Shown in pieces: positions 1 to 64,000 of a stretch of DNA of 64,000 nt. The DNA comes from Candidatus Heimdallarchaeota archaeon (GTDB lineage: Archaea > Asgardarchaeota > Heimdallarchaeia > Hodarchaeales > Hodarchaeaceae), in NCBI GenBank assembly GCA_011364965.1, contig RDOB01000002.1, forward strand, positions 128,001 to 192,000, in the 5' to 3' direction. The notes under the pieces are model-generated. The model saw only the letters and a program-made list of their open reading frames with translations, did not search any database and was not told the DNA's origin. Both the position numbers and the translations under genes were made by a program. Numbering within the stretch: the stretch's first letter is position 1; each line of letters begins with the position of its first letter.

Positions 1-873
1 AAAGGTTTTTTTTTGAAGCCTGAAGAGAAGCTCATGTCCGCATCAGCCTCAAAAGGGGATCCTGTTGCATCATCACCAGATACTAGTAAAAGAATTATTT
101 TTGGTGCGCGACCTTGTGATATTACAGCCTTAAATTTGACAGATAATGTCTTTGTTAAGGATTTTTATGATCCATATTATATGAAGCGTCGTCAGTCAAC
201 AATAATAATTGGTATACGTTGTACAGAGAAGTGTCGTACCTGTTTTTGTGGAACAATGGATAGCAATAACCCACTAACTGGATATGATATCATGTTGACT
301 GAAATGGATACTGGGGAAATTCTGATCCAAGCTGGATCCGATAATGGAGAAAAATTATTTCGGGGAAGTCGTCATCTAACACGCCAATCATCTGAGGAAG
401 ATCAAAGTCTTATTTTAAAGACATTCAAAAAAATAACTGAAACTTTTACTCCTGATATTCCTACCACTGGCTTAAAAGCGATTATAGATTTAGGAAGGAC
501 AGAATTTCTTTGGAAAAAATATGAAAAGATCTGTTTGTCTTGTGGGCAATGTGTATTTGTGTGCCCAACTTGCTGGTGTTTTGATGTTAAAGAAATAGTG
601 GGAGCAGATGAGACGGATTTTGGTAATTTAGATAAAACTGCAAGAATTCGACGATGGGCCTCATGTTTGTATAAAGATTATCATACAGTGTCAGGTGGTC
701 ACATTTTTATGCCAACTGTTGCTTCTCGTTTAGAAAACTATTACAAACACAAATTACGAGGGATTCCTGAAAAATTCGGGGTATGGGGTTGTGTTGGATG
801 TGGAAGGTGTGTGAGTACATGTCCTGTGGGAATTGATATTAGAGAGTCATTAAAGGAGTTAACAGGTGATTAA
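1..873 (+). CDS. hydB: Group 3b [NiFe] hydrogenase (sulfhydrogenase) beta subunit, 4Fe-4S dicluster; 5'-truncated by window edge
   Basis: IIFGARPCD, CRTCFC, CLSCGQCVFVCPTCWC and GCVGCGRCVSTCPVGID motifs of the AsrA/HydB family. The frame is open from base 1 (KGFFLKPEE). Confidence 0.9.
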   Translation, partial: KGFFLKPEEKLMSASASKGDPVASSPDTSKRIIFGARPCDITALNLTDNVFVKDFYDPYYMKRRQSTIIIGIRCTEKCRTCFCGTMDSNNPLTGYDIMLTEMDTGEILIQAGSDNGEKLFRGSRHLTRQSSEEDQSLILKTFKKITETFTPDIPTTGLKAIIDLGRTEFLWKKYEKICLSCGQCVFVCPTCWCFDVKEIVGADETDFGNLDKTARIRRWASCLYKDYHTVSGGHIFMPTVASRLENYYKHKLRGIPEKFGVWGCVGCGRCVSTCPVGIDIRESLKELTGD

Positions 874-1720
874 AATGCGGAAACCAAGAGAAAATCCATA
901 TATACCCTTTGATGCTACAATAACAAAAATTGTTGATCTTAATGAAGAATCTAAGAGTTTTCACCTTGATTCTTCGGAATTACGTAAAATGATCTATCAA
1001 CCTGGACAATTCATTCAAGTAACTGTATATGGGGTGGGGGAAGTAGCAATAGGAATAACTGATACAATATATGATGAAGGATTTGAGGTTGCTATAAGGA
1101 ATACTGGTGGACGTGTAACTTCTTATCTTCATACAATGAAAGTTGGAGATATAGTAGGAATTAGGGGGCCACTAGGTAAACCGTTCCCTATGGATGATTT
1201 TAAGGGTAAGAATTTATTATTTATTTGTGCTGGAATTGGTTTCTGGCCAATTAGGGCCTGTATAAAGCATGTTATTAACCACAGGGAAGATTATGGTAAA
1301 CTTTTGGCTATTTTCGGTGTAAGAAATCCTTCTTTATTCACTTACACTGATGAAATTGAATCTTGGATGTCTCGCGAGGATATGAAGGTTCAGAGAACTG
1401 TTGATTCGTGCTCAGATGAAGATTGTTGGGACGAGAATGTAGGACTGATTACTTCATTAACTGATGACTTCAAACCGCAAAATCCCGAAGATTGGATAAT
1501 TTTATGCTGTGGACCTCCAGTTGCATTTAAGTTTATTGGAGAGTCACTCAATAAGAATGGATTCAATGATGATCAAATCTGGGTGAGTTTAGAGCGCAAA
1601 ATGAAGTGTGGTATTGGGAAATGCAACCATTGCTTAATTCATGGTACTAGATACGTCTGCATGGATGGGCCTGTCTTTACGCTAGGAGAAGCTAGGGATA
1701 TGCCAGGAGGATTGGATTAG
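866..1720 (+). CDS. hydG: Sulfhydrogenase gamma subunit (FAD/NAD(P)-binding, 2Fe-2S)
   Basis: PGQF, GIRGPLGKPF, AGIGFWP, CGPP and ERKMKCGIGKCNHC...CMDGPVF motifs. Overlaps the hydB stop. Confidence 0.92.
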   Translation: MIKMRKPRENPYIPFDATITKIVDLNEESKSFHLDSSELRKMIYQPGQFIQVTVYGVGEVAIGITDTIYDEGFEVAIRNTGGRVTSYLHTMKVGDIVGIRGPLGKPFPMDDFKGKNLLFICAGIGFWPIRACIKHVINHREDYGKLLAIFGVRNPSLFTYTDEIESWMSREDMKVQRTVDSCSDEDCWDENVGLITSLTDDFKPQNPEDWIILCCGPPVAFKFIGESLNKNGFNDDQIWVSLERKMKCGIGKCNHCLIHGTRYVCMDGPVFTLGEARDMPGGLD

Positions 1721-2503
1721 ATGTCAGAGAAACCACGTGTAGGAATTTTTGGTATGACAAGTTGTTATGGTTGTCAGTTAGAAATAATAAATTTGGAAGA
1801 AAATATCCTCCGCTTACTTGATCATGTGAACATATCTTATTGGAGATTAGCTCTAGAAACTCCATCTGATCCTAAAAATCTTGATATAGCAATTATTGAG
1901 GGTTCTGCATCCAACCAAGAGGAGATTGAGGAACTTAGGGAAATTAGGCAAAATTCCAAGATCGTTATTACAATTGGAGCATGTGCAGCACTCGGAGGAG
2001 TTCAGGGAATGCGGAACTTAATGAATAACGAGAGAGTTATGTCAGCAGCCTATTCTAATTTATCTGGTGTACGAGCAACAGAGGTTAAAGCTATCCATGA
2101 GGTAATCAAAGTGGATTATGCTGTACGAGGTTGTCCTATAAATAAAGAGGAATTTGCTGCAGCAATTCTTCATCTTCTTGCTGGTACACAACCTCCAGCA
2201 TGGAATATGCCAGTGTGTAATGAATGTAAGATTAAAGGTAATGAATGCTTTTTTGAGCGTAAGAAACCATTACCCCATTATCAATCAAGAGTTTGTCTTG
2301 GACCAATTTCGGAAGCTGGATGCGGAGCACGGTGTCCCTCAAATGGAATGCCTTGCGATGGATGTCGTGGATGGACTGAAGACGCTCATGTCAAACAGTG
2401 GATAAAGGAAGGCCTAGAACGAAATCAAACGATAGAGGATCTCGCGATGTTAGTTCACCGGTATTCTGGTGGAACTAAGGATTCAGAAATAGCAAAGGAA
2501 TGA
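1721..2503 (+). CDS. hydD: Sulfhydrogenase delta (small Fe-S) subunit
   Basis: SCYGCQ, IEGS, GACAALGG, RGCP, VCNEC and CLGP...GCGARCP...CDGCRG motifs. Confidence 0.92.
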   Translation: MSEKPRVGIFGMTSCYGCQLEIINLEENILRLLDHVNISYWRLALETPSDPKNLDIAIIEGSASNQEEIEELREIRQNSKIVITIGACAALGGVQGMRNLMNNERVMSAAYSNLSGVRATEVKAIHEVIKVDYAVRGCPINKEEFAAAILHLLAGTQPPAWNMPVCNECKIKGNECFFERKKPLPHYQSRVCLGPISEAGCGARCPSNGMPCDGCRGWTEDAHVKQWIKEGLERNQTIEDLAMLVHRYSGGTKDSEIAKE

Positions 2504-3804
2504 GAAAAATGAATGAAACAATAGATCTTAAGCATATTGCTCGTGTAGAGGGCTATGGAAGATTAATCGTTGATATCGATAACAAACAGCTGAAAGATGC
2601 TAAATTTAACGTTTTAGAAGGAGCGCGCTTTTTTGAAGGTATCTTACTTGGAAAAAAATATAATGAGGTTCCTATAATTATTTCTCGTATCTGTGCTATA
2701 TGTTCTGCATCTCATAGTATCGTATCAACATATGCTGTTGAGAATGCACTAAGTATCCGTCCATCAGAGCAAACTCATCTTTTAAGGAAATTACTTGTCT
2801 ATGGAGAGATGATAGAAAGCCATTTATTGCACACTTACTATCTTGCTTTACCTGATTATATCAGACAACCAAGTGTAATTCCACTTGCCTCAAGCCATCC
2901 AGATGTAGTTAAACGTGCATTCTATGGTCATGGTCTTGGTAATGAAATTCAGCGGAAAATCGGGGGTCGGGCAGTTCATCCAATAAGAAATGTCGTGGGT
3001 GGATTCTCTATGTTTCCTTCTCTTGAAGAAATGGAATCAATTCGGAAAAAAATTCCTCTGATGATTGAGGAGACTCTAGAAACTATTAAATTATTCCGTG
3101 ATCTTCCTGATCAACCTACTATCGAATCAAAACGAGATTATGCAGCCATCTGGGATTGTAATGAATATGCTTATTGCTATGCAAAAGAAATTGCACATGG
3201 ATATGGAGATCCTTTCCCAGCGACAGAATATCAAACTCATCTTATTGAAGAAGTTCGACCATATTCGCATACTAAATTTTCATCATTGAATGGAGAATCG
3301 TTTATGGTAGGCGCTCTTCCAAGGTTGAACCTTAATCATCATTTATTGACTAATGTGGGAAAAGAGGCTTTGGAGTTATCCAAGTTAAACCTTCCAGACT
3401 TTGATACTTATCATAATAATATTGCCCAACTAGTTGAGACGGTTGATTGTGCTCAGCGTTCAATAGACATTTTGGATAAATTTATTTCCGATGATTTTGA
3501 ATTTGAGACCTTTGATTTCAATCCTAAACCAGGAAATGGAATTGCAGTTACAGAAGCACCCCGTGGGTTGTTAGTACATCAATACACATTTGATGAAGAT
3601 CTTCGTTGTACATATTGTGATGTTGTGACTCCCACTGCTTACAATCAGCATAAGATGGAAACAGATTGTGTAGATTTGATACCTAGGATTGCACATCGTC
3701 CGCGCGAGGACATAGAGCTGTTCTTAAATATGCTTATTCGAGCATATGATCCATGTATTTCGTGTTCAGCTCATTCTGTTAAGTTAGATGTGAAATTTGT
3801 TTAA
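2500..3804 (+). CDS. hydA: Sulfhydrogenase alpha ([NiFe] large) subunit
   Basis: ARVEG, L1 motif RICAICSASH, EAPRG, L2 motif RAYDPCISCSAH followed by a short cleavable C-terminal tail. Confidence 0.95.
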   Translation: MRKMNETIDLKHIARVEGYGRLIVDIDNKQLKDAKFNVLEGARFFEGILLGKKYNEVPIIISRICAICSASHSIVSTYAVENALSIRPSEQTHLLRKLLVYGEMIESHLLHTYYLALPDYIRQPSVIPLASSHPDVVKRAFYGHGLGNEIQRKIGGRAVHPIRNVVGGFSMFPSLEEMESIRKKIPLMIEETLETIKLFRDLPDQPTIESKRDYAAIWDCNEYAYCYAKEIAHGYGDPFPATEYQTHLIEEVRPYSHTKFSSLNGESFMVGALPRLNLNHHLLTNVGKEALELSKLNLPDFDTYHNNIAQLVETVDCAQRSIDILDKFISDDFEFETFDFNPKPGNGIAVTEAPRGLLVHQYTFDEDLRCTYCDVVTPTAYNQHKMETDCVDLIPRIAHRPREDIELFLNMLIRAYDPCISCSAHSVKLDVKFV

Positions 3805-3832
3805 GTGATTCAGTAACTCACTTTTTTCCTTT

Positions 3833-4336
3833 TTAATCTTTCTGGTTATGAATAATCACTTTTATTTCATTAATAGCCTTTGGTATTGCATTTATAGCCT
3901 GTTCTGAGAGAGATTCGCCATAACCGATATCAGAAACAATGATTGCTAGGATTTTCAATCTTTTTGGCATTATTTCTGGTCTTAAATCTTTAAGCATTTT
4001 TAAAAATTCAGTGATTCGTATTCCATGTGTAGTAGTAGTTAATTCAGTTTTAGATCCCATAACTGTATCTAATGTAATTTGTATAACAGTACCTACAGGA
4101 TATTCCTTAGAGGTCGCTGCATCTATAAAGAGTGCAAGTTTGAGATTTGGATTCTTTTCCAAAATTGGTTCAACGTCAAATATCCCAATATCAATCTCAT
4201 AAAGTAAAAAATTATTAAAGAAACTGTCCTGATGAAGTGACGCTAATATCCTTAAACCTATCCCATCGTCTTTACGATATCTATTTCCAATTCCAAAAAT
4301 AGCAATACTTTTTTGCTTGGAAGCTCGTTTTGAGAT
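3833..4336 (-). CDS. Hydrogenase maturation protease (HycI/HybD family); real start lies upstream of the called ORF
   Basis: The frame continues upstream of 4162 through the family motif IAIFGIGNRYRKDDGIGLRI, and also has FIDAA, TTHG and GESLSE. No ATG/GTG/TTG occurs upstream of that motif before an in-frame TGA. ATC at 4336 follows an AGGTGA Shine-Dalgarno. Confidence 0.85.
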   Translation of the reverse strand: MSKRASKQKSIAIFGIGNRYRKDDGIGLRILASLHQDSFFNNFLLYEIDIGIFDVEPILEKNPNLKLALFIDAATSKEYPVGTVIQITLDTVMGSKTELTTTTHGIRITEFLKMLKDLRPEIMPKRLKILAIIVSDIGYGESLSEQAINAIPKAINEIKVIIHNQKD

Positions 4337-4521
4337 CTTCTTTCACCTTTTCAAGCTGATAACTCGTTCGTTTTGTAGTTTATTGGACGAATATTGTATA
4401 AAATTAACAATGAATACGCCATGGCTACCTAGTAAAATTCAGTAGAATACATCAAAAGGCATTTAAGGGCAATTATTAATATTTAATCTTGTATAAAAAA
4501 ATGGGGCTTTTTTTCTTGAGA

Positions 4522-5916
4522 ATGGAAACGGATATTGCAATTATAGGTGGTGGGCCTGCAGGATATGTAGCTGCCATTCGAGCTTCACAATTAGGAGCAA
4601 AGGTTATATTAGTAGAGAAAGGGGAAATAGGTGGAACTTGTTTAAATAGGGGCTGCATTCCAACAAAATCCCTTTTGGAATCAGCTAAAAGATACAATAT
4701 GCTTTCTGATGCAGGGAAATTTGGATTGAACGTTGAGAATTTTTCATTTGATTACATTAAAATACAAAAAAGGAAAAATCAAATTGTTACGCGACTTGTG
4801 AAAGGAATAGAGTTTTTATTAAAGAATAATAGTGTTCAAATAGTAAGAGGTACCGGGAGTTTTATCGATTCTCATACAATTTCTGTTAAAACCCAAGATG
4901 AGACCTATACAATAATAACAAAAAAAACTATAATTGCTACCGGAAGTAAATCTTCTTCTGTTCCAATTCCTGGAATTCAAGGCGTAAAAGTATTAAATAG
5001 TAATGAGCTATTAATGTTAGATCGAATTCCAGACAGTATATTAATAATTGGGGGAGGTATAATTGGGGATGAATTTGCTTCAATTTTCAATTCTTTTGGA
5101 TGTAAAGTAACTATAGTCGAAATGTTGTCTCATCTGATTCCAATGGAAGATAGGGAAATAAGTATTGAGCTTGAGGCAGCTTTCAAGAGGATGGGAATCA
5201 AAGTGTATACTAATTCCAAAGTTACTGGTATCAGCGACGCAGAAAATGGTGAAAAAGTAGTTAAATTCCTCGATCATGAAGGAGTAGAGCAAATAATACG
5301 CTCAGAATATGTATTAGTATCTGTCGGACGAACTTCGGTTATTGAGGATTTAAATCTTGATGTATTGGAAAGTTTGGACTATGGACGAGGGATAACTGTT
5401 AATTATAAAATGGAAACTACCATACCTGACATTTATGCTATTGGAGACGTCATTCAAGGTGTTCCCTCCCCTATGTTAGCTTATACCGCTTCTCAAGAAG
5501 GCGAGATTGCAGTAGAAAATGCCCTCGGTAATAATATGGAAATGAAATATCATGGTATCCCTAGTGCTATATTTACATTCCCAGAGGTTGCTTCCGCGGG
5601 TTTAACAGAGGATAAAGCCAAAGAAACGCATGAGGTGCTTGTGGGAAAATTTCCATTTCAAGGAAATGGTCGAGCTATTATAGCAGGAGAGAATCGCGGA
5701 TTTGTGAAAGTTATTCTGGATAAGAAAACCACTGAGATTTTAGGAGTTCATATTATTGGGCCTCATGCAACAGAACTAATTGCTGAAGCTTCATTAGCCG
5801 TTACAAACCGTTTACATGCGAAATCTATTATCAAAACAGCGCATGGTCATCCTGTTTTGTATGAAAGTATAAAAGAAGCAGTACTGGATGCATTAGGAAG
5901 AGCAATTCATAAATAA
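4522..5916 (+). CDS. lpdA: Dihydrolipoamide dehydrogenase (E3)
   Basis: IIGGGPAGY, redox disulfide GGTCLNRGCIPTK, IIGGGIIG, AIGD, C-terminal HGHP..E. ATG at 4522 preferred over the TTG at 4489. Confidence 0.95.
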   Translation: METDIAIIGGGPAGYVAAIRASQLGAKVILVEKGEIGGTCLNRGCIPTKSLLESAKRYNMLSDAGKFGLNVENFSFDYIKIQKRKNQIVTRLVKGIEFLLKNNSVQIVRGTGSFIDSHTISVKTQDETYTIITKKTIIATGSKSSSVPIPGIQGVKVLNSNELLMLDRIPDSILIIGGGIIGDEFASIFNSFGCKVTIVEMLSHLIPMEDREISIELEAAFKRMGIKVYTNSKVTGISDAENGEKVVKFLDHEGVEQIIRSEYVLVSVGRTSVIEDLNLDVLESLDYGRGITVNYKMETTIPDIYAIGDVIQGVPSPMLAYTASQEGEIAVENALGNNMEMKYHGIPSAIFTFPEVASAGLTEDKAKETHEVLVGKFPFQGNGRAIIAGENRGFVKVILDKKTTEILGVHIIGPHATELIAEASLAVTNRLHAKSIIKTAHGHPVLYESIKEAVLDALGRAIHK

Positions 5917-5923
5917 TTGATGA

Positions 5924-7939
5924 TTAAGTACTCAATCTACTTTTCCCTTTCTTTTCTTTATTTGAGCTTTTTTCATTCTCTGGATTTTGAAGGGAGAAGA
6001 TGAGATCTCGGATTTCAGCTGCTTTTTCAAATTCCAGCTCTTCAGCTGCTAGCTTCATTTCTTCTCTTAAAGCTGATAAATATTGTGGTAATTCATCTGC
6101 TGAGATGGTTTGAGACTTTATATCACTGAATGAGGTATGCATCTCTATCAAAGGTGAGCGAATATCTTTCTTTATTGTTTGAGGCACAATTCCTAAATCT
6201 TGATTATATTTAATTTGTATTTTTCTCCTCCTCTTGGTTTCTGCTATTGCACTCTGCATTGAATCAGATATATCATCTGCATAGAATACCACGCGTCCAT
6301 TTACATTTCTTGCTGCTCGGCCAATTGTTTGTATAAGTGCTCGTTCATTACGAAGGAACCCTTGCTTATCTGCATCTAGAATGGCAACTAAAGAAACTTC
6401 GGGTAAGTCTAATCCCTCGCGTAAAAGATTTATCCCTACTAAGACGTCAAATTCTCCTAATCTAAGAGATCTTAGGATGTCAGTCCGCTCTAGTGTTTTT
6501 ATTTCAGAGTGTAAATACCTTGCTTTGATTCCTATTTCATCAAAATAATCTGCGAGGTTTTCTGCCATTCTTTTAGTTAAAGTTGTCACCAAAGTTCTTT
6601 CATTTCTTTTGGTTGTGTTTTGTATTTCGGTTATAAGGTCATCAATTGGATTTGGAACATTAAGTCTAAGGACGATTTCAGGGTCTATTAATCCTGTGGG
6701 TCTTATAATTTGTTCAACTATTGCCATTTTACTTTTTTTTCTTGCATAAGGACCTGGGGTAGCACTTACAAAAATAGTCTGACCCATTCTTTCTTCAAAT
6801 TCTCTAAAATTCAGGGGACGATGATCATAAGCAGAAGGAAGACGGAAACCATAGTCCACTAGACTTTTTTTCCGTGAGCGATCTCCTTCAAGCATTCCCC
6901 CTATTTGAGGAATAGTCATGTGAGATTCATCTATAACTAATAAATAATCACTTGGAAAGAATTCAAAAAGTGTCGAAGGCGGCTCTCCAGGGTCTCTTCT
7001 ATCAAGATATCTGGAATAGTTCTCCATTCCTGGACAATGACCTAGTTCTTCGATCAACTCCAGATCATATAAAGTACGCTGTTGTAAACGATGTGCTTCA
7101 ATTTGTTTACCTTCAGCGTTCAATTCCTTTAACCGTATTTCTAGCTCCTTTCGAATCTCTTGGATTGCAAACTTTAACTCTTCCTTCTCCCTGACATAAT
7201 GTTTTGCAGGAAAAATATACGCTTTATCTAATATTATTTGGATTTTACCAGAAACAGGATGTATCTCTGCGATCCGATCGATTTCATTACCAAATAATTC
7301 AATTCGAATCGCTGTTTTATCTTCATATACAGGCCATACGTCAATAGTATCCCCCTTTGATCTAATTGTCCCTCTTGTTAAAGCCACCTCATTTCTTTCA
7401 TATAGATTTTCGATTAAACGAGAAAGGATTTCTCCTTTTGTTATTGTCATTCCCTTTTCTACGAATAATCCCATTTTCTTATAAGTTTCAGGCTTCCCTA
7501 ATCCATAAATACAAGAAACAGACGCAATCACGATCACATCCCATCGCTCGAGAAGACTTCGAGTAGCAGATGCACGCATTTTATCTATTTCTTCATTAAT
7601 GTCGAAGTCCTTTTCGATGTATCTATCAGGAGTTGGTAGATATGCTTCTGGTTGATAATAATCATAGAAAGAAACAAAATATTCTACAGCATTATTCGGG
7701 AAATATTCTTTGAATTCTTGATATAATTGCGCTGCAAGAGTTTTATTATGGGAAATTATTAATGTCGGTTTCTGAACTTGTTCTATTACATTAGCTATAG
7801 TAAAAGTTTTCCCCGATCCTGTTACTCCCAGAAGAGTTTGAAATTTATTGTTTTCTTTGATCAATTTTACAAGTGTCTCTATAGCTTTACTTTGATCACC
7901 ACGGGGGCTATAAGATGATTCTAATTTGAATTCAGGCAC
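5924..7939 (-). CDS. uvrB: Excinuclease ABC subunit B
   Basis: GVTGSGKT, YYQPEAY beta-hairpin, DESH, GINLLREGLDLPEV, QTIGRAARN and C-terminal UVR domain (FEKAAEIRD). Confidence 0.98.
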   Translation of the reverse strand: MPEFKLESSYSPRGDQSKAIETLVKLIKENNKFQTLLGVTGSGKTFTIANVIEQVQKPTLIISHNKTLAAQLYQEFKEYFPNNAVEYFVSFYDYYQPEAYLPTPDRYIEKDFDINEEIDKMRASATRSLLERWDVIVIASVSCIYGLGKPETYKKMGLFVEKGMTITKGEILSRLIENLYERNEVALTRGTIRSKGDTIDVWPVYEDKTAIRIELFGNEIDRIAEIHPVSGKIQIILDKAYIFPAKHYVREKEELKFAIQEIRKELEIRLKELNAEGKQIEAHRLQQRTLYDLELIEELGHCPGMENYSRYLDRRDPGEPPSTLFEFFPSDYLLVIDESHMTIPQIGGMLEGDRSRKKSLVDYGFRLPSAYDHRPLNFREFEERMGQTIFVSATPGPYARKKSKMAIVEQIIRPTGLIDPEIVLRLNVPNPIDDLITEIQNTTKRNERTLVTTLTKRMAENLADYFDEIGIKARYLHSEIKTLERTDILRSLRLGEFDVLVGINLLREGLDLPEVSLVAILDADKQGFLRNERALIQTIGRAARNVNGRVVFYADDISDSMQSAIAETKRRRKIQIKYNQDLGIVPQTIKKDIRSPLIEMHTSFSDIKSQTISADELPQYLSALREEMKLAAEELEFEKAAEIRDLIFSLQNPENEKSSNKEKKGKSRLST

Positions 7940-8158
7940 GATCTAACACCTGTGTATCAATATCGCATGGATACTGGAAAATACATTGACTTCAAAAGTA
8001 TGTTTCTTCTGGTAAATAAGCAATTATTTTTTTAGTATATATGAGATTCCTTGATATTTTATTTTAGAATTTGAATTGGTTTTTAAATTATGTTGGATTT
8101 TGTTTCAATTGACCATATTCGGGTATAAAAGAATTGTTCTCTGATAAGAGGTTGTAAC

Positions 8159-8833
8159 GTGTTCGATAGAGATATTCGTGTTACTATTTTGGGTAATACT
8201 GGAGTTGGAAAGACAACTCTAATCGAACGTGTGAAGGGTAAAAATGTAGTGAAATTAACACCCGATAAATCATTAGATGTGAATATAGAGGAAAAAAGGA
8301 TTCGATTAAGGAGCTCTGAAGATTCTCCATGGTATTCGTTGGAAGCATATCGAATGTATCGTGTATTCGCCATAGATAACCCCGGGGATTATAAATTACG
8401 TCGAGTTTGGCGTGAATCGATGAGGAAGTATAAAACAAGAGGAATGCTATTTCTTTTAGATCCTAAACAGTCCATTGAAGTCCAAAGGGTAGCCATGGAG
8501 GATAGTTTCAATTATTTTTTGGATTCGTTGGATCTTAATCCTGCAAAAGCTGATAAAAAGGCTCAAAGCACTAAATATGTATTCCATTTCGTTGTAAATA
8601 AATGTGATCTATTATCTAATGTTCAACTCGAAACCCCAACCTTTTTAATGAACCCGGAAGTGAAGGAACAAGCTGTTGACTTCCTTTCAAATTTTGCTCA
8701 TACGATAGATGAATTCAAATCCACATTTCCTTATTCTAATATTGGGATATCCTATTTTTCTGCTTTATATAGCCCATATGAGGATATTGATAAGTTATTC
8801 GAGATTCTAAAGGTTTTTATTTACGAAAGTTGA
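8159..8833 (+). CDS. Divergent small GTPase (Ras superfamily, Arf-like switch II)
   Basis: G1 GNTGVGKT, G3 DNPG, G4 NKCD, G5 SAL. LRRVW resembles the Arf-family IRPLW. Confidence 0.8.
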   Translation: MFDRDIRVTILGNTGVGKTTLIERVKGKNVVKLTPDKSLDVNIEEKRIRLRSSEDSPWYSLEAYRMYRVFAIDNPGDYKLRRVWRESMRKYKTRGMLFLLDPKQSIEVQRVAMEDSFNYFLDSLDLNPAKADKKAQSTKYVFHFVVNKCDLLSNVQLETPTFLMNPEVKEQAVDFLSNFAHTIDEFKSTFPYSNIGISYFSALYSPYEDIDKLFEILKVFIYES

Positions 8834-8842
8834 GGATGGTTG

Positions 8843-9652
8843 TCAAGGTTCCACCAAAGGAATCAATTTTTCTTCAAATCGTTGTGAATCAATTTGGAGG
8901 GGTTTTATAGAAAATTCAATACATTTCTTCTTATACTTAAAAATAACATATTTATCTAATACATTTAACATACGTATCTTTCTCAAAATAGGACTAAAAA
9001 TGTTGAAGGAAAGCTGTTGATTATCAGAAACTTGTTTTGCTTGGGTATATAAGATGGTTAAAAGGTCTCTATGTAACTGGAAAAATCGTGGAAAATCTCT
9101 AGAAAACTGATTTAAAACCAGTTTCGGATCTTTGTTCGTAGAATTATGAATTGCTGATACGAAACGTTGTTTGAAGGGATTATAAACATTTTCATCAAAG
9201 GTGGTTATCGTAGTAGTTATTGTATCCTCTAAAGACATAGTTAATCGGTAGAATTGCTCATATATATCTCTGGGAAGGTATTTTAACTCATAAAATAGTG
9301 CTTCGTAACCCTCAATCGTAAATGGAAGTAAATCTTTGAAGTAAAAGTCCATTAACAATCTTTGAGATTGAAATTTCTGTTCAGAAGTAAGAAAACATAG
9401 CTCTACGATACCTTCACAAATATTGTGTAACACTTGTTCTGTATCAAATTCAGAAGAAGAAGGAAGGTTGTTAATTTGGCCAGAGGATTCAAAAGGGCTG
9501 AATTGAAGAAAATTAGTTTTCGATTTTCCCAGTGTATATTGAATACTATTTTTAGAAATTTCAAATTGGCCTTTTTTAGCAACTACAACACGCTTCTTCC
9601 CACTAATGGATATTGGAGGGCACATCAAAAAGGAATTGAAATTCTGAGCCAA
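8843..9652 (-). CDS. Hypothetical protein
   Basis: 269-aa ORF converging on the GTPase with a 9-bp gap. No recognisable motif. Confidence 0.6.
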   Translation of the reverse strand: MAQNFNSFLMCPPISISGKKRVVVAKKGQFEISKNSIQYTLGKSKTNFLQFSPFESSGQINNLPSSSEFDTEQVLHNICEGIVELCFLTSEQKFQSQRLLMDFYFKDLLPFTIEGYEALFYELKYLPRDIYEQFYRLTMSLEDTITTTITTFDENVYNPFKQRFVSAIHNSTNKDPKLVLNQFSRDFPRFFQLHRDLLTILYTQAKQVSDNQQLSFNIFSPILRKIRMLNVLDKYVIFKYKKKCIEFSIKPLQIDSQRFEEKLIPLVEP

Positions 9653-10095
9653 TTTAGATACCTACTGCAATACCAGACAGAATTCTACTAAATAGCTCAA
9701 ATGCTCAGTTTGAGATTATAAAATATTCGAAAAAGAAAATATTACCCTTAATTATGCGCTCATTTCGGGGATTAACCCAAAAGGCCTCAAATTCAACATC
9801 AATCGTTGGTTAAACCTGTAATTCGTTCAAGAAATATTTAATTGTCATTTTTGAGGTCTATTTCAACTAAATTCGCCTATTTTCGCGTAGTTCCATTTCT
9901 TATCCCAATTTTCACATTATGGGTTTGTTTGGATTCTCAATGCAATCTTTCAAAAGTATTAATTCCAGAGTTACAGATAATCTGACTCTTTTCTTCTCTA
10001 ATCTAAAACCTGTATAAAAAAGGAAATTTTAATGAAGGGATTGTTTCTTATCTTAATCACCAAAATTGAATGTAAATCACTAAACAACGGATGAA

Positions 10096-11931
10096 TTGAC
10101 CACAATGAAAGATTTCCCTGAATCTATTAGGTTAACATTAAGTTCATTACCTCAAAAGCCAGGGGTTTATCTAATGATAAACGATCAGGGAAAAGTCATA
10201 TATATTGGAGCAGCTTCGAACCTCAAAAATCGTGTTTCCTCTTATTTTCGCAAAGATATACCAGATCCAAAGACTAGGAAATTAGTTACAAAAATCTCAA
10301 CTCTAGATTATGAGATTCATGAGTCAGAAGAAAGTGCTTTTCTCCGCGAGAGAGATCTAATTAGAATTCATAATCCCCGATTTAATTTAGATTGGAAAGA
10401 TGACAAAGAATATCCGATGATTAGAATCACGAAAGTGTCTGATTCTGAGAAATTTTCTCGATTATTCATTGTCCGTAGTATTGATAACCCTAATGATTGG
10501 CATTTTGGAAGAAAAACTGATGTGAAAGCGCTCCGATCTTCAGTGAGATCTTTAAGGAAAATATTTCCTATTGCAAATAAAAATTATTGCTTTCGTACGA
10601 AAAAACCTTGTTTAGATTATTCAATTCAGCGATGCTCTGCCCCTTGTGTAGGGAAAATCACTTCGAAGGAATATCAAGGCATTGTTACTCAATTAGTACT
10701 CTTTCTTCAGGGTAAACGTCATGATTTAATTTCCTCACTATATAATGAAATGAATTCTGCAAGTGAAGATCTTAACTACGAATATGCAGCGAAGATTAGA
10801 GACAGGATTACACAAATAGAGAAATCCATTGATTCCCAGAAAGGGTTTCCCGAACCACGCGATCAGGACGCTTTAATTCTATTAAATGACAATAATCATT
10901 ATATGATTATTATATTTTGGTTAAAAAATGGAGTTGTTATTAATTTTGAGGAAAGATACCTTGGTATTCTAGAAGCTCTTCCTGATTCTGAAATAATGAA
11001 TTCATTTATTAATCAATATTACATGGTTTCTGATTTCATACCTAATTTAATAGAAATATCAACAAATCTCCTAGAAGAGATCGAGATTCTCGAAATTTGG
11101 TTGTCTAAGAAGCAGGGAAGGACTGTAAAAATAATATCGAATCCAAATATAATTTCCAACTCTATTTTCAAACATAATATCCTTCGTTCACATTTTCATT
11201 TGGGAGAGAAATTTCGGAATGAAGTACGGAAGAATGAATTTCAGGAAAAAGCACTTATTGAATTAAAGGAATATCTTGGATTAGTAAATATCCCTAGAAA
11301 AATAGAAACATTTGATATCTCAAATATTCAGGGTTCATTACCAGTTGGATCAATGGTTGTATTTCGAGATGGAAAACCAGCTAAAAGGGAGTACCGTAAG
11401 TTTAAAATAAAATCTGTCTCACCTGAACCAAATGATGTTGCTATGCTACAAGAGGTTCTTCTTCGTCGATTAACTCATAAAGATGAAGCTTTTTCTGAAT
11501 CCGAACCCGATTTAATTGTGTTAGATGGAGGTAAACCTCAAGTAAATGCTATAAAAAAGATATTAGATAAGTTAGAAAAAGATATTCCTGTTATTGGACT
11601 AGCAAAAAGAGAAGAAGAGGTTTATTCACCTCATAAAAGCAAATCTATACCAATCCCAAAGAATAGTTTTGGTCTACAGTTACTGAAGCAGACACGGGAC
11701 GAAGCCCATAGATTTGCAATAACATATCATAAGAAACGTAGGATTTTGACATCAAAATCAGCTCTGGATCAAATTCCTGGAGTAGGGGTAAAAAGGAGAA
11801 ATGCTTTGCTATCCTTTTTTGGAGATATTTCCTCAATTAAAGCAGCAACCGTTGATGAACTTTGTGAAATCGAAGGAATTAGTAGGAATTTAGCAGAAAA
11901 GATCTTTTTATTCTTTAAATCAAAAAACTAG
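10096..11931 (+). CDS. uvrC: Excinuclease ABC subunit C
   Basis: GIY-YIG (PGVYLM...IYIG), Cys-rich region, UVR domain, RNase H-like ETFDISN / DGGKPQ / RDEAHRFA, C-terminal HhH. Confidence 0.97.
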   Translation: MTTMKDFPESIRLTLSSLPQKPGVYLMINDQGKVIYIGAASNLKNRVSSYFRKDIPDPKTRKLVTKISTLDYEIHESEESAFLRERDLIRIHNPRFNLDWKDDKEYPMIRITKVSDSEKFSRLFIVRSIDNPNDWHFGRKTDVKALRSSVRSLRKIFPIANKNYCFRTKKPCLDYSIQRCSAPCVGKITSKEYQGIVTQLVLFLQGKRHDLISSLYNEMNSASEDLNYEYAAKIRDRITQIEKSIDSQKGFPEPRDQDALILLNDNNHYMIIIFWLKNGVVINFEERYLGILEALPDSEIMNSFINQYYMVSDFIPNLIEISTNLLEEIEILEIWLSKKQGRTVKIISNPNIISNSIFKHNILRSHFHLGEKFRNEVRKNEFQEKALIELKEYLGLVNIPRKIETFDISNIQGSLPVGSMVVFRDGKPAKREYRKFKIKSVSPEPNDVAMLQEVLLRRLTHKDEAFSESEPDLIVLDGGKPQVNAIKKILDKLEKDIPVIGLAKREEEVYSPHKSKSIPIPKNSFGLQLLKQTRDEAHRFAITYHKKRRILTSKSALDQIPGVGVKRRNALLSFFGDISSIKAATVDELCEIEGISRNLAEKIFLFFKSKN

Positions 11932-11947
11932 TTTAGTTTGACCAAAT

Positions 11948-14494
11948 TTATTCCTCTTTGGAGGAAATCACACGAAACTTTGCATTTATTTGCGATATTG
12001 TTTCTTTTATTGTTGTTTCAATTAAATGGTTTGGTATATCTTCTTTTGAAGTGATATAAAGATTTATTGTGAGTGAAACATTCAGATTTTCAACTAATAG
12101 AGGATTAATGATACCTTTTACAAATTCATTTAAATGACCAGCATTTAATTCTGTAATTTCAAGATTGAGAAGTTTTGGTATTTTTTTGTCTTGTTTCTGA
12201 TCCCTTACAGACTCTGATTCTGACGGACTAAATGCACGATTAAGAATAAGTCCTTTACCTATGGACTTCAATTTAAAATCACCTCCAAATTTCTTGATAT
12301 ATCCCTTCTCAGTGTCATAAATCGAAAATATTCCTCTAGAAATTCCCTCTATTATGGATAATTCAAAAATCTCAATTGATTTGACTTTTACTAACTCAAC
12401 GTTTAAATAAAACAATTCAACTAAATCCAATATTCTCATTCCCTTCTCAGGTAAAAGATCAAGAAGAATATTCGGATCAATTTTATCAGTAATTACGTCT
12501 CGTCTCATTAGCTCGTTCAAATACCATTTAGTCAATTTCTCCTCTGTCGAATTTGCGGCCTGTAGATAGAGAATTTGGCTTCCATCGTAAACAATTGAAT
12601 AGATTTTTTTGACATAGTGAATTATCAACGGAAAAAGTTTATCTAGTCGTCGTTCAATGACATCCTTATAATTTACTGAATTAGAATCCGCTTTAAGTCT
12701 TTTTAATGCAAGATTTGTCAGTAAAAGATCCTTTAAGCGATCTAAATGTAATTCATCAGCATATATATAGATGATTGCATTTTTATATATCCTAAATCCT
12801 TCACCTTTCTTTTCTAACCATTCTTTTCTTGCTTCTATTTTAAAAATAGGATCCATGATAACTATTCTTAGTTCCATTTCATCAGGTATTTCTTTATTAT
12901 CTTTTGGCCACACAATTGTTTTTACTTCATTTCCAAGTGAGAGCATAATCTGTTTTCGGAATTCCTCATCTATAAAACGAACACATTCGATTTTAATGTC
13001 ATGGATTAAACCATTAATATTCTGCTTTTTTCTAAAAAGATATCGACCGAAATTATGATGAAGGAAGTGGAGAGAGTCAGCTAGTATTTCCACAATATCC
13101 TGTATAAATAAGCTTCCTGACGTATCCCTTAGCATTGCAATTTTTAATTCTGGTAAGGAAATCCCTCGGTTAACATTAGCTTTAGAGAAGGAAGATAAAT
13201 AAATAACTTGAGCAATTTTCCTAGCAGATTGCAATAAATTCTGGTTCTTTATTGCATTGAGATGAGAGGTAGGATTTAATATCTCAGAATTTAAAATTGT
13301 GTCATATTCTGAAGAAAAATGTTTTGTAAATTCATTTCTTAAATTACTAGAATCCAAAGAAATATCAGAGAGCAATATATAGTCAATTTCCATATTTGAA
13401 TTCCAGAGATTTGTTAATATCAAGGCTAAAATTCTTAGGATTCCTCGTGTGCCCTGAAAACTATGCAAAGTAGTCCAATTCTTAGTTAGAAGGTTTATAA
13501 TTTCTGGTTGAAATGGATAAGACACATCCATTAATTTTTTATAGTCAGCAAAATTTGACATACTTGGAATTTCCTTTTGAATGTCATTATGAATTTTGAA
13601 ATAATGTGAAATTATCCAAGTTTTTGCTCTATGATCTACGACCTTTTTCACAAGACGTTTTGAAACTATCCCATAAATTTCATCTGGACGAATTGGGATT
13701 TCAATTGATTCCAATCTTCCCAAAATTTGATTTAATTTAGCTATTGTACTCTCCTGTTGATCATTAAATTCTTCCTGCTGTTGTACGGGAGTTGTGAGTA
13801 CCAATAAAGTATGAGGGATGGAATATAGTGTCTCTGTAAGTTCTTGTAGAAATATGAGGCTTTGTGAACCCAAATTTGATTTATAAATTTCAACACCATA
13901 TGTTTTAGATAAATAATTAACAATTTCATCAAGAAGGATAATACATGGTCCAATTCCTTGAAAAAGAGACAATATCTTCCCCTTTCCTGGAGATATACCT
14001 CTAGAATCATTTTCTTTTATTATGTCGAATTTATTAGTTCCTCCCAATTGTTGAGCTATTTCTCCCCAAAGCGTTCTGATTGTCTCATCTGGAGTTTTAC
14101 GACCTTTTAGAGGATCTAGATAACTTCCACTTATGGCGATTAGCTTGATATTAGGAATAGTTTCAATAAAGGGTAATAAATTTCGAGAATCGTTACCAAT
14201 AGTAGCATAATGATAAATAGCAAGGAGGGAATGTGTTTTTCCTCCGCCAAAAGGGGATTGTAGTTTGATAATTGGAGGACCGATATCTTTTAAAATTTTT
14301 AAATGCACAGCTCGAAGAAGGTTTTTTAGGCCATTTGTCATATAAGTGTATGAAAAAAACAATTTTGCATCTTTATAATCTTCTATACTTCTATTCTCAA
14401 TTACATCTATTAAATCTGCTACAAAAAGTGTTTCGTTGATAATCCCCTCTTTAATCTTTGGATGGGGTTCAATAACATCTCTGAAAGATTTCAT
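11948..14494 (-). CDS. DUF499-family AAA+ ATPase
   Basis: N-terminal F.D.I.PH..I, FxADL, F...TYMT, Walker A PFGGGKTHSL, TLWGEIAxQL, Walker B ILLDE, YPFxPE and FQGTRGILR are typical of DUF499. Confidence 0.85.
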   Translation of the reverse strand: MKSFRDVIEPHPKIKEGIINETLFVADLIDVIENRSIEDYKDAKLFFSYTYMTNGLKNLLRAVHLKILKDIGPPIIKLQSPFGGGKTHSLLAIYHYATIGNDSRNLLPFIETIPNIKLIAISGSYLDPLKGRKTPDETIRTLWGEIAQQLGGTNKFDIIKENDSRGISPGKGKILSLFQGIGPCIILLDEIVNYLSKTYGVEIYKSNLGSQSLIFLQELTETLYSIPHTLLVLTTPVQQQEEFNDQQESTIAKLNQILGRLESIEIPIRPDEIYGIVSKRLVKKVVDHRAKTWIISHYFKIHNDIQKEIPSMSNFADYKKLMDVSYPFQPEIINLLTKNWTTLHSFQGTRGILRILALILTNLWNSNMEIDYILLSDISLDSSNLRNEFTKHFSSEYDTILNSEILNPTSHLNAIKNQNLLQSARKIAQVIYLSSFSKANVNRGISLPELKIAMLRDTSGSLFIQDIVEILADSLHFLHHNFGRYLFRKKQNINGLIHDIKIECVRFIDEEFRKQIMLSLGNEVKTIVWPKDNKEIPDEMELRIVIMDPIFKIEARKEWLEKKGEGFRIYKNAIIYIYADELHLDRLKDLLLTNLALKRLKADSNSVNYKDVIERRLDKLFPLIIHYVKKIYSIVYDGSQILYLQAANSTEEKLTKWYLNELMRRDVITDKIDPNILLDLLPEKGMRILDLVELFYLNVELVKVKSIEIFELSIIEGISRGIFSIYDTEKGYIKKFGGDFKLKSIGKGLILNRAFSPSESESVRDQKQDKKIPKLLNLEITELNAGHLNEFVKGIINPLLVENLNVSLTINLYITSKEDIPNHLIETTIKETISQINAKFRVISSKEE

Positions 14495-14623
14495 CCTTTG
14501 TATATCCTGAAAATAGTAGAATAAATAGATAAATGTCTATTAATTTACATCCTTATTAGTGCATTTTGTACCCGTATAACCATATTTTTGAAGAGACAAT
14601 ATTAAAGGTTTACTGGGAACAAA

Positions 14624-14818
14624 ATGAAAGATTTAACCAAAAAAATGGTAAATAAGGGATCTAAGGAAGCATTAAATATTACAACTAGAGGTTTAACAGG
14701 TAGTATTGCAGATGTCGCGAAAGAATCAATTAAAGATGAAATACAAAGGAGTGGAGTATCAGATTCAGTTATAAAAAAGATATCAAAATCAATGAAAAAG
14801 TTAGTGAAAGATAAATAG
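14624..14818 (+). CDS. Small basic hypothetical protein
   Basis: 64-aa ATG ORF 11 bp upstream of the cupin gene on the same strand. Confidence 0.5.
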   Translation: MKDLTKKMVNKGSKEALNITTRGLTGSIADVAKESIKDEIQRSGVSDSVIKKISKSMKKLVKDK

Positions 14819-14829
14819 AAAGTAGACAG

Positions 14830-15189
14830 ATGGGAAAACAAATGAAATTAAAGAAGCTACACGATATTCCAGCTGAAGATGTTGCGATGTATGGCTCAAC
14901 TAAAACAAAAATCGAGTGGATTTGGGGAAAAGCTGATAATGTTCCTCACTTTGCGCTTCGTCGTTTCATTATAAAACCTGGTGGAGAAATTGGTTTACAC
15001 GCACATCCAGAGGAACACGAAATTTTCATTTTATCTGGAATGGGTCTTGTTTTTAATGATAAAGGACAAGAAATTGATGTTGCTACAGAAGACTCACTAT
15101 ATGTTCCGCCAGGAGAAGCTCATGGATATAAAAATTCAGGAGATTGTGATCTGATCTTTCTCTGTATAATCCCTCTATTAGCAAAATAG
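14830..15189 (+). CDS. Cupin domain protein
   Basis: PGGEIGLHAHPEEHEIFILSG and VPPGEAHGYKN metal-binding cupin motifs. Confidence 0.92.
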   Translation: MGKQMKLKKLHDIPAEDVAMYGSTKTKIEWIWGKADNVPHFALRRFIIKPGGEIGLHAHPEEHEIFILSGMGLVFNDKGQEIDVATEDSLYVPPGEAHGYKNSGDCDLIFLCIIPLLAK

Positions 15190-15218
15190 TAAACAATCAG
15201 TATTGGATCGAATCTAGA

Positions 15219-16580
15219 ATGCCACAAGAACCAAGAAGGGAGTGGCTTGCTCTCTATCATGAAGGTGATTCCCGATTACAAAATAAGCGTCATGGTATCT
15301 TCCGATTAAATAAAAAAAATTCAAGAATTGAATTCGCTGTACAGACAAGTGAATCTGATTCCTCCCCCGTAGTTGTCGTGAATTATCCCCTAAGATTGCT
15401 CAAATCAGTAGATATTGTTGAAAAGCGTCAAAGAATGAAAAAAAAGGAATACATCCAATTAACTATGGGAGAACCTCCAAATGAAATGTTTCCACTCTTT
15501 TCATTTAGTATTGATGATTTAGGTTCAATCAAAGCGGAAATTGAGCGATTCAAGTTGCAGAGTCAAGTTCAGGATATACAAAAAGAGGAGAAGGACGAAG
15601 GAGATGTCCTTGACATGTTTGCAAAGTTATTAATGACTCCAATTGAACAATTCCAACATTTAATAGAGGATATGACTTCACGTATAATCTCGATTACTAA
15701 AAAACCTACCAAAGTAACCCAAACATTTTTCTCGGGGTTAGAACCTAAATCGAGTTATCAAACACGGCAAATTAAACTTAAAGACCGAATCTTTACTTAT
15801 TTTGAATCTCCTAAGATATTTCCAAGAGTTCTCCTATTCCTTTCCCCTCTAGGAGGGAAAATTGAAGATTATTACTCATTGATTCCCTATCTCCAAGGTA
15901 GCTATCAGATAATGATTTTGGGGATTCGGGGTCATGTTCCCCCATTTGAACAAGATTTAGAATACAAATTAAAGGATTTTGTTCAAGATCTGCGAGATTT
16001 CATTGATTTTTTGGGACCTGATAGGCAGATTATATTAACTGCTCATTCTCTAATCTCTGCGGTAATACTTGATGAATTTTTAAAGGACAATTACAGCAAC
16101 ATTGAAAAAATCATATTATTATCAGGTATTCACCGTCCTCCTGACACATTTAAGAAGGGGATAAAAGCTCTCCCCCCGATTATTACATGGGGACCATTTA
16201 AAACTCATGTGAAAAAACTCGCTCCCAAAGTCTTATTTGATAAGAAAACAGATGATGATCTTAAAAAACCTTATATCAATCATGCTTTTGAAATTTCTGA
16301 TAAAGTATATTATGAGATCTTCAAAGATTTTCTTTCTAAATATGATTATTCAGATAATATCGCGATATTAAAAAAACCAATGCTTATAGTTTGGGGATTA
16401 AATGACCATATAATTACCACCGACCTTAAAAAAGAAATGAAAGATAATTTATTATCCTCAAATCTTTCGTTAAGGGAAATTCCAGGTGGACATATGCTTT
16501 TTTTAGATTCTCCTAGAGAATTAAGCAAGGAGATTAACGAATTCATTTTTGGAAAAAGGAGTTCAATTGAAATTGAATGA
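15219..16580 (+). CDS. Alpha/beta-hydrolase-fold protein with N-terminal PH-like extension
   Basis: IRGH, nucleophile elbow TAHSL, PMLIVWGLND, GGHML. About 180 extra N-terminal residues (beta-rich, then helical). Confidence 0.75.
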   Translation: MPQEPRREWLALYHEGDSRLQNKRHGIFRLNKKNSRIEFAVQTSESDSSPVVVVNYPLRLLKSVDIVEKRQRMKKKEYIQLTMGEPPNEMFPLFSFSIDDLGSIKAEIERFKLQSQVQDIQKEEKDEGDVLDMFAKLLMTPIEQFQHLIEDMTSRIISITKKPTKVTQTFFSGLEPKSSYQTRQIKLKDRIFTYFESPKIFPRVLLFLSPLGGKIEDYYSLIPYLQGSYQIMILGIRGHVPPFEQDLEYKLKDFVQDLRDFIDFLGPDRQIILTAHSLISAVILDEFLKDNYSNIEKIILLSGIHRPPDTFKKGIKALPPIITWGPFKTHVKKLAPKVLFDKKTDDDLKKPYINHAFEISDKVYYEIFKDFLSKYDYSDNIAILKKPMLIVWGLNDHIITTDLKKEMKDNLLSSNLSLREIPGGHMLFLDSPRELSKEINEFIFGKRSSIEIE

Positions 16581-16896
16581 ACAAGAGAAAAGAAAATCTT
16601 TTAGTCTTAGATTTCAAGATAGAAATGCTTGGAATACATTCAAGGAAGATTTAAAAGTTATTTTTAGAAATCACCAGATAAAATTTCAGTATTCAGAACA
16701 AAGTCCGAAATTTTATATTCGATATAAAAGTAATTCAATCAATATAATCGTTACTTGGGAAGAAGATTCACTTCTTTTTCTTTTAGAATCTTTCAACTTT
16801 GAACCAGAAACCCTCAACACATGCATTGAGATATATGATCTCTTGATTCTTTTTTCAGGTGAAATTATTGATGGTACTGAACCATATAACTGGTAA
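16549..16896 (+). CDS. Hypothetical protein
   Basis: ORF overlapping the hydrolase stop. TTG at 16573 is an alternative start. Confidence 0.55.
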   Translation: MEKGVQLKLNEQEKRKSFSLRFQDRNAWNTFKEDLKVIFRNHQIKFQYSEQSPKFYIRYKSNSINIIVTWEEDSLLFLLESFNFEPETLNTCIEIYDLLILFSGEIIDGTEPYNW

Positions 16897-16901
16897 ATAA
16901 G

Positions 16902-17069
16902 TTATTCACCATAATCCCTTTCTAATTGCATAACAAATGCTTTTAAATGTGTATAGAATGGTTTCACTATTCCTTGTTCCCATTCTAAGGCAATTTTCCT
17001 GAAAATATTGCCATCGAGACGGATTTCAATACCAACACCTGTATCTCGAATTGAAATTCCTTTTTCCAT
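16902..17069 (-). CDS. Small hypothetical protein (55 aa, not in ORF track)
   Basis: Manual translation gives MEKGISIRDTGVGIEIRLDGNIFRKIALEWEQGIVKPFYTHLKAFVMQLERDYGE. Its stop lies 5 bp from the convergent gene's stop, matching the tight packing seen elsewhere. Confidence 0.55.
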   Translation of the reverse strand: MEKGISIRDTGVGIEIRLDGNIFRKIALEWEQGIVKPFYTHLKAFVMQLERDYGE

Positions 17070-17177
17070 GATTTCCACTTCATGTGAAATGTAGATTATT
17101 GACTTGGGATGATTAAAGATTAAAAACTTTACATCAAAAGAAACATTTCATTTTGCTTTGCTTATTAACCTTGAGAA

Positions 17178-17205
17178 ACAAAAAAAAGGAAAAAAGAAAA
17201 AAGGA
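17178..17205 (-). terminator. Archaeal oligo-T terminator after porB
   Basis: The minus strand has runs of six to eight T's immediately after the porB stop. Confidence 0.6.
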
Positions 17206-17210
17206 GTTGT

Positions 17211-18176
17211 TTAATATCCTGTTTTTTCTAACAACTCTTCCCAGCGTTTGTCGACTTCGGTTTGAAAAATGTTGATTAAGTCATCTCGACGAGTAGGTTT
17301 GAAGAAGTGTCTCCAGCGTCCTTCTAGTTTTAAATATTCCTCTAGTGGAAGTTTTTTAGAAGGATCTTTGGCAATTCGTTCACTAGGTCTGCTTAATTTA
17401 TATTCCCCCTCTATCACACTGTAGAGTGGATGAAGACATGTTTCAGTTGCCAACCTTACATATTCAATAGACTTTGCTGGATCGAATCGTTGTCCACGAT
17501 TGCAGGATGACTCTACGTGCAGAAATGCAGGTCCATCTACATCTAATCCTGCTCTTACTTTAGCAATCAAGTCTTCTGGATAAGCAGGGGAAGCTGTAGC
17601 CACAAATTTTATTCGGTGGGCAATAATTATTTCGGTGATTGGCTTCCTGAATTGTGTTTTACCTGGAATTACTGACCCAGCAGGAGAAGTGGTGGTAGAT
17701 GCGCCATAAGGTGTGCCACCAGATCGCTGTATACCTGTATTCATGTATGCTCCATTATCATACAATATGTAAAGAAGGTCGTGACCTCTTTCTAGAGCTC
17801 CTGAGAGTGCTTGAATTCCTATATCATAGGTACCCCCATCTCCACCAAAAACTACAATATCGGTCTTTCCATCTTTGTATATTCCTTTACGAGTCATAGC
17901 TTTGATTGCACCTTCAACTCCAGAAGCTACAGCAGAAGCATTCTCGAAAGCAACATGAAGCCATGGTACTTTCCAAGCAGAGAAAGGATAAATAGTACTA
18001 GCAACTTCTAAACACCCTGTTGCATTAAAAATCATCGTTGGTTTATTGAAGGCCATAGTGACCTGTCGAGCCATACTACCTGCAGCACAACCAGCACATA
18101 AGCGATGACCTCCAGCAAAATAAGTTGGTTTATCAACTACATCTTTTAATTTAATATTTGGCAATTCTGTACTCAT
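17211..18176 (-). CDS. porB: Pyruvate/2-ketoisovalerate:ferredoxin oxidoreductase beta subunit (TPP-binding)
   Basis: GHRLCAGC, TGCLEV, GGDGGTYDIG and YDNGAYMNTGIQRS motifs. GGAGG SD upstream. Confidence 0.93.
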   Translation of the reverse strand: MSTELPNIKLKDVVDKPTYFAGGHRLCAGCAAGSMARQVTMAFNKPTMIFNATGCLEVASTIYPFSAWKVPWLHVAFENASAVASGVEGAIKAMTRKGIYKDGKTDIVVFGGDGGTYDIGIQALSGALERGHDLLYILYDNGAYMNTGIQRSGGTPYGASTTTSPAGSVIPGKTQFRKPITEIIIAHRIKFVATASPAYPEDLIAKVRAGLDVDGPAFLHVESSCNRGQRFDPAKSIEYVRLATETCLHPLYSVIEGEYKLSRPSERIAKDPSKKLPLEEYLKLEGRWRHFFKPTRRDDLINIFQTEVDKRWEELLEKTGY

Positions 18177-18188
18177 TACTATTCCTCC

Positions 18189-19364
18189 TTATTCTCGCAA
18201 GCCCCACCAGTATATAGGTAAGTTTTTACCTTCGTTAAAAGCGTCTTTTGCCCTGTAATACATATTATGATAGTCCTTAATGAGAGTATCACGACCACCG
18301 AGACCTATTGTATATTCTGCTACATTGGGTGATAATCCAGTATTGAATAATGCGGATTTAATATCCGTACTAAAAATTCCGCCAGGACCACCGAATGAAT
18401 GTGCCCGTTCAATAGTAATTATTCCTTTAAGATTTGTACATAATTTAGTAATTTCATCACCGAAAAAAGGCCTATATACTCGGATTTTAATTAATCCTAC
18501 CTTTTCACCTTTCGCTCGTAGTTCATCGACAGTAGTTCGTGCATTTCCAGCTGATGATCCCATAGTAATGAAAGCATATTCCGCATCATCCATCATATAG
18601 GATTCTACTGGTTTATACTTCCTACCAGTCAATTTTTCCCATTCATTAAAAACTTCGACTATAATTTGTCTTGAACGTTCTTGTGCATCTCTTATTTGGG
18701 CTCTTGCTTCCATATAATAATCTTGTAAATGAAGCAAACCGATAGAAATAGGATCTTTAGTATCAAGTTTCAATTCGGCCGTTCTTTCTCCACCAATGAA
18801 CTTTAATGCTTCTTCACGGGAAACTGCTTCTATTCCCTCAATAGCATGGGAAAGAATGAATCCATCGAGTCCAATTGCTACTGGGAGTAAAACATCTGGA
18901 TGTTCGCCAATCTTGAAAGCCATAATAGTTTGATCGTGTGCTTCTTGGTTATCTTCTGAGAAAAGACTTATCCATCCCGAATCTCGGAACAGCATTTGAT
19001 CTGTCATTTCCCCATGAATATTAATTGGGCCGCTAATAGCACGATTTGCTATCGCCATGACAATAGGTGTTCTTGAAGAAGCTGCTATAAAGATAATTTC
19101 ATACATGAGCATAAGTCCAGCACTAGCACTGCTAGTAAACACACGAGCTCCAGCTGAGCTGGCGCCAACACATGCGGACATCGCACTGTGCTCAGATTCT
19201 ACTGTAATGAATTCAGTATCCACTTCGCCATCAGCAACAAAATCAGCAAATCGTTCGACAATAATTGTTTGGGGAGTGATAGGATAAGCCGCAACTACAT
19301 CTGGGTTGACTGCTTTGGCAGCTAATGCAACTGCGTCGTCTCCTGTAACTGCAATTCTAGCCAT
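18189..19364 (-). CDS. porA: Pyruvate/2-ketoisovalerate:ferredoxin oxidoreductase alpha subunit
   Basis: AAYPITPQT, VESEHSA, NRA, DGFILSH and GLGGRD motifs. Confidence 0.93.
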   Translation of the reverse strand: MARIAVTGDDAVALAAKAVNPDVVAAYPITPQTIIVERFADFVADGEVDTEFITVESEHSAMSACVGASSAGARVFTSSASAGLMLMYEIIFIAASSRTPIVMAIANRAISGPINIHGEMTDQMLFRDSGWISLFSEDNQEAHDQTIMAFKIGEHPDVLLPVAIGLDGFILSHAIEGIEAVSREEALKFIGGERTAELKLDTKDPISIGLLHLQDYYMEARAQIRDAQERSRQIIVEVFNEWEKLTGRKYKPVESYMMDDAEYAFITMGSSAGNARTTVDELRAKGEKVGLIKIRVYRPFFGDEITKLCTNLKGIITIERAHSFGGPGGIFSTDIKSALFNTGLSPNVAEYTIGLGGRDTLIKDYHNMYYRAKDAFNEGKNLPIYWWGLRE

Positions 19365-19712
19365 TTAGAGATCCTCCATATAAATTGCTTTTTCGCCTTT
19401 TCGGCCAGGACATTCATTTGAACATACCCCACAGCCTTTACAATAGAAATAATCAAATTCTGGACGAAGTTTTCCGTCATTTCCCGGTTTCATTGTAATA
19501 GCACTGTCGGGACAGAAAAAGTAACATTTTAAACAGGATATACAATTATCAGCATTAAGTTTAGGTTGTTTAGCTGCCCAATCTCCTGTGCGAAAGAATC
19601 TAGAAGAACCAGGGGGAGTACTTCCAGCCATAGGTAGCTTTTTATAACCCCATTTTTCTTTTACCCAAGTTTTAAAATCATCATCTGAAACTTCATTTGG
19701 TAAAGCTGGCAT
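19365..19712 (-). CDS. porD: 2-oxoacid:ferredoxin oxidoreductase delta subunit (2x4Fe-4S)
   Basis: TGDW, CISCLKCYFFCPD and YCKGCGVCSNECP motifs. GAGGTGA SD. Confidence 0.92.
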   Translation of the reverse strand: MPALPNEVSDDDFKTWVKEKWGYKKLPMAGSTPPGSSRFFRTGDWAAKQPKLNADNCISCLKCYFFCPDSAITMKPGNDGKLRPEFDYFYCKGCGVCSNECPGRKGEKAIYMEDL

Positions 19713-19714
19713 AA

Positions 19715-20284
19715 TTAGCTCACCTCATTAAACGAACGCTCGACAGCTTTAATATTCTTATCAGCGCCTTTATGTTTGAATCGCTCATTGATAGCACTAA
19801 TTACCGAATCAAGCTTAATTATATTGCCATTAGTTAGTTTAACCAATGCACCCAAAATGGCGGTATTCGTCTGTCTGATTCCAATCTCTTCTGCTGCGAT
19901 TTTTGTTGCATCAACAGTCGCAAATCTTGCACCTGGAGGAAGAGAATTTCTCAGTTTGACAACAGCTTCAGAATTTGGATTATCAGTATTCACAATGACG
20001 ATACCACCTTCTTTCAATCCTGCTGCCACATCGACTTGCCCTAATAATGTAGGGTCTTGAACCACCACAATATCGGGGTAATATATTTCCGTCTTTATGT
20101 AGAACCTTTCATCCGAAACACGAGCGAACGCAGCGATGGGCGCGCCACTCCTTTCAGGTCCAAAAGATGGAAATGCGTGTACATATTTATTCTCCAGTAG
20201 AGCGGCCTCTGCAATCAAATAACTACTAGTCATGACGCCTTGACCACCTCTACCATGCAATCGTATATCAATAATTTCAGCCAA
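19715..20284 (-). CDS. porG: 2-oxoacid:ferredoxin oxidoreductase gamma subunit
   Basis: HGRGGQG, FGPERSGAP, VDAT and NTAILGA motifs. TTG start with GGAG SD. Confidence 0.93.
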   Translation of the reverse strand: MAEIIDIRLHGRGGQGVMTSSYLIAEAALLENKYVHAFPSFGPERSGAPIAAFARVSDERFYIKTEIYYPDIVVVQDPTLLGQVDVAAGLKEGGIVIVNTDNPNSEAVVKLRNSLPPGARFATVDATKIAAEEIGIRQTNTAILGALVKLTNGNIIKLDSVISAINERFKHKGADKNIKAVERSFNEVS

Positions 20285-20566
20285 ATAATAACAACTCCTA
20301 GTTTAATACTTCAGAAGTTTTTTATAAGATTGTTTGGTTAAAATCAAGATCATTTAACCTTACTAGGCAAATCCTCCTATTTCAAAAACCTCCTATTTTA
20401 TCTTGCTTAACAATAATAAAGCACCATAAAGTTGAAATGAATTCACTGAAAAAGAGATATAGTTAAAAAACATGAAGAAATCTATTTTTCAGAAGTTGGT
20501 TAATTTATGGTTTTGTCATCTATTTATCCTCCTGAGCGGACGTTTTAGTCAAAGAGGGATTTTCAT

Positions 20567-29963: not shown

Positions 29964-30398
29964 TGCATATGCCTCAATCTATGGTTTTTTAGTGATGGTT
30001 TTTTACTATTAAGAAATAACTAACCGCAATTTTACCAATTTCAATGTATTGATTAAAGGCATTCCTTTTGGAATTTTGCTGATAAGTAAGGAATCAGTGT
30101 TTGAATCCATTATAAATCTATTCTAACATAACTTATGGAATATAAAGAGATACAATCTATGATTTGTATGGAATTTCTGTAACAATGGATTAAGGAATCT
30201 ATATCAAGTTTTTTACTATTCTGAATATAGTTTGATTGTGCTAATTTACCCTATTAAAATGAATTCGATTTTTCTTAGTAAAATATGGAAAGATGTCCCG
30301 GGTTTTTTAATTTGCTAAAAGATCTAGAATGATATAAAATAGGATAAGAAATAAAATTCCTTTACTATTTTCGGTTAAACACTTCAGGAGTGCTATAA

Positions 30399-31877
30399 AT
30401 GGAAGTAAAAGCTAGTGAAGATAATGGATGTAAGGTAAAAAAGAAACTAGATTTTCTTACGACTGAGCATTTAAGAGAAAACAGATCTACGAGTCAGAAA
30501 GTCAGAAATATTATTGGTATGGGTCTTTTTGCCTCTGCTAATTCTATTTTAATCTCTTTTATTATAGCCTACTTTAATTCAGCTTATTTGCAAGGTTTAT
30601 TGAAATTAGAGGCATCCATTGCCGAAACTATTTTTTCTTACTCCGTTGCTGCGGGGAGTGTCGCCTTTCTTGGGACTGTTATCATTGGAGGGGCATTTTC
30701 TGATGATTATCGTTCTAAATATGGTGCGAGAGCGCCTTTTATTTTGGGGGGGTGTCTTCTTGCGGGAATAATGTTAATAGTCACTCCTTTTTTTGCAGGT
30801 AGTTCTAATGATCCCGAATTAATGAAAATTTTATTCCCAATATGCTTCTTTTTAATTTACGCGGGGTTAGGACTTGCTAGTTCACCATATGGTGCCCTAT
30901 TATCTGAACTATTCACAAAAGAACAGAGGGGATGGGTTGGCATTGTTTTAGCAGGTTTTACAACTCTTGGTTCTTTCTTGGGTTTAGTATTATTTAAAGA
31001 AATAACAAAAATTCTTCTAGGAGTCGCAGAACTATTTCAGATGAGCTTAGTTCTAGAAGTTAGTTTTTTCATTTTTCCTGCTTTAGTAATAGCCATATCT
31101 GGAATTTTTATCTTTTTTTTGGTTGAAAAAGCCAATCCCCCATATCCACCCATTGATTCAGTTATTACAGATATAATACAGACTCCTACATATCTACTTA
31201 ACTTTTCTGGCTCCGATTTTGGCAAAATGTTCTTTGTTCAATCTTTTTGGGGTTTTGCAGGAGAAACAGTATCTATATATCTGATAATTCATATTTCAAA
31301 AGCTTCCAGTATTTCTCTTGATGAAGCACCTACGGCTTTGGTAATTTTAGCCGTTGTTTCTGCTTTAATGGTTATACCTGCTGGTTTTTTTATTCAAAAA
31401 TTTGGAAAAGTTAACACTGCAATAGTTGGATCAATAGCATATTCACTTTTCTGTCTTCTTCTAGGTGGAATGGAAATCGGTGGATATTCTTGGGCCTTGA
31501 TAATAATAGCAGCCTTAGGTGGCTTGGGCGCGGTATTTGTAGAATCAGTTCGTGTATCTCTACCAGCTGATTTGGTACCAGAGGGAAAGGAGGCTCAATT
31601 CATGGGATTGAATAAATTTGGAGCAACTTGGACTCAACCTTTAGTTGCTTTAGCAGGTGGATTCATTTTATCAGCTTTTGCGGATTGGAATTACTCCGCA
31701 ACCGCGGTTATGTTTTTAGTTGCTGGCATTGCTTCCATTATTGCTACTATACTTCTATTCCTGATAACTTATGAGAAAATGGTACGATCCGAATACCAAA
31801 AGTTTTACAAACGTTACTTACAAGCAAAAGGATTTTTCGAGGGCAAATTAGATAGTTTGGTTGATTCCATAGTATAG
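30399..31877 (+). CDS. MFS transporter (GPH/MelB-like)
   Basis: About 12 hydrophobic segments, SDDYRSKYGARAPF loop motif, DLVPEG. Confidence 0.88.
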   Translation: MEVKASEDNGCKVKKKLDFLTTEHLRENRSTSQKVRNIIGMGLFASANSILISFIIAYFNSAYLQGLLKLEASIAETIFSYSVAAGSVAFLGTVIIGGAFSDDYRSKYGARAPFILGGCLLAGIMLIVTPFFAGSSNDPELMKILFPICFFLIYAGLGLASSPYGALLSELFTKEQRGWVGIVLAGFTTLGSFLGLVLFKEITKILLGVAELFQMSLVLEVSFFIFPALVIAISGIFIFFLVEKANPPYPPIDSVITDIIQTPTYLLNFSGSDFGKMFFVQSFWGFAGETVSIYLIIHISKASSISLDEAPTALVILAVVSALMVIPAGFFIQKFGKVNTAIVGSIAYSLFCLLLGGMEIGGYSWALIIIAALGGLGAVFVESVRVSLPADLVPEGKEAQFMGLNKFGATWTQPLVALAGGFILSAFADWNYSATAVMFLVAGIASIIATILLFLITYEKMVRSEYQKFYKRYLQAKGFFEGKLDSLVDSIV

Positions 31878-31901
31878 AAATAAAATTCTTTTTCCTAATA
31901 T

Positions 31902-32465
31902 TCAGATTTGCCCTTTTCTCTTTTTATTTTCAATTATTAGAATTCCAAGATGCGAAAATGGAGATTCCATCCCTTCACCAGACTTAGCAGAGCATAAATA
32001 ATATCCCGACAGTTTATTCTGTCTAACAAAATTACCAGCTGACTCTGAAATTAGGTCTCTTTGATCCTCGGGTATTGTGTCGATTTTATTTCCTAATAAG
32101 ACAATAGGTATGTTAGGATCATTGTGTTGACGTATCATTCTGACCCATTCAGGTATTTCAGAAAGGGTTTGGATCCTTGATGTATCAAATGCAACAAATG
32201 CCCCCGATGAGCCAGTACAGTATCCTGGAAAAAGGGATCTAAATCTATCTTCACCCGCGTAGTCCCAAAATGCCATTCGAACAATATTTTCTCCGATTTC
32301 TTGATCCATAACAAGAAAATTGATACCTACAGTACTAACAGCAGGGATATAGCTATTGGTTTCATGACGTTTTAAAAGTGTCGTCTTACCTACTCCCCCA
32401 GGCCCTGCCACTACAACTTTAACTGTAAGGACGTCAGGACTAACTATAAATCTAGTCTTCGACAT
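31902..32465 (-). CDS. Rab-like small GTPase
   Basis: GPGGVGKT, STVGINF, WDYAGE, NKID and SAK motifs. Confidence 0.92.
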   Translation of the reverse strand: MSKTRFIVSPDVLTVKVVVAGPGGVGKTTLLKRHETNSYIPAVSTVGINFLVMDQEIGENIVRMAFWDYAGEDRFRSLFPGYCTGSSGAFVAFDTSRIQTLSEIPEWVRMIRQHNDPNIPIVLLGNKIDTIPEDQRDLISESAGNFVRQNKLSGYYLCSAKSGEGMESPFSHLGILIIENKKRKGQI

Positions 32466-32481
32466 ATTTGGATTCCTCAGA

Positions 32482-33006
32482 TCACATAGCTCTTTTTGGC
32501 TTTTTATAAATCCTTTCAGCCATCAATTGAAAGACTCTTTGCGTATTTTCGCCAGTAAAAGCACTTGTTTGGAAGTATTCATCAATTTGGTGGGTGTTTC
32601 GAAATTCATTAATTTTTACAGGGGATAATGTAACTCCTAAATCTGCCTTAGTAGAAACAAGAAAGTTAACACTTTCGTTCTCTCTCCCATAAACACGTAT
32701 CCACTCATGAAGAAGATCTAAAGTCTCCTCACGTGAAGGATCAAAAGCTAATATCAATCCATCGCAATCTGAAGCGTATTGGGGAAATATCATACGAAAT
32801 TTTGGTTCTCCTCCAAAATCATAGACATGAATAACAACAGATGTACCATCTTCAAGTTGAACAGTTTTCAATGTAAATTCAAACCCAACAGTGGAATATA
32901 GTCCTTTAAGTGGGAACTGTTCATGAATAAATCTATGAACAAGTGATGATTTCCCTACATGCTTTTCTCCTGCTATCACAACTTTTAATGGTCGATCGAT
33001 TGACAC
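32482..33006 (-). CDS. Rab-like small GTPase (divergent)
   Basis: GEKHVGKS, STVGFEF, YDFGGE, TKAD and SAF motifs. Confidence 0.9.
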   Translation of the reverse strand: MSIDRPLKVVIAGEKHVGKSSLVHRFIHEQFPLKGLYSTVGFEFTLKTVQLEDGTSVVIHVYDFGGEPKFRMIFPQYASDCDGLILAFDPSREETLDLLHEWIRVYGRENESVNFLVSTKADLGVTLSPVKINEFRNTHQIDEYFQTSAFTGENTQRVFQLMAERIYKKPKRAM

Positions 33007-33141
33007 GAATTATTCCCACTTCATATAATTAAATCTAACCTAAACTAGCTTATATCAATTCTTTTGACGGTAATCAGCGGCAAATTAGATTTTTAATATT
33101 ATATCTTCAGTTTTTGTATCAGCTTTCATCATTTTTATTTA

Positions 33142-34329
33142 TTATTTAATATCAATTTTTGTTTCGTTTTTTGGATGTATATTTTTCAAAGTATTGGCTG
33201 ATTTAGGAATATGGACTTCTGCGGTCTTAATCAATAATGATAATTCTTCACTTCGCGTTATCACTTTTGCGAGTAAAGAATAGACGATCTCATATTTTTC
33301 ATTTACCTTCCTATCAATTATTGCCTGAATTTCATCATGGAAACGCTCTAATTCACGTTGGTGGTTTTTGATTCGAATATTTTGTTCATCCATAATTTTT
33401 TCGTATTCTTTCACCGTCTCTTGAAGTCCTTTTACTAATTCCTCCCTTGATTGCTTTGCCTCTGTTTTTAATTCCTCGGTTAGTTCTGTAATCATGTTTT
33501 CTAATTTTTCCCCAACTTTTTTTGGCATAAAATTTACTGAAATTTCATCAAGAATCTTTGTATCAGACTCTTTAAGTGATTGCGCCGTTAATCCCAATTC
33601 AGTCCGTATACTTTCATTATAACTCTCTATTATTCTTGAAAAGTTCTCAAAATGGGTTTCCTGATCTCTTTTTATAACAGATATTATTTCATTAAACTGC
33701 TGTTTGAGGTTGGATAAATTATCCCTATGCTCATCAAGACTATCTGCATGATTGTCTCCCAATCGACCAAGCTGCTCTAGACCTTCTCCGAGAATTTCCA
33801 TTGAATTCTTTAGGGCATCAAATTGATTTTGTGATAAAGCAATATGGTCAGATATCTTAGAATTCACACTATCGAATGCTGAGTTGGTTTTCCCTTGCTC
33901 ATCGGTAAATGCGTTTAAAATCAATTCTCTTGATTCTTTAATTTCTGTGGAAAAATTAGTCTTCAAATCCTCTTGAATCGTCTCTAAATGTGATAAATCT
34001 TCTTTAATTTCTCCCTCCAATTTATTCTGAGAGCTTTTAATCTCAGATACATTATTTTCCAAGTTTTTATTTAACTCGGAAATCCTTTCCTGGATTTTTG
34101 TAGATAATCTAGAAGTTTCTTCGTTTTGATTTTCTAGCGTCTCTATCTTATGATTTAGCTCCTCTTTCCAATTCCCTAAAGCAAGATTATCCTCCTCAAA
34201 TCGCACTTCAATGTTATCAATAATTTTTTTCAGATCAGTAATTTGTTCATTATTTTCTTCTAAGAACTTTGTTATATCCAATAGTCTTTTTGCAAGTTCT
34301 AGGTCTTCGCTGTCTTCATTTTGCCTCAA
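33142..34329 (-). CDS. Long coiled-coil protein
   Basis: Heptad-rich E/K/L/I/N sequence over nearly the whole length. Start overlaps the upstream gene's stop. Confidence 0.75.
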   Translation of the reverse strand: MRQNEDSEDLELAKRLLDITKFLEENNEQITDLKKIIDNIEVRFEEDNLALGNWKEELNHKIETLENQNEETSRLSTKIQERISELNKNLENNVSEIKSSQNKLEGEIKEDLSHLETIQEDLKTNFSTEIKESRELILNAFTDEQGKTNSAFDSVNSKISDHIALSQNQFDALKNSMEILGEGLEQLGRLGDNHADSLDEHRDNLSNLKQQFNEIISVIKRDQETHFENFSRIIESYNESIRTELGLTAQSLKESDTKILDEISVNFMPKKVGEKLENMITELTEELKTEAKQSREELVKGLQETVKEYEKIMDEQNIRIKNHQRELERFHDEIQAIIDRKVNEKYEIVYSLLAKVITRSEELSLLIKTAEVHIPKSANTLKNIHPKNETKIDIK

Positions 34330-34756
34330 TATTCATCTTCTCCTTCAAATTTTTATTTGCCTCTGTCAATGCGATGTGAATGTCATCTAGGGCATTTAAT
34401 AGTTTCGTTTCAATGCTTTCCTGTTGAATAAACTCATTAATATCCATTCCTTTTTCAACAGCAGGTAAAAACCGTTTCCAATGAGGTCTGATTTCCTCAA
34501 TGTTTTTTGAATCCGCCATTAATATCAATTTTGTTTCAGCATGTAATACTTCGACAATAACTCCTAATTTATGTTCCCCAATGGTAATTTCTGTAATTCC
34601 TGCTGGAAGAATTCCCTTTCTTTTCAAGATTAACAGGGTATCTGCTCTTTCCTGAATGATTGGAAATAGCTCCGTAGGAGTTTGAAGAAAAATTCCTTTT
34701 ACAGAGAAGGCTTCTGCAAATTTTTCTAAAATTTGTTTAAGACTCACAACCATCAA
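34316..34756 (-). CDS. Hypothetical protein, possible Roadblock/longin-like fold plus C-terminal helix
   Basis: Pattern helix(LKQILEKFAEAF)-strand(VKGIFLQ)-...-strands(ITEITIG, KLGVIVEV, KLILMA)-helix. Confidence 0.55.
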   Translation of the reverse strand: MMVVSLKQILEKFAEAFSVKGIFLQTPTELFPIIQERADTLLILKRKGILPAGITEITIGEHKLGVIVEVLHAETKLILMADSKNIEEIRPHWKRFLPAVEKGMDINEFIQQESIETKLLNALDDIHIALTEANKNLKEKMNIEAK

Positions 34757-34900
34757 TCCAAATGCACGAAAGTTTTTCTAGGCATATAGAAAAACTTGTT
34801 GATAATCTTCAATTAATTTAAAATGAACAATTTCTTAAAGATTACATAATACACTCATAAAACAATAACTTCAATACAAATTATAGGAATTTGATAAATT

Positions 34901-35611
34901 ATGAATGACATCTCTTTAGGTTCACAATTGACCGTTATCCTTCCCACATTGAATGAAAGCGAAAATATTGGAAAAATGATTTCGCATTTGCACTCACTCC
35001 TATCAGATTTGAAGATAATAGTTGCTGATGATGGATCAACTGATGGAACCATAGAAATTGTAAATCAGAGGATTATTGAAAACAGGAATATTTCTTTGTT
35101 AAATCGAAGTGAAGATCCAATAAAAGGGCTTTCTGTTTCCATCGCTGAAGCGATCAATCAAACTGAAACAGATTATTTTGTAGTTTTAGACTCAGATTTC
35201 CAACATCCCCCTGAAAAGGTAATTGATGCCCTAAAATTGCTGAATGAAGGATTTCCCCTTGTTATTGGATATCGTACCGAATTTAAAGGTTGGAGTTTTA
35301 AACGGCGCTTAATTTCTTGGGGTGCGACTGATTTAGGGAAGTTTGCTCTTTTCATTCGAGGCAGAAATAGACCAAGAGACATTATGAGCGGTTTTTTTGG
35401 CGGAAAAACAGATTTTGTCCAAAAAATTTTACATGAAAATCCTGGAATTATAGAACCTCGTGGATATAAAATTTTATTTGATTTATTGAAAATTTTACCA
35501 AAAAAAGACAAGATTGGGGAATTTCCTTATAGCTTTCAGGAAAGGGAGGAAGGAAAATCAAAAATCAAAATGAAGCACTTCTTAATCTACTTTAGATCGT
35601 TATTCAAATAG
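34901..35611 (+). CDS. GT2 polyprenol/dolichol-phosphate mannose synthase (Dpm1-like)
   Basis: VILPTLNESENI, DDGSTDGT, DSDFQHPPE, DIMSGFF, GYKILF and FQEREEGKSK motifs. Confidence 0.88.
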   Translation: MNDISLGSQLTVILPTLNESENIGKMISHLHSLLSDLKIIVADDGSTDGTIEIVNQRIIENRNISLLNRSEDPIKGLSVSIAEAINQTETDYFVVLDSDFQHPPEKVIDALKLLNEGFPLVIGYRTEFKGWSFKRRLISWGATDLGKFALFIRGRNRPRDIMSGFFGGKTDFVQKILHENPGIIEPRGYKILFDLLKILPKKDKIGEFPYSFQEREEGKSKIKMKHFLIYFRSLFK

Positions 35612-35612
35612 T

Positions 35613-36227
35613 TTAATACTGTCGTTGTCCAGGAACTGTTGAACGAATGCGACTAGTAGTAGACCGGCTAGTTTTTCTCTGGCCATCTACAAATCGCATA
35701 ATATTGGTGCCTAGAAGCTGAAAAGCTTTTTGGATATTAACTCCAGTTTTTGCTGAAGTTTCTACATAATGACACGTAAACCCTTCTGGTTTGGTTAAAT
35801 TACTTAATCTGTCAGTGAAAATACGTCCTTGTTCTGGAGATACAGTATCATCGGATAATTCTCTCATATCAATTTTATTGGCCACAACAACAATAGGAAC
35901 TCTTCCCCGACCATTATTGGTCCATAATTCATTAATCCATTTTGGGGTGTTAAAATAAGAATCTGGTCTTGTTACATCGTAAACTAATAAAGCACCTACA
36001 CATCCTTTATAATATACTTCTCTGACTGCATCGAACCGCTGTTGTCCTGCTAGGTCCCAAATTTGATATCGAATGTGTTTCCCGCTTACATCATCATCTC
36101 GCATTGCGAAGTCGGCACCAATAGTTAACAAATATTGCGCCTTGAATCCTTTCCCTAAATAGCGCTCACGAATGGCTGTTTTTCCAACACCACCATCACC
36201 AATCAAGACTATCTTAAGAACGGTCAT
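35613..36227 (-). CDS. Rab-like small GTPase
   Basis: GDGGVGKT, TIGADF, WDLAGQ, YYKG, NKID and ETSAK motifs. Basic Ser/Thr-rich tail. Confidence 0.95.
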   Translation of the reverse strand: MTVLKIVLIGDGGVGKTAIRERYLGKGFKAQYLLTIGADFAMRDDDVSGKHIRYQIWDLAGQQRFDAVREVYYKGCVGALLVYDVTRPDSYFNTPKWINELWTNNGRGRVPIVVVANKIDMRELSDDTVSPEQGRIFTDRLSNLTKPEGFTCHYVETSAKTGVNIQKAFQLLGTNIMRFVDGQRKTSRSTTSRIRSTVPGQRQY

Positions 36228-36545
36228 TCTGAATCATACCCTCTTTCTTACATGAAGCGTATATATTTTGACGACATACTTCAGTAAGATTTTGGTATTA
36301 CAATTATTGAATGAGTGAATAATTTATATTAAACTATCTAGTTAGTCTATTCGACTTTCTTAATTACACTCGTTATCTGTCCCTTTTACGAGAAATTTAA
36401 GAGTTTTTCTTAAAATTTAAGCCAAATTTCCACTGTAACAATCTTTTTTGATGTCTTTTTTTTAGAGATTGATTATTAGATCAGAACCAAAGGAATATTA
36501 ATTTGACTTCATAAAGTTATTTTTTAATAAAAATAGGGTGTAAAT

Positions 36546-37532
36546 ATGAGTAAAGTGTTATTACTTTCAAGAAAAAATGTTGAAGCAGTTTTAAACATGC
36601 GAGATACAATAGAAGTACTGAAATCAGCGTTTAGTGAACTTTCTAATGGAAGTGCTATCCTTCCTCAAAGAATTGTCATCCCAGTAGAAAAACAAAAAGG
36701 AATTAGTCTTTATATGCCAGCTTTTCTTCCTGAGACTGGTTCGTTGGCTGTTAAAGTGGTTACCGTCTTTAAAGAGAATGTTAGCAAGTTTAATATCCCT
36801 ACAACTCTTGGAAAAGTCTTATTACAGGATATAGAAACTGGAGATGTTAATTGCATTATGGATGGAGGGTACTTAACTGCAATGCGTACTGGCGCTGTCT
36901 CTGGATGTGCTATCGAATATTTAGCAAAAAAAAATGCCCAGATATTGACCTTATTCGGTGCAGGTGTCCAAGGAAGTACTCAATTATGGGCTGCGATTGA
37001 GGCACGACCAAGTCTTCATACTTGTAGAATATATGATATACAGAAAGAGATTGCTCAAGATTTCGCTAAAAATGCAAAGCATCATAATCTTAATTTTGAG
37101 TTCCCTAATTCCCCTAAAGAGGCTATAAAAGACACAGATATCATTGTTACTTCTACAACTTCTCTTACTCCTATATTCAAGGGAGAATGGCTTGAATCGG
37201 GAATGCATATCTCTGGTATTGGTTCTCACAACCCTGGGGCAAGAGAATTGGATACTATAACAATTCAACGATCAAAAATTATATGTGATCAAATAAGTGC
37301 TTGTTTGGCTGAAGCGGGAGATATTATGATCCCAATTAAAGAAGGAGTCATATCAAGAAATCAACTCACCGAGTTAGGTGAAGTCATAAATGGTCTGAAA
37401 CCAGGAAGAGAAAATTCTGAGGAGATTACTCTCTTTAAATCTGTCGGCTTAGCAATTCAGGATGCTGCTGTGGCTAAGTTGGTCTATGATAAGGCTTGTG
37501 AAAAAAATATAGGTACAGAGGTAGAAATATAA
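36546..37532 (+). CDS. Ornithine cyclodeaminase / archaeal alanine dehydrogenase (mu-crystallin family)
   Basis: MPA, LTAMRTGA, GAGVQG, HISGIG and FKSVGLAIQD motifs. Confidence 0.9.
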   Translation: MSKVLLLSRKNVEAVLNMRDTIEVLKSAFSELSNGSAILPQRIVIPVEKQKGISLYMPAFLPETGSLAVKVVTVFKENVSKFNIPTTLGKVLLQDIETGDVNCIMDGGYLTAMRTGAVSGCAIEYLAKKNAQILTLFGAGVQGSTQLWAAIEARPSLHTCRIYDIQKEIAQDFAKNAKHHNLNFEFPNSPKEAIKDTDIIVTSTTSLTPIFKGEWLESGMHISGIGSHNPGARELDTITIQRSKIICDQISACLAEAGDIMIPIKEGVISRNQLTELGEVINGLKPGRENSEEITLFKSVGLAIQDAAVAKLVYDKACEKNIGTEVEI

Positions 37533-37539
37533 AAAATTC

Positions 37540-37568
37540 ACACAAAAAAAGAAGAAAGGGGGGAGGGA
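37540..37568 (-). terminator. Pyrimidine/oligo-T tract after the minus-strand MFS gene
   Basis: The minus strand reads a C-rich run followed by TTTCTTCTTTTTTT just after the stop at 37572. Confidence 0.45.
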
Positions 37569-37571
37569 ATT

Positions 37572-38882
37572 TTATTCTGATTTTGCTTCTCCTGATTTTA
37601 CCCCAAACATCATAATAAAAGCAATTATAAAACAGATAAGGCTAACAGGGAATAGAAGTTCAAATGTGCCTCCTGTTAAAAGATCAAAGACCAAACCAAT
37701 TAAAGCAGGGCCAGCTACTGCAGCTGAACTACTGAAAAGATAATACAAACCTGTATATGATCCTAGTTTTTCATCTGTAGCAATCTCCCAGACAATAACG
37801 ATTGAATTGATATTGATTAAAGCCCATCCTATTCCTGCGAATGCTAGTATAATCATCACGATGTAATACTGATTCGTAGGAGATAAATTAAGCAAGTTAA
37901 ATTGTCCAAGGAACAAAACTGCAATAAGAAAGACAGAAAGGATCGGTAAACCAATTTTAATAGTGTTCGCTCTACCAATACGTTGTCCGATATATCCAGC
38001 AGGAATTGCAAAGAGAACGAAGACTAATGAAAATGAAGTTAACATTAAACTGGCAGCACCTTCTGCTGCTTGAATCGCCTCTTCAGTTGCGGGAGCTGCA
38101 AGATCTACTAGATAAGGAAGAGTTGTCGTTGCCCAACTCGTATACCATGTTTCCAGCGCATTGTATCCAAGAAACCAAAAAAATATCGCAAACAAAACAA
38201 ATAAGCAAGATTTATCATTGTCGGTTAAAACTTCTTTAACGCTTGTTATAACTGATACTTTGGTTTCTGGTGCCTCTTTGCTGGCATATTCTTCAGGTTC
38301 TTTAACAAATAGAACTAATAAAAACATTGCGATTATCATTATAGCAGAAGTACTACCAAATGCGACTAATGGACTAATAGTGTATAGTCTTGAACCGAAT
38401 AGAAAGGCATAAACAGCCCCCAAACCACCCATTAAATTAATTACACCATTAGCTTTACTACGATGTTTTGAAGAAATAATATCAGGCATCAATGCAACTA
38501 CAGGTGCTCTATAGAATGCCATCATTAGTAAGAAACAAATAATTGCTGCCATCAAGTAGAGGATTACACCTTTTACTAAAGGAAGCACGAATAAGAAAAT
38601 CGCTGAAATCGGAACACCTATTATTAAAAATGGTATGCGACGGCCCCATCGAGTACGAGTATTATCAGAAACAGATCCAATTATCGGTTCCATAATAATC
38701 ATTGCGAGATTGTCAAGTCCCATGATTGCACCGACTATAACTCTATCTGGTATGAAACTATTAAGCCAGAGTGGAACATAACTATTATAAAGCGCCCATG
38801 AAACACCGGTTGTGAAAAAGCCTAATCCAATTAAAAATGTCTTAGTCCAGCTAAATCCTGTCTTGTTTTCTGTAATTTGCAT
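37572..38882 (-). CDS. MFS sugar transporter (SLC45/GPH-like)
   Basis: GLGFF, SDNTRTRWGRRIPF, PVVALMPD, ANGVINLMGG and GSYTGLYY motifs. About 12 TM segments. Confidence 0.9.
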   Translation of the reverse strand: MQITENKTGFSWTKTFLIGLGFFTTGVSWALYNSYVPLWLNSFIPDRVIVGAIMGLDNLAMIIMEPIIGSVSDNTRTRWGRRIPFLIIGVPISAIFLFVLPLVKGVILYLMAAIICFLLMMAFYRAPVVALMPDIISSKHRSKANGVINLMGGLGAVYAFLFGSRLYTISPLVAFGSTSAIMIIAMFLLVLFVKEPEEYASKEAPETKVSVITSVKEVLTDNDKSCLFVLFAIFFWFLGYNALETWYTSWATTTLPYLVDLAAPATEEAIQAAEGAASLMLTSFSLVFVLFAIPAGYIGQRIGRANTIKIGLPILSVFLIAVLFLGQFNLLNLSPTNQYYIVMIILAFAGIGWALININSIVIVWEIATDEKLGSYTGLYYLFSSSAAVAGPALIGLVFDLLTGGTFELLFPVSLICFIIAFIMMFGVKSGEAKSE

Positions 38883-39155
38883 CTTATTTTACATCCTATT
38901 AAGTAAGTATGCCTAATTTCTTTATCCTACCTCACTTAAAATTAAGGATTTTACATTTATTTCAGAAGAGGTCAATAAAGTGTCGATTTTAAAGCTAATT
39001 CTTTCTTCTCTGTCTACAATTTTAAATATTTACCCCTCTTTCAATATTTTATAGGTTCGTAATCATGGTGAAAATGATCACAGAAAAGTGCATTTAAAAG
39101 ATTGAGAAGCTTTATTCAAAAATGAATCCACATTGGAGTAAGGAGTTGAAGAAAT

Positions 39156-39569
39156 ATGAATTCTTTTTTCCAAAGAATTTCCAGAAACCGTCCTTTAGTC
39201 CTTATTGGTATGATAATTGTCACGATATATTCATTCTTTGCATTTCTCTTTGCTCTTTCAATACTTATTCAAGAATTTAGCAATTCAGGAGGATATTCTT
39301 TCTCATATTTACTGAATTTAATTCTAACGCTTCTAATTAGTTATCCCTTATTGTTTATTTACTTAAGTCCAATATTCTTGTGTTTCGTGCTATTATTTCA
39401 AATCTTTAGTTTTGATTTAAAGAAAATACCAATGAAAACAACGTTATACGAAAGCATTTTTCTTCCCACCCTTTATTACGGTTCAATAAAAGTGATAATC
39501 CCCCACTTTGAGCAGGAACACAGGATTATATCTGCTAAAGAAGACTCTAATAACGATTTAAAAACATAA
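39156..39569 (+). CDS. Hypothetical membrane protein
   Basis: Two to three hydrophobic segments. GGAG SD upstream. Confidence 0.55.
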   Translation: MNSFFQRISRNRPLVLIGMIIVTIYSFFAFLFALSILIQEFSNSGGYSFSYLLNLILTLLISYPLLFIYLSPIFLCFVLLFQIFSFDLKKIPMKTTLYESIFLPTLYYGSIKVIIPHFEQEHRIISAKEDSNNDLKT

Positions 39570-39679
39570 TAAATTTTAATGATTTTCAATGGAAGGATTA
39601 TAAAAACATCGTTTTTCTGCTTCGCTTGGTTTCTAACATATAGTAAGAATGATAAATACTTATAAAAGGGTTGAGAAAT

Positions 39680-39982
39680 ATGAGAACTAGACGAGAATCA
39701 ATAATAAAGCTCCTCCGAGAGCATGATGATATTACTTTACAAGAATTAGCAGATTTGACTCAAACTGCTGTTAAAACTATTGCTCGTGATTTAGATTCCG
39801 TTAGAAAAACCATAAAATCAGAAGGTTTGAGGATTGAAGTTCGTCCTGCAAAATGTATGGCATGTGAGTATCTATTTACGGGTAGAAATCGCGTATCAGA
39901 TCCCACAAAATGCCCTGAATGCCATTCAGAACGAATTGATCCTCAAAGGTTTCGACTTGCAGAAACCAAACAGAGGGAATGA
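39680..39982 (+). CDS. Archaeal HTH / Zn-ribbon transcriptional regulator (COG3357-like)
   Basis: TRRESIIKLL HTH, PAKCMAC..F and PTKCPECHSERI motifs. Confidence 0.85.
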   Translation: MRTRRESIIKLLREHDDITLQELADLTQTAVKTIARDLDSVRKTIKSEGLRIEVRPAKCMACEYLFTGRNRVSDPTKCPECHSERIDPQRFRLAETKQRE

Positions 39983-39983
39983 A

Positions 39984-40418
39984 TTAAGTTCCGCTACTCC
40001 CTAATCCTCCTCCTCGATCATTTTTAGCGTCCAAATTTGTTGTTTCAATTATTTCACAATCTTCCACTTTTTGAAACACCATTTGTGCTATTCTATCCCC
40101 TGATTTTATGGAATAAGGCTTTAAATTAATTGAATTAAGAATAACCATTATTTCTCCACGATATCCTGAATCAATAACCCCCCCAGTAACAAAAATCCCG
40201 TTGCTAGCCATTGAACTTCTTCCCTTTATTTGACCATAAAATCCTTGAGGAATTTCCATTGATATCCCAGTATGAATAATAGCTGTTTCGCCAGTGTTTA
40301 AGGTAATTGATTCGATAGAATATAAATCGAAAGCTGCATCCAATTTATTATGTTTCTTAGGTATCTTGGCTATTTGACTCAATTTCTTGACTTTTATTTG
40401 CAAATTTAATCGACCCAT
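39984..40418 (-). CDS. dut: Trimeric dUTP diphosphatase
   Basis: AAFDL, GRSS, GVIDSGYRGEI, GDRIAQ and RGGGLGSSG (motifs I-V). Confidence 0.95.
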   Translation of the reverse strand: MGRLNLQIKVKKLSQIAKIPKKHNKLDAAFDLYSIESITLNTGETAIIHTGISMEIPQGFYGQIKGRSSMASNGIFVTGGVIDSGYRGEIMVILNSINLKPYSIKSGDRIAQMVFQKVEDCEIIETTNLDAKNDRGGGLGSSGT

Positions 40419-40668
40419 TGGAATTCCTGCAGTGCTATTGTAAAAGCATATTATAATCTTGATTTTTTGAGATGTATAATCCTATATGGATTATAGAAAA
40501 CAAATGAAAGATTATACACCCCACTTTTAATGTTTATAATATTATTTGTTTATAATAGTACAAGAATTCATTCTATATAGAGTCCGTGTTTCAAGGAAAT
40601 TAATAGAAATTGGAAACAGATTAAAAGACTCATTATAAGTTAAGAAAATATGCCATATTTTAGGTGAA

Positions 40669-41325
40669 ATGAGAATGGCAACGAGAAAATGGCACCTATT
40701 TACCGCAATCTTGGTTTTTTTAGCTTATATAATTGGTTACTGGTATTTGCAGTCGTATTTTATGGCACAACTACCTATCCTCGCTCCTCTATTGATACTA
40801 ACTGCGTTTTTAATGGCCTTAATCGGTTCAGAGGCGCCAGATTGGGATTTCATGATGAGTTGGTTGCAACATAGAGATATTACAACTCATTCTGTCGGAA
40901 TTCCAGCTATAATTACATTTGTGATCTTTATTCAGAAAGTTATTATGCCCATGAATCCTTCTTTAATGCTAGCTTTGATTTTCATACCCTTCATGTTTGG
41001 TTTTAGTTCTCATTTACTACTGGATTTATTCCCAGGAGTTGATCCTGAGAAGGAATTGAAAAAGGGTGGAATAACTCACACAACTGCTTTACTCTTGAAA
41101 GGATTTATTTCTGGATTAACTGGTGTTGAAACAGCTAAGGCGCTCCAAGGAACTTATCTAATCCATTTACCATTTAAAATGAAACTTCAGAGTGAAAAGG
41201 GCAGAAAAAAGTGGGAAATACGGAAAACTTTACCTCTTCATGCTTCTAGGTGGTGGTTGTTTTTTAATGGGTTATTATCTCTGAGTTTGGGCATTTTTAT
41301 CCTAACTGCTTACCTTTGGAGATAA
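40669..41325 (+). CDS. Membrane-bound metal-dependent hydrolase (YdjM/DUF457-like)
   Basis: N-terminal His, PDWD, HRDITTHS and SHLLLD within hydrophobic segments. Confidence 0.7.
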   Translation: MRMATRKWHLFTAILVFLAYIIGYWYLQSYFMAQLPILAPLLILTAFLMALIGSEAPDWDFMMSWLQHRDITTHSVGIPAIITFVIFIQKVIMPMNPSLMLALIFIPFMFGFSSHLLLDLFPGVDPEKELKKGGITHTTALLLKGFISGLTGVETAKALQGTYLIHLPFKMKLQSEKGRKKWEIRKTLPLHASRWWLFFNGLLSLSLGIFILTAYLWR

Positions 41326-41334
41326 AATTTCCAA

Positions 41335-42534
41335 TTATTTTCCAAGTATACTTTTTATAATATCAAGTGCCCAGTTTAGGTCTTCTTTTGAGATGACTAA
41401 AGGAGGAGCGAAACGGATTACATAGTCATGAGTTTCCTTAGCTAAGATACCATTTTGGATTAATTGCTCCGTAAAAGGACGAGCTTTTTCTGATAATTCT
41501 ACTGCAACTAACAATCCTTTCCCTCTTACTTCTTTTATTCTTGGATGATTAATCTTTTTCAGCTCTGTAATAAACATTTCTCCTAATTCTGCCGCCCTAA
41601 CGTCAAGTTTTTCTTCTACTAGTACATTTAAGGCAGCCTCTCCAACTACGCAAGCTAAGGGGAAACCACCAAAAGTTGAACCATGAGACCCAGGTATAAA
41701 AACTTTCATAATTTCTTTTCTTGAAACTACTGCTGAAACTGGCAATAATCCTCCTCCTAAAGCTTTTCCCAATGTCAGAACATCAGGAGTTATTCCTTCA
41801 TGTTGAAAACAAAACATCTTTCCAGTTCGACAAAAACCCGTTTGAATCTCATCAAGCACAAATAACACATTATTTCGAGTACAAATCTCTCTAATTTGCT
41901 TTAAATAGCCATTGGAAGGAACTATGACTCCAGCTTCACCTTGAATTGGTTCACATAGAAATGCAACAGTATTATTTGTTATTGCAGTTTCTAAAGCTTT
42001 AATATCATTAAATGGTATAATTTTAAATCCAGGAGTAAAAGGTCCAAAATTTGTATTTGCGTCTGGATCAGTTGAGAATCCAACAATAGTTGTGGTTCTT
42101 CCATGAAAATTATTGGCACAGACTATTATTTCTGATTTACCTTCTGGAACTCCTTTGATTTCATATCCCCATCGCCGAACCATCTTAATTGCAGTTTCAA
42201 CAGCTTCTGCCCCAGTATTCATAGGTAAAGCCATATCAAAGCCCTTACCACAAATTTCAAGTAAGTGTTTAAGGTAAGGCCCCATACGATCATTATAGAA
42301 TGCTCGTGATGTTAAGGCAACATTTTCTAATTGATCTTTTAGTGCTTGGACAATTTTCGGATGAAGATGGCCTTGATTCACAGCGGAATATGCAGAAAGA
42401 CAATCAAGGTATTTTTTCCCTTCAACATCCCACACCCATGGGCCTTTGGCTTTAGCAATTACAACTGGAATCGGATGATAATTATGAGCTCCGTATTCTT
42501 CTTCAATAGCCATATAATACTGCGAATTTTTCAT
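41335..42534 (-). CDS. rocD: Ornithine--oxo-acid aminotransferase
   Basis: GAHNYHP, SAYSAVNQGH, NTGAEAVETA, EPIQGEAG, DEIQTG, GKALGGG and HGSTFGG motifs. Confidence 0.95.
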   Translation of the reverse strand: MKNSQYYMAIEEEYGAHNYHPIPVVIAKAKGPWVWDVEGKKYLDCLSAYSAVNQGHLHPKIVQALKDQLENVALTSRAFYNDRMGPYLKHLLEICGKGFDMALPMNTGAEAVETAIKMVRRWGYEIKGVPEGKSEIIVCANNFHGRTTTIVGFSTDPDANTNFGPFTPGFKIIPFNDIKALETAITNNTVAFLCEPIQGEAGVIVPSNGYLKQIREICTRNNVLFVLDEIQTGFCRTGKMFCFQHEGITPDVLTLGKALGGGLLPVSAVVSRKEIMKVFIPGSHGSTFGGFPLACVVGEAALNVLVEEKLDVRAAELGEMFITELKKINHPRIKEVRGKGLLVAVELSEKARPFTEQLIQNGILAKETHDYVIRFAPPLVISKEDLNWALDIIKSILGK

Positions 42535-42673
42535 TTTTATCTACCACAAGACAAATCGAAAACCATTCTTCATGTGGTAAGAAAAAATGATTTTCATTTA
42601 AATTTTGTCAATATGATACTTATATACGATCTTGATTATGCTATAAATTTTTCAACATTTGATTGATTTTAAT

Positions 42674-43135
42674 TTATTCATCCAAATTTAAAACTTGTGA
42701 ATCTTTAACCTTCTTCAATGTAATGGATGTATAGGTTTTGTTCACCCCAGGAATGGTAGATATTTTTCGTTCTACAATATCATGCAAATTTTCTATTGAA
42801 GCTGCGTTTCCAAAACACAAAATATCATGTATTCCCGTTGTTATTCTTATGATATGAATTTCTGTTATAGTTCTTAGAACTTTTAACACTTTATCCATTA
42901 CTGTAGCGTTAATATCAAGTTCACAGATGAACTCAATGGGGTATCCAATTTCCTCAGCTCTAAGTGTTAAAGTGAACCTTGAAATAATCCCTCTCTTTTT
43001 CATTCGTTCAATTCTATCGGAAATTGTCTGGGAGGTGACATTTAGTTCCTCTGCTATTTTATTATAGGCAATTTTGCCATCTTTACTTAACATTTTTAAT
43101 ATTTCGAGATCTTTATCATCTAAAGTAAATTTCAT
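42674..43135 (-). CDS. Lrp/AsnC family transcriptional regulator
   Basis: LDDKDLEILKML HTH, RIERMKKRGII, RAM domain TGIHD...GVNKTYT. Confidence 0.92.
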   Translation of the reverse strand: MKFTLDDKDLEILKMLSKDGKIAYNKIAEELNVTSQTISDRIERMKKRGIISRFTLTLRAEEIGYPIEFICELDINATVMDKVLKVLRTITEIHIIRITTGIHDILCFGNAASIENLHDIVERKISTIPGVNKTYTSITLKKVKDSQVLNLDE

Positions 43136-43173
43136 GTCGAGATATCCCTTTTTTTAATGAAAAGAAAATAGTA

Positions 43174-44001
43174 CTAGCTATCTCTTTTATCAAGTTTCCA
43201 TAACATCCAAAATCTGTGTGCTACACTTGCTGGAAGAAGAGCAGGAAGAAGAACGATGAATCCTAGGACTATTATGCTGGTTGTTTCAAGTTGGATTGTT
43301 GAGAGAAACAGCCATATAGCTCCTGCTGATATAATATAGACGATAGTAAAGACTAGATAATCAGCAAAAGTATCAAAGGCCCCTTTTAGAAACCCAAAGA
43401 GATTATTGAAAATAATAATAAATAATTCAGCAAATCCTCTTATTAATAGGTAGAAAAATTCAAAAATTCCTCTAATGATAGCTATAAAAGTCGTGGTGCC
43501 TCCCATTATTACTGATCGAGCTCCTGCGAGAATTGAATCGAGTCCCAAGTAAGCACCTGGAATTGCTACCAATAATAAATATATTAAGAAGAGCATTATC
43601 GCTAGTATTTCATTAAAATCTGTAAAAAGGATTAAAAACCCTAATAGTACCGCAAAAGGTGCTATGAGTATTGAGAAGCTAACCAAACCATCAATACCTG
43701 GATTCATTTCTCTTTCATCTGGATTTCGAGAGAAGAATTGAACTGTGCGATTCGCTTGAGTATAAGTCTTTGTGGGACGAGCTCGACGTGTGAATTCAAT
43801 TCTAGATTCATTTTTCGGTTTTTTTATCGGTTCTACTATAACATTGGTGATATCAAAATCTTTAAATTCGTCTTTAGCTATTTTTCCAGCTTTTTGAATC
43901 TCTTGGTTTATAATATTTCCCGCTTCAACAGCTTTTTTCCCTAGAAATCGACCAAGTTTCTTTGTTTTACTTTCCTTTTCATCTTTCATGGGTTTGTCCA
44001 T
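43174..44001 (-). CDS. Hypothetical membrane protein
   Basis: Charged N-terminal half, multiple hydrophobic segments in the C-terminal half. Confidence 0.65.
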   Translation of the reverse strand: MDKPMKDEKESKTKKLGRFLGKKAVEAGNIINQEIQKAGKIAKDEFKDFDITNVIVEPIKKPKNESRIEFTRRARPTKTYTQANRTVQFFSRNPDEREMNPGIDGLVSFSILIAPFAVLLGFLILFTDFNEILAIMLFLIYLLLVAIPGAYLGLDSILAGARSVIMGGTTTFIAIIRGIFEFFYLLIRGFAELFIIIFNNLFGFLKGAFDTFADYLVFTIVYIISAGAIWLFLSTIQLETTSIIVLGFIVLLPALLPASVAHRFWMLWKLDKRDS

Positions 44002-44349
44002 CCTTCTTTATTATCTGAAAAAGCTTAATTCCCCATTTTTAAGTCTTCGTTTCATTGCGCACGATCTAAGTTCTTTAGCTCTATATAGTAGAATTATCAG
44101 GATATTGAATTTAATTGGTAAAGATTCATATCCTTAGAAATTAATCTTGAATTATCCCTTTGAAGAAGAAAAGAAATAATACTGATGATAATATCATAAC
44201 TAATTCAGAAATCCATGAATATTGATCTTAAATCTGTTAATATCTTCCTTGGGATTCTGCTTATTCCTTGAATCATTTAAAAAATATTAAACACTAGCAG
44301 GATATTTAAAAGAATTACAATTTCTGCAGGTTTTGATAGTCTCAATTAT

Positions 44350-45126
44350 TTGAATAGGATTGTGTGGGATATCGAAACGAGAAGTGCCAAAGGACAGGAA
44401 GAAATAATAAAAAATGAGTTTTTAGGTAAAGCATCTTTTGAAAATTTGATCAAATTCTTTCCTTTGAAATTGATCGAGTGGTTCTCTAGAAATCAGAGGG
44501 ATCTTCCTTGGCGAAGGACGAGAGATCCTTATAAAATTCTTGTAAGCGAAATTATGCTTCAACAAACAAACGTAGAGATAGTAATTCCAATTTATATGAA
44601 TTTTCTTCAGAAATTTCCTACAATCCAAGCCTTAGCTGCAGCAAAGGTTGAAGATGTGAAGATTATTACAGATAAATTAGGATATAAACGAAGAGGAGAG
44701 TTTTTACATTCTATCGCAAATCAAATTGTTAATGAAAAAGGTGGAAGAATCCCTGATTCATTGGATCAATTGCTAACTTTGAAGGGAATAGGCCGTTACA
44801 CTGCAGGAGCAATTTTAAGTTTTGCATTCGAGCGATCTGACCCCACAGCTGCAATTGTTGATGTAAATGTAGATCGCGTATTAAGTCGAATAACTGGTAT
44901 TTGGACTGAAGAACGCGATGCTTCTTTTATCAAAACGATTTGGACACTTGCTGAATCGATAATAATTCCAGGTAAAGTTTGGGAGGTTAATCAGGGAATA
45001 CTTGATCTTGGAGCAACGATTTGTGTATCAAAAAAACCAAAATGCGCTATTTGCCCAATGATAAAGATTTGTGAGTATTATAAAAGTGAATACCCAAAGC
45101 AAATACCACTTGATTCATTTTTATAA
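44350..45126 (+). CDS. mutY: HhH-GPD mismatch DNA glycosylase, short MutY-like with 4Fe-4S FCL motif
   Basis: RDLPWR, SEIMLQQT, LGY.RR, LKGIGRYTA, VDVNVDRVLSR and C-x6-C-x2-C-x5-C motifs. No C-terminal NUDIX-like domain. Start uncertain. Confidence 0.85.
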   Translation: MNRIVWDIETRSAKGQEEIIKNEFLGKASFENLIKFFPLKLIEWFSRNQRDLPWRRTRDPYKILVSEIMLQQTNVEIVIPIYMNFLQKFPTIQALAAAKVEDVKIITDKLGYKRRGEFLHSIANQIVNEKGGRIPDSLDQLLTLKGIGRYTAGAILSFAFERSDPTAAIVDVNVDRVLSRITGIWTEERDASFIKTIWTLAESIIIPGKVWEVNQGILDLGATICVSKKPKCAICPMIKICEYYKSEYPKQIPLDSFL

Positions 45127-45268
45127 TACTTTTCTCCTAAATTGATACTTCCAACTAAAAAATAGACAGCTAGGTTCCAAATCTGTTTTAAATGGAATCA
45201 AACTATGATGATTTACTAAAGATCATAATTCATAATAATTATAATTATAATCTATATAGACTAAAATA

Positions 45269-47764
45269 ATGCCTTATCATCGCAAACTATCGTCAGAGGT
45301 GTTTCCTCGAAAATTATTCTGGGAAACTTTTATTGAATTGGACCATTCAGTCGAAAAAAAACTCTTAATCGAAATTTTACAAATATCGAAGAAAAGAAAT
45401 CTCATTTTTGAGGTTTTGGATGAACAAGGTTGGTCGGAATGGAAAGATAACCCAGACAAATTAGTAAAAGGTATTGTTCCACTATTAATTGCATTATTTT
45501 GTGATAGAATAACAATTTCGATTTCTATATTTAAAAAATCCTTTCAATTTGAAGATTTAGTAGCTCAAATGCGAAGAGATATTGGGAGTAGTTCTTCAAA
45601 TAAAAAAATTCTGAGTTTTTTCAATTTAGTGTCCAAGCTTTTGGATCAATCTCCAGAAAATGATTCAGAGTATCCAATAACTTGTCTTTCATATTTTCCT
45701 TTGAATAGAATTCTACATATTCTTTTTGAGTCCGAAGATGAATGTTTACTTGGATTAATTCTAATTCAAGAGTTACTACACCATAGTGATCAACAATACC
45801 TTTTACTTCCCTTTCTATACGAAAATGGGGTTCCCAGTCGATTACAACAGCTTCAAGGACAAGTTTTTACTCCACCAGAAATAACTAATTTTCTAGCAAA
45901 ATTTTCATTATCAAAAGCTGATTTTCGCAAAATAATTGATCCTGCTTGCGGAACGGGACTATTTTTATTAGCAGCTTTGGATTATATTTCTCATTCTCAT
46001 CAGAGGACTTCGTTGAAATATATAATTGGAATTGAGAAAGATCCATACTTAGGATCGATTACAAAAAGTGCTATAAATTACTTTTTATATAAAAATCCAT
46101 CAATGAGCGTTAAGAGTAGTATTATTATACAAGATTTCTTTTGTTTAAATAATGAAGAAGAAAAAAGGCTGAAATCTGATGAAAAGGTTATTTATTATGT
46201 GAATCCTCCCTATACTCGACAAGAGAATATTCCAATGCAATATAAAACCTTGATTCAAACCATTATTCAGAAAGATTTAATTTTTTTTTCTAAGACTGGA
46301 GAAAATGTAAGAAAAGAATTTTCACGACGCTCTGGATTATATGCTTATTTCTTGCTTCATATTGCTGGAAAATTAAAAGAAAATGACTCTATCGGCCTTA
46401 TTATACCCAATTCTTGGCTAGATGTGGACTATGGTCTCTATATTAGACAATTACTTTATAAATACTTTCATATTCATACAATTATTATGACGACAAAGGA
46501 GAAGCTCATTCCAGCAGCTGAAGTTAATACAGTAATTCTATATGTAATTCGAGATTCCAAGAAGTCGATAAAGCAAGTAAACTACTATTTAATAGAGAGA
46601 AAAAGTGATCTAGCATTAATTTCCCTTGGTATGAGGGAAAAGATCCCTTTTCATAAGAAATTTGATCAACATGTATTAGATCCTCCAAAAAAATGGAATG
46701 CAATTTTAAAAGCCCCAAATTGTTATTTGAATCTCTTAAATCTATTAAATGATAAATTAATGCCCCTTAAAAGCATTGCATCTATAAAAAGAGGTTTTAC
46801 AACTGGAGCGAATGATTTTTTTTATCTAGGTAAACCTGGATGTGAAAATAAATATTTTCGATCGGAATGGGATTCTGAAAGTGGGGACCTTCTTCTATAT
46901 CTGAGAGATGATAGAATTCAAGAATTTTATCGTTTGGGATGGACTATAAAGGAGCCCATGTTCAGGATTGAGAAAGAATACTGGATGCATTCATGTAGGA
47001 ATAAATCAAAGGGATTAAAAATAAAATTTGTAGATTCCAAAGAAGTAGAATGGATTCCCAATTATGTAGTTAAATCCCCTAAAGAACTACAAAAGTTTGA
47101 AATCAACGAGTCTGAAATTAACTACGTTGTATTAATTATTTGTCACTCAATTTCAATTGAAAAGGGAGTGCAAGAATATATTCATTGGGGAGAAAAATGG
47201 GTTCCTTCCTCGGGAAGAAAATATCCTCTTAGGCCTACTTGTAAAACGAGAGCGAATTGGTTTTGTTTACCACTCTTAAAAAAAGAATCATTTCCTATTT
47301 TGGGAATGATGACTATCAATGATCGATTTGCATTTTTTTACAACCCCTCGAAATATTATTTTGATGCGAGATTTTATGGCATTCAATTGACAAATTCCCT
47401 TGATGAAATTGCTTTTATTTTTCTTTTCTTGAATTCTATCGTGGCAGCATTTCAATTGGAATTATTGGGAAGGAGTAATTTAGGAGAAGGAGGACTTGAC
47501 ATCAAAGTTTATGAATATGAAGATTTAATGATTCCCAACATTAATTTAATAAATGGAAATGCTGTTTTAATATCAAAAAAGATCTTTAAAGAAACAATCC
47601 ATAAAAGACCCCTTTCGATTCGTGAGGTAGATTTTGAAGATGAATTTATCAAGGTTAATCTTCTATTCAACGTTCAACTAGATCCTGAGGTATTAAAAAA
47701 TTTAAAAACCGAACTAGAAACTTTAGTTCGATTAAGACTAAGCAAAGCAAAATCATTTCAATAA
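45269..47764 (+). CDS. N6-adenine DNA methyltransferase (gamma class, Eco57I/TaqI-like) with TRD
   Basis: GQVFTP, motif I IDPACGTGLFL, motif IV NPPY, IIPNSWLDVDYG, IKRGFTTGANDFF, C-terminal ELLGR...GGLDIKVYE. Confidence 0.88.
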   Translation: MPYHRKLSSEVFPRKLFWETFIELDHSVEKKLLIEILQISKKRNLIFEVLDEQGWSEWKDNPDKLVKGIVPLLIALFCDRITISISIFKKSFQFEDLVAQMRRDIGSSSSNKKILSFFNLVSKLLDQSPENDSEYPITCLSYFPLNRILHILFESEDECLLGLILIQELLHHSDQQYLLLPFLYENGVPSRLQQLQGQVFTPPEITNFLAKFSLSKADFRKIIDPACGTGLFLLAALDYISHSHQRTSLKYIIGIEKDPYLGSITKSAINYFLYKNPSMSVKSSIIIQDFFCLNNEEEKRLKSDEKVIYYVNPPYTRQENIPMQYKTLIQTIIQKDLIFFSKTGENVRKEFSRRSGLYAYFLLHIAGKLKENDSIGLIIPNSWLDVDYGLYIRQLLYKYFHIHTIIMTTKEKLIPAAEVNTVILYVIRDSKKSIKQVNYYLIERKSDLALISLGMREKIPFHKKFDQHVLDPPKKWNAILKAPNCYLNLLNLLNDKLMPLKSIASIKRGFTTGANDFFYLGKPGCENKYFRSEWDSESGDLLLYLRDDRIQEFYRLGWTIKEPMFRIEKEYWMHSCRNKSKGLKIKFVDSKEVEWIPNYVVKSPKELQKFEINESEINYVVLIICHSISIEKGVQEYIHWGEKWVPSSGRKYPLRPTCKTRANWFCLPLLKKESFPILGMMTINDRFAFFYNPSKYYFDARFYGIQLTNSLDEIAFIFLFLNSIVAAFQLELLGRSNLGEGGLDIKVYEYEDLMIPNINLINGNAVLISKKIFKETIHKRPLSIREVDFEDEFIKVNLLFNVQLDPEVLKNLKTELETLVRLRLSKAKSFQ

Positions 47765-47788
47765 AAGAAATGAAAAGGTTTTGAATTT

Positions 47789-50008
47789 ATGGTAAATATA
47801 AGTGTCGTTGAAAGAAAGCAAAAGGGACAATTTTTCACCAAAACTGAGATTGCAGTAAAAGTTGTAACGGAAATTTGCAATGACTTAATCGGGTATTTAG
47901 ATCAAGGTAATAAGAAAGACTATTCTATGTTTATAAACAAAATATTAAACATTAAGTTAATTGATCCCGCAATGGGTGATGGAGTTTTTCTTGTTGTTGC
48001 TTTAGAATATTTTACGAAAATCATTCAAGATATCTGGGGAGAAATAGTGAAAGATAATAATGTTCGTGCAAAGAATGATTTTAAAGAACGATTCAGGATA
48101 AATGGAATGAATAATGCTTTAACTGAATTAGATCGAGACCTGATTTGTCTTAAAATTCTATCTGAAATGATTTATGGAGTTGAAGTAGATCGTTTTATCT
48201 ATGAAAAAGCTATTCAAAATATTTTAGGTTTGTTTAATGTTCCTGAAGTTATAGAGATGGCAAAAAAACTCGTGAAAATTAAAATTAAACAAGGGAACTC
48301 TCTTATTTCTCCTTTACCATTAGAATTTAAAAAAAGTTTCAAATTTCTTTCTTTATTTAAATCAGAAATTAATTTAATTGTGAAAAATAGAGAAGCAATC
48401 TCTAAATTAATACTTGAAGGTTCTGATGTTTTAATTAAGAGAAAATTTATTGAAAACTCCCAAATTCGTAATTTAGTTATATCTAAGCTTAAAGGAGAAT
48501 TTTCAGATAGTAGTCAACTGCTTTACTTAACTTTGTTAAAGAAAAAAGAACAAATTCCTTTTTTTTGGGAGTTAGAATATCCTGAAGTCTTTTTATCAAA
48601 TAAATTTGGATTTGATGTGGTAATAGGTAATCCCCCTTGGGATAAATGGAAACTTTATGACAGAGAATGGCTAGGTTCGACTGTTCTTTCTTCTCCTGAA
48701 TTAATTAAGGAAACAATCAATGGTGCTCCATCAGAGTCTAAATTAAAATATCTTGAACTAAAAGAGTATTATAAAGAAACCTCAAAATACTTTAATACAT
48801 GCTATAAATGGCAACCTGGGGAAAAAAATCTTTATAAATTATTTCTGGAACGTTTTTATGATCTTACCTCTGAAATGGGTTATTTTGGAATAATTATTCC
48901 GAGTGGAATTCTAGGGGAATATTTTAGTAAATCATTACGAAAAATGCTTTTAGAGAATGTAAAATTAATATCTGTTACAGAAATTGTATCTAATAAGGAA
49001 ATTTTCTCTGAGGTTGAACCAGGGATTAGTATTTCAGTAATACTGGCACAGAAGAATACACCTGATGTTACTTTTCTCTTTTCTAAAGATATTCATTCTT
49101 TAGATGATTTTAAACAAGCTCAAATGCGACTAATAGAAATAAACAATACTAATCATGTTCGAATGAATCGTAATGAAATAATATCTACTTCCCCTCATTA
49201 TATCATTCCATCAATACGTAATAACAAGGAATTAGCAGTCACAAGAAAAATTATTTCATTTCCATCGTTAACGTCTAAAGAATGGAAATGTAAGACATCA
49301 CGTGGTTTAGACATGACCAATGATCGTAATATGTTAACAAAGGATCCAAACGCATATCCTTTGGTTGAAGGCAGACATTTAGTCAGATTGGGGTATGATG
49401 ATAAACACCCTCGTTTTTGGATTCAATCACCTCAAAGATATTTTGAAAAATTCCCTTTTTGGAGAAGAACTTTCATTGGATGGAAAAATTTCTCTGGTAA
49501 TCATAGAAGAAGAAGAATGCGAATAGCTATTTTCCCAAAATCCACTTTCATATCTAATAGCATTTTATGTCTTTATGATTTTCCTGAGCAGGAAGATATT
49601 GAATATTATTTAGCTGGGGTATTATGTTCCGTTCCTTTTGAATTTCGAATTCGACAGATTTGTTATGGATTAAATATCAATCAATTTATAATCAAAAAGA
49701 TGAATATCCCAGCTTATGAAATGAAAAATCCTTTGCACAAAGCACTAGTTAATTTAATCAAAGACTTCGAACCCATTGGGATAAACTGGGCTTATAGAAA
49801 AATGGAGGCCTCCTCCTCTTCCGCAAAATCAGCTCTCGAGAAAGATTATTATCTTTATATAGCCCAAATAGATGCATTGGTTGCTCTAATTTATAATTTA
49901 ACAAAAGAAGAGTTTATTGTTACGCTTCAAGCACATCAAAGGTTAGAATCTTCCTACACAGAAGCAGCAGTGAATTCTTATACAAAATTCTCCCAAAATT
50001 TTAATTGA
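47789..50008 (+). CDS. Amino-DNA methyltransferase (Eco57I-like)
   Basis: RKQKGQFFT, IDPAMGDGVFL, YGVE, GNSL, FFWELEYPEVF, GFDVVIGNPPW and NLYKLFLE motifs. Confidence 0.88.
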   Translation: MVNISVVERKQKGQFFTKTEIAVKVVTEICNDLIGYLDQGNKKDYSMFINKILNIKLIDPAMGDGVFLVVALEYFTKIIQDIWGEIVKDNNVRAKNDFKERFRINGMNNALTELDRDLICLKILSEMIYGVEVDRFIYEKAIQNILGLFNVPEVIEMAKKLVKIKIKQGNSLISPLPLEFKKSFKFLSLFKSEINLIVKNREAISKLILEGSDVLIKRKFIENSQIRNLVISKLKGEFSDSSQLLYLTLLKKKEQIPFFWELEYPEVFLSNKFGFDVVIGNPPWDKWKLYDREWLGSTVLSSPELIKETINGAPSESKLKYLELKEYYKETSKYFNTCYKWQPGEKNLYKLFLERFYDLTSEMGYFGIIIPSGILGEYFSKSLRKMLLENVKLISVTEIVSNKEIFSEVEPGISISVILAQKNTPDVTFLFSKDIHSLDDFKQAQMRLIEINNTNHVRMNRNEIISTSPHYIIPSIRNNKELAVTRKIISFPSLTSKEWKCKTSRGLDMTNDRNMLTKDPNAYPLVEGRHLVRLGYDDKHPRFWIQSPQRYFEKFPFWRRTFIGWKNFSGNHRRRRMRIAIFPKSTFISNSILCLYDFPEQEDIEYYLAGVLCSVPFEFRIRQICYGLNINQFIIKKMNIPAYEMKNPLHKALVNLIKDFEPIGINWAYRKMEASSSSAKSALEKDYYLYIAQIDALVALIYNLTKEEFIVTLQAHQRLESSYTEAAVNSYTKFSQNFN

Positions 50009-50033
50009 GAAGTAAAGCGATCAATTGATTTAT

Positions 50034-52661
50034 TTATGCTTGTGAAGATAGAAAATCTTTGATATAAGCGATCTCTAACTCAGTAATTTTAAATAATTCA
50101 TAGATTATTTTATTGATTTTATCAAACTCACCAATAAATTTATTCGAGTTATTGAACATCTTCCTTACTAAATTTACCAAATACGAATAATTCTTTGAAT
50201 TTTTCATCAAAAAAATTGGAAAGTGTTCAATTTGACGTGGATAAAATTCATACACGTTGCCTAAATTTTTAATAGAGTTGAGTGCATAGAAAGTGAGAAG
50301 CTCTGAATTGAGCAATGAAAGCAAATAGTAAAGTATATCTTCCTCAGTTCGATATTCATCTTTGGGAATAAGCCAAATCACATCCTTTGAAGAGAGCGAA
50401 CCTAGTTGATCTAAAGCAAAGGTATTTTTTTTGGATTTATATGGTGAGACGATTTTTGGACGTTCCCAATCCATTGTATTTCTTTCATCACCTTTTCTCC
50501 ACAAAAAATATTTTTGAACCCTCGATCTGTCAAATAACAGCTCTTTATTATTTCTTAGATAATCCATGAGTTTAACATCTTCTAAAATATCCTTTTCTTT
50601 ATAAAAGGGAGCAAAAATCACTTTTCTTTTTTTATATTCAACAAAATAGTTTTTAATGTCTTTACCTTTGATCCATGTTCTCAAATTAGAATCTTTTATT
50701 CCCATCTCATTTGAAAAATAGTCAGGTTTGTTTGTTGTGAAAACTTTGTCACAACCAGTCTCCACTCCTTTACTTATATCAAAAAATTGATTCAGGGTAA
50801 AGTTTGAAGCTTCTCTAATCTTTTTAAGAATTTTAAGAGTCATTTCATTATGAAATATCCATTTTTGTGGTTTTAATGAATTTTGATGTACTTGTAAGAA
50901 AGAATCATAATTCAAATCATTTTTCGGAGTATAGCGAAAAACAGCGATAGAATTTGTTTTCATCTCCTTTTTTTTCAGTATTAATACAATATTACTTATT
51001 TGTACTTCATTGAATAAGGAAATATTCAAAAAATCGTGGATTTCAAGTATTTGAGCAGAATTTTGAATAAATTCTCGTGTTCTAGCTGCATAAACGCTAT
51101 GCAGTAAATATTTTGGCAAAATAAATCCCAATAATCCTCTTAAGGGTTTTAAAGCTTCAATGCTCCTAACCAGAAAAAAGTAGGAAATATCATTATTTCC
51201 TGTGTAGATTTCTGGATATATAAAGCTCAATCTTTTTCTCAATAGTAGAGGAAGATCTGTTAGAGCAATAAAAGGTGGATTTCCGAGAATAATATCAAAT
51301 TTAGGATTTTTTCCAATTTTGAAGTCTATCCAATGAAATAAATTCGTAATTGTTGAAGGTTGTAGATGAGGTTGAAGAATAGATAGCTCATTAGCCTCTC
51401 CCCTAGTCATTGGTGATGAAAAAACAGCATATAGAGTAGTATTTGTTTGAAATGTATTTGAAAACCTTATTTTTGTTAAGGAAATGTCATCTAGTTTTAA
51501 TTTTAATGATGTCCATCTAATACGATCTCCTTCAAAAATAAGATATCGAAATTTAGGAATTTTTCTGAATATTTCTAATAATCCCGAAATTGTATTTTCA
51601 TTATCGAATTCATTATTATTAACATTATTAAAAGTGATTCTATAAACGGGATACTTCAATTCTAAATTCTTATTAAATAAATCATCTCGAGAGCATTCTA
51701 TGTTATCATTTTCTTCTCTCTGGTTTTCATTATTTTGAAATCCAAATAATGAGTTCCCTTTATATATATTGCATCGAAAAGGAGTTTCTTTAGAGTTACT
51801 CGAATCAAAACTCCATAACCATAATTTTAATCTTGAAATAAGAATTGCTACTGTATCTATATCAATACCAAATAAAATATTTTCAACAATCATTTTTTTA
51901 ATCGTTATTTCATCAGTTGGGGTAGAAAAAGATTCAAGCATTTCATTAATTATATTTCCACAGGCAATTAGGAAAATTGAACTTCCAGTAGCTGGATCCA
52001 GTATTTTTAAATTTGAAATTTGCTTTATTATATGTCTATTATCTGAGGAATCCTCTAAGTGAATTCTAGATATCCAAGAATTCACCATTTTTTCCGAAAG
52101 TTTAAGAGCAAACCAATATGGAGTGTAAATTTGGCCAAAACTTTCTATGTCGGTCTTATATGATCTTGAAATGAACTTTACATAATCAAATATAGAAAAA
52201 TCTATTACATTACTTTCTTGATCATATTCTTTAGTATGGTCGTTGATCCAGACGTAATTTTCCTTAAATTCTCTTGCAATGTTTTTCCAATTGATTTTAT
52301 TCAATTTAACTTGATCTACATAATCATAATGGTCAAAAAGATTAAAACAAACCTCTTTTGGTATTATGGAATTTATAAAATTTAAAAAATCCTTTTCTTG
52401 AAACAAAATTTCCTCCCAGGTCGTAATCTCTCTATTTTTCTTATCTATTTTATTTGGATCCAAAAAAAATAATGAGATAAATTGTAAGAGGATTATTTTG
52501 GAATAATCCATTTGTAAATGGCTTGGAATGATAACATCTGCAATATTTTCATATAGATTTTCTAATAGTATGCGAATACTTCTTGGTAGTTGCTTAATGC
52601 CCTTATTTCTGTCCTTAAGACAAAATATTAGCTTTTCCTCCAACCAAGAGAATCTAATCAT
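50034..52661 (-). CDS. Amino-DNA methyltransferase (Eco57I/TaqI-like) with TRD
   Basis: GQIYTP, ILDPATGSSIFL, FGIDID, GNSL, FDIILGNPPF and KGVETGCDKVF motifs. Confidence 0.88.
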   Translation of the reverse strand: MIRFSWLEEKLIFCLKDRNKGIKQLPRSIRILLENLYENIADVIIPSHLQMDYSKIILLQFISLFFLDPNKIDKKNREITTWEEILFQEKDFLNFINSIIPKEVCFNLFDHYDYVDQVKLNKINWKNIAREFKENYVWINDHTKEYDQESNVIDFSIFDYVKFISRSYKTDIESFGQIYTPYWFALKLSEKMVNSWISRIHLEDSSDNRHIIKQISNLKILDPATGSSIFLIACGNIINEMLESFSTPTDEITIKKMIVENILFGIDIDTVAILISRLKLWLWSFDSSNSKETPFRCNIYKGNSLFGFQNNENQREENDNIECSRDDLFNKNLELKYPVYRITFNNVNNNEFDNENTISGLLEIFRKIPKFRYLIFEGDRIRWTSLKLKLDDISLTKIRFSNTFQTNTTLYAVFSSPMTRGEANELSILQPHLQPSTITNLFHWIDFKIGKNPKFDIILGNPPFIALTDLPLLLRKRLSFIYPEIYTGNNDISYFFLVRSIEALKPLRGLLGFILPKYLLHSVYAARTREFIQNSAQILEIHDFLNISLFNEVQISNIVLILKKKEMKTNSIAVFRYTPKNDLNYDSFLQVHQNSLKPQKWIFHNEMTLKILKKIREASNFTLNQFFDISKGVETGCDKVFTTNKPDYFSNEMGIKDSNLRTWIKGKDIKNYFVEYKKRKVIFAPFYKEKDILEDVKLMDYLRNNKELLFDRSRVQKYFLWRKGDERNTMDWERPKIVSPYKSKKNTFALDQLGSLSSKDVIWLIPKDEYRTEEDILYYLLSLLNSELLTFYALNSIKNLGNVYEFYPRQIEHFPIFLMKNSKNYSYLVNLVRKMFNNSNKFIGEFDKINKIIYELFKITELEIAYIKDFLSSQA

Positions 52662-52680
52662 ATTTTTTTTAAGAAATTTT

Positions 52681-53052
52681 TTAGTCTCTTATCTTTTCAA
52701 ATATTATTTTTATCTTCCCAATTCCCTGATTTATTAGTTTTCGGGGCAAGTTTGGTTTAGTTTCCTCCACAAGAATATCTCCTTGCTCAATTAAGGTAAT
52801 GAAAACAGTAGTAATATTCTCTTCTACCCAGTTATCTAATTCCTCTTTATTCACAGAGGGGAAAGCTGAATTTGATTGCAGAGCTTGCTCGAATACCATT
52901 TGATGAATTCTCCTGTTTTGGTTCTCCTTCAGATCGTACCATAGATTCCGAATTAGCTTTCTTTCTTTTACTCGTAATGCTTCTATCTTCTGTAATATTG
53001 TCCATACTTTGGATGGGACTATAACAGACTCTTTTTGTTTCTTTTTGGACAT
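52681..53052 (-). CDS. Hypothetical protein
   Basis: ORF co-directional with the third MTase (19-bp gap). ATG at 53052 preferred over TTG at 53142. Confidence 0.55.
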   Translation of the reverse strand: MSKKKQKESVIVPSKVWTILQKIEALRVKERKLIRNLWYDLKENQNRRIHQMVFEQALQSNSAFPSVNKEELDNWVEENITTVFITLIEQGDILVEETKPNLPRKLINQGIGKIKIIFEKIRD

Positions 53053-53192
53053 TGTTGCTCTCTCTACTTCTTTTCGCTCTATATTGACCCCGTTGACTTC
53101 ATCAAAGTGTTTATCGTCTGAGGAGATCTTCCAATGTTTCAATTAAAAGATATGTATTTAATATATTTTTGGATTTATCCCTTCTGTTCTCT

Positions 53193-53456
53193 TTAGTAGA
53201 TATAATCCATTTTTCTTTTTTTTACATAATAACGATGGATAATGAATAGATAGAAGAAAAGTACTATACCCATACCGATCATGAGAAATGATAATGAAAT
53301 CTTAAACCAAGTAGCATCTGGGATTATGGGAAGATCTTCAAATAATTGATTAGGAATAAAGAAAGGAAATATTACTCCAGTAATAATAAGAATAAAAGCT
53401 GCGATACTCCCAAAAAATTCTGTTCGATTTCTTTGTAGGAAGCGACGAAAGGCCAT
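53193..53456 (-). CDS. Small two-TM membrane protein
   Basis: Two clear hydrophobic helices with basic flanks. Confidence 0.6.
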   Translation of the reverse strand: MAFRRFLQRNRTEFFGSIAAFILIITGVIFPFFIPNQLFEDLPIIPDATWFKISLSFLMIGMGIVLFFYLFIIHRYYVKKRKMDYIY

Positions 53457-53707
53457 TTTAGATCATTTTTCCTTTTTCATCTGGATTGAGAATTGTTTTC
53501 ATGATTTTATCCGTAATTATCAACAAATTTATACATGTGATTAAATAAACTTTCTTATTACTAGCAATAGTCGGGACTACCAAGTCTTATTTCAATAATT
53601 TTGAAGCAACTAACTTGATTTTTGTTATCCGACATAATTATTTTACCCTTATTTTTTCTTCTCTATTTTAACCTTTTTTCAAGAAAAGGAGTATCTTTTA
53701 ATCAGAC

Positions 53708-53780
53708 TTTATAAATGCATGTGATACGCCTTATAAATGTGTGAGGAATTAAGTAGGATTTATAAAGGCCGATACGCCTT
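53708..53780 (+). promoter_or_regulatory. Duplicated TTTATAAA + GATACGCCTT element in the divergent intergenic region upstream of the polymerase
   Basis: GATACGCCTT at 53723-53732 and 53771-53780, each preceded by TTTATAAA. A third TTATAAA lies between them. Confidence 0.45.
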
Positions 53781-54023
53781 GCTATCGAAGACTATTCCTG
53801 AATCAAATATGCGAATAGTTTTTTAATTCCCCAATAAGTTGTGTATATCGCGTCACCCACTAAAAGGACTGATTTTGGCTTTGTTTTCCATCTTGCTGAG
53901 CAATAATATGGAAGAATTACAGCCAATAAATGAAAAAAAGGGTTCAATTGGCATAATTATGAAAGCAGAGTTAAGTTTCTATGAAACTGACCTGTAAATT
54001 TTGTTATTTCATGAGTCGATTTA

Positions 54024-57000
54024 ATGGCATCCTCACAAAGAAGAAACGAAACATTTTTAGGTTATAGATCGTGGTTTGATGCGTTTCGATTTAATGAAAG
54101 AATCTCCCTTCCAATTTTTATTCTTGATTATCAAACATCAAGTTTTTGGAAGGAAAATGAGGAGACAATTAATGAGTATGAAACTGATCAAAATCACTCG
54201 CGATCCATGCTAATAAATGGTATACAAATTTTCTTCCTTGATGAAAATCATCAAAAACGTAAAGCATTTTTACGTCATGAACCTTACTTTTATCTCTTAC
54301 TTGAAAAAGACCTTTCAAAGGAACATCTCAATCGAATCATTTCACAAATCTATCAAATAGGAGAAAATCACGTTCAACAAATAGAGGAGAAGAATTACTA
54401 CGATGCTGCTGATCTTACATTCCTTGTTTCCAAGTCATTTCTAAAGATCACCGTTGATCATCCCGGTTCTGTTCCTAAATTACGAGATAAATGTGAAGCA
54501 TTAAATGGAGTAATCGAATGGCGAGAAGCAGATGTATTATTTCATCATAGAACTGCAATAGACCATAATTTACGCGTAGGATATTGGTATCAAGCTGAAA
54601 TCCGAGGTGGAGAAATTCAATCTATTTATCATATAAATAATAAAGCACCACCTCAATTAAAAATACTAGCATTCGATATAGAAACTGCTTTTGAAACAAC
54701 AAGAGAACCTAATCCGAACCGCGATGAAATATCAATGATTTCATTATTTACTGGAGATAGGAACTATCTTCTAGTAAATTCGTCTGTGGTTGAAACCAAG
54801 GATATCAGAAATATTGATATACTCCTAAGGTACGCTGATAAAGAACATAAGAAGCCTTGGGTGGATTGGCGATATTCAAATGATACTTTTGAAGCGCCTG
54901 AACATATTGAAAAGTATTATTTTAATATCCAGCTCTTTGATAACGAGCGAGAAATTTTACAGGCATTTTATCAAGTGATCAGAGACTATCAACCTGATGT
55001 TCTTGCTGATTTTTTTGGGGGAAGATTTGATATCCCTTTTCTTTCTGTGAGGTCAGAGCTTAACAATTTGTCTTTGGAAAGGGAAACTGGATTTAAGATT
55101 GTTTTTAAAATAGGTACCGGTAAAAGATCAAACGAAAAGACTGATTTGAAGAACAATTATACTCCTAATAGCATAGATTATGTTGAAGGAGCAGGAATTA
55201 TACATCTAGATGCCTTCCTATTTAATGAGAAATACAGTTACCTTCCCAAGAAGGATTTAGGTTTAAAACAGAGTGTTGAGAAAAAACTCAAAATTATTCC
55301 AATAGGTAGAGAAGCATTATTTGCTATCGAAGAAAATCCTGCCGAAGCTGCTGCATATGCGGGATGTGATGGATATATTTCGTGGAAATATGTTAAGGAA
55401 ATTGTCCTTGATTTTTTCATCTCTATGGGACAGATGTTTCCCGTTCCTGCTTCAGAGTTGTTATCCCGAAGATCAGGCTCTTTGGATGACTTATTGATCG
55501 ATGCAGAAAATTTCCAGCATGGAATTGTCAGTAAAAGAAAAATCTCTTCCAAAATAATTGAATCTTTTTCGCCTAAACTTGTGATAAACAATCTTGCTTA
55601 TACAGGTGGACTAGTTGAAGCTAGACGTCCTGGAATTTTCAGAAGTGATATTTTCTATGATTTTAAATCAGAGAAAGAAGCTTTAGATGAATTAAAGATT
55701 GCAATTGAAAAAGTAATACGAAAAGAAAGTATGGAATTAAATAAAAAGATTATAAAGGAGGAATTTGAGAAACAAGTCCTCTCTGAGCTTGGAGATGTGG
55801 TTATTGAGTATTCAGAAGATCCTTCTGAGATCTTATCACAAATTGAATCTGGAATGGTAAGAAATGGTGTTCCAAGAGCGAAATTAAAGATCCAGTTGAA
55901 TAAAATTCGGGATATATTAGAAAATATATCTGCATATCACCCTGAAGATGTGGAAAATATTATAGATGAGGTATTTCAAGCACTAGACAAATTAAAGCTT
56001 TCTAATGACAAAACAAAGTTAATTGGAGTTCATGTTGACGTTACAAGTATGTACCCATCTCAAATTCGTCAATATAAACTTCAACCTTCAGGAATTGTAC
56101 CTTTAACGAAATGCCAAACATGTGATTTATACGAAAAGGATGAAAGTTGCCTTTTTGACGGAGATTGGGTTATAAAAATTTCATCACAGCGTCCTTGTCG
56201 ATTTAAGGTGGAAGGTTCTAGTAAATGTGATCCCTCAGTTTGCAAAGCGGAGAATGAACTAAAATGTAAAAGGTATCAACCTTTGCAAGATTCACTTGGA
56301 CGATCTCAAGAGATTTATACCTTTAATGGAGAAAAAACAGAAGCTTATACCAGAAGAGGTGACCAATTAATACAAGTTCCAATAAGTGAAACCTATTTGG
56401 GTTTAACAACTGAACATGATCTTTTCATTTCTGTTCAACAGTGGTTACGAAGAAATGTAGAGGCAACTCAATTAACAACTAAATTGGACAAGAACTATTT
56501 TGATATATTTGAAGATCAACCTCCTGATTTTGAACTTCCTCCCAATACGTTCATGAGTATTGATACTAGAACGAAAAAAATTAGTATATTGTTATCTGTA
56601 AATTCTCGGGTGTGCCAAAAAGCATATAATTTTGTTGCCAGAATTATGGATGATTTTTTCAATACAAGGGTAAAGCATAAGTTAGAGGCCCAAAGACTTA
56701 AACAGGTTATTTCTCAAAGGAAATCTGCAAATTTAGCTATTCCTTCTGAATTAACTAGACTTCAAAAATTCCATGATAGCACACAATTAGGAATGAAAGT
56801 TCCTTTAAATAGTATATACGGACTTTTAGGTATGAAGGGAGGTGTAAGAAATGCTAGTACGCCCTGCGCTGGAATTACAACAAAATTGTCAGCAGATTTA
56901 ATCCATTGGGCTGCAGAAGAGCTAGAGTACGTTGGTTTAGTTACAGAATTAGATACTGATGGTATCTGGTTATGGGTACCCCAAGATTTTCCGCTTTTCT

Positions 57001-58427
57001 TTAAAGTTTGCCTTTCCAATCCTAATGTTAAGAACAGTAAGAAGCAATTTGAAGTAAGTCTAATCGACAAAATTCTCAACGAAAAGGTCAAGAAATTTTC
57101 TCAGAACGATAATTATTGGGTAAATGACGGGCATTGTATTAGTCGATCGCGAAAGAACTTAATTAAATTTGAACAAGACGGCCCCTATGATTTTCAGTTT
57201 GTCATGGGAAAAAAGAAATATATAATTTATAATTATGAAAATAATGAATGGCAAGAAAAAGAGATAACTGGATTAGAATCAAAAAGAGCAGACTTTTCAA
57301 AATTACAGAAATATTTTCAAGAAAAGATCATCAATAGCTATCTAGAGGACTATGATCCGCAAAATCCCATTACTTTAGAAGAGCTTTATCAAAATGCAGA
57401 TAAAATGGCTCAGAAAATAAAAGAAGAAATTTATAGCGGAACTATTGATCCTAGTTATTTCGTAAAACCAAAAGCTATCAACAAACCTTTAAGTGCTTAC
57501 AAATCCAAACTTCCCCAAGTGAACGCAGCTTATATCCTTCGAGACCTTGGTTTTTCTGTGGATCCAGGTACAAGGATCCAGATGTTAAATTTAAAAGGTA
57601 ATCATGTAATCCCTCGACAAGTTTTTGATTTTGATTTCAAGAAAATAAAGGAAGTTCTTGTTAAGCATGCAATTGCTACATTGAGTTTCATGCTGGGAGA
57701 ACTATCGACAAAAGAGGACCTAATGAAATTAATTGATGTGAATCAGTACTCAGAAGATCTTTTTGGTCCCGGAAGAATTTATGATAGAATGATAAAATAT
57801 CCAATGGAAATTCAACAAGTTTCGAGTAGTGCACAAACAACTTTGAATCTAAAATCGAAAATCAGAAGTAAGAAGACTGAGACTGATAGTAATTTTGAAG
57901 ATGAAGGCCCCATTACTGATGAGAAAGAAAATTTAAAAAATGAAAAAGCATTACCACATCTTAAACCAAAACCGAGACAAAAAAGAGGGATTCGCAGAAA
58001 GAAAAAGAGGCAGAGGAATGAAGCTCAGCCTATTGCACTTGATGCTTTACTTGAACCTTCACAATCAGTTAATAAGGGAAATAAAATTGAAATCAAAGAG
58101 AATGAGTATATAACAAGAGAAACCGAGGCCAAAAAAGTAATCCAAATAAGGGGCTCCTCCGATAAAGTAGAATCTGAAGTTTTTAGAGAAAATTCCCAGA
58201 ATAAATCTCTAAGTAAAGATGCTTTGGTTTCCACTGATGAAATTTCTGAGTTAGAATCAGATGAGATTTTTAATAATGGATCTGGCAATGGTAAGAGTGC
58301 AAAAAGTCTAGAGTTAGGAACGTTGGAGGAAGAGCTAATTGTCTGCTCGGAATGTGGGGCGTTAGTAAGCCCGCGAGAAATTACTAATGAAGGGTGTATT
58401 TTCTGTGGAGGAGAATCTTTAATCTAA
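54024..58427 (+). CDS. polB: Family B DNA polymerase, Pol epsilon-like catalytic subunit
   Basis: EPYFY, ExoI LAFDIET, ExoII RFDIPF, ExoIII YAGCD, YTGGLVE...GIFRSDI, motif A DVTSMYP, CysX CQTC..C...VCQK, motif B KVPLNSIYG, motif C ELDTDGIW, GLESKR, C-terminal CxxC-x13-CxxC. Confidence 0.92.
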   Translation: MASSQRRNETFLGYRSWFDAFRFNERISLPIFILDYQTSSFWKENEETINEYETDQNHSRSMLINGIQIFFLDENHQKRKAFLRHEPYFYLLLEKDLSKEHLNRIISQIYQIGENHVQQIEEKNYYDAADLTFLVSKSFLKITVDHPGSVPKLRDKCEALNGVIEWREADVLFHHRTAIDHNLRVGYWYQAEIRGGEIQSIYHINNKAPPQLKILAFDIETAFETTREPNPNRDEISMISLFTGDRNYLLVNSSVVETKDIRNIDILLRYADKEHKKPWVDWRYSNDTFEAPEHIEKYYFNIQLFDNEREILQAFYQVIRDYQPDVLADFFGGRFDIPFLSVRSELNNLSLERETGFKIVFKIGTGKRSNEKTDLKNNYTPNSIDYVEGAGIIHLDAFLFNEKYSYLPKKDLGLKQSVEKKLKIIPIGREALFAIEENPAEAAAYAGCDGYISWKYVKEIVLDFFISMGQMFPVPASELLSRRSGSLDDLLIDAENFQHGIVSKRKISSKIIESFSPKLVINNLAYTGGLVEARRPGIFRSDIFYDFKSEKEALDELKIAIEKVIRKESMELNKKIIKEEFEKQVLSELGDVVIEYSEDPSEILSQIESGMVRNGVPRAKLKIQLNKIRDILENISAYHPEDVENIIDEVFQALDKLKLSNDKTKLIGVHVDVTSMYPSQIRQYKLQPSGIVPLTKCQTCDLYEKDESCLFDGDWVIKISSQRPCRFKVEGSSKCDPSVCKAENELKCKRYQPLQDSLGRSQEIYTFNGEKTEAYTRRGDQLIQVPISETYLGLTTEHDLFISVQQWLRRNVEATQLTTKLDKNYFDIFEDQPPDFELPPNTFMSIDTRTKKISILLSVNSRVCQKAYNFVARIMDDFFNTRVKHKLEAQRLKQVISQRKSANLAIPSELTRLQKFHDSTQLGMKVPLNSIYGLLGMKGGVRNASTPCAGITTKLSADLIHWAAEELEYVGLVTELDTDGIWLWVPQDFPLFFKVCLSNPNVKNSKKQFEVSLIDKILNEKVKKFSQNDNYWVNDGHCISRSRKNLIKFEQDGPYDFQFVMGKKKYIIYNYENNEWQEKEITGLESKRADFSKLQKYFQEKIINSYLEDYDPQNPITLEELYQNADKMAQKIKEEIYSGTIDPSYFVKPKAINKPLSAYKSKLPQVNAAYILRDLGFSVDPGTRIQMLNLKGNHVIPRQVFDFDFKKIKEVLVKHAIATLSFMLGELSTKEDLMKLIDVNQYSEDLFGPGRIYDRMIKYPMEIQQVSSSAQTTLNLKSKIRSKKTETDSNFEDEGPITDEKENLKNEKALPHLKPKPRQKRGIRRKKKRQRNEAQPIALDALLEPSQSVNKGNKIEIKENEYITRETEAKKVIQIRGSSDKVESEVFRENSQNKSLSKDALVSTDEISELESDEIFNNGSGNGKSAKSLELGTLEEELIVCSECGALVSPREITNEGCIFCGGESLI

Positions 58428-58660
58428 AACTTCTTCTGTTATTTAAGAGAAGGATTTATCCAGTTAATATGTCATATATATTCTAATTCTTGTTATTCAT
58501 TATTATTTTCATTATTTACCACAACACAACTATTTAAAATAAAATGTAATTTTGTTACACAAAATTTATCTTATGACACTTAGGAGACTTTTTTTATCTC
58601 CTATCTCTTGGTCTGTAGTATTCAAAAATACCATCAAATCTGCATATGGGATGAACATAC

Positions 58661-60919
58661 ATGGAAAATATAGCTAATTTACAATCAATTGGATCACTTG
58701 AAAATTTTGCCTTAAATAAAACTGAACAATTTTTAAAACCCCGAACACCTTTAGATTTTCTATTTTTAGTATTATGCATATTATGGTGGATAATTGCAGT
58801 TGTTTTTCCAAGTACCCCAATTTTTCGAGGTACAATATTTAGTTTTGCTATTGTTGTGTTTTTCCTGATCCCTATATACATTCTTTTTAATAAAGAAGGG
58901 CATACCATGGCTTCTCCCCTGAACCGTGCCTTCAAACTTCTATTATTTTATCTATTGATTAATTTCTTTATTCCCTCTTCTAATATTCCCAATTTTCTTC
59001 CTCCAAGTATTCCGATAACGTATGGTGAGATAGAAAGGACAATTGTATGTCTATTAATACCTCTCACTATGTTAATAAAAGCCTTTGCCCTGGATACTCT
59101 GCGAATTGGATATTTATTTTACATTCAAAGCATTATACGAGGTTTCTGGACTGCATTTATTATTTTGTTCATTATGAAGGGGATTCAACTCTTTATTCCT
59201 ACTCCTCTAATAAATTTCGATTTTGATCTCTTTCTGCTACTAGCTTTTGGATTATATTTATTTGGATCAGTGTTACCAGGAGTACCAAAACAAATATCTT
59301 TTGATGCTAGTTCATTCATTAACCAGTATCAGGCGTTACAAACAAGAATGGAAAGAATTCGTGACGCATTACTTACATCAGCAATTACTTTGTTAATTTT
59401 CTTGTGGTTACAATGGATTAATTTATCAAATCGGGAATTATTTCAATATATCGCTTTTATTTGTTTAGTTATGGGTATTTTATTAATATTTGCACCCAAA
59501 AAGAAAACACAGAATGGATTAAATTCACTCTTAAGTTCTCTTTCCCAAAAGGGAAATTTTATTGATCCAAAAAGTCAGCTTGGTTCCAAGGTACAAGAAT
59601 ATGCAAAAAGCATACAAGCAGTAGAATTTAATAAACCAAATCAAGTATATTCGATCCCTTCTGAATCCCTTAAGTTAATAAGTAAAGGTAAAACCTCAAT
59701 TAGCGCTAATAAAGGTACTTTAGCTGTTCCAACTGTAACAGATAAGGGAACAGCTCTGGTACTAATGGGAAAATCAGAAATGACAACTGAAGAAGGTGAA
59801 AAGGTGCTTGGAGAAACAACAACAATATGGCTTCCACCAGAGGAATGGGATAGAGTAAAAGTAAACTTACAGCCCAAAAAGATGGAAGAAATTCTTCAAA
59901 CTGACCTTAAAGAAGCTGGTCTTGAGAATTTTAATGATTTAGTCAATAAATCCAAACACGCTTTAGAGGAGTTAAAATCCTGGAAAGGGCCCGAAAATAT
60001 ATTTTCTTCCGTGCTCGATGCTCCCACCTCTAAGTACACCATTACTGAAACAAAAGATTATTCTTTAGTGCGATTACCTGGAATTTTTGTTTTTGAGGCC
60101 AAAGGAATTGAATTAGTTAATATTCTGGGGGGATTAGTTAAAGTTATTGAAGTTAAAGGCGTAGGAGAGTATGTTCAAATTCTGGGAGGACTCGTAACTG
60201 TTTTAGATACTCCTGATTACGAATTTGTGCAAACACCTTTTGTTTCTGTAATTGATACCCCACAGGGAGAAATGGTTAGGGTATTTGGAATTAATATTCA
60301 AGAAGGAGACAAAATTGATTTAATTAAAATGAGAGAAAAAATTTTACGGGATCAAGCTAGTTTTGATTCTTTATTCACGCAAAAAATTGATACTATATTT
60401 CAAGAAAATCCCCAAATTTTATTAACTGAATCCAAAGGAACGACTGAAGGGTTTCTATTTGGGCAAGACGAAATATTAGGTGATCTGGTGGAACGTTCAA
60501 AGAAAAGTAAGAAGAAAGACAAACAAGTGAGAGTTCCTCCAATTCCTCCAATTCCTCCAATTCCTCCAAAACCAATTAAGCCAGACAAATCTACAGTACT
60601 TGGAAAATTCCAATGGACTAATCAAATAGAAAAGGTTTCATCGGAGAGCATCAAGGAAATTTCCTATAAAAGAGATATATCCAATGACATCCATTTATTA
60701 GAAAGTGATGACAAGGATTCTGAAGCTCATCCTCAGATTATTGAACTTCAAGATGCAATTAAAAGAACTGAAACAATGATTGATAATGCAGATGAAAGAT
60801 TAATTTCAGGTGAAATTTCAGAAGAAAAACACACAGAAATAATAGATCGTTTAATTAAAAGGAAGAAGGATCTCGAGGAGCAAATTGAACGAATTAATGG
60901 AAGATTGAAATTGCTATAA
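58661..60919 (+). CDS. Multi-pass membrane protein with beta-repeat region, polyproline tract and C-terminal coiled coil
   Basis: About 8 N-terminal TM segments, repeated V.I(L)GG/P.V.V.E/D units, (PPI)n tract, C-terminal SGEISEEKH helical hairpin. Confidence 0.7.
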   Translation: MENIANLQSIGSLENFALNKTEQFLKPRTPLDFLFLVLCILWWIIAVVFPSTPIFRGTIFSFAIVVFFLIPIYILFNKEGHTMASPLNRAFKLLLFYLLINFFIPSSNIPNFLPPSIPITYGEIERTIVCLLIPLTMLIKAFALDTLRIGYLFYIQSIIRGFWTAFIILFIMKGIQLFIPTPLINFDFDLFLLLAFGLYLFGSVLPGVPKQISFDASSFINQYQALQTRMERIRDALLTSAITLLIFLWLQWINLSNRELFQYIAFICLVMGILLIFAPKKKTQNGLNSLLSSLSQKGNFIDPKSQLGSKVQEYAKSIQAVEFNKPNQVYSIPSESLKLISKGKTSISANKGTLAVPTVTDKGTALVLMGKSEMTTEEGEKVLGETTTIWLPPEEWDRVKVNLQPKKMEEILQTDLKEAGLENFNDLVNKSKHALEELKSWKGPENIFSSVLDAPTSKYTITETKDYSLVRLPGIFVFEAKGIELVNILGGLVKVIEVKGVGEYVQILGGLVTVLDTPDYEFVQTPFVSVIDTPQGEMVRVFGINIQEGDKIDLIKMREKILRDQASFDSLFTQKIDTIFQENPQILLTESKGTTEGFLFGQDEILGDLVERSKKSKKKDKQVRVPPIPPIPPIPPKPIKPDKSTVLGKFQWTNQIEKVSSESIKEISYKRDISNDIHLLESDDKDSEAHPQIIELQDAIKRTETMIDNADERLISGEISEEKHTEIIDRLIKRKKDLEEQIERINGRLKLL
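60534..60569 (+). repeat. 9-bp tandem repeat TTCCTCCAA x4 (encodes PPIPPIPPIPP)
   Basis: Four exact copies visible in the sequence. Confidence 0.95.
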
Positions 60920-60924
60920 TATTA

Positions 60925-62844
60925 TTAATCTTCCATTGGATTTAATGTTAGATTTAAACTTTCTATTAGGCTTTTAATCTTGTATTTAGCTTCCGCTGAG
61001 ACAAATTCTCCCTCCTTTTGCCTTAAAGATTTTATTCGATCTTGAATAGTTTTTTCTCGTTCTTTATCATTAATTTTCGGATTCAATTCGGTCCAATCTA
61101 ATAAAAAGGAAGCTGCACGCATGAAATAATCTAGTGATTTTGATTCTTCATTCTCGTTGAACGCTACAATCCCTGCATGGTGATACATTGTACTTGCTCT
61201 CCGAAAACTGATTCCTGCGTTGATTATGATCTTTTCTTGTTGTTCTTGCGCCTTCTGGTTTTTCAAATCATTTTCCAATCCTTTTGCTGCCTCCAAAAAG
61301 GCATATGCTGCTTTCTCGTACTGCTCGATCTGGAATAAGTTATTTGCATATTCAACATTAACAAAAACCATTTCAGAGGGTGAAAATTTTCCTTTTCTTA
61401 AATACTTTAACGCGTCTTCAAAAGAGCTTAATGCTGCACGAATTGCGTTATTTTTGTTTTCTAGCTTTCCTCGTTCAAATAATGTTAGACCTAATAGAGC
61501 TGAAGATTGTTCTGAAGATTCTTGTTTATAAAGGATTTCAAGAATTTTATTAAATAGCTTCAATGAGACATTTGGAGAATCAGAGTTTTTTGCTGTATCA
61601 AATAATGTTTTTGCTGCAAGAATGTTTTCATTTACATCAATGAAAATATTAATGGCAGTTAATAATAGTGAAAGCGCTTTTTCACTGTTTCCAAGTGAGA
61701 AGTATGCATTTGCTGCAAGTATTAAAGAGCGGGCCGTATCCTTCTCCCTTCCTGGTATTTTTTGAAGAAGATCGGCTGTTGTGATTCGTTGTTCAGCTGC
61801 TTTCCTAAGTAAACCTAATGCTAATGCTGGATTCTCGTTTTTTTCTTGGTCTGCTTGAGACGAAAGTTTACTTGAATAGATTGCAGAAACTTTTGCAGCT
61901 AAAGATATATCTGAAGATTTAGCAAGTTTTATTGCTTTTTCAAAATAGCTATTTGCTTCTTCACGTTTATTTTGTTCATGATAAGCAGTTGCTATTTCAT
62001 AATTCAATATTATTTGCGTTTTTGGATTTGTTAGCCAAAGTGATCCTGCTTGCATTAATTCTATTGCTTTATCAAATTCTTTTAGATAAGATGCAGCTTT
62101 TCCTGCCAAGAAAGAAGATTCTCCTGCTTTTTCGAGCTGTCTTACCTGTGCAAATAAATCAGCAGCTTTCTCAAAAGCTTCTTTTCCATCGTGAAAATTT
62201 CCACTTGCTAAAAAAATATTTCCAACTAACATGAAAGCTTCAGCTGAAGAATTATCATCAATGGTTTCCAAACGATTTGCTATCTTTAAAGCAGTCCAAA
62301 GCTGCTGTCTATCTTTTAGCTCTGTCCAAGCTTGCTTTGCAACTTCTAAGTCTCTTAATGCTTGTGAAATAGCATAATCTTCCCCTACATCCATTGAAAT
62401 TGATTTTGTTTCGATTTTTTCAGGCTCTCTTGACGATTTTGAAGCAATTTTATACCAAATATCTTCTGTTTTAAAGTTAGATTTTCTTTCCTTTAATATG
62501 TTTAAATATTCGTAAATATACATATTTAAATGCGTATTGATTAAATAGGAAGTTTCCTGATCCGAGATGAACGCTATGAAGAATACTCTTTCTTTTCCTC
62601 TTAATGAATGATCTTCCCAAGAATCAAACGCAACTCTGGCAACTGTTGTGTTACCAAGGCTTAACAGAGGCACAGTGAATTCCGTTCTTTGCGTATGACC
62701 GTGTTGTCCAAAAACAGTGACAGAGGCCAAATAAATTTGTAATGCTACTGATTCTGGGTCTTCTAAAGATGAATTAGGGTAAATTGAAATGATTTGGGGT
62801 CCAGATACTTCATCCCATTGAACTGCAAGTATTGATAAATCCAT
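60925..62844 (-). CDS. Longin/uDENN-like domain fused to TPR/SNAP-like alpha-solenoid
   Basis: N-terminal ILAVQWDEVSGPQIISIYP (uDENN-like FD..GP hairpin), then many A/G-rich helical repeats (FEKAADLF, YEKAAYAFLEAA). Confidence 0.7.
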   Translation of the reverse strand: MDLSILAVQWDEVSGPQIISIYPNSSLEDPESVALQIYLASVTVFGQHGHTQRTEFTVPLLSLGNTTVARVAFDSWEDHSLRGKERVFFIAFISDQETSYLINTHLNMYIYEYLNILKERKSNFKTEDIWYKIASKSSREPEKIETKSISMDVGEDYAISQALRDLEVAKQAWTELKDRQQLWTALKIANRLETIDDNSSAEAFMLVGNIFLASGNFHDGKEAFEKAADLFAQVRQLEKAGESSFLAGKAASYLKEFDKAIELMQAGSLWLTNPKTQIILNYEIATAYHEQNKREEANSYFEKAIKLAKSSDISLAAKVSAIYSSKLSSQADQEKNENPALALGLLRKAAEQRITTADLLQKIPGREKDTARSLILAANAYFSLGNSEKALSLLLTAINIFIDVNENILAAKTLFDTAKNSDSPNVSLKLFNKILEILYKQESSEQSSALLGLTLFERGKLENKNNAIRAALSSFEDALKYLRKGKFSPSEMVFVNVEYANNLFQIEQYEKAAYAFLEAAKGLENDLKNQKAQEQQEKIIINAGISFRRASTMYHHAGIVAFNENEESKSLDYFMRAASFLLDWTELNPKINDKEREKTIQDRIKSLRQKEGEFVSAEAKYKIKSLIESLNLTLNPMED

Positions 62845-62874
62845 TCTTGAAGTATAACTCTCTTCAATTGGCGT

Positions 62875-64000
62875 TTATAATATCTCCTTTTGTTTAGGTC
62901 GTTTTTGTCTAAGATCAATTATCTTTTTCTCTGAAGTCGATTTTCTATCAACTAAATGTAATTTTCCCTCATTTAATTCAATCGATGGAGCTAAAGGTGT
63001 AAAAGATTCCTTACTTTGTAATCTGATAACAATATTAGCTTCTTTATCTGTATCAAGGATTTCCCACTTCAATAGAAGACAGGTTTTTTCTGAGAAAATA
63101 GAGGGTTTTAGGTGCGGAGGGTCTACTAAAATGATATCGACATCTGAGGGAATTCGATCAGTGAATACTAATTTAGATTCGAGAGGATTTATGAACTTGT
63201 AATACCAAAGAAATTCATAATTTAATGATTCAATTACTGGCTGAGATACTTTCTCTATTCTAATGATCTCGTTATTGTATTCAATTTCATCAATATAATG
63301 TCGTGTTAGTGGTTTTTCTTTGAATGAATACTTTAAATGAAAGTTATCCCCAGGAGCAAGAGTTCTGAACATCCAGCGAAATAACGTACTATCATGAGTT
63401 GGGATCGTTACAGGTTTGATTTTTAATCCAGCTTCCATATTGTTAACAATAAGCTCTGGAGGTACTACATCTTCAATAAGTACCTCTCTGAATAGCTCAC
63501 CAGAAGTATTGACAAAATTTAATTCTGTAGTGAGGTTTTGATCTATTGAATAGTATGAGCTCAGCACTAAAACTTCAGCTCCTCGTCTTAGTATAATAGA
63601 ACGTTCAATTCGTTTTCTGAGAATATATTCAACCGATTTTGATTGACCTGGATTTAATTGACCAGATTTCCAAGTATAAACCAAACCTTCTTCTGTTTTC
63701 TTTCTCTCATCTAGGTTAAGATCTGATTTAATATCTATTACCTGCCATTGAAAAGGAATTGTGTTTACTATCTCTAAGTTTAGTAATTCCTGTTCAAATT
63801 CATTTTTTACATCTGTTTTCGCAATGTAATCCAAATCTAACGTATCATTCATTCTTAAATCTGCAGCAAAATCCTCGAGATTAGGATCTTCTCCAATTAT
63901 AGTGGTGGATTCTTCCTCTATAACATCATTTTCAACAACACTTAAAGTGAAATTTGGTTGAATAATTTTTAATTCACCAGAGGAGTCTTTCACCACAGCA
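62875..64000 (-). CDS. Protein with repeated Ig-like beta-sandwich modules; 5'-truncated by window edge
   Basis: Three repeats of N...I.D.IP....W....L.PG......Y. The frame is open to the window end. Confidence 0.6.
   Translation of the reverse strand, partial: AVVKDSSGELKIIQPNFTLSVVENDVIEEESTTIIGEDPNLEDFAADLRMNDTLDLDYIAKTDVKNEFEQELLNLEIVNTIPFQWQVIDIKSDLNLDERKKTEEGLVYTWKSGQLNPGQSKSVEYILRKRIERSIILRRGAEVLVLSSYYSIDQNLTTELNFVNTSGELFREVLIEDVVPPELIVNNMEAGLKIKPVTIPTHDSTLFRWMFRTLAPGDNFHLKYSFKEKPLTRHYIDEIEYNNEIIRIEKVSQPVIESLNYEFLWYYKFINPLESKLVFTDRIPSDVDIILVDPPHLKPSIFSEKTCLLLKWEILDTDKEANIVIRLQSKESFTPLAPSIELNEGKLHLVDRKSTSEKKIIDLRQKRPKQKEIL

Follow-up and report, generated by a model that had tools for sequence, protein, structure and literature searches.

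A Hodarchaeales gene cluster that may encode a small-GTPase switch, pairing a Roadblock-fold protein and a coiled-coil protein with Rab-like GTPases

A cluster of four genes, here called A to D, may encode a small-GTPase switch specific to the Hodarchaeales, in which the products of A and B would form a platform for the Rab-like GTPases C and D; we put the probability of this reading at about 0.55. The first-pass annotation had already taken the four genes for a GTPase switch module with its own regulator and effector. Judged from the sequence comparisons and the predicted structures reported here, that reading seems plausible and is partly supported, but its description as "self-contained" is too narrow, as it leaves out a conserved glycosyltransferase gene on the other side of A. 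The cluster is a variant of a known Roadblock-GTPase theme.

Organization of the cluster

The window is the whole stretch of DNA that was analysed, 64,000 nucleotides in length. Its ORF listing has four co-directional ORFs on the minus strand, in the order A-B-C-D, between positions 31902 and 34756 (Table 1). The earlier description of the layout was confirmed throughout, that is, the overlap of A and B, the 16-nt gap between C and D, the Glu that follows DxxG in both GTPases, and the Gln that is kept at this position in the comparison genes at 20567 (WDTAGQ) and 35613 (WDLAGQ).

Table 1. Features of the A-D cluster and its neighbours (window positions)
Feature	Position	Strand	Description
Gene A	34316..34747	-	143 aa; predicted Roadblock-type fold at about 1-105, C-terminal helical extension at about 106-143
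Gene B	33142..34329	-	395-aa acidic coiled-coil protein
Conserved C-terminal domain of B	33214..33774	-	residues 186-372; contains an invariant motif, [IV][DE]RKVNEK
B-C intergenic spacer	33007..33141	-	135 nt, AT-rich
Gene C	32482..33006	-	174-aa Rab-like GTPase
Gene D	31902..32465	-	187-aa Rab-like GTPase
GT2 glycosyltransferase gene	34901..35611	+	236 aa; transcribed divergently from A-B
Gene E	35613..36227	-	canonical Rab-like GTPase of 204 aa that lies upstream of GT2 and has WDLAGQ

The mechanically defined ORF of A begins with a TTG codon (34316-34756, 146 aa). Comparison with its orthologues and with P0001, a database copy of 143 aa, indicates the GTG at 34747 as the true start, and the protein would begin with MSLK. 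The start of B lies inside the end of A, with an overlap of 14 nt, and a GGAG is found about 12 nt upstream of the TTG start of B, within the 3' end of A. Across the genus, A and B overlap by 4 to 47 nt, and C and D are separated by 7 to 35 nt or overlap. Motifs resembling Shine-Dalgarno sequences (SD-like) precede B, C and D; the one that precedes the GTG start of C, GAAGTGGGAA, is located in the B-C spacer. This spacer contains no oligo-T run. Runs of five or more T residues were found in 3 of 18 B-C gaps, as against 10 of 18 regions extending 80 nt downstream of D, a contrast that is weak evidence of read-through from B into C. SD-like motifs only, and no conserved TATA-like element, were visible in the 18 orthologous B-C gaps. 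With a length of 52-188 nt in the relatives, the B-C spacer could carry a promoter of its own.

Gene A has a predicted Roadblock fold without a Roadblock sequence

The AF2 model of the gene A product (pLDDT 81) is that of a Roadblock-fold protein that has diverged strongly. The predicted helices (residues 6-16, 38-47 and 83-103) and strands (19-25, 30-35, 53-59, 62-72 and 75-82) follow each other in the topology alpha-beta-beta-alpha-beta-beta-beta-alpha. When the model was compared with 48,161 chains using VIA-align, the best match was the Roadblock domain of LokiRagO (8yl2), with Z 11.0 and an rmsd of 2.7 over 98 residues. About 20 other Roadblock proteins were matched at Z 8-10, among them LAMTOR/MP1-p14, MglB, MglC and Roadblock3 of MK-D1. 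Nearly all the top Foldseek matches were also Roadblock domains, with probabilities of 0.9-0.99 and weak E-values, of 5e-3 and above. The fold assignment is that of a single AF2 model, for which the alignment was shallow. Among the structural matches of A there are also GAF and PAS domains, which have a similar sandwich; their Z scores, 7-7.8, are below those of the Roadblock domains.

The first-pass annotation had called A Roadblock- or longin-like. At the level of the predicted fold this stands, as the two structure searches agree on Roadblock domains, but at the level of sequence it does not. A had no Pfam match at E ≤ 1, and so none to PF03259, and matched no NCBIfam family. A scan of the genome with PF03259 found eight other Robl_LC7 genes, A not among them, and a profile-profile comparison of the A alignment with these eight genuine Robl_LC7 proteins, using hhalign, gave a probability of 0.1%. 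With Pfam, NCBIfam and hhalign all negative, A was rejected as a sequence-level member of the Roadblock/LC7 family. The sole hint from the sequence side came from a language model, by which A scored 0.85 to a cluster whose members are Robl_LC7 proteins in 49% of cases. A shape search of the ESM Atlas returned only generic PAS/GAF-like sensor domains (TM 0.43-0.58) and was uninformative. Across distant members of the A family, W90 and R92, both in an HWKR motif, are invariant. If the predicted fold is correct, counts of Roadblock proteins made from sequence only would under-estimate the Asgard repertoire.

Gene B codes for a coiled-coil protein of a private family

The product of B has a net charge of -29, and AF2 predicts long helices at residues 5-125, 134-265 and 271-369, followed by a disordered tail. 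No transmembrane segment was found, the maximum hydropathy over 19 residues being 0.97. Pfam gave only sub-threshold coiled-coil matches for the whole protein and only sub-threshold coiled-coil noise for its C-terminal domain taken alone. Foldseek found no match to B in the PDB, and in a language-model atlas the scores of B, 0.87 at most, were to unnamed clusters. The N-terminal half has many indels and is poorly conserved. When 1.84 billion proteins were searched with a profile of the C-terminal domain, 49 matched at E ≤ 1e-3, in each case at the C-terminal end. According to the literature, the SNAREs of Heimdall archaea are tail-anchored. That B could be a SNARE was rejected because no SNARE family matched it in Pfam at E ≤ 1 and because it has no membrane anchor.

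A and B stay together through rearrangement

The order A-B-C-D is kept in all 18 relatives from the genus. Most of this 18/18 evidence comes from a genus across which the SMC, MFS and Rab E flanks are also syntenic. Deeper in the Hodarchaeales, however, an A-like gene is found immediately before a B-like gene in nine of nine loci, usually with a divergent GT2 gene resembling DPM1 and a small-GTPase gene nearby, in three different layouts. A C-like gene alone follows in G023 (A-B-C), a D-like gene alone in G022 (A-B...D), and in both LC_3 and L059 the order is D-like, GT2, A, B. In L056, A-B is followed by an E-like gene (38% identity), and on contig C150 of G022 an E-like gene (58% identity) lies beside a C-like gene. 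D-like genes also occur singly. Two of the deeper A-B loci, L053 and L054, have no GTPase gene within the DNA fetched. One apparent case of a natural D without A to C, in G007, was discarded, as an assembly gap (an N-run) cuts through C. The co-conservation proposed at first is thus borne out, complete in the genus and, for the parts of the cluster, in rearranged forms beyond it. The linkage persists where the flanking genes have been replaced completely, and through three different rearrangements, at an identity of about 25% for A. The arrangement exceeds chance; for a GTPase gene within 7 kb of A-B in six of eight lineages, a rough estimate of the chance expectation is about 1e-5, the lineages not being fully independent.

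The A profile found its target in 19 of 21 and in 2 of 2 genomes of the two Hodarchaeales families; the five remaining families of the class, with 59 genomes, gave no match. In the phylum as a whole (301 genomes), matches at convincing E-values were confined to the same two families. Weak matches in family f5 (G184 and G190) covered 37-48 profile positions and were gone when a broader profile was used, and blastp of the window proteins against these genomes found nothing. In a locus search over 185,579 species genomes, run with an A alignment that reaches close relatives only, 18 loci were recovered, almost all labelled Hodarchaeota, Heimdallarchaeota or Promethearchaeota, and one each Hermod- and Thorarchaeota. 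A, B and the GTPases with Glu (below) have the same narrow distribution and were found in the Hodarchaeales only. In the literature, of which our coverage is incomplete, we found no account of the cluster, of a DxxGE clade of Asgard GTPases, of the B family or of a fixed A-B pairing.

A DPM1-like glycosyltransferase gene is a conserved neighbour

The GT2 gene codes for a glycosyltransferase (Pfam Glycos_transf_2, 3e-21). Its residues 9-235 match residues 24-244 of the 374 of the Pyrococcus furiosus enzyme DPMS (5mlz; E 1.7e-28), and the protein resembles the catalytic domain of dolichol-phosphate mannose synthase, without the membrane domain. In NCBIfam the matches, to AglJ and a Dol-P hexose transferase, were sub-threshold only. 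A GT2 gene of this type adjoins A not only in the genus but also at five distant loci, L050, L053, L056, L057 and L059. It is the deepest-conserved neighbour of A-B, and is as well kept beside them as any GTPase gene. Directly after B, L057 and L059 have OST48_N-like genes, identified by weak or faint precomputed Pfam matches; NCBIfam gave nothing for their products.

Possibly, then, A and B are mainly accessories of GT2, a scaffold or tether by which the enzyme would reach either the membrane or the glycosylation machinery, with the GTPases as secondary and interchangeable recruiters or as loosely linked genes. GT2-A-B is the most widely kept arrangement and stands in L053 with no GTPase gene nearby, the GTPase partner elsewhere is of the C, D or E type and its place varies, and both the missing membrane part of GT2 and the OST48_N-like genes would fit such a role. 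We nevertheless consider it unlikely. G022 and L054 have no GT2 gene beside A-B, the divergent orientation of GT2 argues less strongly for linkage than coupling on one strand would, and the OST48 matches are weak ones. Moreover, Roadblock-fold proteins are known best as partners of GTPases, and the distribution of the Glu-type GTPase clade matches the narrow one of A-B.

Two Rab-like GTPases in which Glu replaces the catalytic Gln

C and D are Rab-like paralogues (Pfam Ras, 4e-25 and 1e-31, respectively). At least the top 40 PDB sequence matches of C and D are Rab/Ypt proteins (E 1e-20 to 1e-23), the best being Rab30, Rab18 and Rab1 for C and Rab14, Rab18, Rab12 and Rab5 for D. The 60 best PDB matches are Rabs and Ran, with no MglA chain, in a search that was not designed to rule out MglA-like features. 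Pfam matches to Gtr1_RagA were below threshold (E 0.035-0.13), and both proteins consist of the G domain only, with no fused C-terminal Roadblock domain as in Rag/Gtr. The C-terminal Cys motif for geranylgeranylation is absent from C (...KKPKRAM) and from D (...KKRKGQI), in which Cys residues are internal only; the tail of D is polybasic and has no Cys.

The motifs of C are GEKHVGKS (G1), a switch-I Thr, YDFGGE (G3), TKAD (G4) and SAF (G5), and those of D are GPGGVGKT, a switch-I Thr, WDYAGE, NKID and SAK. They are conserved in 18 orthologues of each protein, and invariant in the case of D. As the nucleotide-binding motifs are all intact, C and D would be expected to bind GTP. When the two proteins were aligned with Rab14, Rab18 and Rab30 by phmmer, the Glu in WDYAGE and in YDFGGE fell exactly on the Gln in WDTAGQ, and Glu is invariant at this position, that of Gln61 in Ras, in both C and D of the 18 relatives. 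Among about 35 recognisable small GTPases of this genome, DxxGE occurs in C, in D and in one unrelated gene on another contig. The nearest relatives of C and D outside the order have DxxGQ (12 sequences) or DxxGS (one sequence). Gene E, which keeps the Gln, codes for a protein 84-90% identical across the genus. In a phylogenetic tree C and D formed distinct clades (support 99/97 and 99/98, respectively), which joined with a support of 97/94 when a Q-type pair was included; the support for the group with Glu only was 80/47. The tree would thus place the change from Gln to Glu in switch II before the split of the paralogues, with weak support for a single change.

The first-pass annotation had suggested that the GTPases might be heterodimeric and GAP-dependent. 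Taken strictly, C and D would form an obligate heterodimer that does not hydrolyse GTP by itself, and a Roadblock GAP would supply the catalytic residue in trans. In all members of the genus C and D are a tight tandem pair, and both are missing the Gln. The P-loop of C has Lys and His/Arg at Ras positions 12 and 13, which would keep out an Arg-finger GAP of the classical kind and which, by analogy, recall the P-loop Arg of dimerisation-activated GTPases. GAPs of the longin/Roadblock type that use an Arg finger exist (GATOR1 and FLCN), and R92 of A is an invariant Arg. However, an obligate heterodimer is doubtful because C-like and D-like genes are found separately beside A-B in the sister family (the first alone in G023, the second alone in G022, LC_3 and L059), and D-like paralogues are single. 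The unusual P-loop of C is limited to the genus, the sister family having GESGVGKS. Nor does a missing catalytic Gln imply GAP dependence, since the Q61E form of Ras has a raised intrinsic GTPase activity and is faster than the wild type (PMC2987813; PMC10515638). Finally, in Roadblock GAPs of the MglB type the catalytic residue does not come from the GAP (Tran et al., 2024; PMC10933270). Overall, the strict form seems improbable to us.

Discussion

Least credible among the alternatives is an inherited gene order with no common function, in which A is a generic, small GAF/PAS-like alpha/beta protein and the coiled coil of B is structural and has nothing to do with A: although the synteny is mostly that of one genus with syntenic flanks, and although GAF and PAS domains occur among the structural matches of A, the linkage survives the turnover of those flanks and three rearrangements, the start/stop overlap of A and B is conserved, A-B and the Glu-type GTPases have a phyletic pattern in common, and the topology of A is exactly that of Roadblock domains, which outrank GAF among the matches.

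In the GTPase switch that we favour, A would probably dimerise, as do MglB, LAMTOR and the C-terminal domains of Rag proteins. The gene overlap and the internal GGAG suggest that A and B may be made in fixed proportion by translational coupling, and the two proteins probably form a complex. Conserved linkage and a shared distribution point to binding of the C/D clade by this platform, which may act either as a regulator or as an effector or scaffold. By analogy with Ras Q61E, the Glu could act as a general base, which makes it likelier that C and D are active GTPases with altered chemistry than that they are dead or strictly dependent on a GAP. The anchorless, DPM1-like GT2 raises the speculative possibility that the output of the switch lies at the membrane or in glycosylation. 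Conceivably, the Glu-type Rab-like GTPases use A-B to recruit or control this dolichol-phosphate glycosyltransferase, perhaps with OST48-like factors, in a machine of the Hodarchaeales; we regard this extension as a long shot. If true, it would be an archaeal case of GTPase-controlled organization of glycosylation, and a possible forerunner of the Rab/effector logic of the ER.

In the bacterial MglA-MglB system, a Ras-like GTPase with a Roadblock dimer as its GAP, the gene for the small GTPase likewise adjoins that for a small Roadblock-fold protein that stands alone, and MglB and MglC match A with Z scores of 8.7-8.8. C and D are, in contrast, Rab-like by their best PDB matches, A has no Robl_LC7 sequence signal, and the cluster adds a coiled-coil partner, two GTPases and the Glu in place of Gln. 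The Rag/Gtr heterodimers with Ragulator (LAMTOR), and the Asgard Rag-like GTPases LokiRagO and LokiRagM, likewise combine paired GTPases with Roadblock platforms, and the Roadblock domain of LokiRagO is the best structural match to A. Rag GTPases, however, have a C-terminal Roadblock domain of their own and dimerise through it, whereas C and D are single-domain proteins and the Roadblock fold is encoded by a separate gene. Eukaryotic Rab and Arl proteins that act with long coiled-coil effectors or tethers, such as golgins or EEA1, offer an analogy only, that of a Rab-like GTPase paired with a protein in which the predicted helices span about 100-130 residues; no homology of B to any tether was detected, and B has neither a membrane anchor nor a known Rab-binding domain. 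In Rap (Thr61), by nature, and in Ras Q61E, by mutation, the catalytic Gln is replaced and the other G motifs are intact. Rap needs a GAP that supplies an Asn in trans, whereas Ras Q61E has a higher intrinsic activity (PMC2987813; PMC10515638); C and D may follow either case. The neighbouring GT2 matches the catalytic domain of P. furiosus DPMS and, like human DPM1, which is tethered by DPM3, has no membrane domain. Eukaryotic DPM2 and DPM3 are unrelated to A and B, and B has no transmembrane segment. Among Asgard archaea, MK-D1 has an operon with two Rag-like GTPases (Tran et al., 2024; PMC10933270). Asgard Rab-like GTPases such as Thor-Rab resemble C and D in having a Rab-like core without a C-terminal Cys for prenylation (PMC10933270). 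Of the stand-alone Asgard Roadblock proteins, Thor-RB and Roadblock2/3 of MK-D1 are structural matches of A (Z 7.3-8.8), but Thor-RB and MKD1-RB, unlike A, are recognisable as Roadblock proteins by sequence.

For the question of how small GTPases are regulated in Asgard archaea, and what they act upon, the cluster offers a compact and testable set of four to six genes. C and D could reveal the effect of a Glu at the catalytic position of a native GTPase, and the recurring link with a DPM1-like enzyme suggests a specific hypothesis on what the output may be. The Hodarchaeales figure widely in discussions of the closest archaeal relatives of eukaryotes, and the set could show whether Roadblock proteins, GTPases and effectors already cooperate in this order by a logic like that of eukaryotes.

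Conservation of the gene cluster

The first-pass annotation had proposed a self-contained GTPase switch encoded by four co-directional genes, the first two overlapping and the two GTPase genes 16 bp apart. This layout was confirmed: genes A (Roadblock-fold protein), B (coiled-coil protein), C and D (Rab-like GTPases) are four minus-strand ORFs, A and B overlap by 14 nt, and the C-D gap is 16 nt. Alignment to orthologues and a 143-aa database copy place the start of A at a GTG within the called ORF. A GGAG lies about 12 nt 5' of the TTG start of B, and each of B, C and D has an SD-like motif before it. In the window, 135 nt separate B from C. Runs of at least five T residues occur in 3 of 18 B-C gaps, as against 10 of 18 regions within 80 nt past D. 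These counts, together with the SD-like motifs, fit read-through from B into C-D but are not proof of it. The window comes from a MAG of 2.97 Mb with 87% completeness; relatives carry the labels Hodarchaeota, Hodarchaeales, Candidatus Hodarchaeum mangrovi or Heimdallarchaeota B3_Heim.

Coordinates of the features discussed, with identity of genus relatives to the window protein
Feature	Location	Strand	Identity (%)
Small GTPase gene, WDTAGQ	window, 20567-21088
D, Rab-like GTPase	window, 31902-32465	-	64-81
C, Rab-like GTPase	window, 32482-33006	-	68-76
B, coiled-coil protein	window, 33142-34329	-	34-44
B, N-terminal half	window, 33775-34329	-
A, Roadblock-fold protein, ORF as called	window, 34316-34756	-	45-60
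A, GTG start	window, 34747	-
GT2, DPM1-like glycosyltransferase	window, 34901-35611	+
E, Rab-like GTPase, WDLAGQ	window, 35613-36227	-	84-90
Third DxxGE GTPase, MDTAGE	same genome (G000), contig C2:11231-11776 (= locus L040:4232-4777)	-
Two tandem Robl_LC7 genes and WDLAGQ GTPase	G000, contig C12:38610-40617	-
Tandem small-GTPase pair	G000, contig C13:34906-36030	+
Run past B, with OST48_N-like gene	distant locus L057:3163-7707	opposite to B
Run past B, with OST48_N-like gene	distant locus L059:6594-9407	opposite to B
Run past B in Heimdall LC_3	distant locus L050:10419-14528	opposite to B

The order A-B-C-D was found in 18 of 18 genus relatives with the region assembled. Since the flanking SMC, MFS, GT2 and Rab E genes are likewise syntenic in the genus, comparisons with deeper lineages weigh more. 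At all nine deeper loci an A-like gene immediately precedes a B-like gene, with profile E-values in seven distant loci of 1e-14 to 3e-27 for A and 3e-28 to 2e-39 for B. In the sister family, one genome (G023) has A, B (224 aa) and a C-like gene (FDFGGE); the other (G022) has A, B (231 aa), three inserted genes and a D-like gene (WDYAGE), and on a separate contig (C150) a C-like gene adjoining an E-like Rab. Both Heimdall LC_3 and a soil-metagenome contig (L059) show a D-like gene (WDYAGE), GT2 on the opposite strand, A and B. Locus L056 carries GT2, A, B and an E-like GTPase of the Gln type. L053 has GT2, A and B, and L054 has A and B alone, with the GTPase absent from the DNA examined in both; L057 and L058 end at contig edges. 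A GTPase lies within about 3.5 kb of A-B in six of eight informative lineages, against about 9% expected from the genome GTPase density (rough P of 1e-5, the lineages not being fully independent). We conclude that the genes are co-conserved, within the genus and beyond it.

Gene E is unusually conserved within the genus. As E-like genes recur beside parts of the module (after B in L056, and next to the C-like gene in G022), E may belong to the same system.

A cryptic protein of predicted Roadblock-type fold and a private coiled-coil family

Searches of Pfam and NCBIfam gave no family for protein A. Scanning the genome with PF03259 recovered eight other Roadblock genes and not A, and comparing profiles of A and these eight proteins was also negative, so that A falls outside the Roadblock sequence family. 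In an AF2 model built on 20 orthologues (pLDDT 81), the elements come in Roadblock order, and two additional helices follow at the C-terminal end. Its best Foldseek matches in the PDB were almost all Roadblock domains, with weak E-values. In an exhaustive VIA-align comparison the best match of the model was to LokiRagO, an Asgard Rag-like GTPase, in its Roadblock domain (Z 11.0). Domains of MP1/p14, LAMTOR, MglB, MglC, MK-D1 Roadblock3 and Mon1-Ccz1 reached Z 8-10, and those of the GAF and PAS type ranked below (Z 7-7.8). A Roadblock-type fold is therefore reasonably well supported for the predicted structure, and the earlier description of A as Roadblock-like holds for the predicted fold but not for the sequence family. 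Residues W90 and R92 (HWKR motif, helix 3) and I123 are invariant in distant members.

Protein B is strongly acidic and lacks transmembrane segments; AF2 predicts that it forms three helices, each about 100-130 residues long, and a tail that is disordered. Its conserved domain spans residues 186-372, within which the motif [IV][DE]RKVNEK is invariant. Of 1.84 billion cluster representatives, only 49 matched a profile of this domain at E<=1e-3, and the domain is C-terminal in every match. Searches of Pfam, and of the PDB with Foldseek, assigned B to no known family or fold and showed no signature of a SNARE. While the C-terminal domain is fixed, the N-terminal half differs strongly in length and sequence between species, with repeated E/Q/T-rich helical segments present or absent as large indels; the sister-family proteins are merely 224-231 aa long.

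In a sample of 301 genomes from across the phylum, convincing matches to A were confined to the two Hodarchaeales families. In a search within the class, the A profile hit 19 of 21 and 2 of 2 genomes of these families and 0 of 59 genomes in the five remaining ones. Scanning 185,579 species genomes for an A pattern returned 18 loci, almost all labelled Hodarchaeota, Heimdallarchaeota or Promethearchaeota, with one each labelled Hermodarchaeota and Thorarchaeota. The narrow range of A is thus the same as that of B and of the Glu-type GTPases.

Origin and meaning of the Gln-to-Glu change

Both C and D match Pfam Ras far better than threshold, and Rabs are their top matches among solved structures. 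Across 18 orthologues of each gene, D keeps GPGGVGKT (G1), WDYAGE (G3), NKID (G4) and SAK (G5), and C keeps GEK[H/R]VGKS, [Y/F]DFGGE, TK[A/S]D and SA[F/V/L/I]; the switch I Thr is present in both. The first-pass annotation had noted Glu for Gln after DxxG, and phmmer alignments agree, superposing the Glu of C and D exactly on the Gln of WDTAGQ in Rabs; the genes at 20567 (WDTAGQ) and 35613 (WDLAGQ) keep Gln. The genus-wide P-loop of C has Lys at Ras position 12 and His or Arg at position 13; sister-family C-like genes carry an ordinary GESGVGKS. A P-loop Arg as at Ras 13 recalls dimerisation-activated GTPases such as hGBP1.

Nearly all of the ~35 recognisable small GTPases in the genome are DxxGQ; besides C and D, a single gene, on contig C2 and unrelated to them, is DxxGE. 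A maximum-likelihood tree places the C and D clades (support 99/97 and 99/98) in one group with a Gln-type pair (97/94); a Glu-only grouping of the two is weakly supported (80/47). Their 13 nearest relatives in other Heimdallarchaeia families are DxxGQ in 12 cases and DxxGS in one. Together, census, tree and outside relatives make the change look like an old trait of a Hodarchaeales-specific paralogue pair. The third DxxGE gene is sister to the WDTAGQ gene of the window, so the change there arose independently; we saw no Roadblock-like or coiled-coil neighbour beside it.

The genome holds other GTPase arrangements. Two tandem canonical Robl_LC7 genes adjoin a WDLAGQ GTPase on contig C12, a classical MglB-like layout that offers a useful internal comparison. 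A second tandem pair, with abutting ORFs, is Arf/Sar-like (GLxxAGKT; VDLGGQ and WDIGGQ).

Two further elements of the earlier proposal found no support. An obligate C-D heterodimer is at odds with the occurrence of C-like and D-like genes apart in sister lineages. GAP dependence had been raised as a possibility for these GTPases lacking the Gln; Ras Q61E, however, has raised intrinsic GTPase activity (PMC2987813, PMC10515638), so the Glu of C and D should not be taken as lost catalysis.

The glycosyltransferase neighbour

GT2, which was not part of the four-gene module as first proposed, is the most widely kept neighbour of A-B, and its divergent pairing with A recurs in deep Hodarchaeales lineages. 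Its match to dolichol-phosphate mannose synthase of P. furiosus (E 1.7e-28) is to the catalytic domain; the membrane domain of that enzyme is missing from GT2. Eukaryotic DPM1 likewise lacks one. Past B, on the opposite strand, L057 and L059 carry OST48_N-like genes with weak or faint Pfam matches, an M48 peptidase gene and a small gene that resembles profilin in L057 and whose place in L059 is taken by an unannotated one of 121 aa; a HEAT-repeat gene occurs in the run in L059 and LC_3, the latter having a similar run of an unannotated 449-aa gene, HEAT and M48. The run in LC_3-type loci is a recurring neighbourhood of eukaryote-signature-type genes. GT2 and the OST48_N-like genes raise the speculative idea of an output at the membrane or in glycosylation.

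A proposed Hodarchaeales-specific switch

Roadblock-GTPase neighbourhoods are already known in Asgard archaea (Tran et al., 2024, PMC10933270). New here are a Roadblock family that is cryptic in sequence, a private coiled-coil family (B), a clade of DxxGE GTPases and the link to GT2, none of which we found described in a literature search of incomplete coverage. The best-supported reading is that the cluster is a Hodarchaeales-specific GTPase switch. A and B, putatively coupled in translation, would form a platform for the Glu-type Rab-like GTPases, for which they are candidates to act as GAP, GEF, scaffold or effector.

What the first reader, a model, noticed from the sequence alone, without database searches (positions are those of the whole stretch)
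54024..58427. Archaeal Pol epsilon-like polymerase with only the catalytic module
Seen: motifs tracking eukaryotic Pol2/POLE rather than archaeal PolB1-3, including READV..H.R.AID..LRVG.WY, SYLP...GLK, R.SGSL, GIFRSDI followed by a helical P-domain-like insert, DSTQL..K..LNS.YG and ELDTDGIW. After the thumb there is only a disordered linker and one Zn finger; the second, inactive polymerase module of eukaryotic Pol2 is absent. Established: Pol epsilon-like genes have been reported in some Heimdallarchaeia. Inference: it resembles a pre-fusion ancestor of the eukaryotic leading-strand polymerase and is a strong taxonomic marker.
Basis: partly seen in the sequence, partly recalled or inferred. 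Interest (0 to 1): 0.8.

Follow-up and report, generated by a model that had tools for sequence, protein, structure and literature searches.

The report
Hodarchaeal Pol epsilon-like DNA polymerase
This gene encodes the single-module DNA polymerase of Hodarchaeales archaea that is the closest known prokaryotic relative of the active half of the eukaryotic leading-strand polymerase; the family is already published, so the gene is a clean further example, with a few unreported details in its iron-sulfur/P-domain region and tail.

Summary
ORF 54024-58427 (+) encodes a 1467-aa family-B polymerase with intact exonuclease and polymerase motifs. Its best matches by sequence and by predicted fold are Pol epsilon catalytic cores, far ahead of archaeal PolBs. 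After the thumb come only a basic low-complexity linker and one C4 zinc ribbon; it has no second module and no eukaryote-type zinc fingers.

It belongs to archaeal PolB group "B10" (Kazlauskas 2020), also called Hodarchaeal "PolB1". A 2025 paper already calls that group a possible pre-LECA Pol epsilon precursor, so the main reading is known.

- **Marker value:** the gene is in 23 of 24 genomes of the order and in 0 of 376 other genomes of the phylum searched.
- **Fe-S ligands:** all four CysX cysteines are invariant in 69-75 archaeal and eukaryotic sequences.
- **P-domain position:** the archaeal insert is about 75 aa longer and carries a second invariant Cys4 set. Modelled alone, it matched nothing solved, so superposition on the P-domain is not shown.
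- **PCNA motif:** the linker holds a PIP-like motif; predicted PCNA binding has weak support only.
- **PolD:** a complete PolD is kept in the same genome.

Whether the gene is ancestral or was transferred remains unresolved.

The parts
54024..58427 (+). Whole gene: 1467-aa Pol epsilon-like family-B DNA polymerase (archaeal group B10 / Hodarchaeal PolB1)
   Evidence: ORF listing and translation. 100% identical protein already in the public collection and 66-67% identical nearest relatives.
54522..55259 (+). 3'-5' exonuclease domain (residues 167-412). Exo I is D218/E220 (FDIET), Exo II D336, Exo III Y445/D449.
   Evidence: Pfam PF03104, E 8.7e-24. These residues are invariant in 45 archaeal sequences and in 75 archaeal plus eukaryotic sequences.
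55650..56012 (+). Helical insert in the palm between GIFRSD and motif A (residues ~543-663). Four predicted helices; about 50 aa longer than in eukaryotic Pol epsilon.
   Evidence: Alignment with eukaryotic Pol epsilon. AF2 secondary structure, model helices 492-600 = residues 551-659.
56031..56072 (+). Motif A, HVDVTSMYPSQIRQ (D672; M676/Y677, as in yeast SMYPN)
   Evidence: The other two PolBs of the genome have SLYPS/SLYPN.
56112..56150 (+). First three CysX ligands: C697-x2-C700-x8-C709
   Evidence: They align with human and other eukaryotic C-x2-C-x8-C. Invariant in 75 and in 69 sequences. Yeast CysX is C665/C668/C677/C763 (PMC6582351).
56151..56612 (+). P-domain-equivalent insert (residues 710-863). 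From the residue before the first CysX cysteine to six residues past the fourth, the region spans 180-219 aa in archaeal members and mostly 100-111 aa in eukaryotes.
   Evidence: Span lengths, alignment A3. Isolated model has pLDDT 86.2 and a mixed alpha/beta fold. No PDB match.
56196..56267 (+). Extra archaea-only cysteine set: C725-x9-C735-x4-C740-x7-C748
   Evidence: Invariant in 45 archaeal sequences. This segment is absent from eukaryotic Pol epsilon.
56613..56615 (+). Fourth CysX ligand, C864 (RVCQKA; eukaryotes have [IV]C[QM]RE)
   Evidence: Invariant in all 75 and all 69 sequences.
56775..56834 (+). Motif B / fingers: DSTQLGMKVPLNSIYGLLGM (K925, N929, Y932, G933)
56946..56963 (+). Motif C, ELDTDG (D977, D979), with the Pol epsilon-clade glutamate
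   Evidence: The glutamate is named as the clade's synapomorphy in PMC7544198. The genome's other PolBs have YGDTDS.
57276..57797 (+). Thumb domain (about residues 1085-1258); conservation ends at R1255/M1256
   Evidence: Model secondary structure, family conservation. No PF22634 POL2_thumb hit at E<=0.01.
57798..58331 (+). Low-complexity, lysine/arginine-rich linker (residues 1259-1436)
   Evidence: No domain match. Poorly conserved apart from two short motifs.
58026..58052 (+). PIP-like short motif, QPIALDALL (residues 1335-1343). Relatives have QSL[DE]xLF after a basic run.
   Evidence: Alignment. Human POLE PIP is QKKISELF (PMC11381554). Complex prediction with the genome's own PCNA gave weak support only.
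58242..58280 (+). Acidic conserved motif, ISELESDEIFNNG (residues 1407-1419)
   Evidence: Family consensus E..ELE....F.NG.
58344..58406 (+). C-terminal C4 zinc ribbon: C1441-x2-C1444 ... C1458-x2-C1461
   Evidence: The four cysteines are present in at least 90% of 45 relatives. Only a sub-threshold Zn_ribbon_3 hit. Described as a single metal-binding motif of group B10 in PMC7544198.

Best explanation
**What it is.** The gene encodes an active, proofreading family-B DNA polymerase of archaeal group B10, also called Hodarchaeal 'PolB1'. This is the archaeal counterpart of the N-terminal catalytic module of eukaryotic Pol epsilon.

**Shown by sequence and model:**
- The exonuclease and polymerase catalytic residues are intact.
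- The predicted core is most like Pol2/POLE cores.
- All four CysX cysteines are conserved.
- An insert sits at the P-domain position.

**Inferred:**
- The CysX cysteines hold a [4Fe-4S] cluster at the hinge between the insert and the fingers, as in yeast and human Pol epsilon.
- The enlarged insert, together with the thumb, wraps the nascent duplex and adds intrinsic processivity.
- The four extra invariant cysteines bind a second metal, most simply structural zinc.
- The basic linker carries a PIP-like motif that tethers the enzyme to PCNA.
- The terminal zinc ribbon docks an unknown partner. That partner is not DP1, according to published two-hybrid data.

The enzyme works beside a complete PolD and two ordinary PolBs. 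Its division of labour in the cell (leading strand, repair or other) is not known.
For: **Identity**
- The family includes the Heimdallarchaeota LC_3 protein, and its named members are mostly labelled Hodarchaeales.
- B10 is monophyletic at SH-aLRT 100. Together with Pol epsilon it is split at 100 from 29 other Asgard PolBs.
- The gene is present in 23 of 24 genomes of the order and in none of 376 other genomes of the phylum.

**Activity**
- Exo I-III, motifs A, B and C, and KxY are invariant.

**Fold**
- AF2 model of residues 60-1259: pLDDT 87.4, pTM 0.83.
- Foldseek: the top 36 hits are all Pol epsilon cores (E 1e-60 to 1e-46, TM 0.63-0.76). The next hits are Thermococcales PolB (E 1e-33).
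- VIA-align: Z 29.8 with 915-965 residues aligned to Pol epsilon, against about 710 residues to Thermococcales PolB.

**Fe-S**
- C697, C700, C709 and C864 are invariant in 75 and in 69 archaeal plus eukaryotic sequences.
- They align with the yeast and human CysX ligands (PMC6582351).
- The model puts C697 in a short helix, as reported for yeast residues 664-668.

**Second site**
- C725, C735, C740 and C748 are invariant in 45 archaeal members.

**PCNA**
- The conserved motif QSL[DE]xLF has the hydrophobic spacing of human QKKISELF.
- Complex prediction scored 0.33, with the best of 3 controls at 0.01. This mark was reached by 58 of 80 solved complexes and 2 of 110 mismatched pairs. At 0.60 or under it was reached by only 7 of those 80 and by both mismatches that passed, so the support is weak.
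- The runs agree in at least 65% of contacts, and the partner's pLDDT is at least 44. PIP-PCNA complexes are solved, so likeness to them may drive the score.

**Context**
- The genome has complete DP2 and DP1.
- DP2 is found in 22 of 24 genomes of the order.
- The locus is syntenic in relatives, including a closed genome.
Against: - No biochemistry exists for any member that I could find.
- The insert modelled alone (pLDDT 86) did not match the Pol epsilon P-domain or any solved chain, so the 'P-domain' function rests on position, not on fold.
- In this particular protein the PIP-like motif is degenerate: IALDALL, with no aromatic residue and the Q displaced. The binding prediction is weak.
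- The thumb does not reach the Pfam POL2_thumb model.
- Metal binding by either cysteine set is inferred from conservation only. I had no coordinates, so I could not measure cysteine distances.
- With PolD retained, the enzyme need not be a main replicase.
Confidence: 0.88

Rival explanations
1. The gene is not a vertical 'pre-fusion ancestor'. Hodarchaeales acquired it by lateral transfer from stem eukaryotes, or from a virus or plasmid that also supplied the eukaryotic lineage. On this view the resemblance says nothing about a sister relationship.
For: - Argued in PMC12395588, and PMC7544198 also calls the origin unclear.
- The gene is confined to one order: 0 of 376 other Asgard genomes searched.
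- It is very far from the other Asgard PolBs.
- Two orphan single-module relatives of unknown origin, P0083 and P0100, fall in the same unresolved node. They have eukaryote-size inserts and C-terminal PIP-like ends.
- The order keeps PolD, so the gene looks like an addition.
Against: - Archaeal and eukaryotic clades are each monophyletic at SH-aLRT 100, so any transfer predates both crown groups.
- The gene is near-universal in the order and syntenic across species with 60-68% identity, including a closed chromosome. No mobile-element genes lie beside it.
- G+C is 0.33-0.34, like the rest of the window.
- The direction of transfer cannot be read from my tree.
Confidence: 0.3
2. It is a specialised repair or back-up polymerase rather than a processive replicase. 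The bulk of replication is done by PolD and the canonical PolB, and the enlarged insert and tail serve recruitment to damage or to another complex.
For: - Complete DP2 and DP1, plus two canonical PolBs, are in the same genome. One of those PolBs ends in a canonical PIP box, QINLMDFF.
- The PIP-like motif of this protein is degenerate, and its PCNA prediction is weak.
- An HhH-GPD glycosylase gene lies 9 kb upstream.
Against: - The proofreading site is intact, and purifying selection is strong across the whole core in an order-wide single-copy gene.
- Pol epsilon-specific elements tied to processivity are conserved at the same positions.
- The neighbouring genes are methyltransferases and a longin-TPR cluster, not a repair operon.
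Confidence: 0.25
3. The gene is a fragment of a eukaryotic or viral genome wrongly binned into an archaeal genome.
For: Its closest named non-archaeal relatives are all eukaryotic.
Against: - It lies in the middle of a 472-kb contig.
- The same gene with the same neighbours is on a closed 4.9-Mb chromosome, CP070695.1, and in LC_3.
- It is found in 23 of 24 genomes of the order.
- It has no introns, only 24-27% identity to eukaryotes, and the window's own base composition.
Confidence: 0.01

Closest known systems
Archaeal PolB group B10 (Kazlauskas et al. 2020, PMC7544198), also called 'PolB1' of Hodarchaeales (PMC12680538)
   Same: - Same clade as the LC_3 protein (36-38% identity).
- Motif C has the glutamate (ELDTDG).
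- Single-module architecture.
- C-terminal domain with one C4 metal motif.
- Restricted to the LC3/B3-type Heimdallarchaeia.
   Different: - It belongs to the larger, later-sampled genus-level group (60-68% identity among members), not the LC_3 family.
- Its genome keeps a complete PolD, whereas the LC3/B3 genomes were described as lacking active DP2. In my search, DP2 matches in that second family are weak (E 1e-7 to 1e-9).
- In the library I could search, I found no report of the CysX conservation, the extra Cys4 set or the linker motif.
Eukaryotic Pol epsilon catalytic subunit, N-terminal module (yeast Pol2 core, human POLE 1-1200; PDB 4m8o, 6qib, 9b8t)
   Same: - Best sequence and fold match.
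- Same catalytic motifs, including SMYP in motif A and ELDTDG in motif C.
- Four CysX ligands.
- Inserts at the same two palm positions.
- A PIP-like motif after the thumb.
   Different: - No inactive C-terminal polymerase module (DUF1744) and no CysA/CysB zinc fingers.
- The insert at the P-domain site is about 75 aa longer, carries four more invariant cysteines and does not match the solved P-domain when searched alone.
- The helical palm insert is about 50 aa longer.
- The PIP-like motif lies about 80 residues beyond the thumb, in a basic linker.
- The thumb falls below the POL2_thumb Pfam model.
Canonical archaeal PolB1/B2/B3, e.g. Thermococcus/Pyrococcus PolB and the two other PolBs of this genome (L001, L002)
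   Same: Common family-B fold: about 710 residues align at Z about 26.6. Exonuclease and polymerase chemistry are shared.
   Different: - Motif C is YGDTDS and motif A is SLYPS in those enzymes. They have no CysX and no inserts, and L001 has a C-terminal canonical PIP box.
- They are separated from this family in the tree at SH-aLRT 100.
- E-values are about 40 orders of magnitude weaker.

Membership tests
Archaeal PolB group B10 / Hodarchaeal PolB1 | Clusters with the Heimdallarchaeota LC_3 / B3 polymerases, apart from PolB1-9 | tested here: met
   The LC_3 protein P0064 is in the hit list and in the 16-row clade with SH-aLRT 100. Groups B4-B9 themselves were not sampled.
Archaeal PolB group B10 / Hodarchaeal PolB1 | Conserved glutamate in motif C (E-x-DTD), shared with PolEpsilonN and bacterial G3 | tested here: met
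   ELDTDG at residues 975-980. E975 is invariant in 45 and in 75 sequences. The feature is named in PMC7544198.
Archaeal PolB group B10 / Hodarchaeal PolB1 | C-terminal domain with a single cysteine-rich metal-binding motif | tested here: met
   C1441, C1444, C1458 and C1461 are present in at least 90% of 45 members.
Archaeal PolB group B10 / Hodarchaeal PolB1 | Restricted to the LC3/B3-type Heimdallarchaeia (Hodarchaeales) | tested here: met
   23 of 24 genomes of the order; 0 of 376 others of the phylum searched. Source names are mostly Hodarchaeales.
Eukaryotic Pol epsilon catalytic subunit (Pol2/POLE) | Active N-terminal PolB module of the epsilon type | tested here: met
   Best PDB sequence hits at 1e-58. 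Foldseek top 36 are all Pol epsilon. VIA Z 29.8 over 915-965 residues.
Eukaryotic Pol epsilon catalytic subunit (Pol2/POLE) | CysX motif: four cysteines that bind the [4Fe-4S] cluster | tested here: met
   C697, C700, C709 and C864 are invariant with the eukaryotic ligands in alignments of 75 and 69 sequences. Metal binding itself was not tested.
Eukaryotic Pol epsilon catalytic subunit (Pol2/POLE) | P-domain fold inserted in the palm | tested here: inconclusive
   An insert sits at the same site, flanked by the same ligands. Modelled alone (pLDDT 86.2), it gave no Foldseek match at E<=0.001 and a best VIA Z of 3.8, with no Pol epsilon chain listed.
Eukaryotic Pol epsilon catalytic subunit (Pol2/POLE) | Fused inactive C-terminal PolB module (DUF1744, PF08490) | tested here: not met
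   No hit in the protein. Fungal control P0072 hits it at 8e-110. Only 209 residues follow the thumb.
Eukaryotic Pol epsilon catalytic subunit (Pol2/POLE) | C-terminal CysA/CysB zinc-finger domain that binds the B subunit (PF23250, PF22912) | tested here: not met
   No hit, while the fungal control hits both. Only one C4 motif is present. Published two-hybrid work found no DP1 interaction (PMC12680538).
Eukaryotic Pol epsilon catalytic subunit (Pol2/POLE) | PIP motif after the thumb that binds PCNA | tested here: inconclusive
   A PIP-like motif is conserved in the linker. Complex prediction scored 0.33 against a best control of 0.01, a weak pass.
Canonical archaeal PolB1-3 | Motif C YGDTDS, motif A DxxSLYPS, about 780-900 aa without palm inserts | tested here: not met
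   This protein has ELDTDG, SMYPS and two large inserts. The genome's own L001 and L002 show the canonical motifs and fall on the other side of a branch with SH-aLRT 100.

The most novel reading that the evidence does not exclude
The archaeal counterpart of the P-domain is a larger, structurally distinct domain carrying two metal centres: the CysX [4Fe-4S] site shared with eukaryotes, plus a second, archaea-only Cys4 site (C725, C735, C740, C748). On this reading the eukaryotic P-domain is a reduced version of it. Alternatively, the archaeal domain is an elaboration, and short-insert orphans such as P0083 and P0100 are nearer to the eukaryotic form. The family would then offer a bacterially expressible model for how the Fe-S hinge controls Pol epsilon.
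Probability: 0.4. Interest if true: 0.5.

Novelty: already known. Interest (0 to 1): 0.3.

Why it matters
Pol epsilon is the eukaryotic leading-strand polymerase. Its origin as a fusion of two PolB modules is an open question in eukaryogenesis. The Hodarchaeales enzyme is the only known cellular, single-module relative with the epsilon-specific hallmarks.

That point is already in the literature, so this window adds no new kind of thing. It does add three things:
- A clean full-length example on a long contig.
- Evidence that the Fe-S ligands, stated in the literature to be unique to Pol epsilon orthologues, are fully conserved in the archaeal family.
- Concrete, testable details: a second Cys4 site, a PIP-like motif, and coexistence with PolD.

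The family could serve as a simpler experimental system for the Fe-S cluster and P-domain of Pol epsilon.

Tried and rejected
- **Isolated insert fold search.** I searched the model of residues 690-870 (pLDDT 86.2) on its own. Foldseek against the PDB gave no match at E<=0.001 (best 0.17). VIA-align against 48,161 chains gave a best Z of 3.8, with no polymerase listed. Superposition on the P-domain is therefore not shown. A roughly 100-residue domain inside a 1100-residue chain can be missed, so this does not prove that the folds differ.
- **Cysteine geometry.** No model coordinates are given to the script box, so I could not measure distances for either cysteine set.
- **DUF1744 in the genome.** The search of the whole genome for PF08490 found nothing, but the control genomes did not ring either, so that search is uninformative. 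Absence from the protein itself rests on hmmscan with a fungal positive control.
- **Tree sampling.** Eukaryotic Pol alpha, delta and zeta, bacterial G3, and archaeal B8 and B9 could not be obtained with the searches available. The tree has only Asgard PolBs as the outside group, used a quick LG+G4 search, and carries a long-branch warning.
- **Orphan relatives.** The neighbours of P0083 and P0100 gave no Pfam or PHROG hit, so their origin stays unknown.
- **Lokiarchaeum homologue.** A homologue reported in Lokiarchaeum ossiferum (PMC12395588) did not appear. No genome outside the order among the 400 searched has a match at E<=1e-60.
- **Failed call.** The first attempt at the exhaustive search failed for technical reasons and was repeated.
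- **Contamination.** I considered a mis-binned eukaryotic gene and rejected it on synteny and distribution.

Full report
**What is there**

The window has one long open frame at 54024-58427 on the + strand, 1467 aa with an ATG start. Base composition over the gene (G+C 0.33-0.34) is that of the surrounding DNA. Pfam finds the family-B exonuclease domain (residues 167-412, E 9e-24) and the polymerase domain (E 1.5e-14), and nothing else above threshold.

**Is it Pol epsilon-like?**

Yes, by four independent measures.
- **PDB sequences.** phmmer puts some twenty Pol epsilon catalytic subunits first (E 1e-58 to 1e-53). Thermococcales PolBs follow at 1e-17 and Pol delta at 7e-6.
- **Exhaustive search.** A HMMER scan of 1.84 billion cluster representatives lists members and fragments of the archaeal family first. 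Below them the list is almost entirely long, mostly ~2000-aa proteins at 1e-63 to 1e-33. Those that carry a source name or were scanned against Pfam are eukaryotic Pol epsilon. 159 hits fall at or below 1e-30.
- **Predicted structure.** An AF2 model of residues 60-1259, built on 75 sequences, has pLDDT 87.4 and pTM 0.83. In Foldseek the top 36 PDB matches are yeast and human Pol epsilon cores (E 1e-60 to 1e-46, TM 0.63-0.76), followed by KOD-type PolBs at 1e-33. VIA-align gives Z 29.8 with 915-965 residues aligned to Pol epsilon, against about 710 residues to Thermococcales PolB.
- **Tree.** In an 83-row tree (quick IQ-TREE, LG+G4, 1036 columns), the 16 archaeal relatives form one clade (SH-aLRT 100) and 36 Pol epsilon rows form another (100). 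Both, with two orphan proteins, are split at 100 from 29 other Asgard PolBs, including the two other PolBs of this genome and three delta-like ones. The tree lacks Pol alpha, delta and zeta and the bacterial groups, and carries a long-branch warning. It excludes the reading 'ordinary archaeal PolB' but does not settle finer order.

**What family is it?**

The word-index search returned 71 proteins. These comprise the identical sequence, relatives at 58-67% identity, a second tier at 36-49%, some fragments, and then eukaryotic Pol epsilon at 24-25%. Where named, the relatives are mostly labelled Hodarchaeales. The second tier includes 'DNA polymerase [Heimdallarchaeota archaeon LC_3]'.

This is group B10 of Kazlauskas et al. 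2020. They describe it as present in Heimdallarchaea LC3 and B3, sister to eukaryotic PolEpsilonN, sharing the motif C glutamate, and carrying a C-terminal domain with one metal-binding motif. [quoted passage not shown] That study found no two-hybrid interaction of its tail with DP1.

**Marker value**

In 400 genomes of the phylum, a match at E<=1e-60 occurs in 23:
- this genome;
- 20 of 21 others of its GTDB genus (the one miss is a 1.4-Mb, 71%-complete genome);
- 2 of 2 genomes of a second family of the same order;
- 0 of 376 elsewhere.

The locus is syntenic in a closed 4.9-Mb chromosome and in another relative: methyltransferases and two small ORFs upstream, a ~750-aa ORF and a TPR protein downstream. 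The TPR neighbour is kept even in LC_3. This rules out mis-binning and argues for stable chromosomal inheritance within the order.

**Anatomy and likely mechanism**

*Catalytic sites.* All of the following are invariant in 45 archaeal sequences, and most also in the 75-row alignment with eukaryotes:
- Exo I (D218, E220), Exo II (D336) and Exo III (Y445, D449);
- motif A (D672, with the epsilon-type M676-Y677);
- motif B (K925...Y932-G933);
- motif C (D977, D979);
- KKKY.

The enzyme should therefore both polymerise and proofread.

*Fe-S ligands.* C697-x2-C700-x8-C709 and C864 align with the eukaryotic CysX ligands (yeast C665, C668, C677, C763). They are invariant in every one of 75 and 69 archaeal plus eukaryotic sequences. 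The literature states that CysX and the P-domain are confined to Pol epsilon orthologues. I found no paper in the searchable library noting them in the archaeal family.

*The insert.* Between the third and fourth ligand lies the insert at the P-domain position. Measured over the region from just before the first ligand to six residues past the fourth, it spans 180-219 aa in archaea and mostly 100-111 aa in eukaryotes. The extra sequence includes four further cysteines (C725, C735, C740, C748), invariant in all 45 archaeal members and absent from eukaryotes. I infer a second metal site, most simply structural zinc.

*Fold of the insert.* Modelled alone, the insert folds confidently (pLDDT 86.2) into a mixed alpha/beta domain. 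It matched no solved chain, Pol epsilon included: Foldseek best E 0.17, VIA best Z 3.8. Homology of position and ligands is solid, but fold identity with the P-domain is not shown.

**The tail**

Conservation stops at R1255/M1256. A lysine/arginine-rich linker follows, with two conserved short motifs, and then a C4 zinc ribbon.
- **First motif.** It reads QSL[DE]xLF in relatives and QPIALDALL here. It has the hydrophobic i, i+3, i+4 spacing of the human POLE PIP motif QKKISELF.
- **Canonical PIP elsewhere in the genome.** The canonical PolB L001 ends in QINLMDFF.
- **Binding prediction.** Residues 1316-1360 against the genome's own PCNA scored 0.33, with the best of three controls at 0.01. That mark was reached by 58 of 80 solved complexes and 2 of 110 mismatched pairs. 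At 0.60 or under it was reached by only 7 of the 80 and by both passing mismatches, so the support is weak. The runs agree in at least 65% of contacts and the partner's pLDDT is at least 44. Likeness to solved PIP-PCNA complexes may drive the score.
- **What is missing.** No DUF1744, zf-DPOE or POL2_thumb match was found, whereas a fungal Pol epsilon control hits all three.

**Cellular context**

The genome also encodes a complete DP2 (N-terminal, central and catalytic domains), a DP1 with its phosphoesterase domain, two canonical PolBs and one PCNA. DP2 is found in 22 of 24 genomes of the order. It matches strongly in this genus and weakly in the LC_3-type family, which fits the earlier report that LC3 and B3 lack an active DP2.

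The epsilon-like enzyme is thus an addition to the archaeal polymerase set, not a replacement. Its role (leading strand, repair or other) is open.

**Origin**

My tree leaves the archaeal clade, the eukaryotic clade and two orphan single-module proteins in an unresolved node. The orphans, P0083 and P0100, keep CysX. They have eukaryote-size inserts and end in PIP-like motifs after a basic tail. Their contigs are short and uninformative.

Vertical descent and early lateral transfer from proto-eukaryotes or a mobile element, as argued in PMC12395588, both remain possible. Each crown clade is monophyletic, so any transfer was ancient.

**Verdict**

The modest additions are:
- the fully conserved Fe-S ligands;
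- an enlarged insert with no match among solved structures and a second Cys4 set;
- a PIP-like linker motif;
- coexistence with PolD.

Other first-stage notes of this scan had flagged the Cys4 insert and the tail motifs on this same stretch.

Noticed in passing
Relatives P0016, P0021, P0028, P0061; genomes G060, G062, G067, G073, G074: Several orthologues are interrupted by inteins with LAGLIDADG endonuclease domains (PF14528, PF14890). The two insertion sites correspond to about residue 932 (motif B) and about residue 978 (motif C) of this protein. The window's copy has no intein.
   Followed up: partly
L007:1465-2367 (+), own genome contig C9, about 100 kb downstream of the window: The single PCNA (300 aa) ends in an acidic tail of about 40 aa with DEDWDEDE-type repeats. 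The tail is conserved across the genus but absent from the 266-267-aa PCNAs of the second family of the order. It may pair with the basic polymerase linker; I did not test this.
   Followed up: partly
L039:755-4153 (P0083, 1132 aa); L037:3236-7309 and L038:3162-7235 (P0100, 1357 aa): Two orphan metagenomic single-module Pol epsilon-like polymerases. They keep the CysX cysteines, have a short eukaryote-size insert, and carry a basic tail ending in PIP-like motifs (KIDLLSFFK and TLNMKDFLS). In the tree they fall in the same unresolved node as the archaeal and eukaryotic clades. Their source organisms are unknown.
   Followed up: partly
window 45269-52661: Three Eco57I/MmeI-type N6-adenine methyltransferase genes (831, 739 and 875 aa) lie upstream, with no nuclease gene seen. 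The arrangement next to the polymerase gene is kept in CP070695.1 (L063) and Ga0452214_000067 (L064).
   Followed up: partly
window 60925-62844 (-) and L065:10731-12638: A TPR/SNAP-like protein lies next but one downstream of the polymerase gene on the opposite strand (directly adjacent and convergent in LC_3). It is the only neighbour retained in LC_3. Other notes of this scan treat it as a longin-TPR protein.
   Followed up: no
L008, L009, L010 (genomes G005, G006, G007 of the same phylum): PolBs with open frames of 1019-1358 aa match Pfam DNA_pol_B very strongly (E 1e-111 to 1e-127) and form their own clade. They may be the Pol delta-like PolB-DP2CTD fusions reported for Baldrarchaeia.
   Followed up: no
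window 44350-45126 (+): An HhH-GPD base-excision glycosylase gene (258 aa).
   Followed up: no
window 58661-60919 (+): A 752-aa ORF directly downstream with no Pfam match. It is syntenic in relatives (753 and 741 aa).
   Followed up: no
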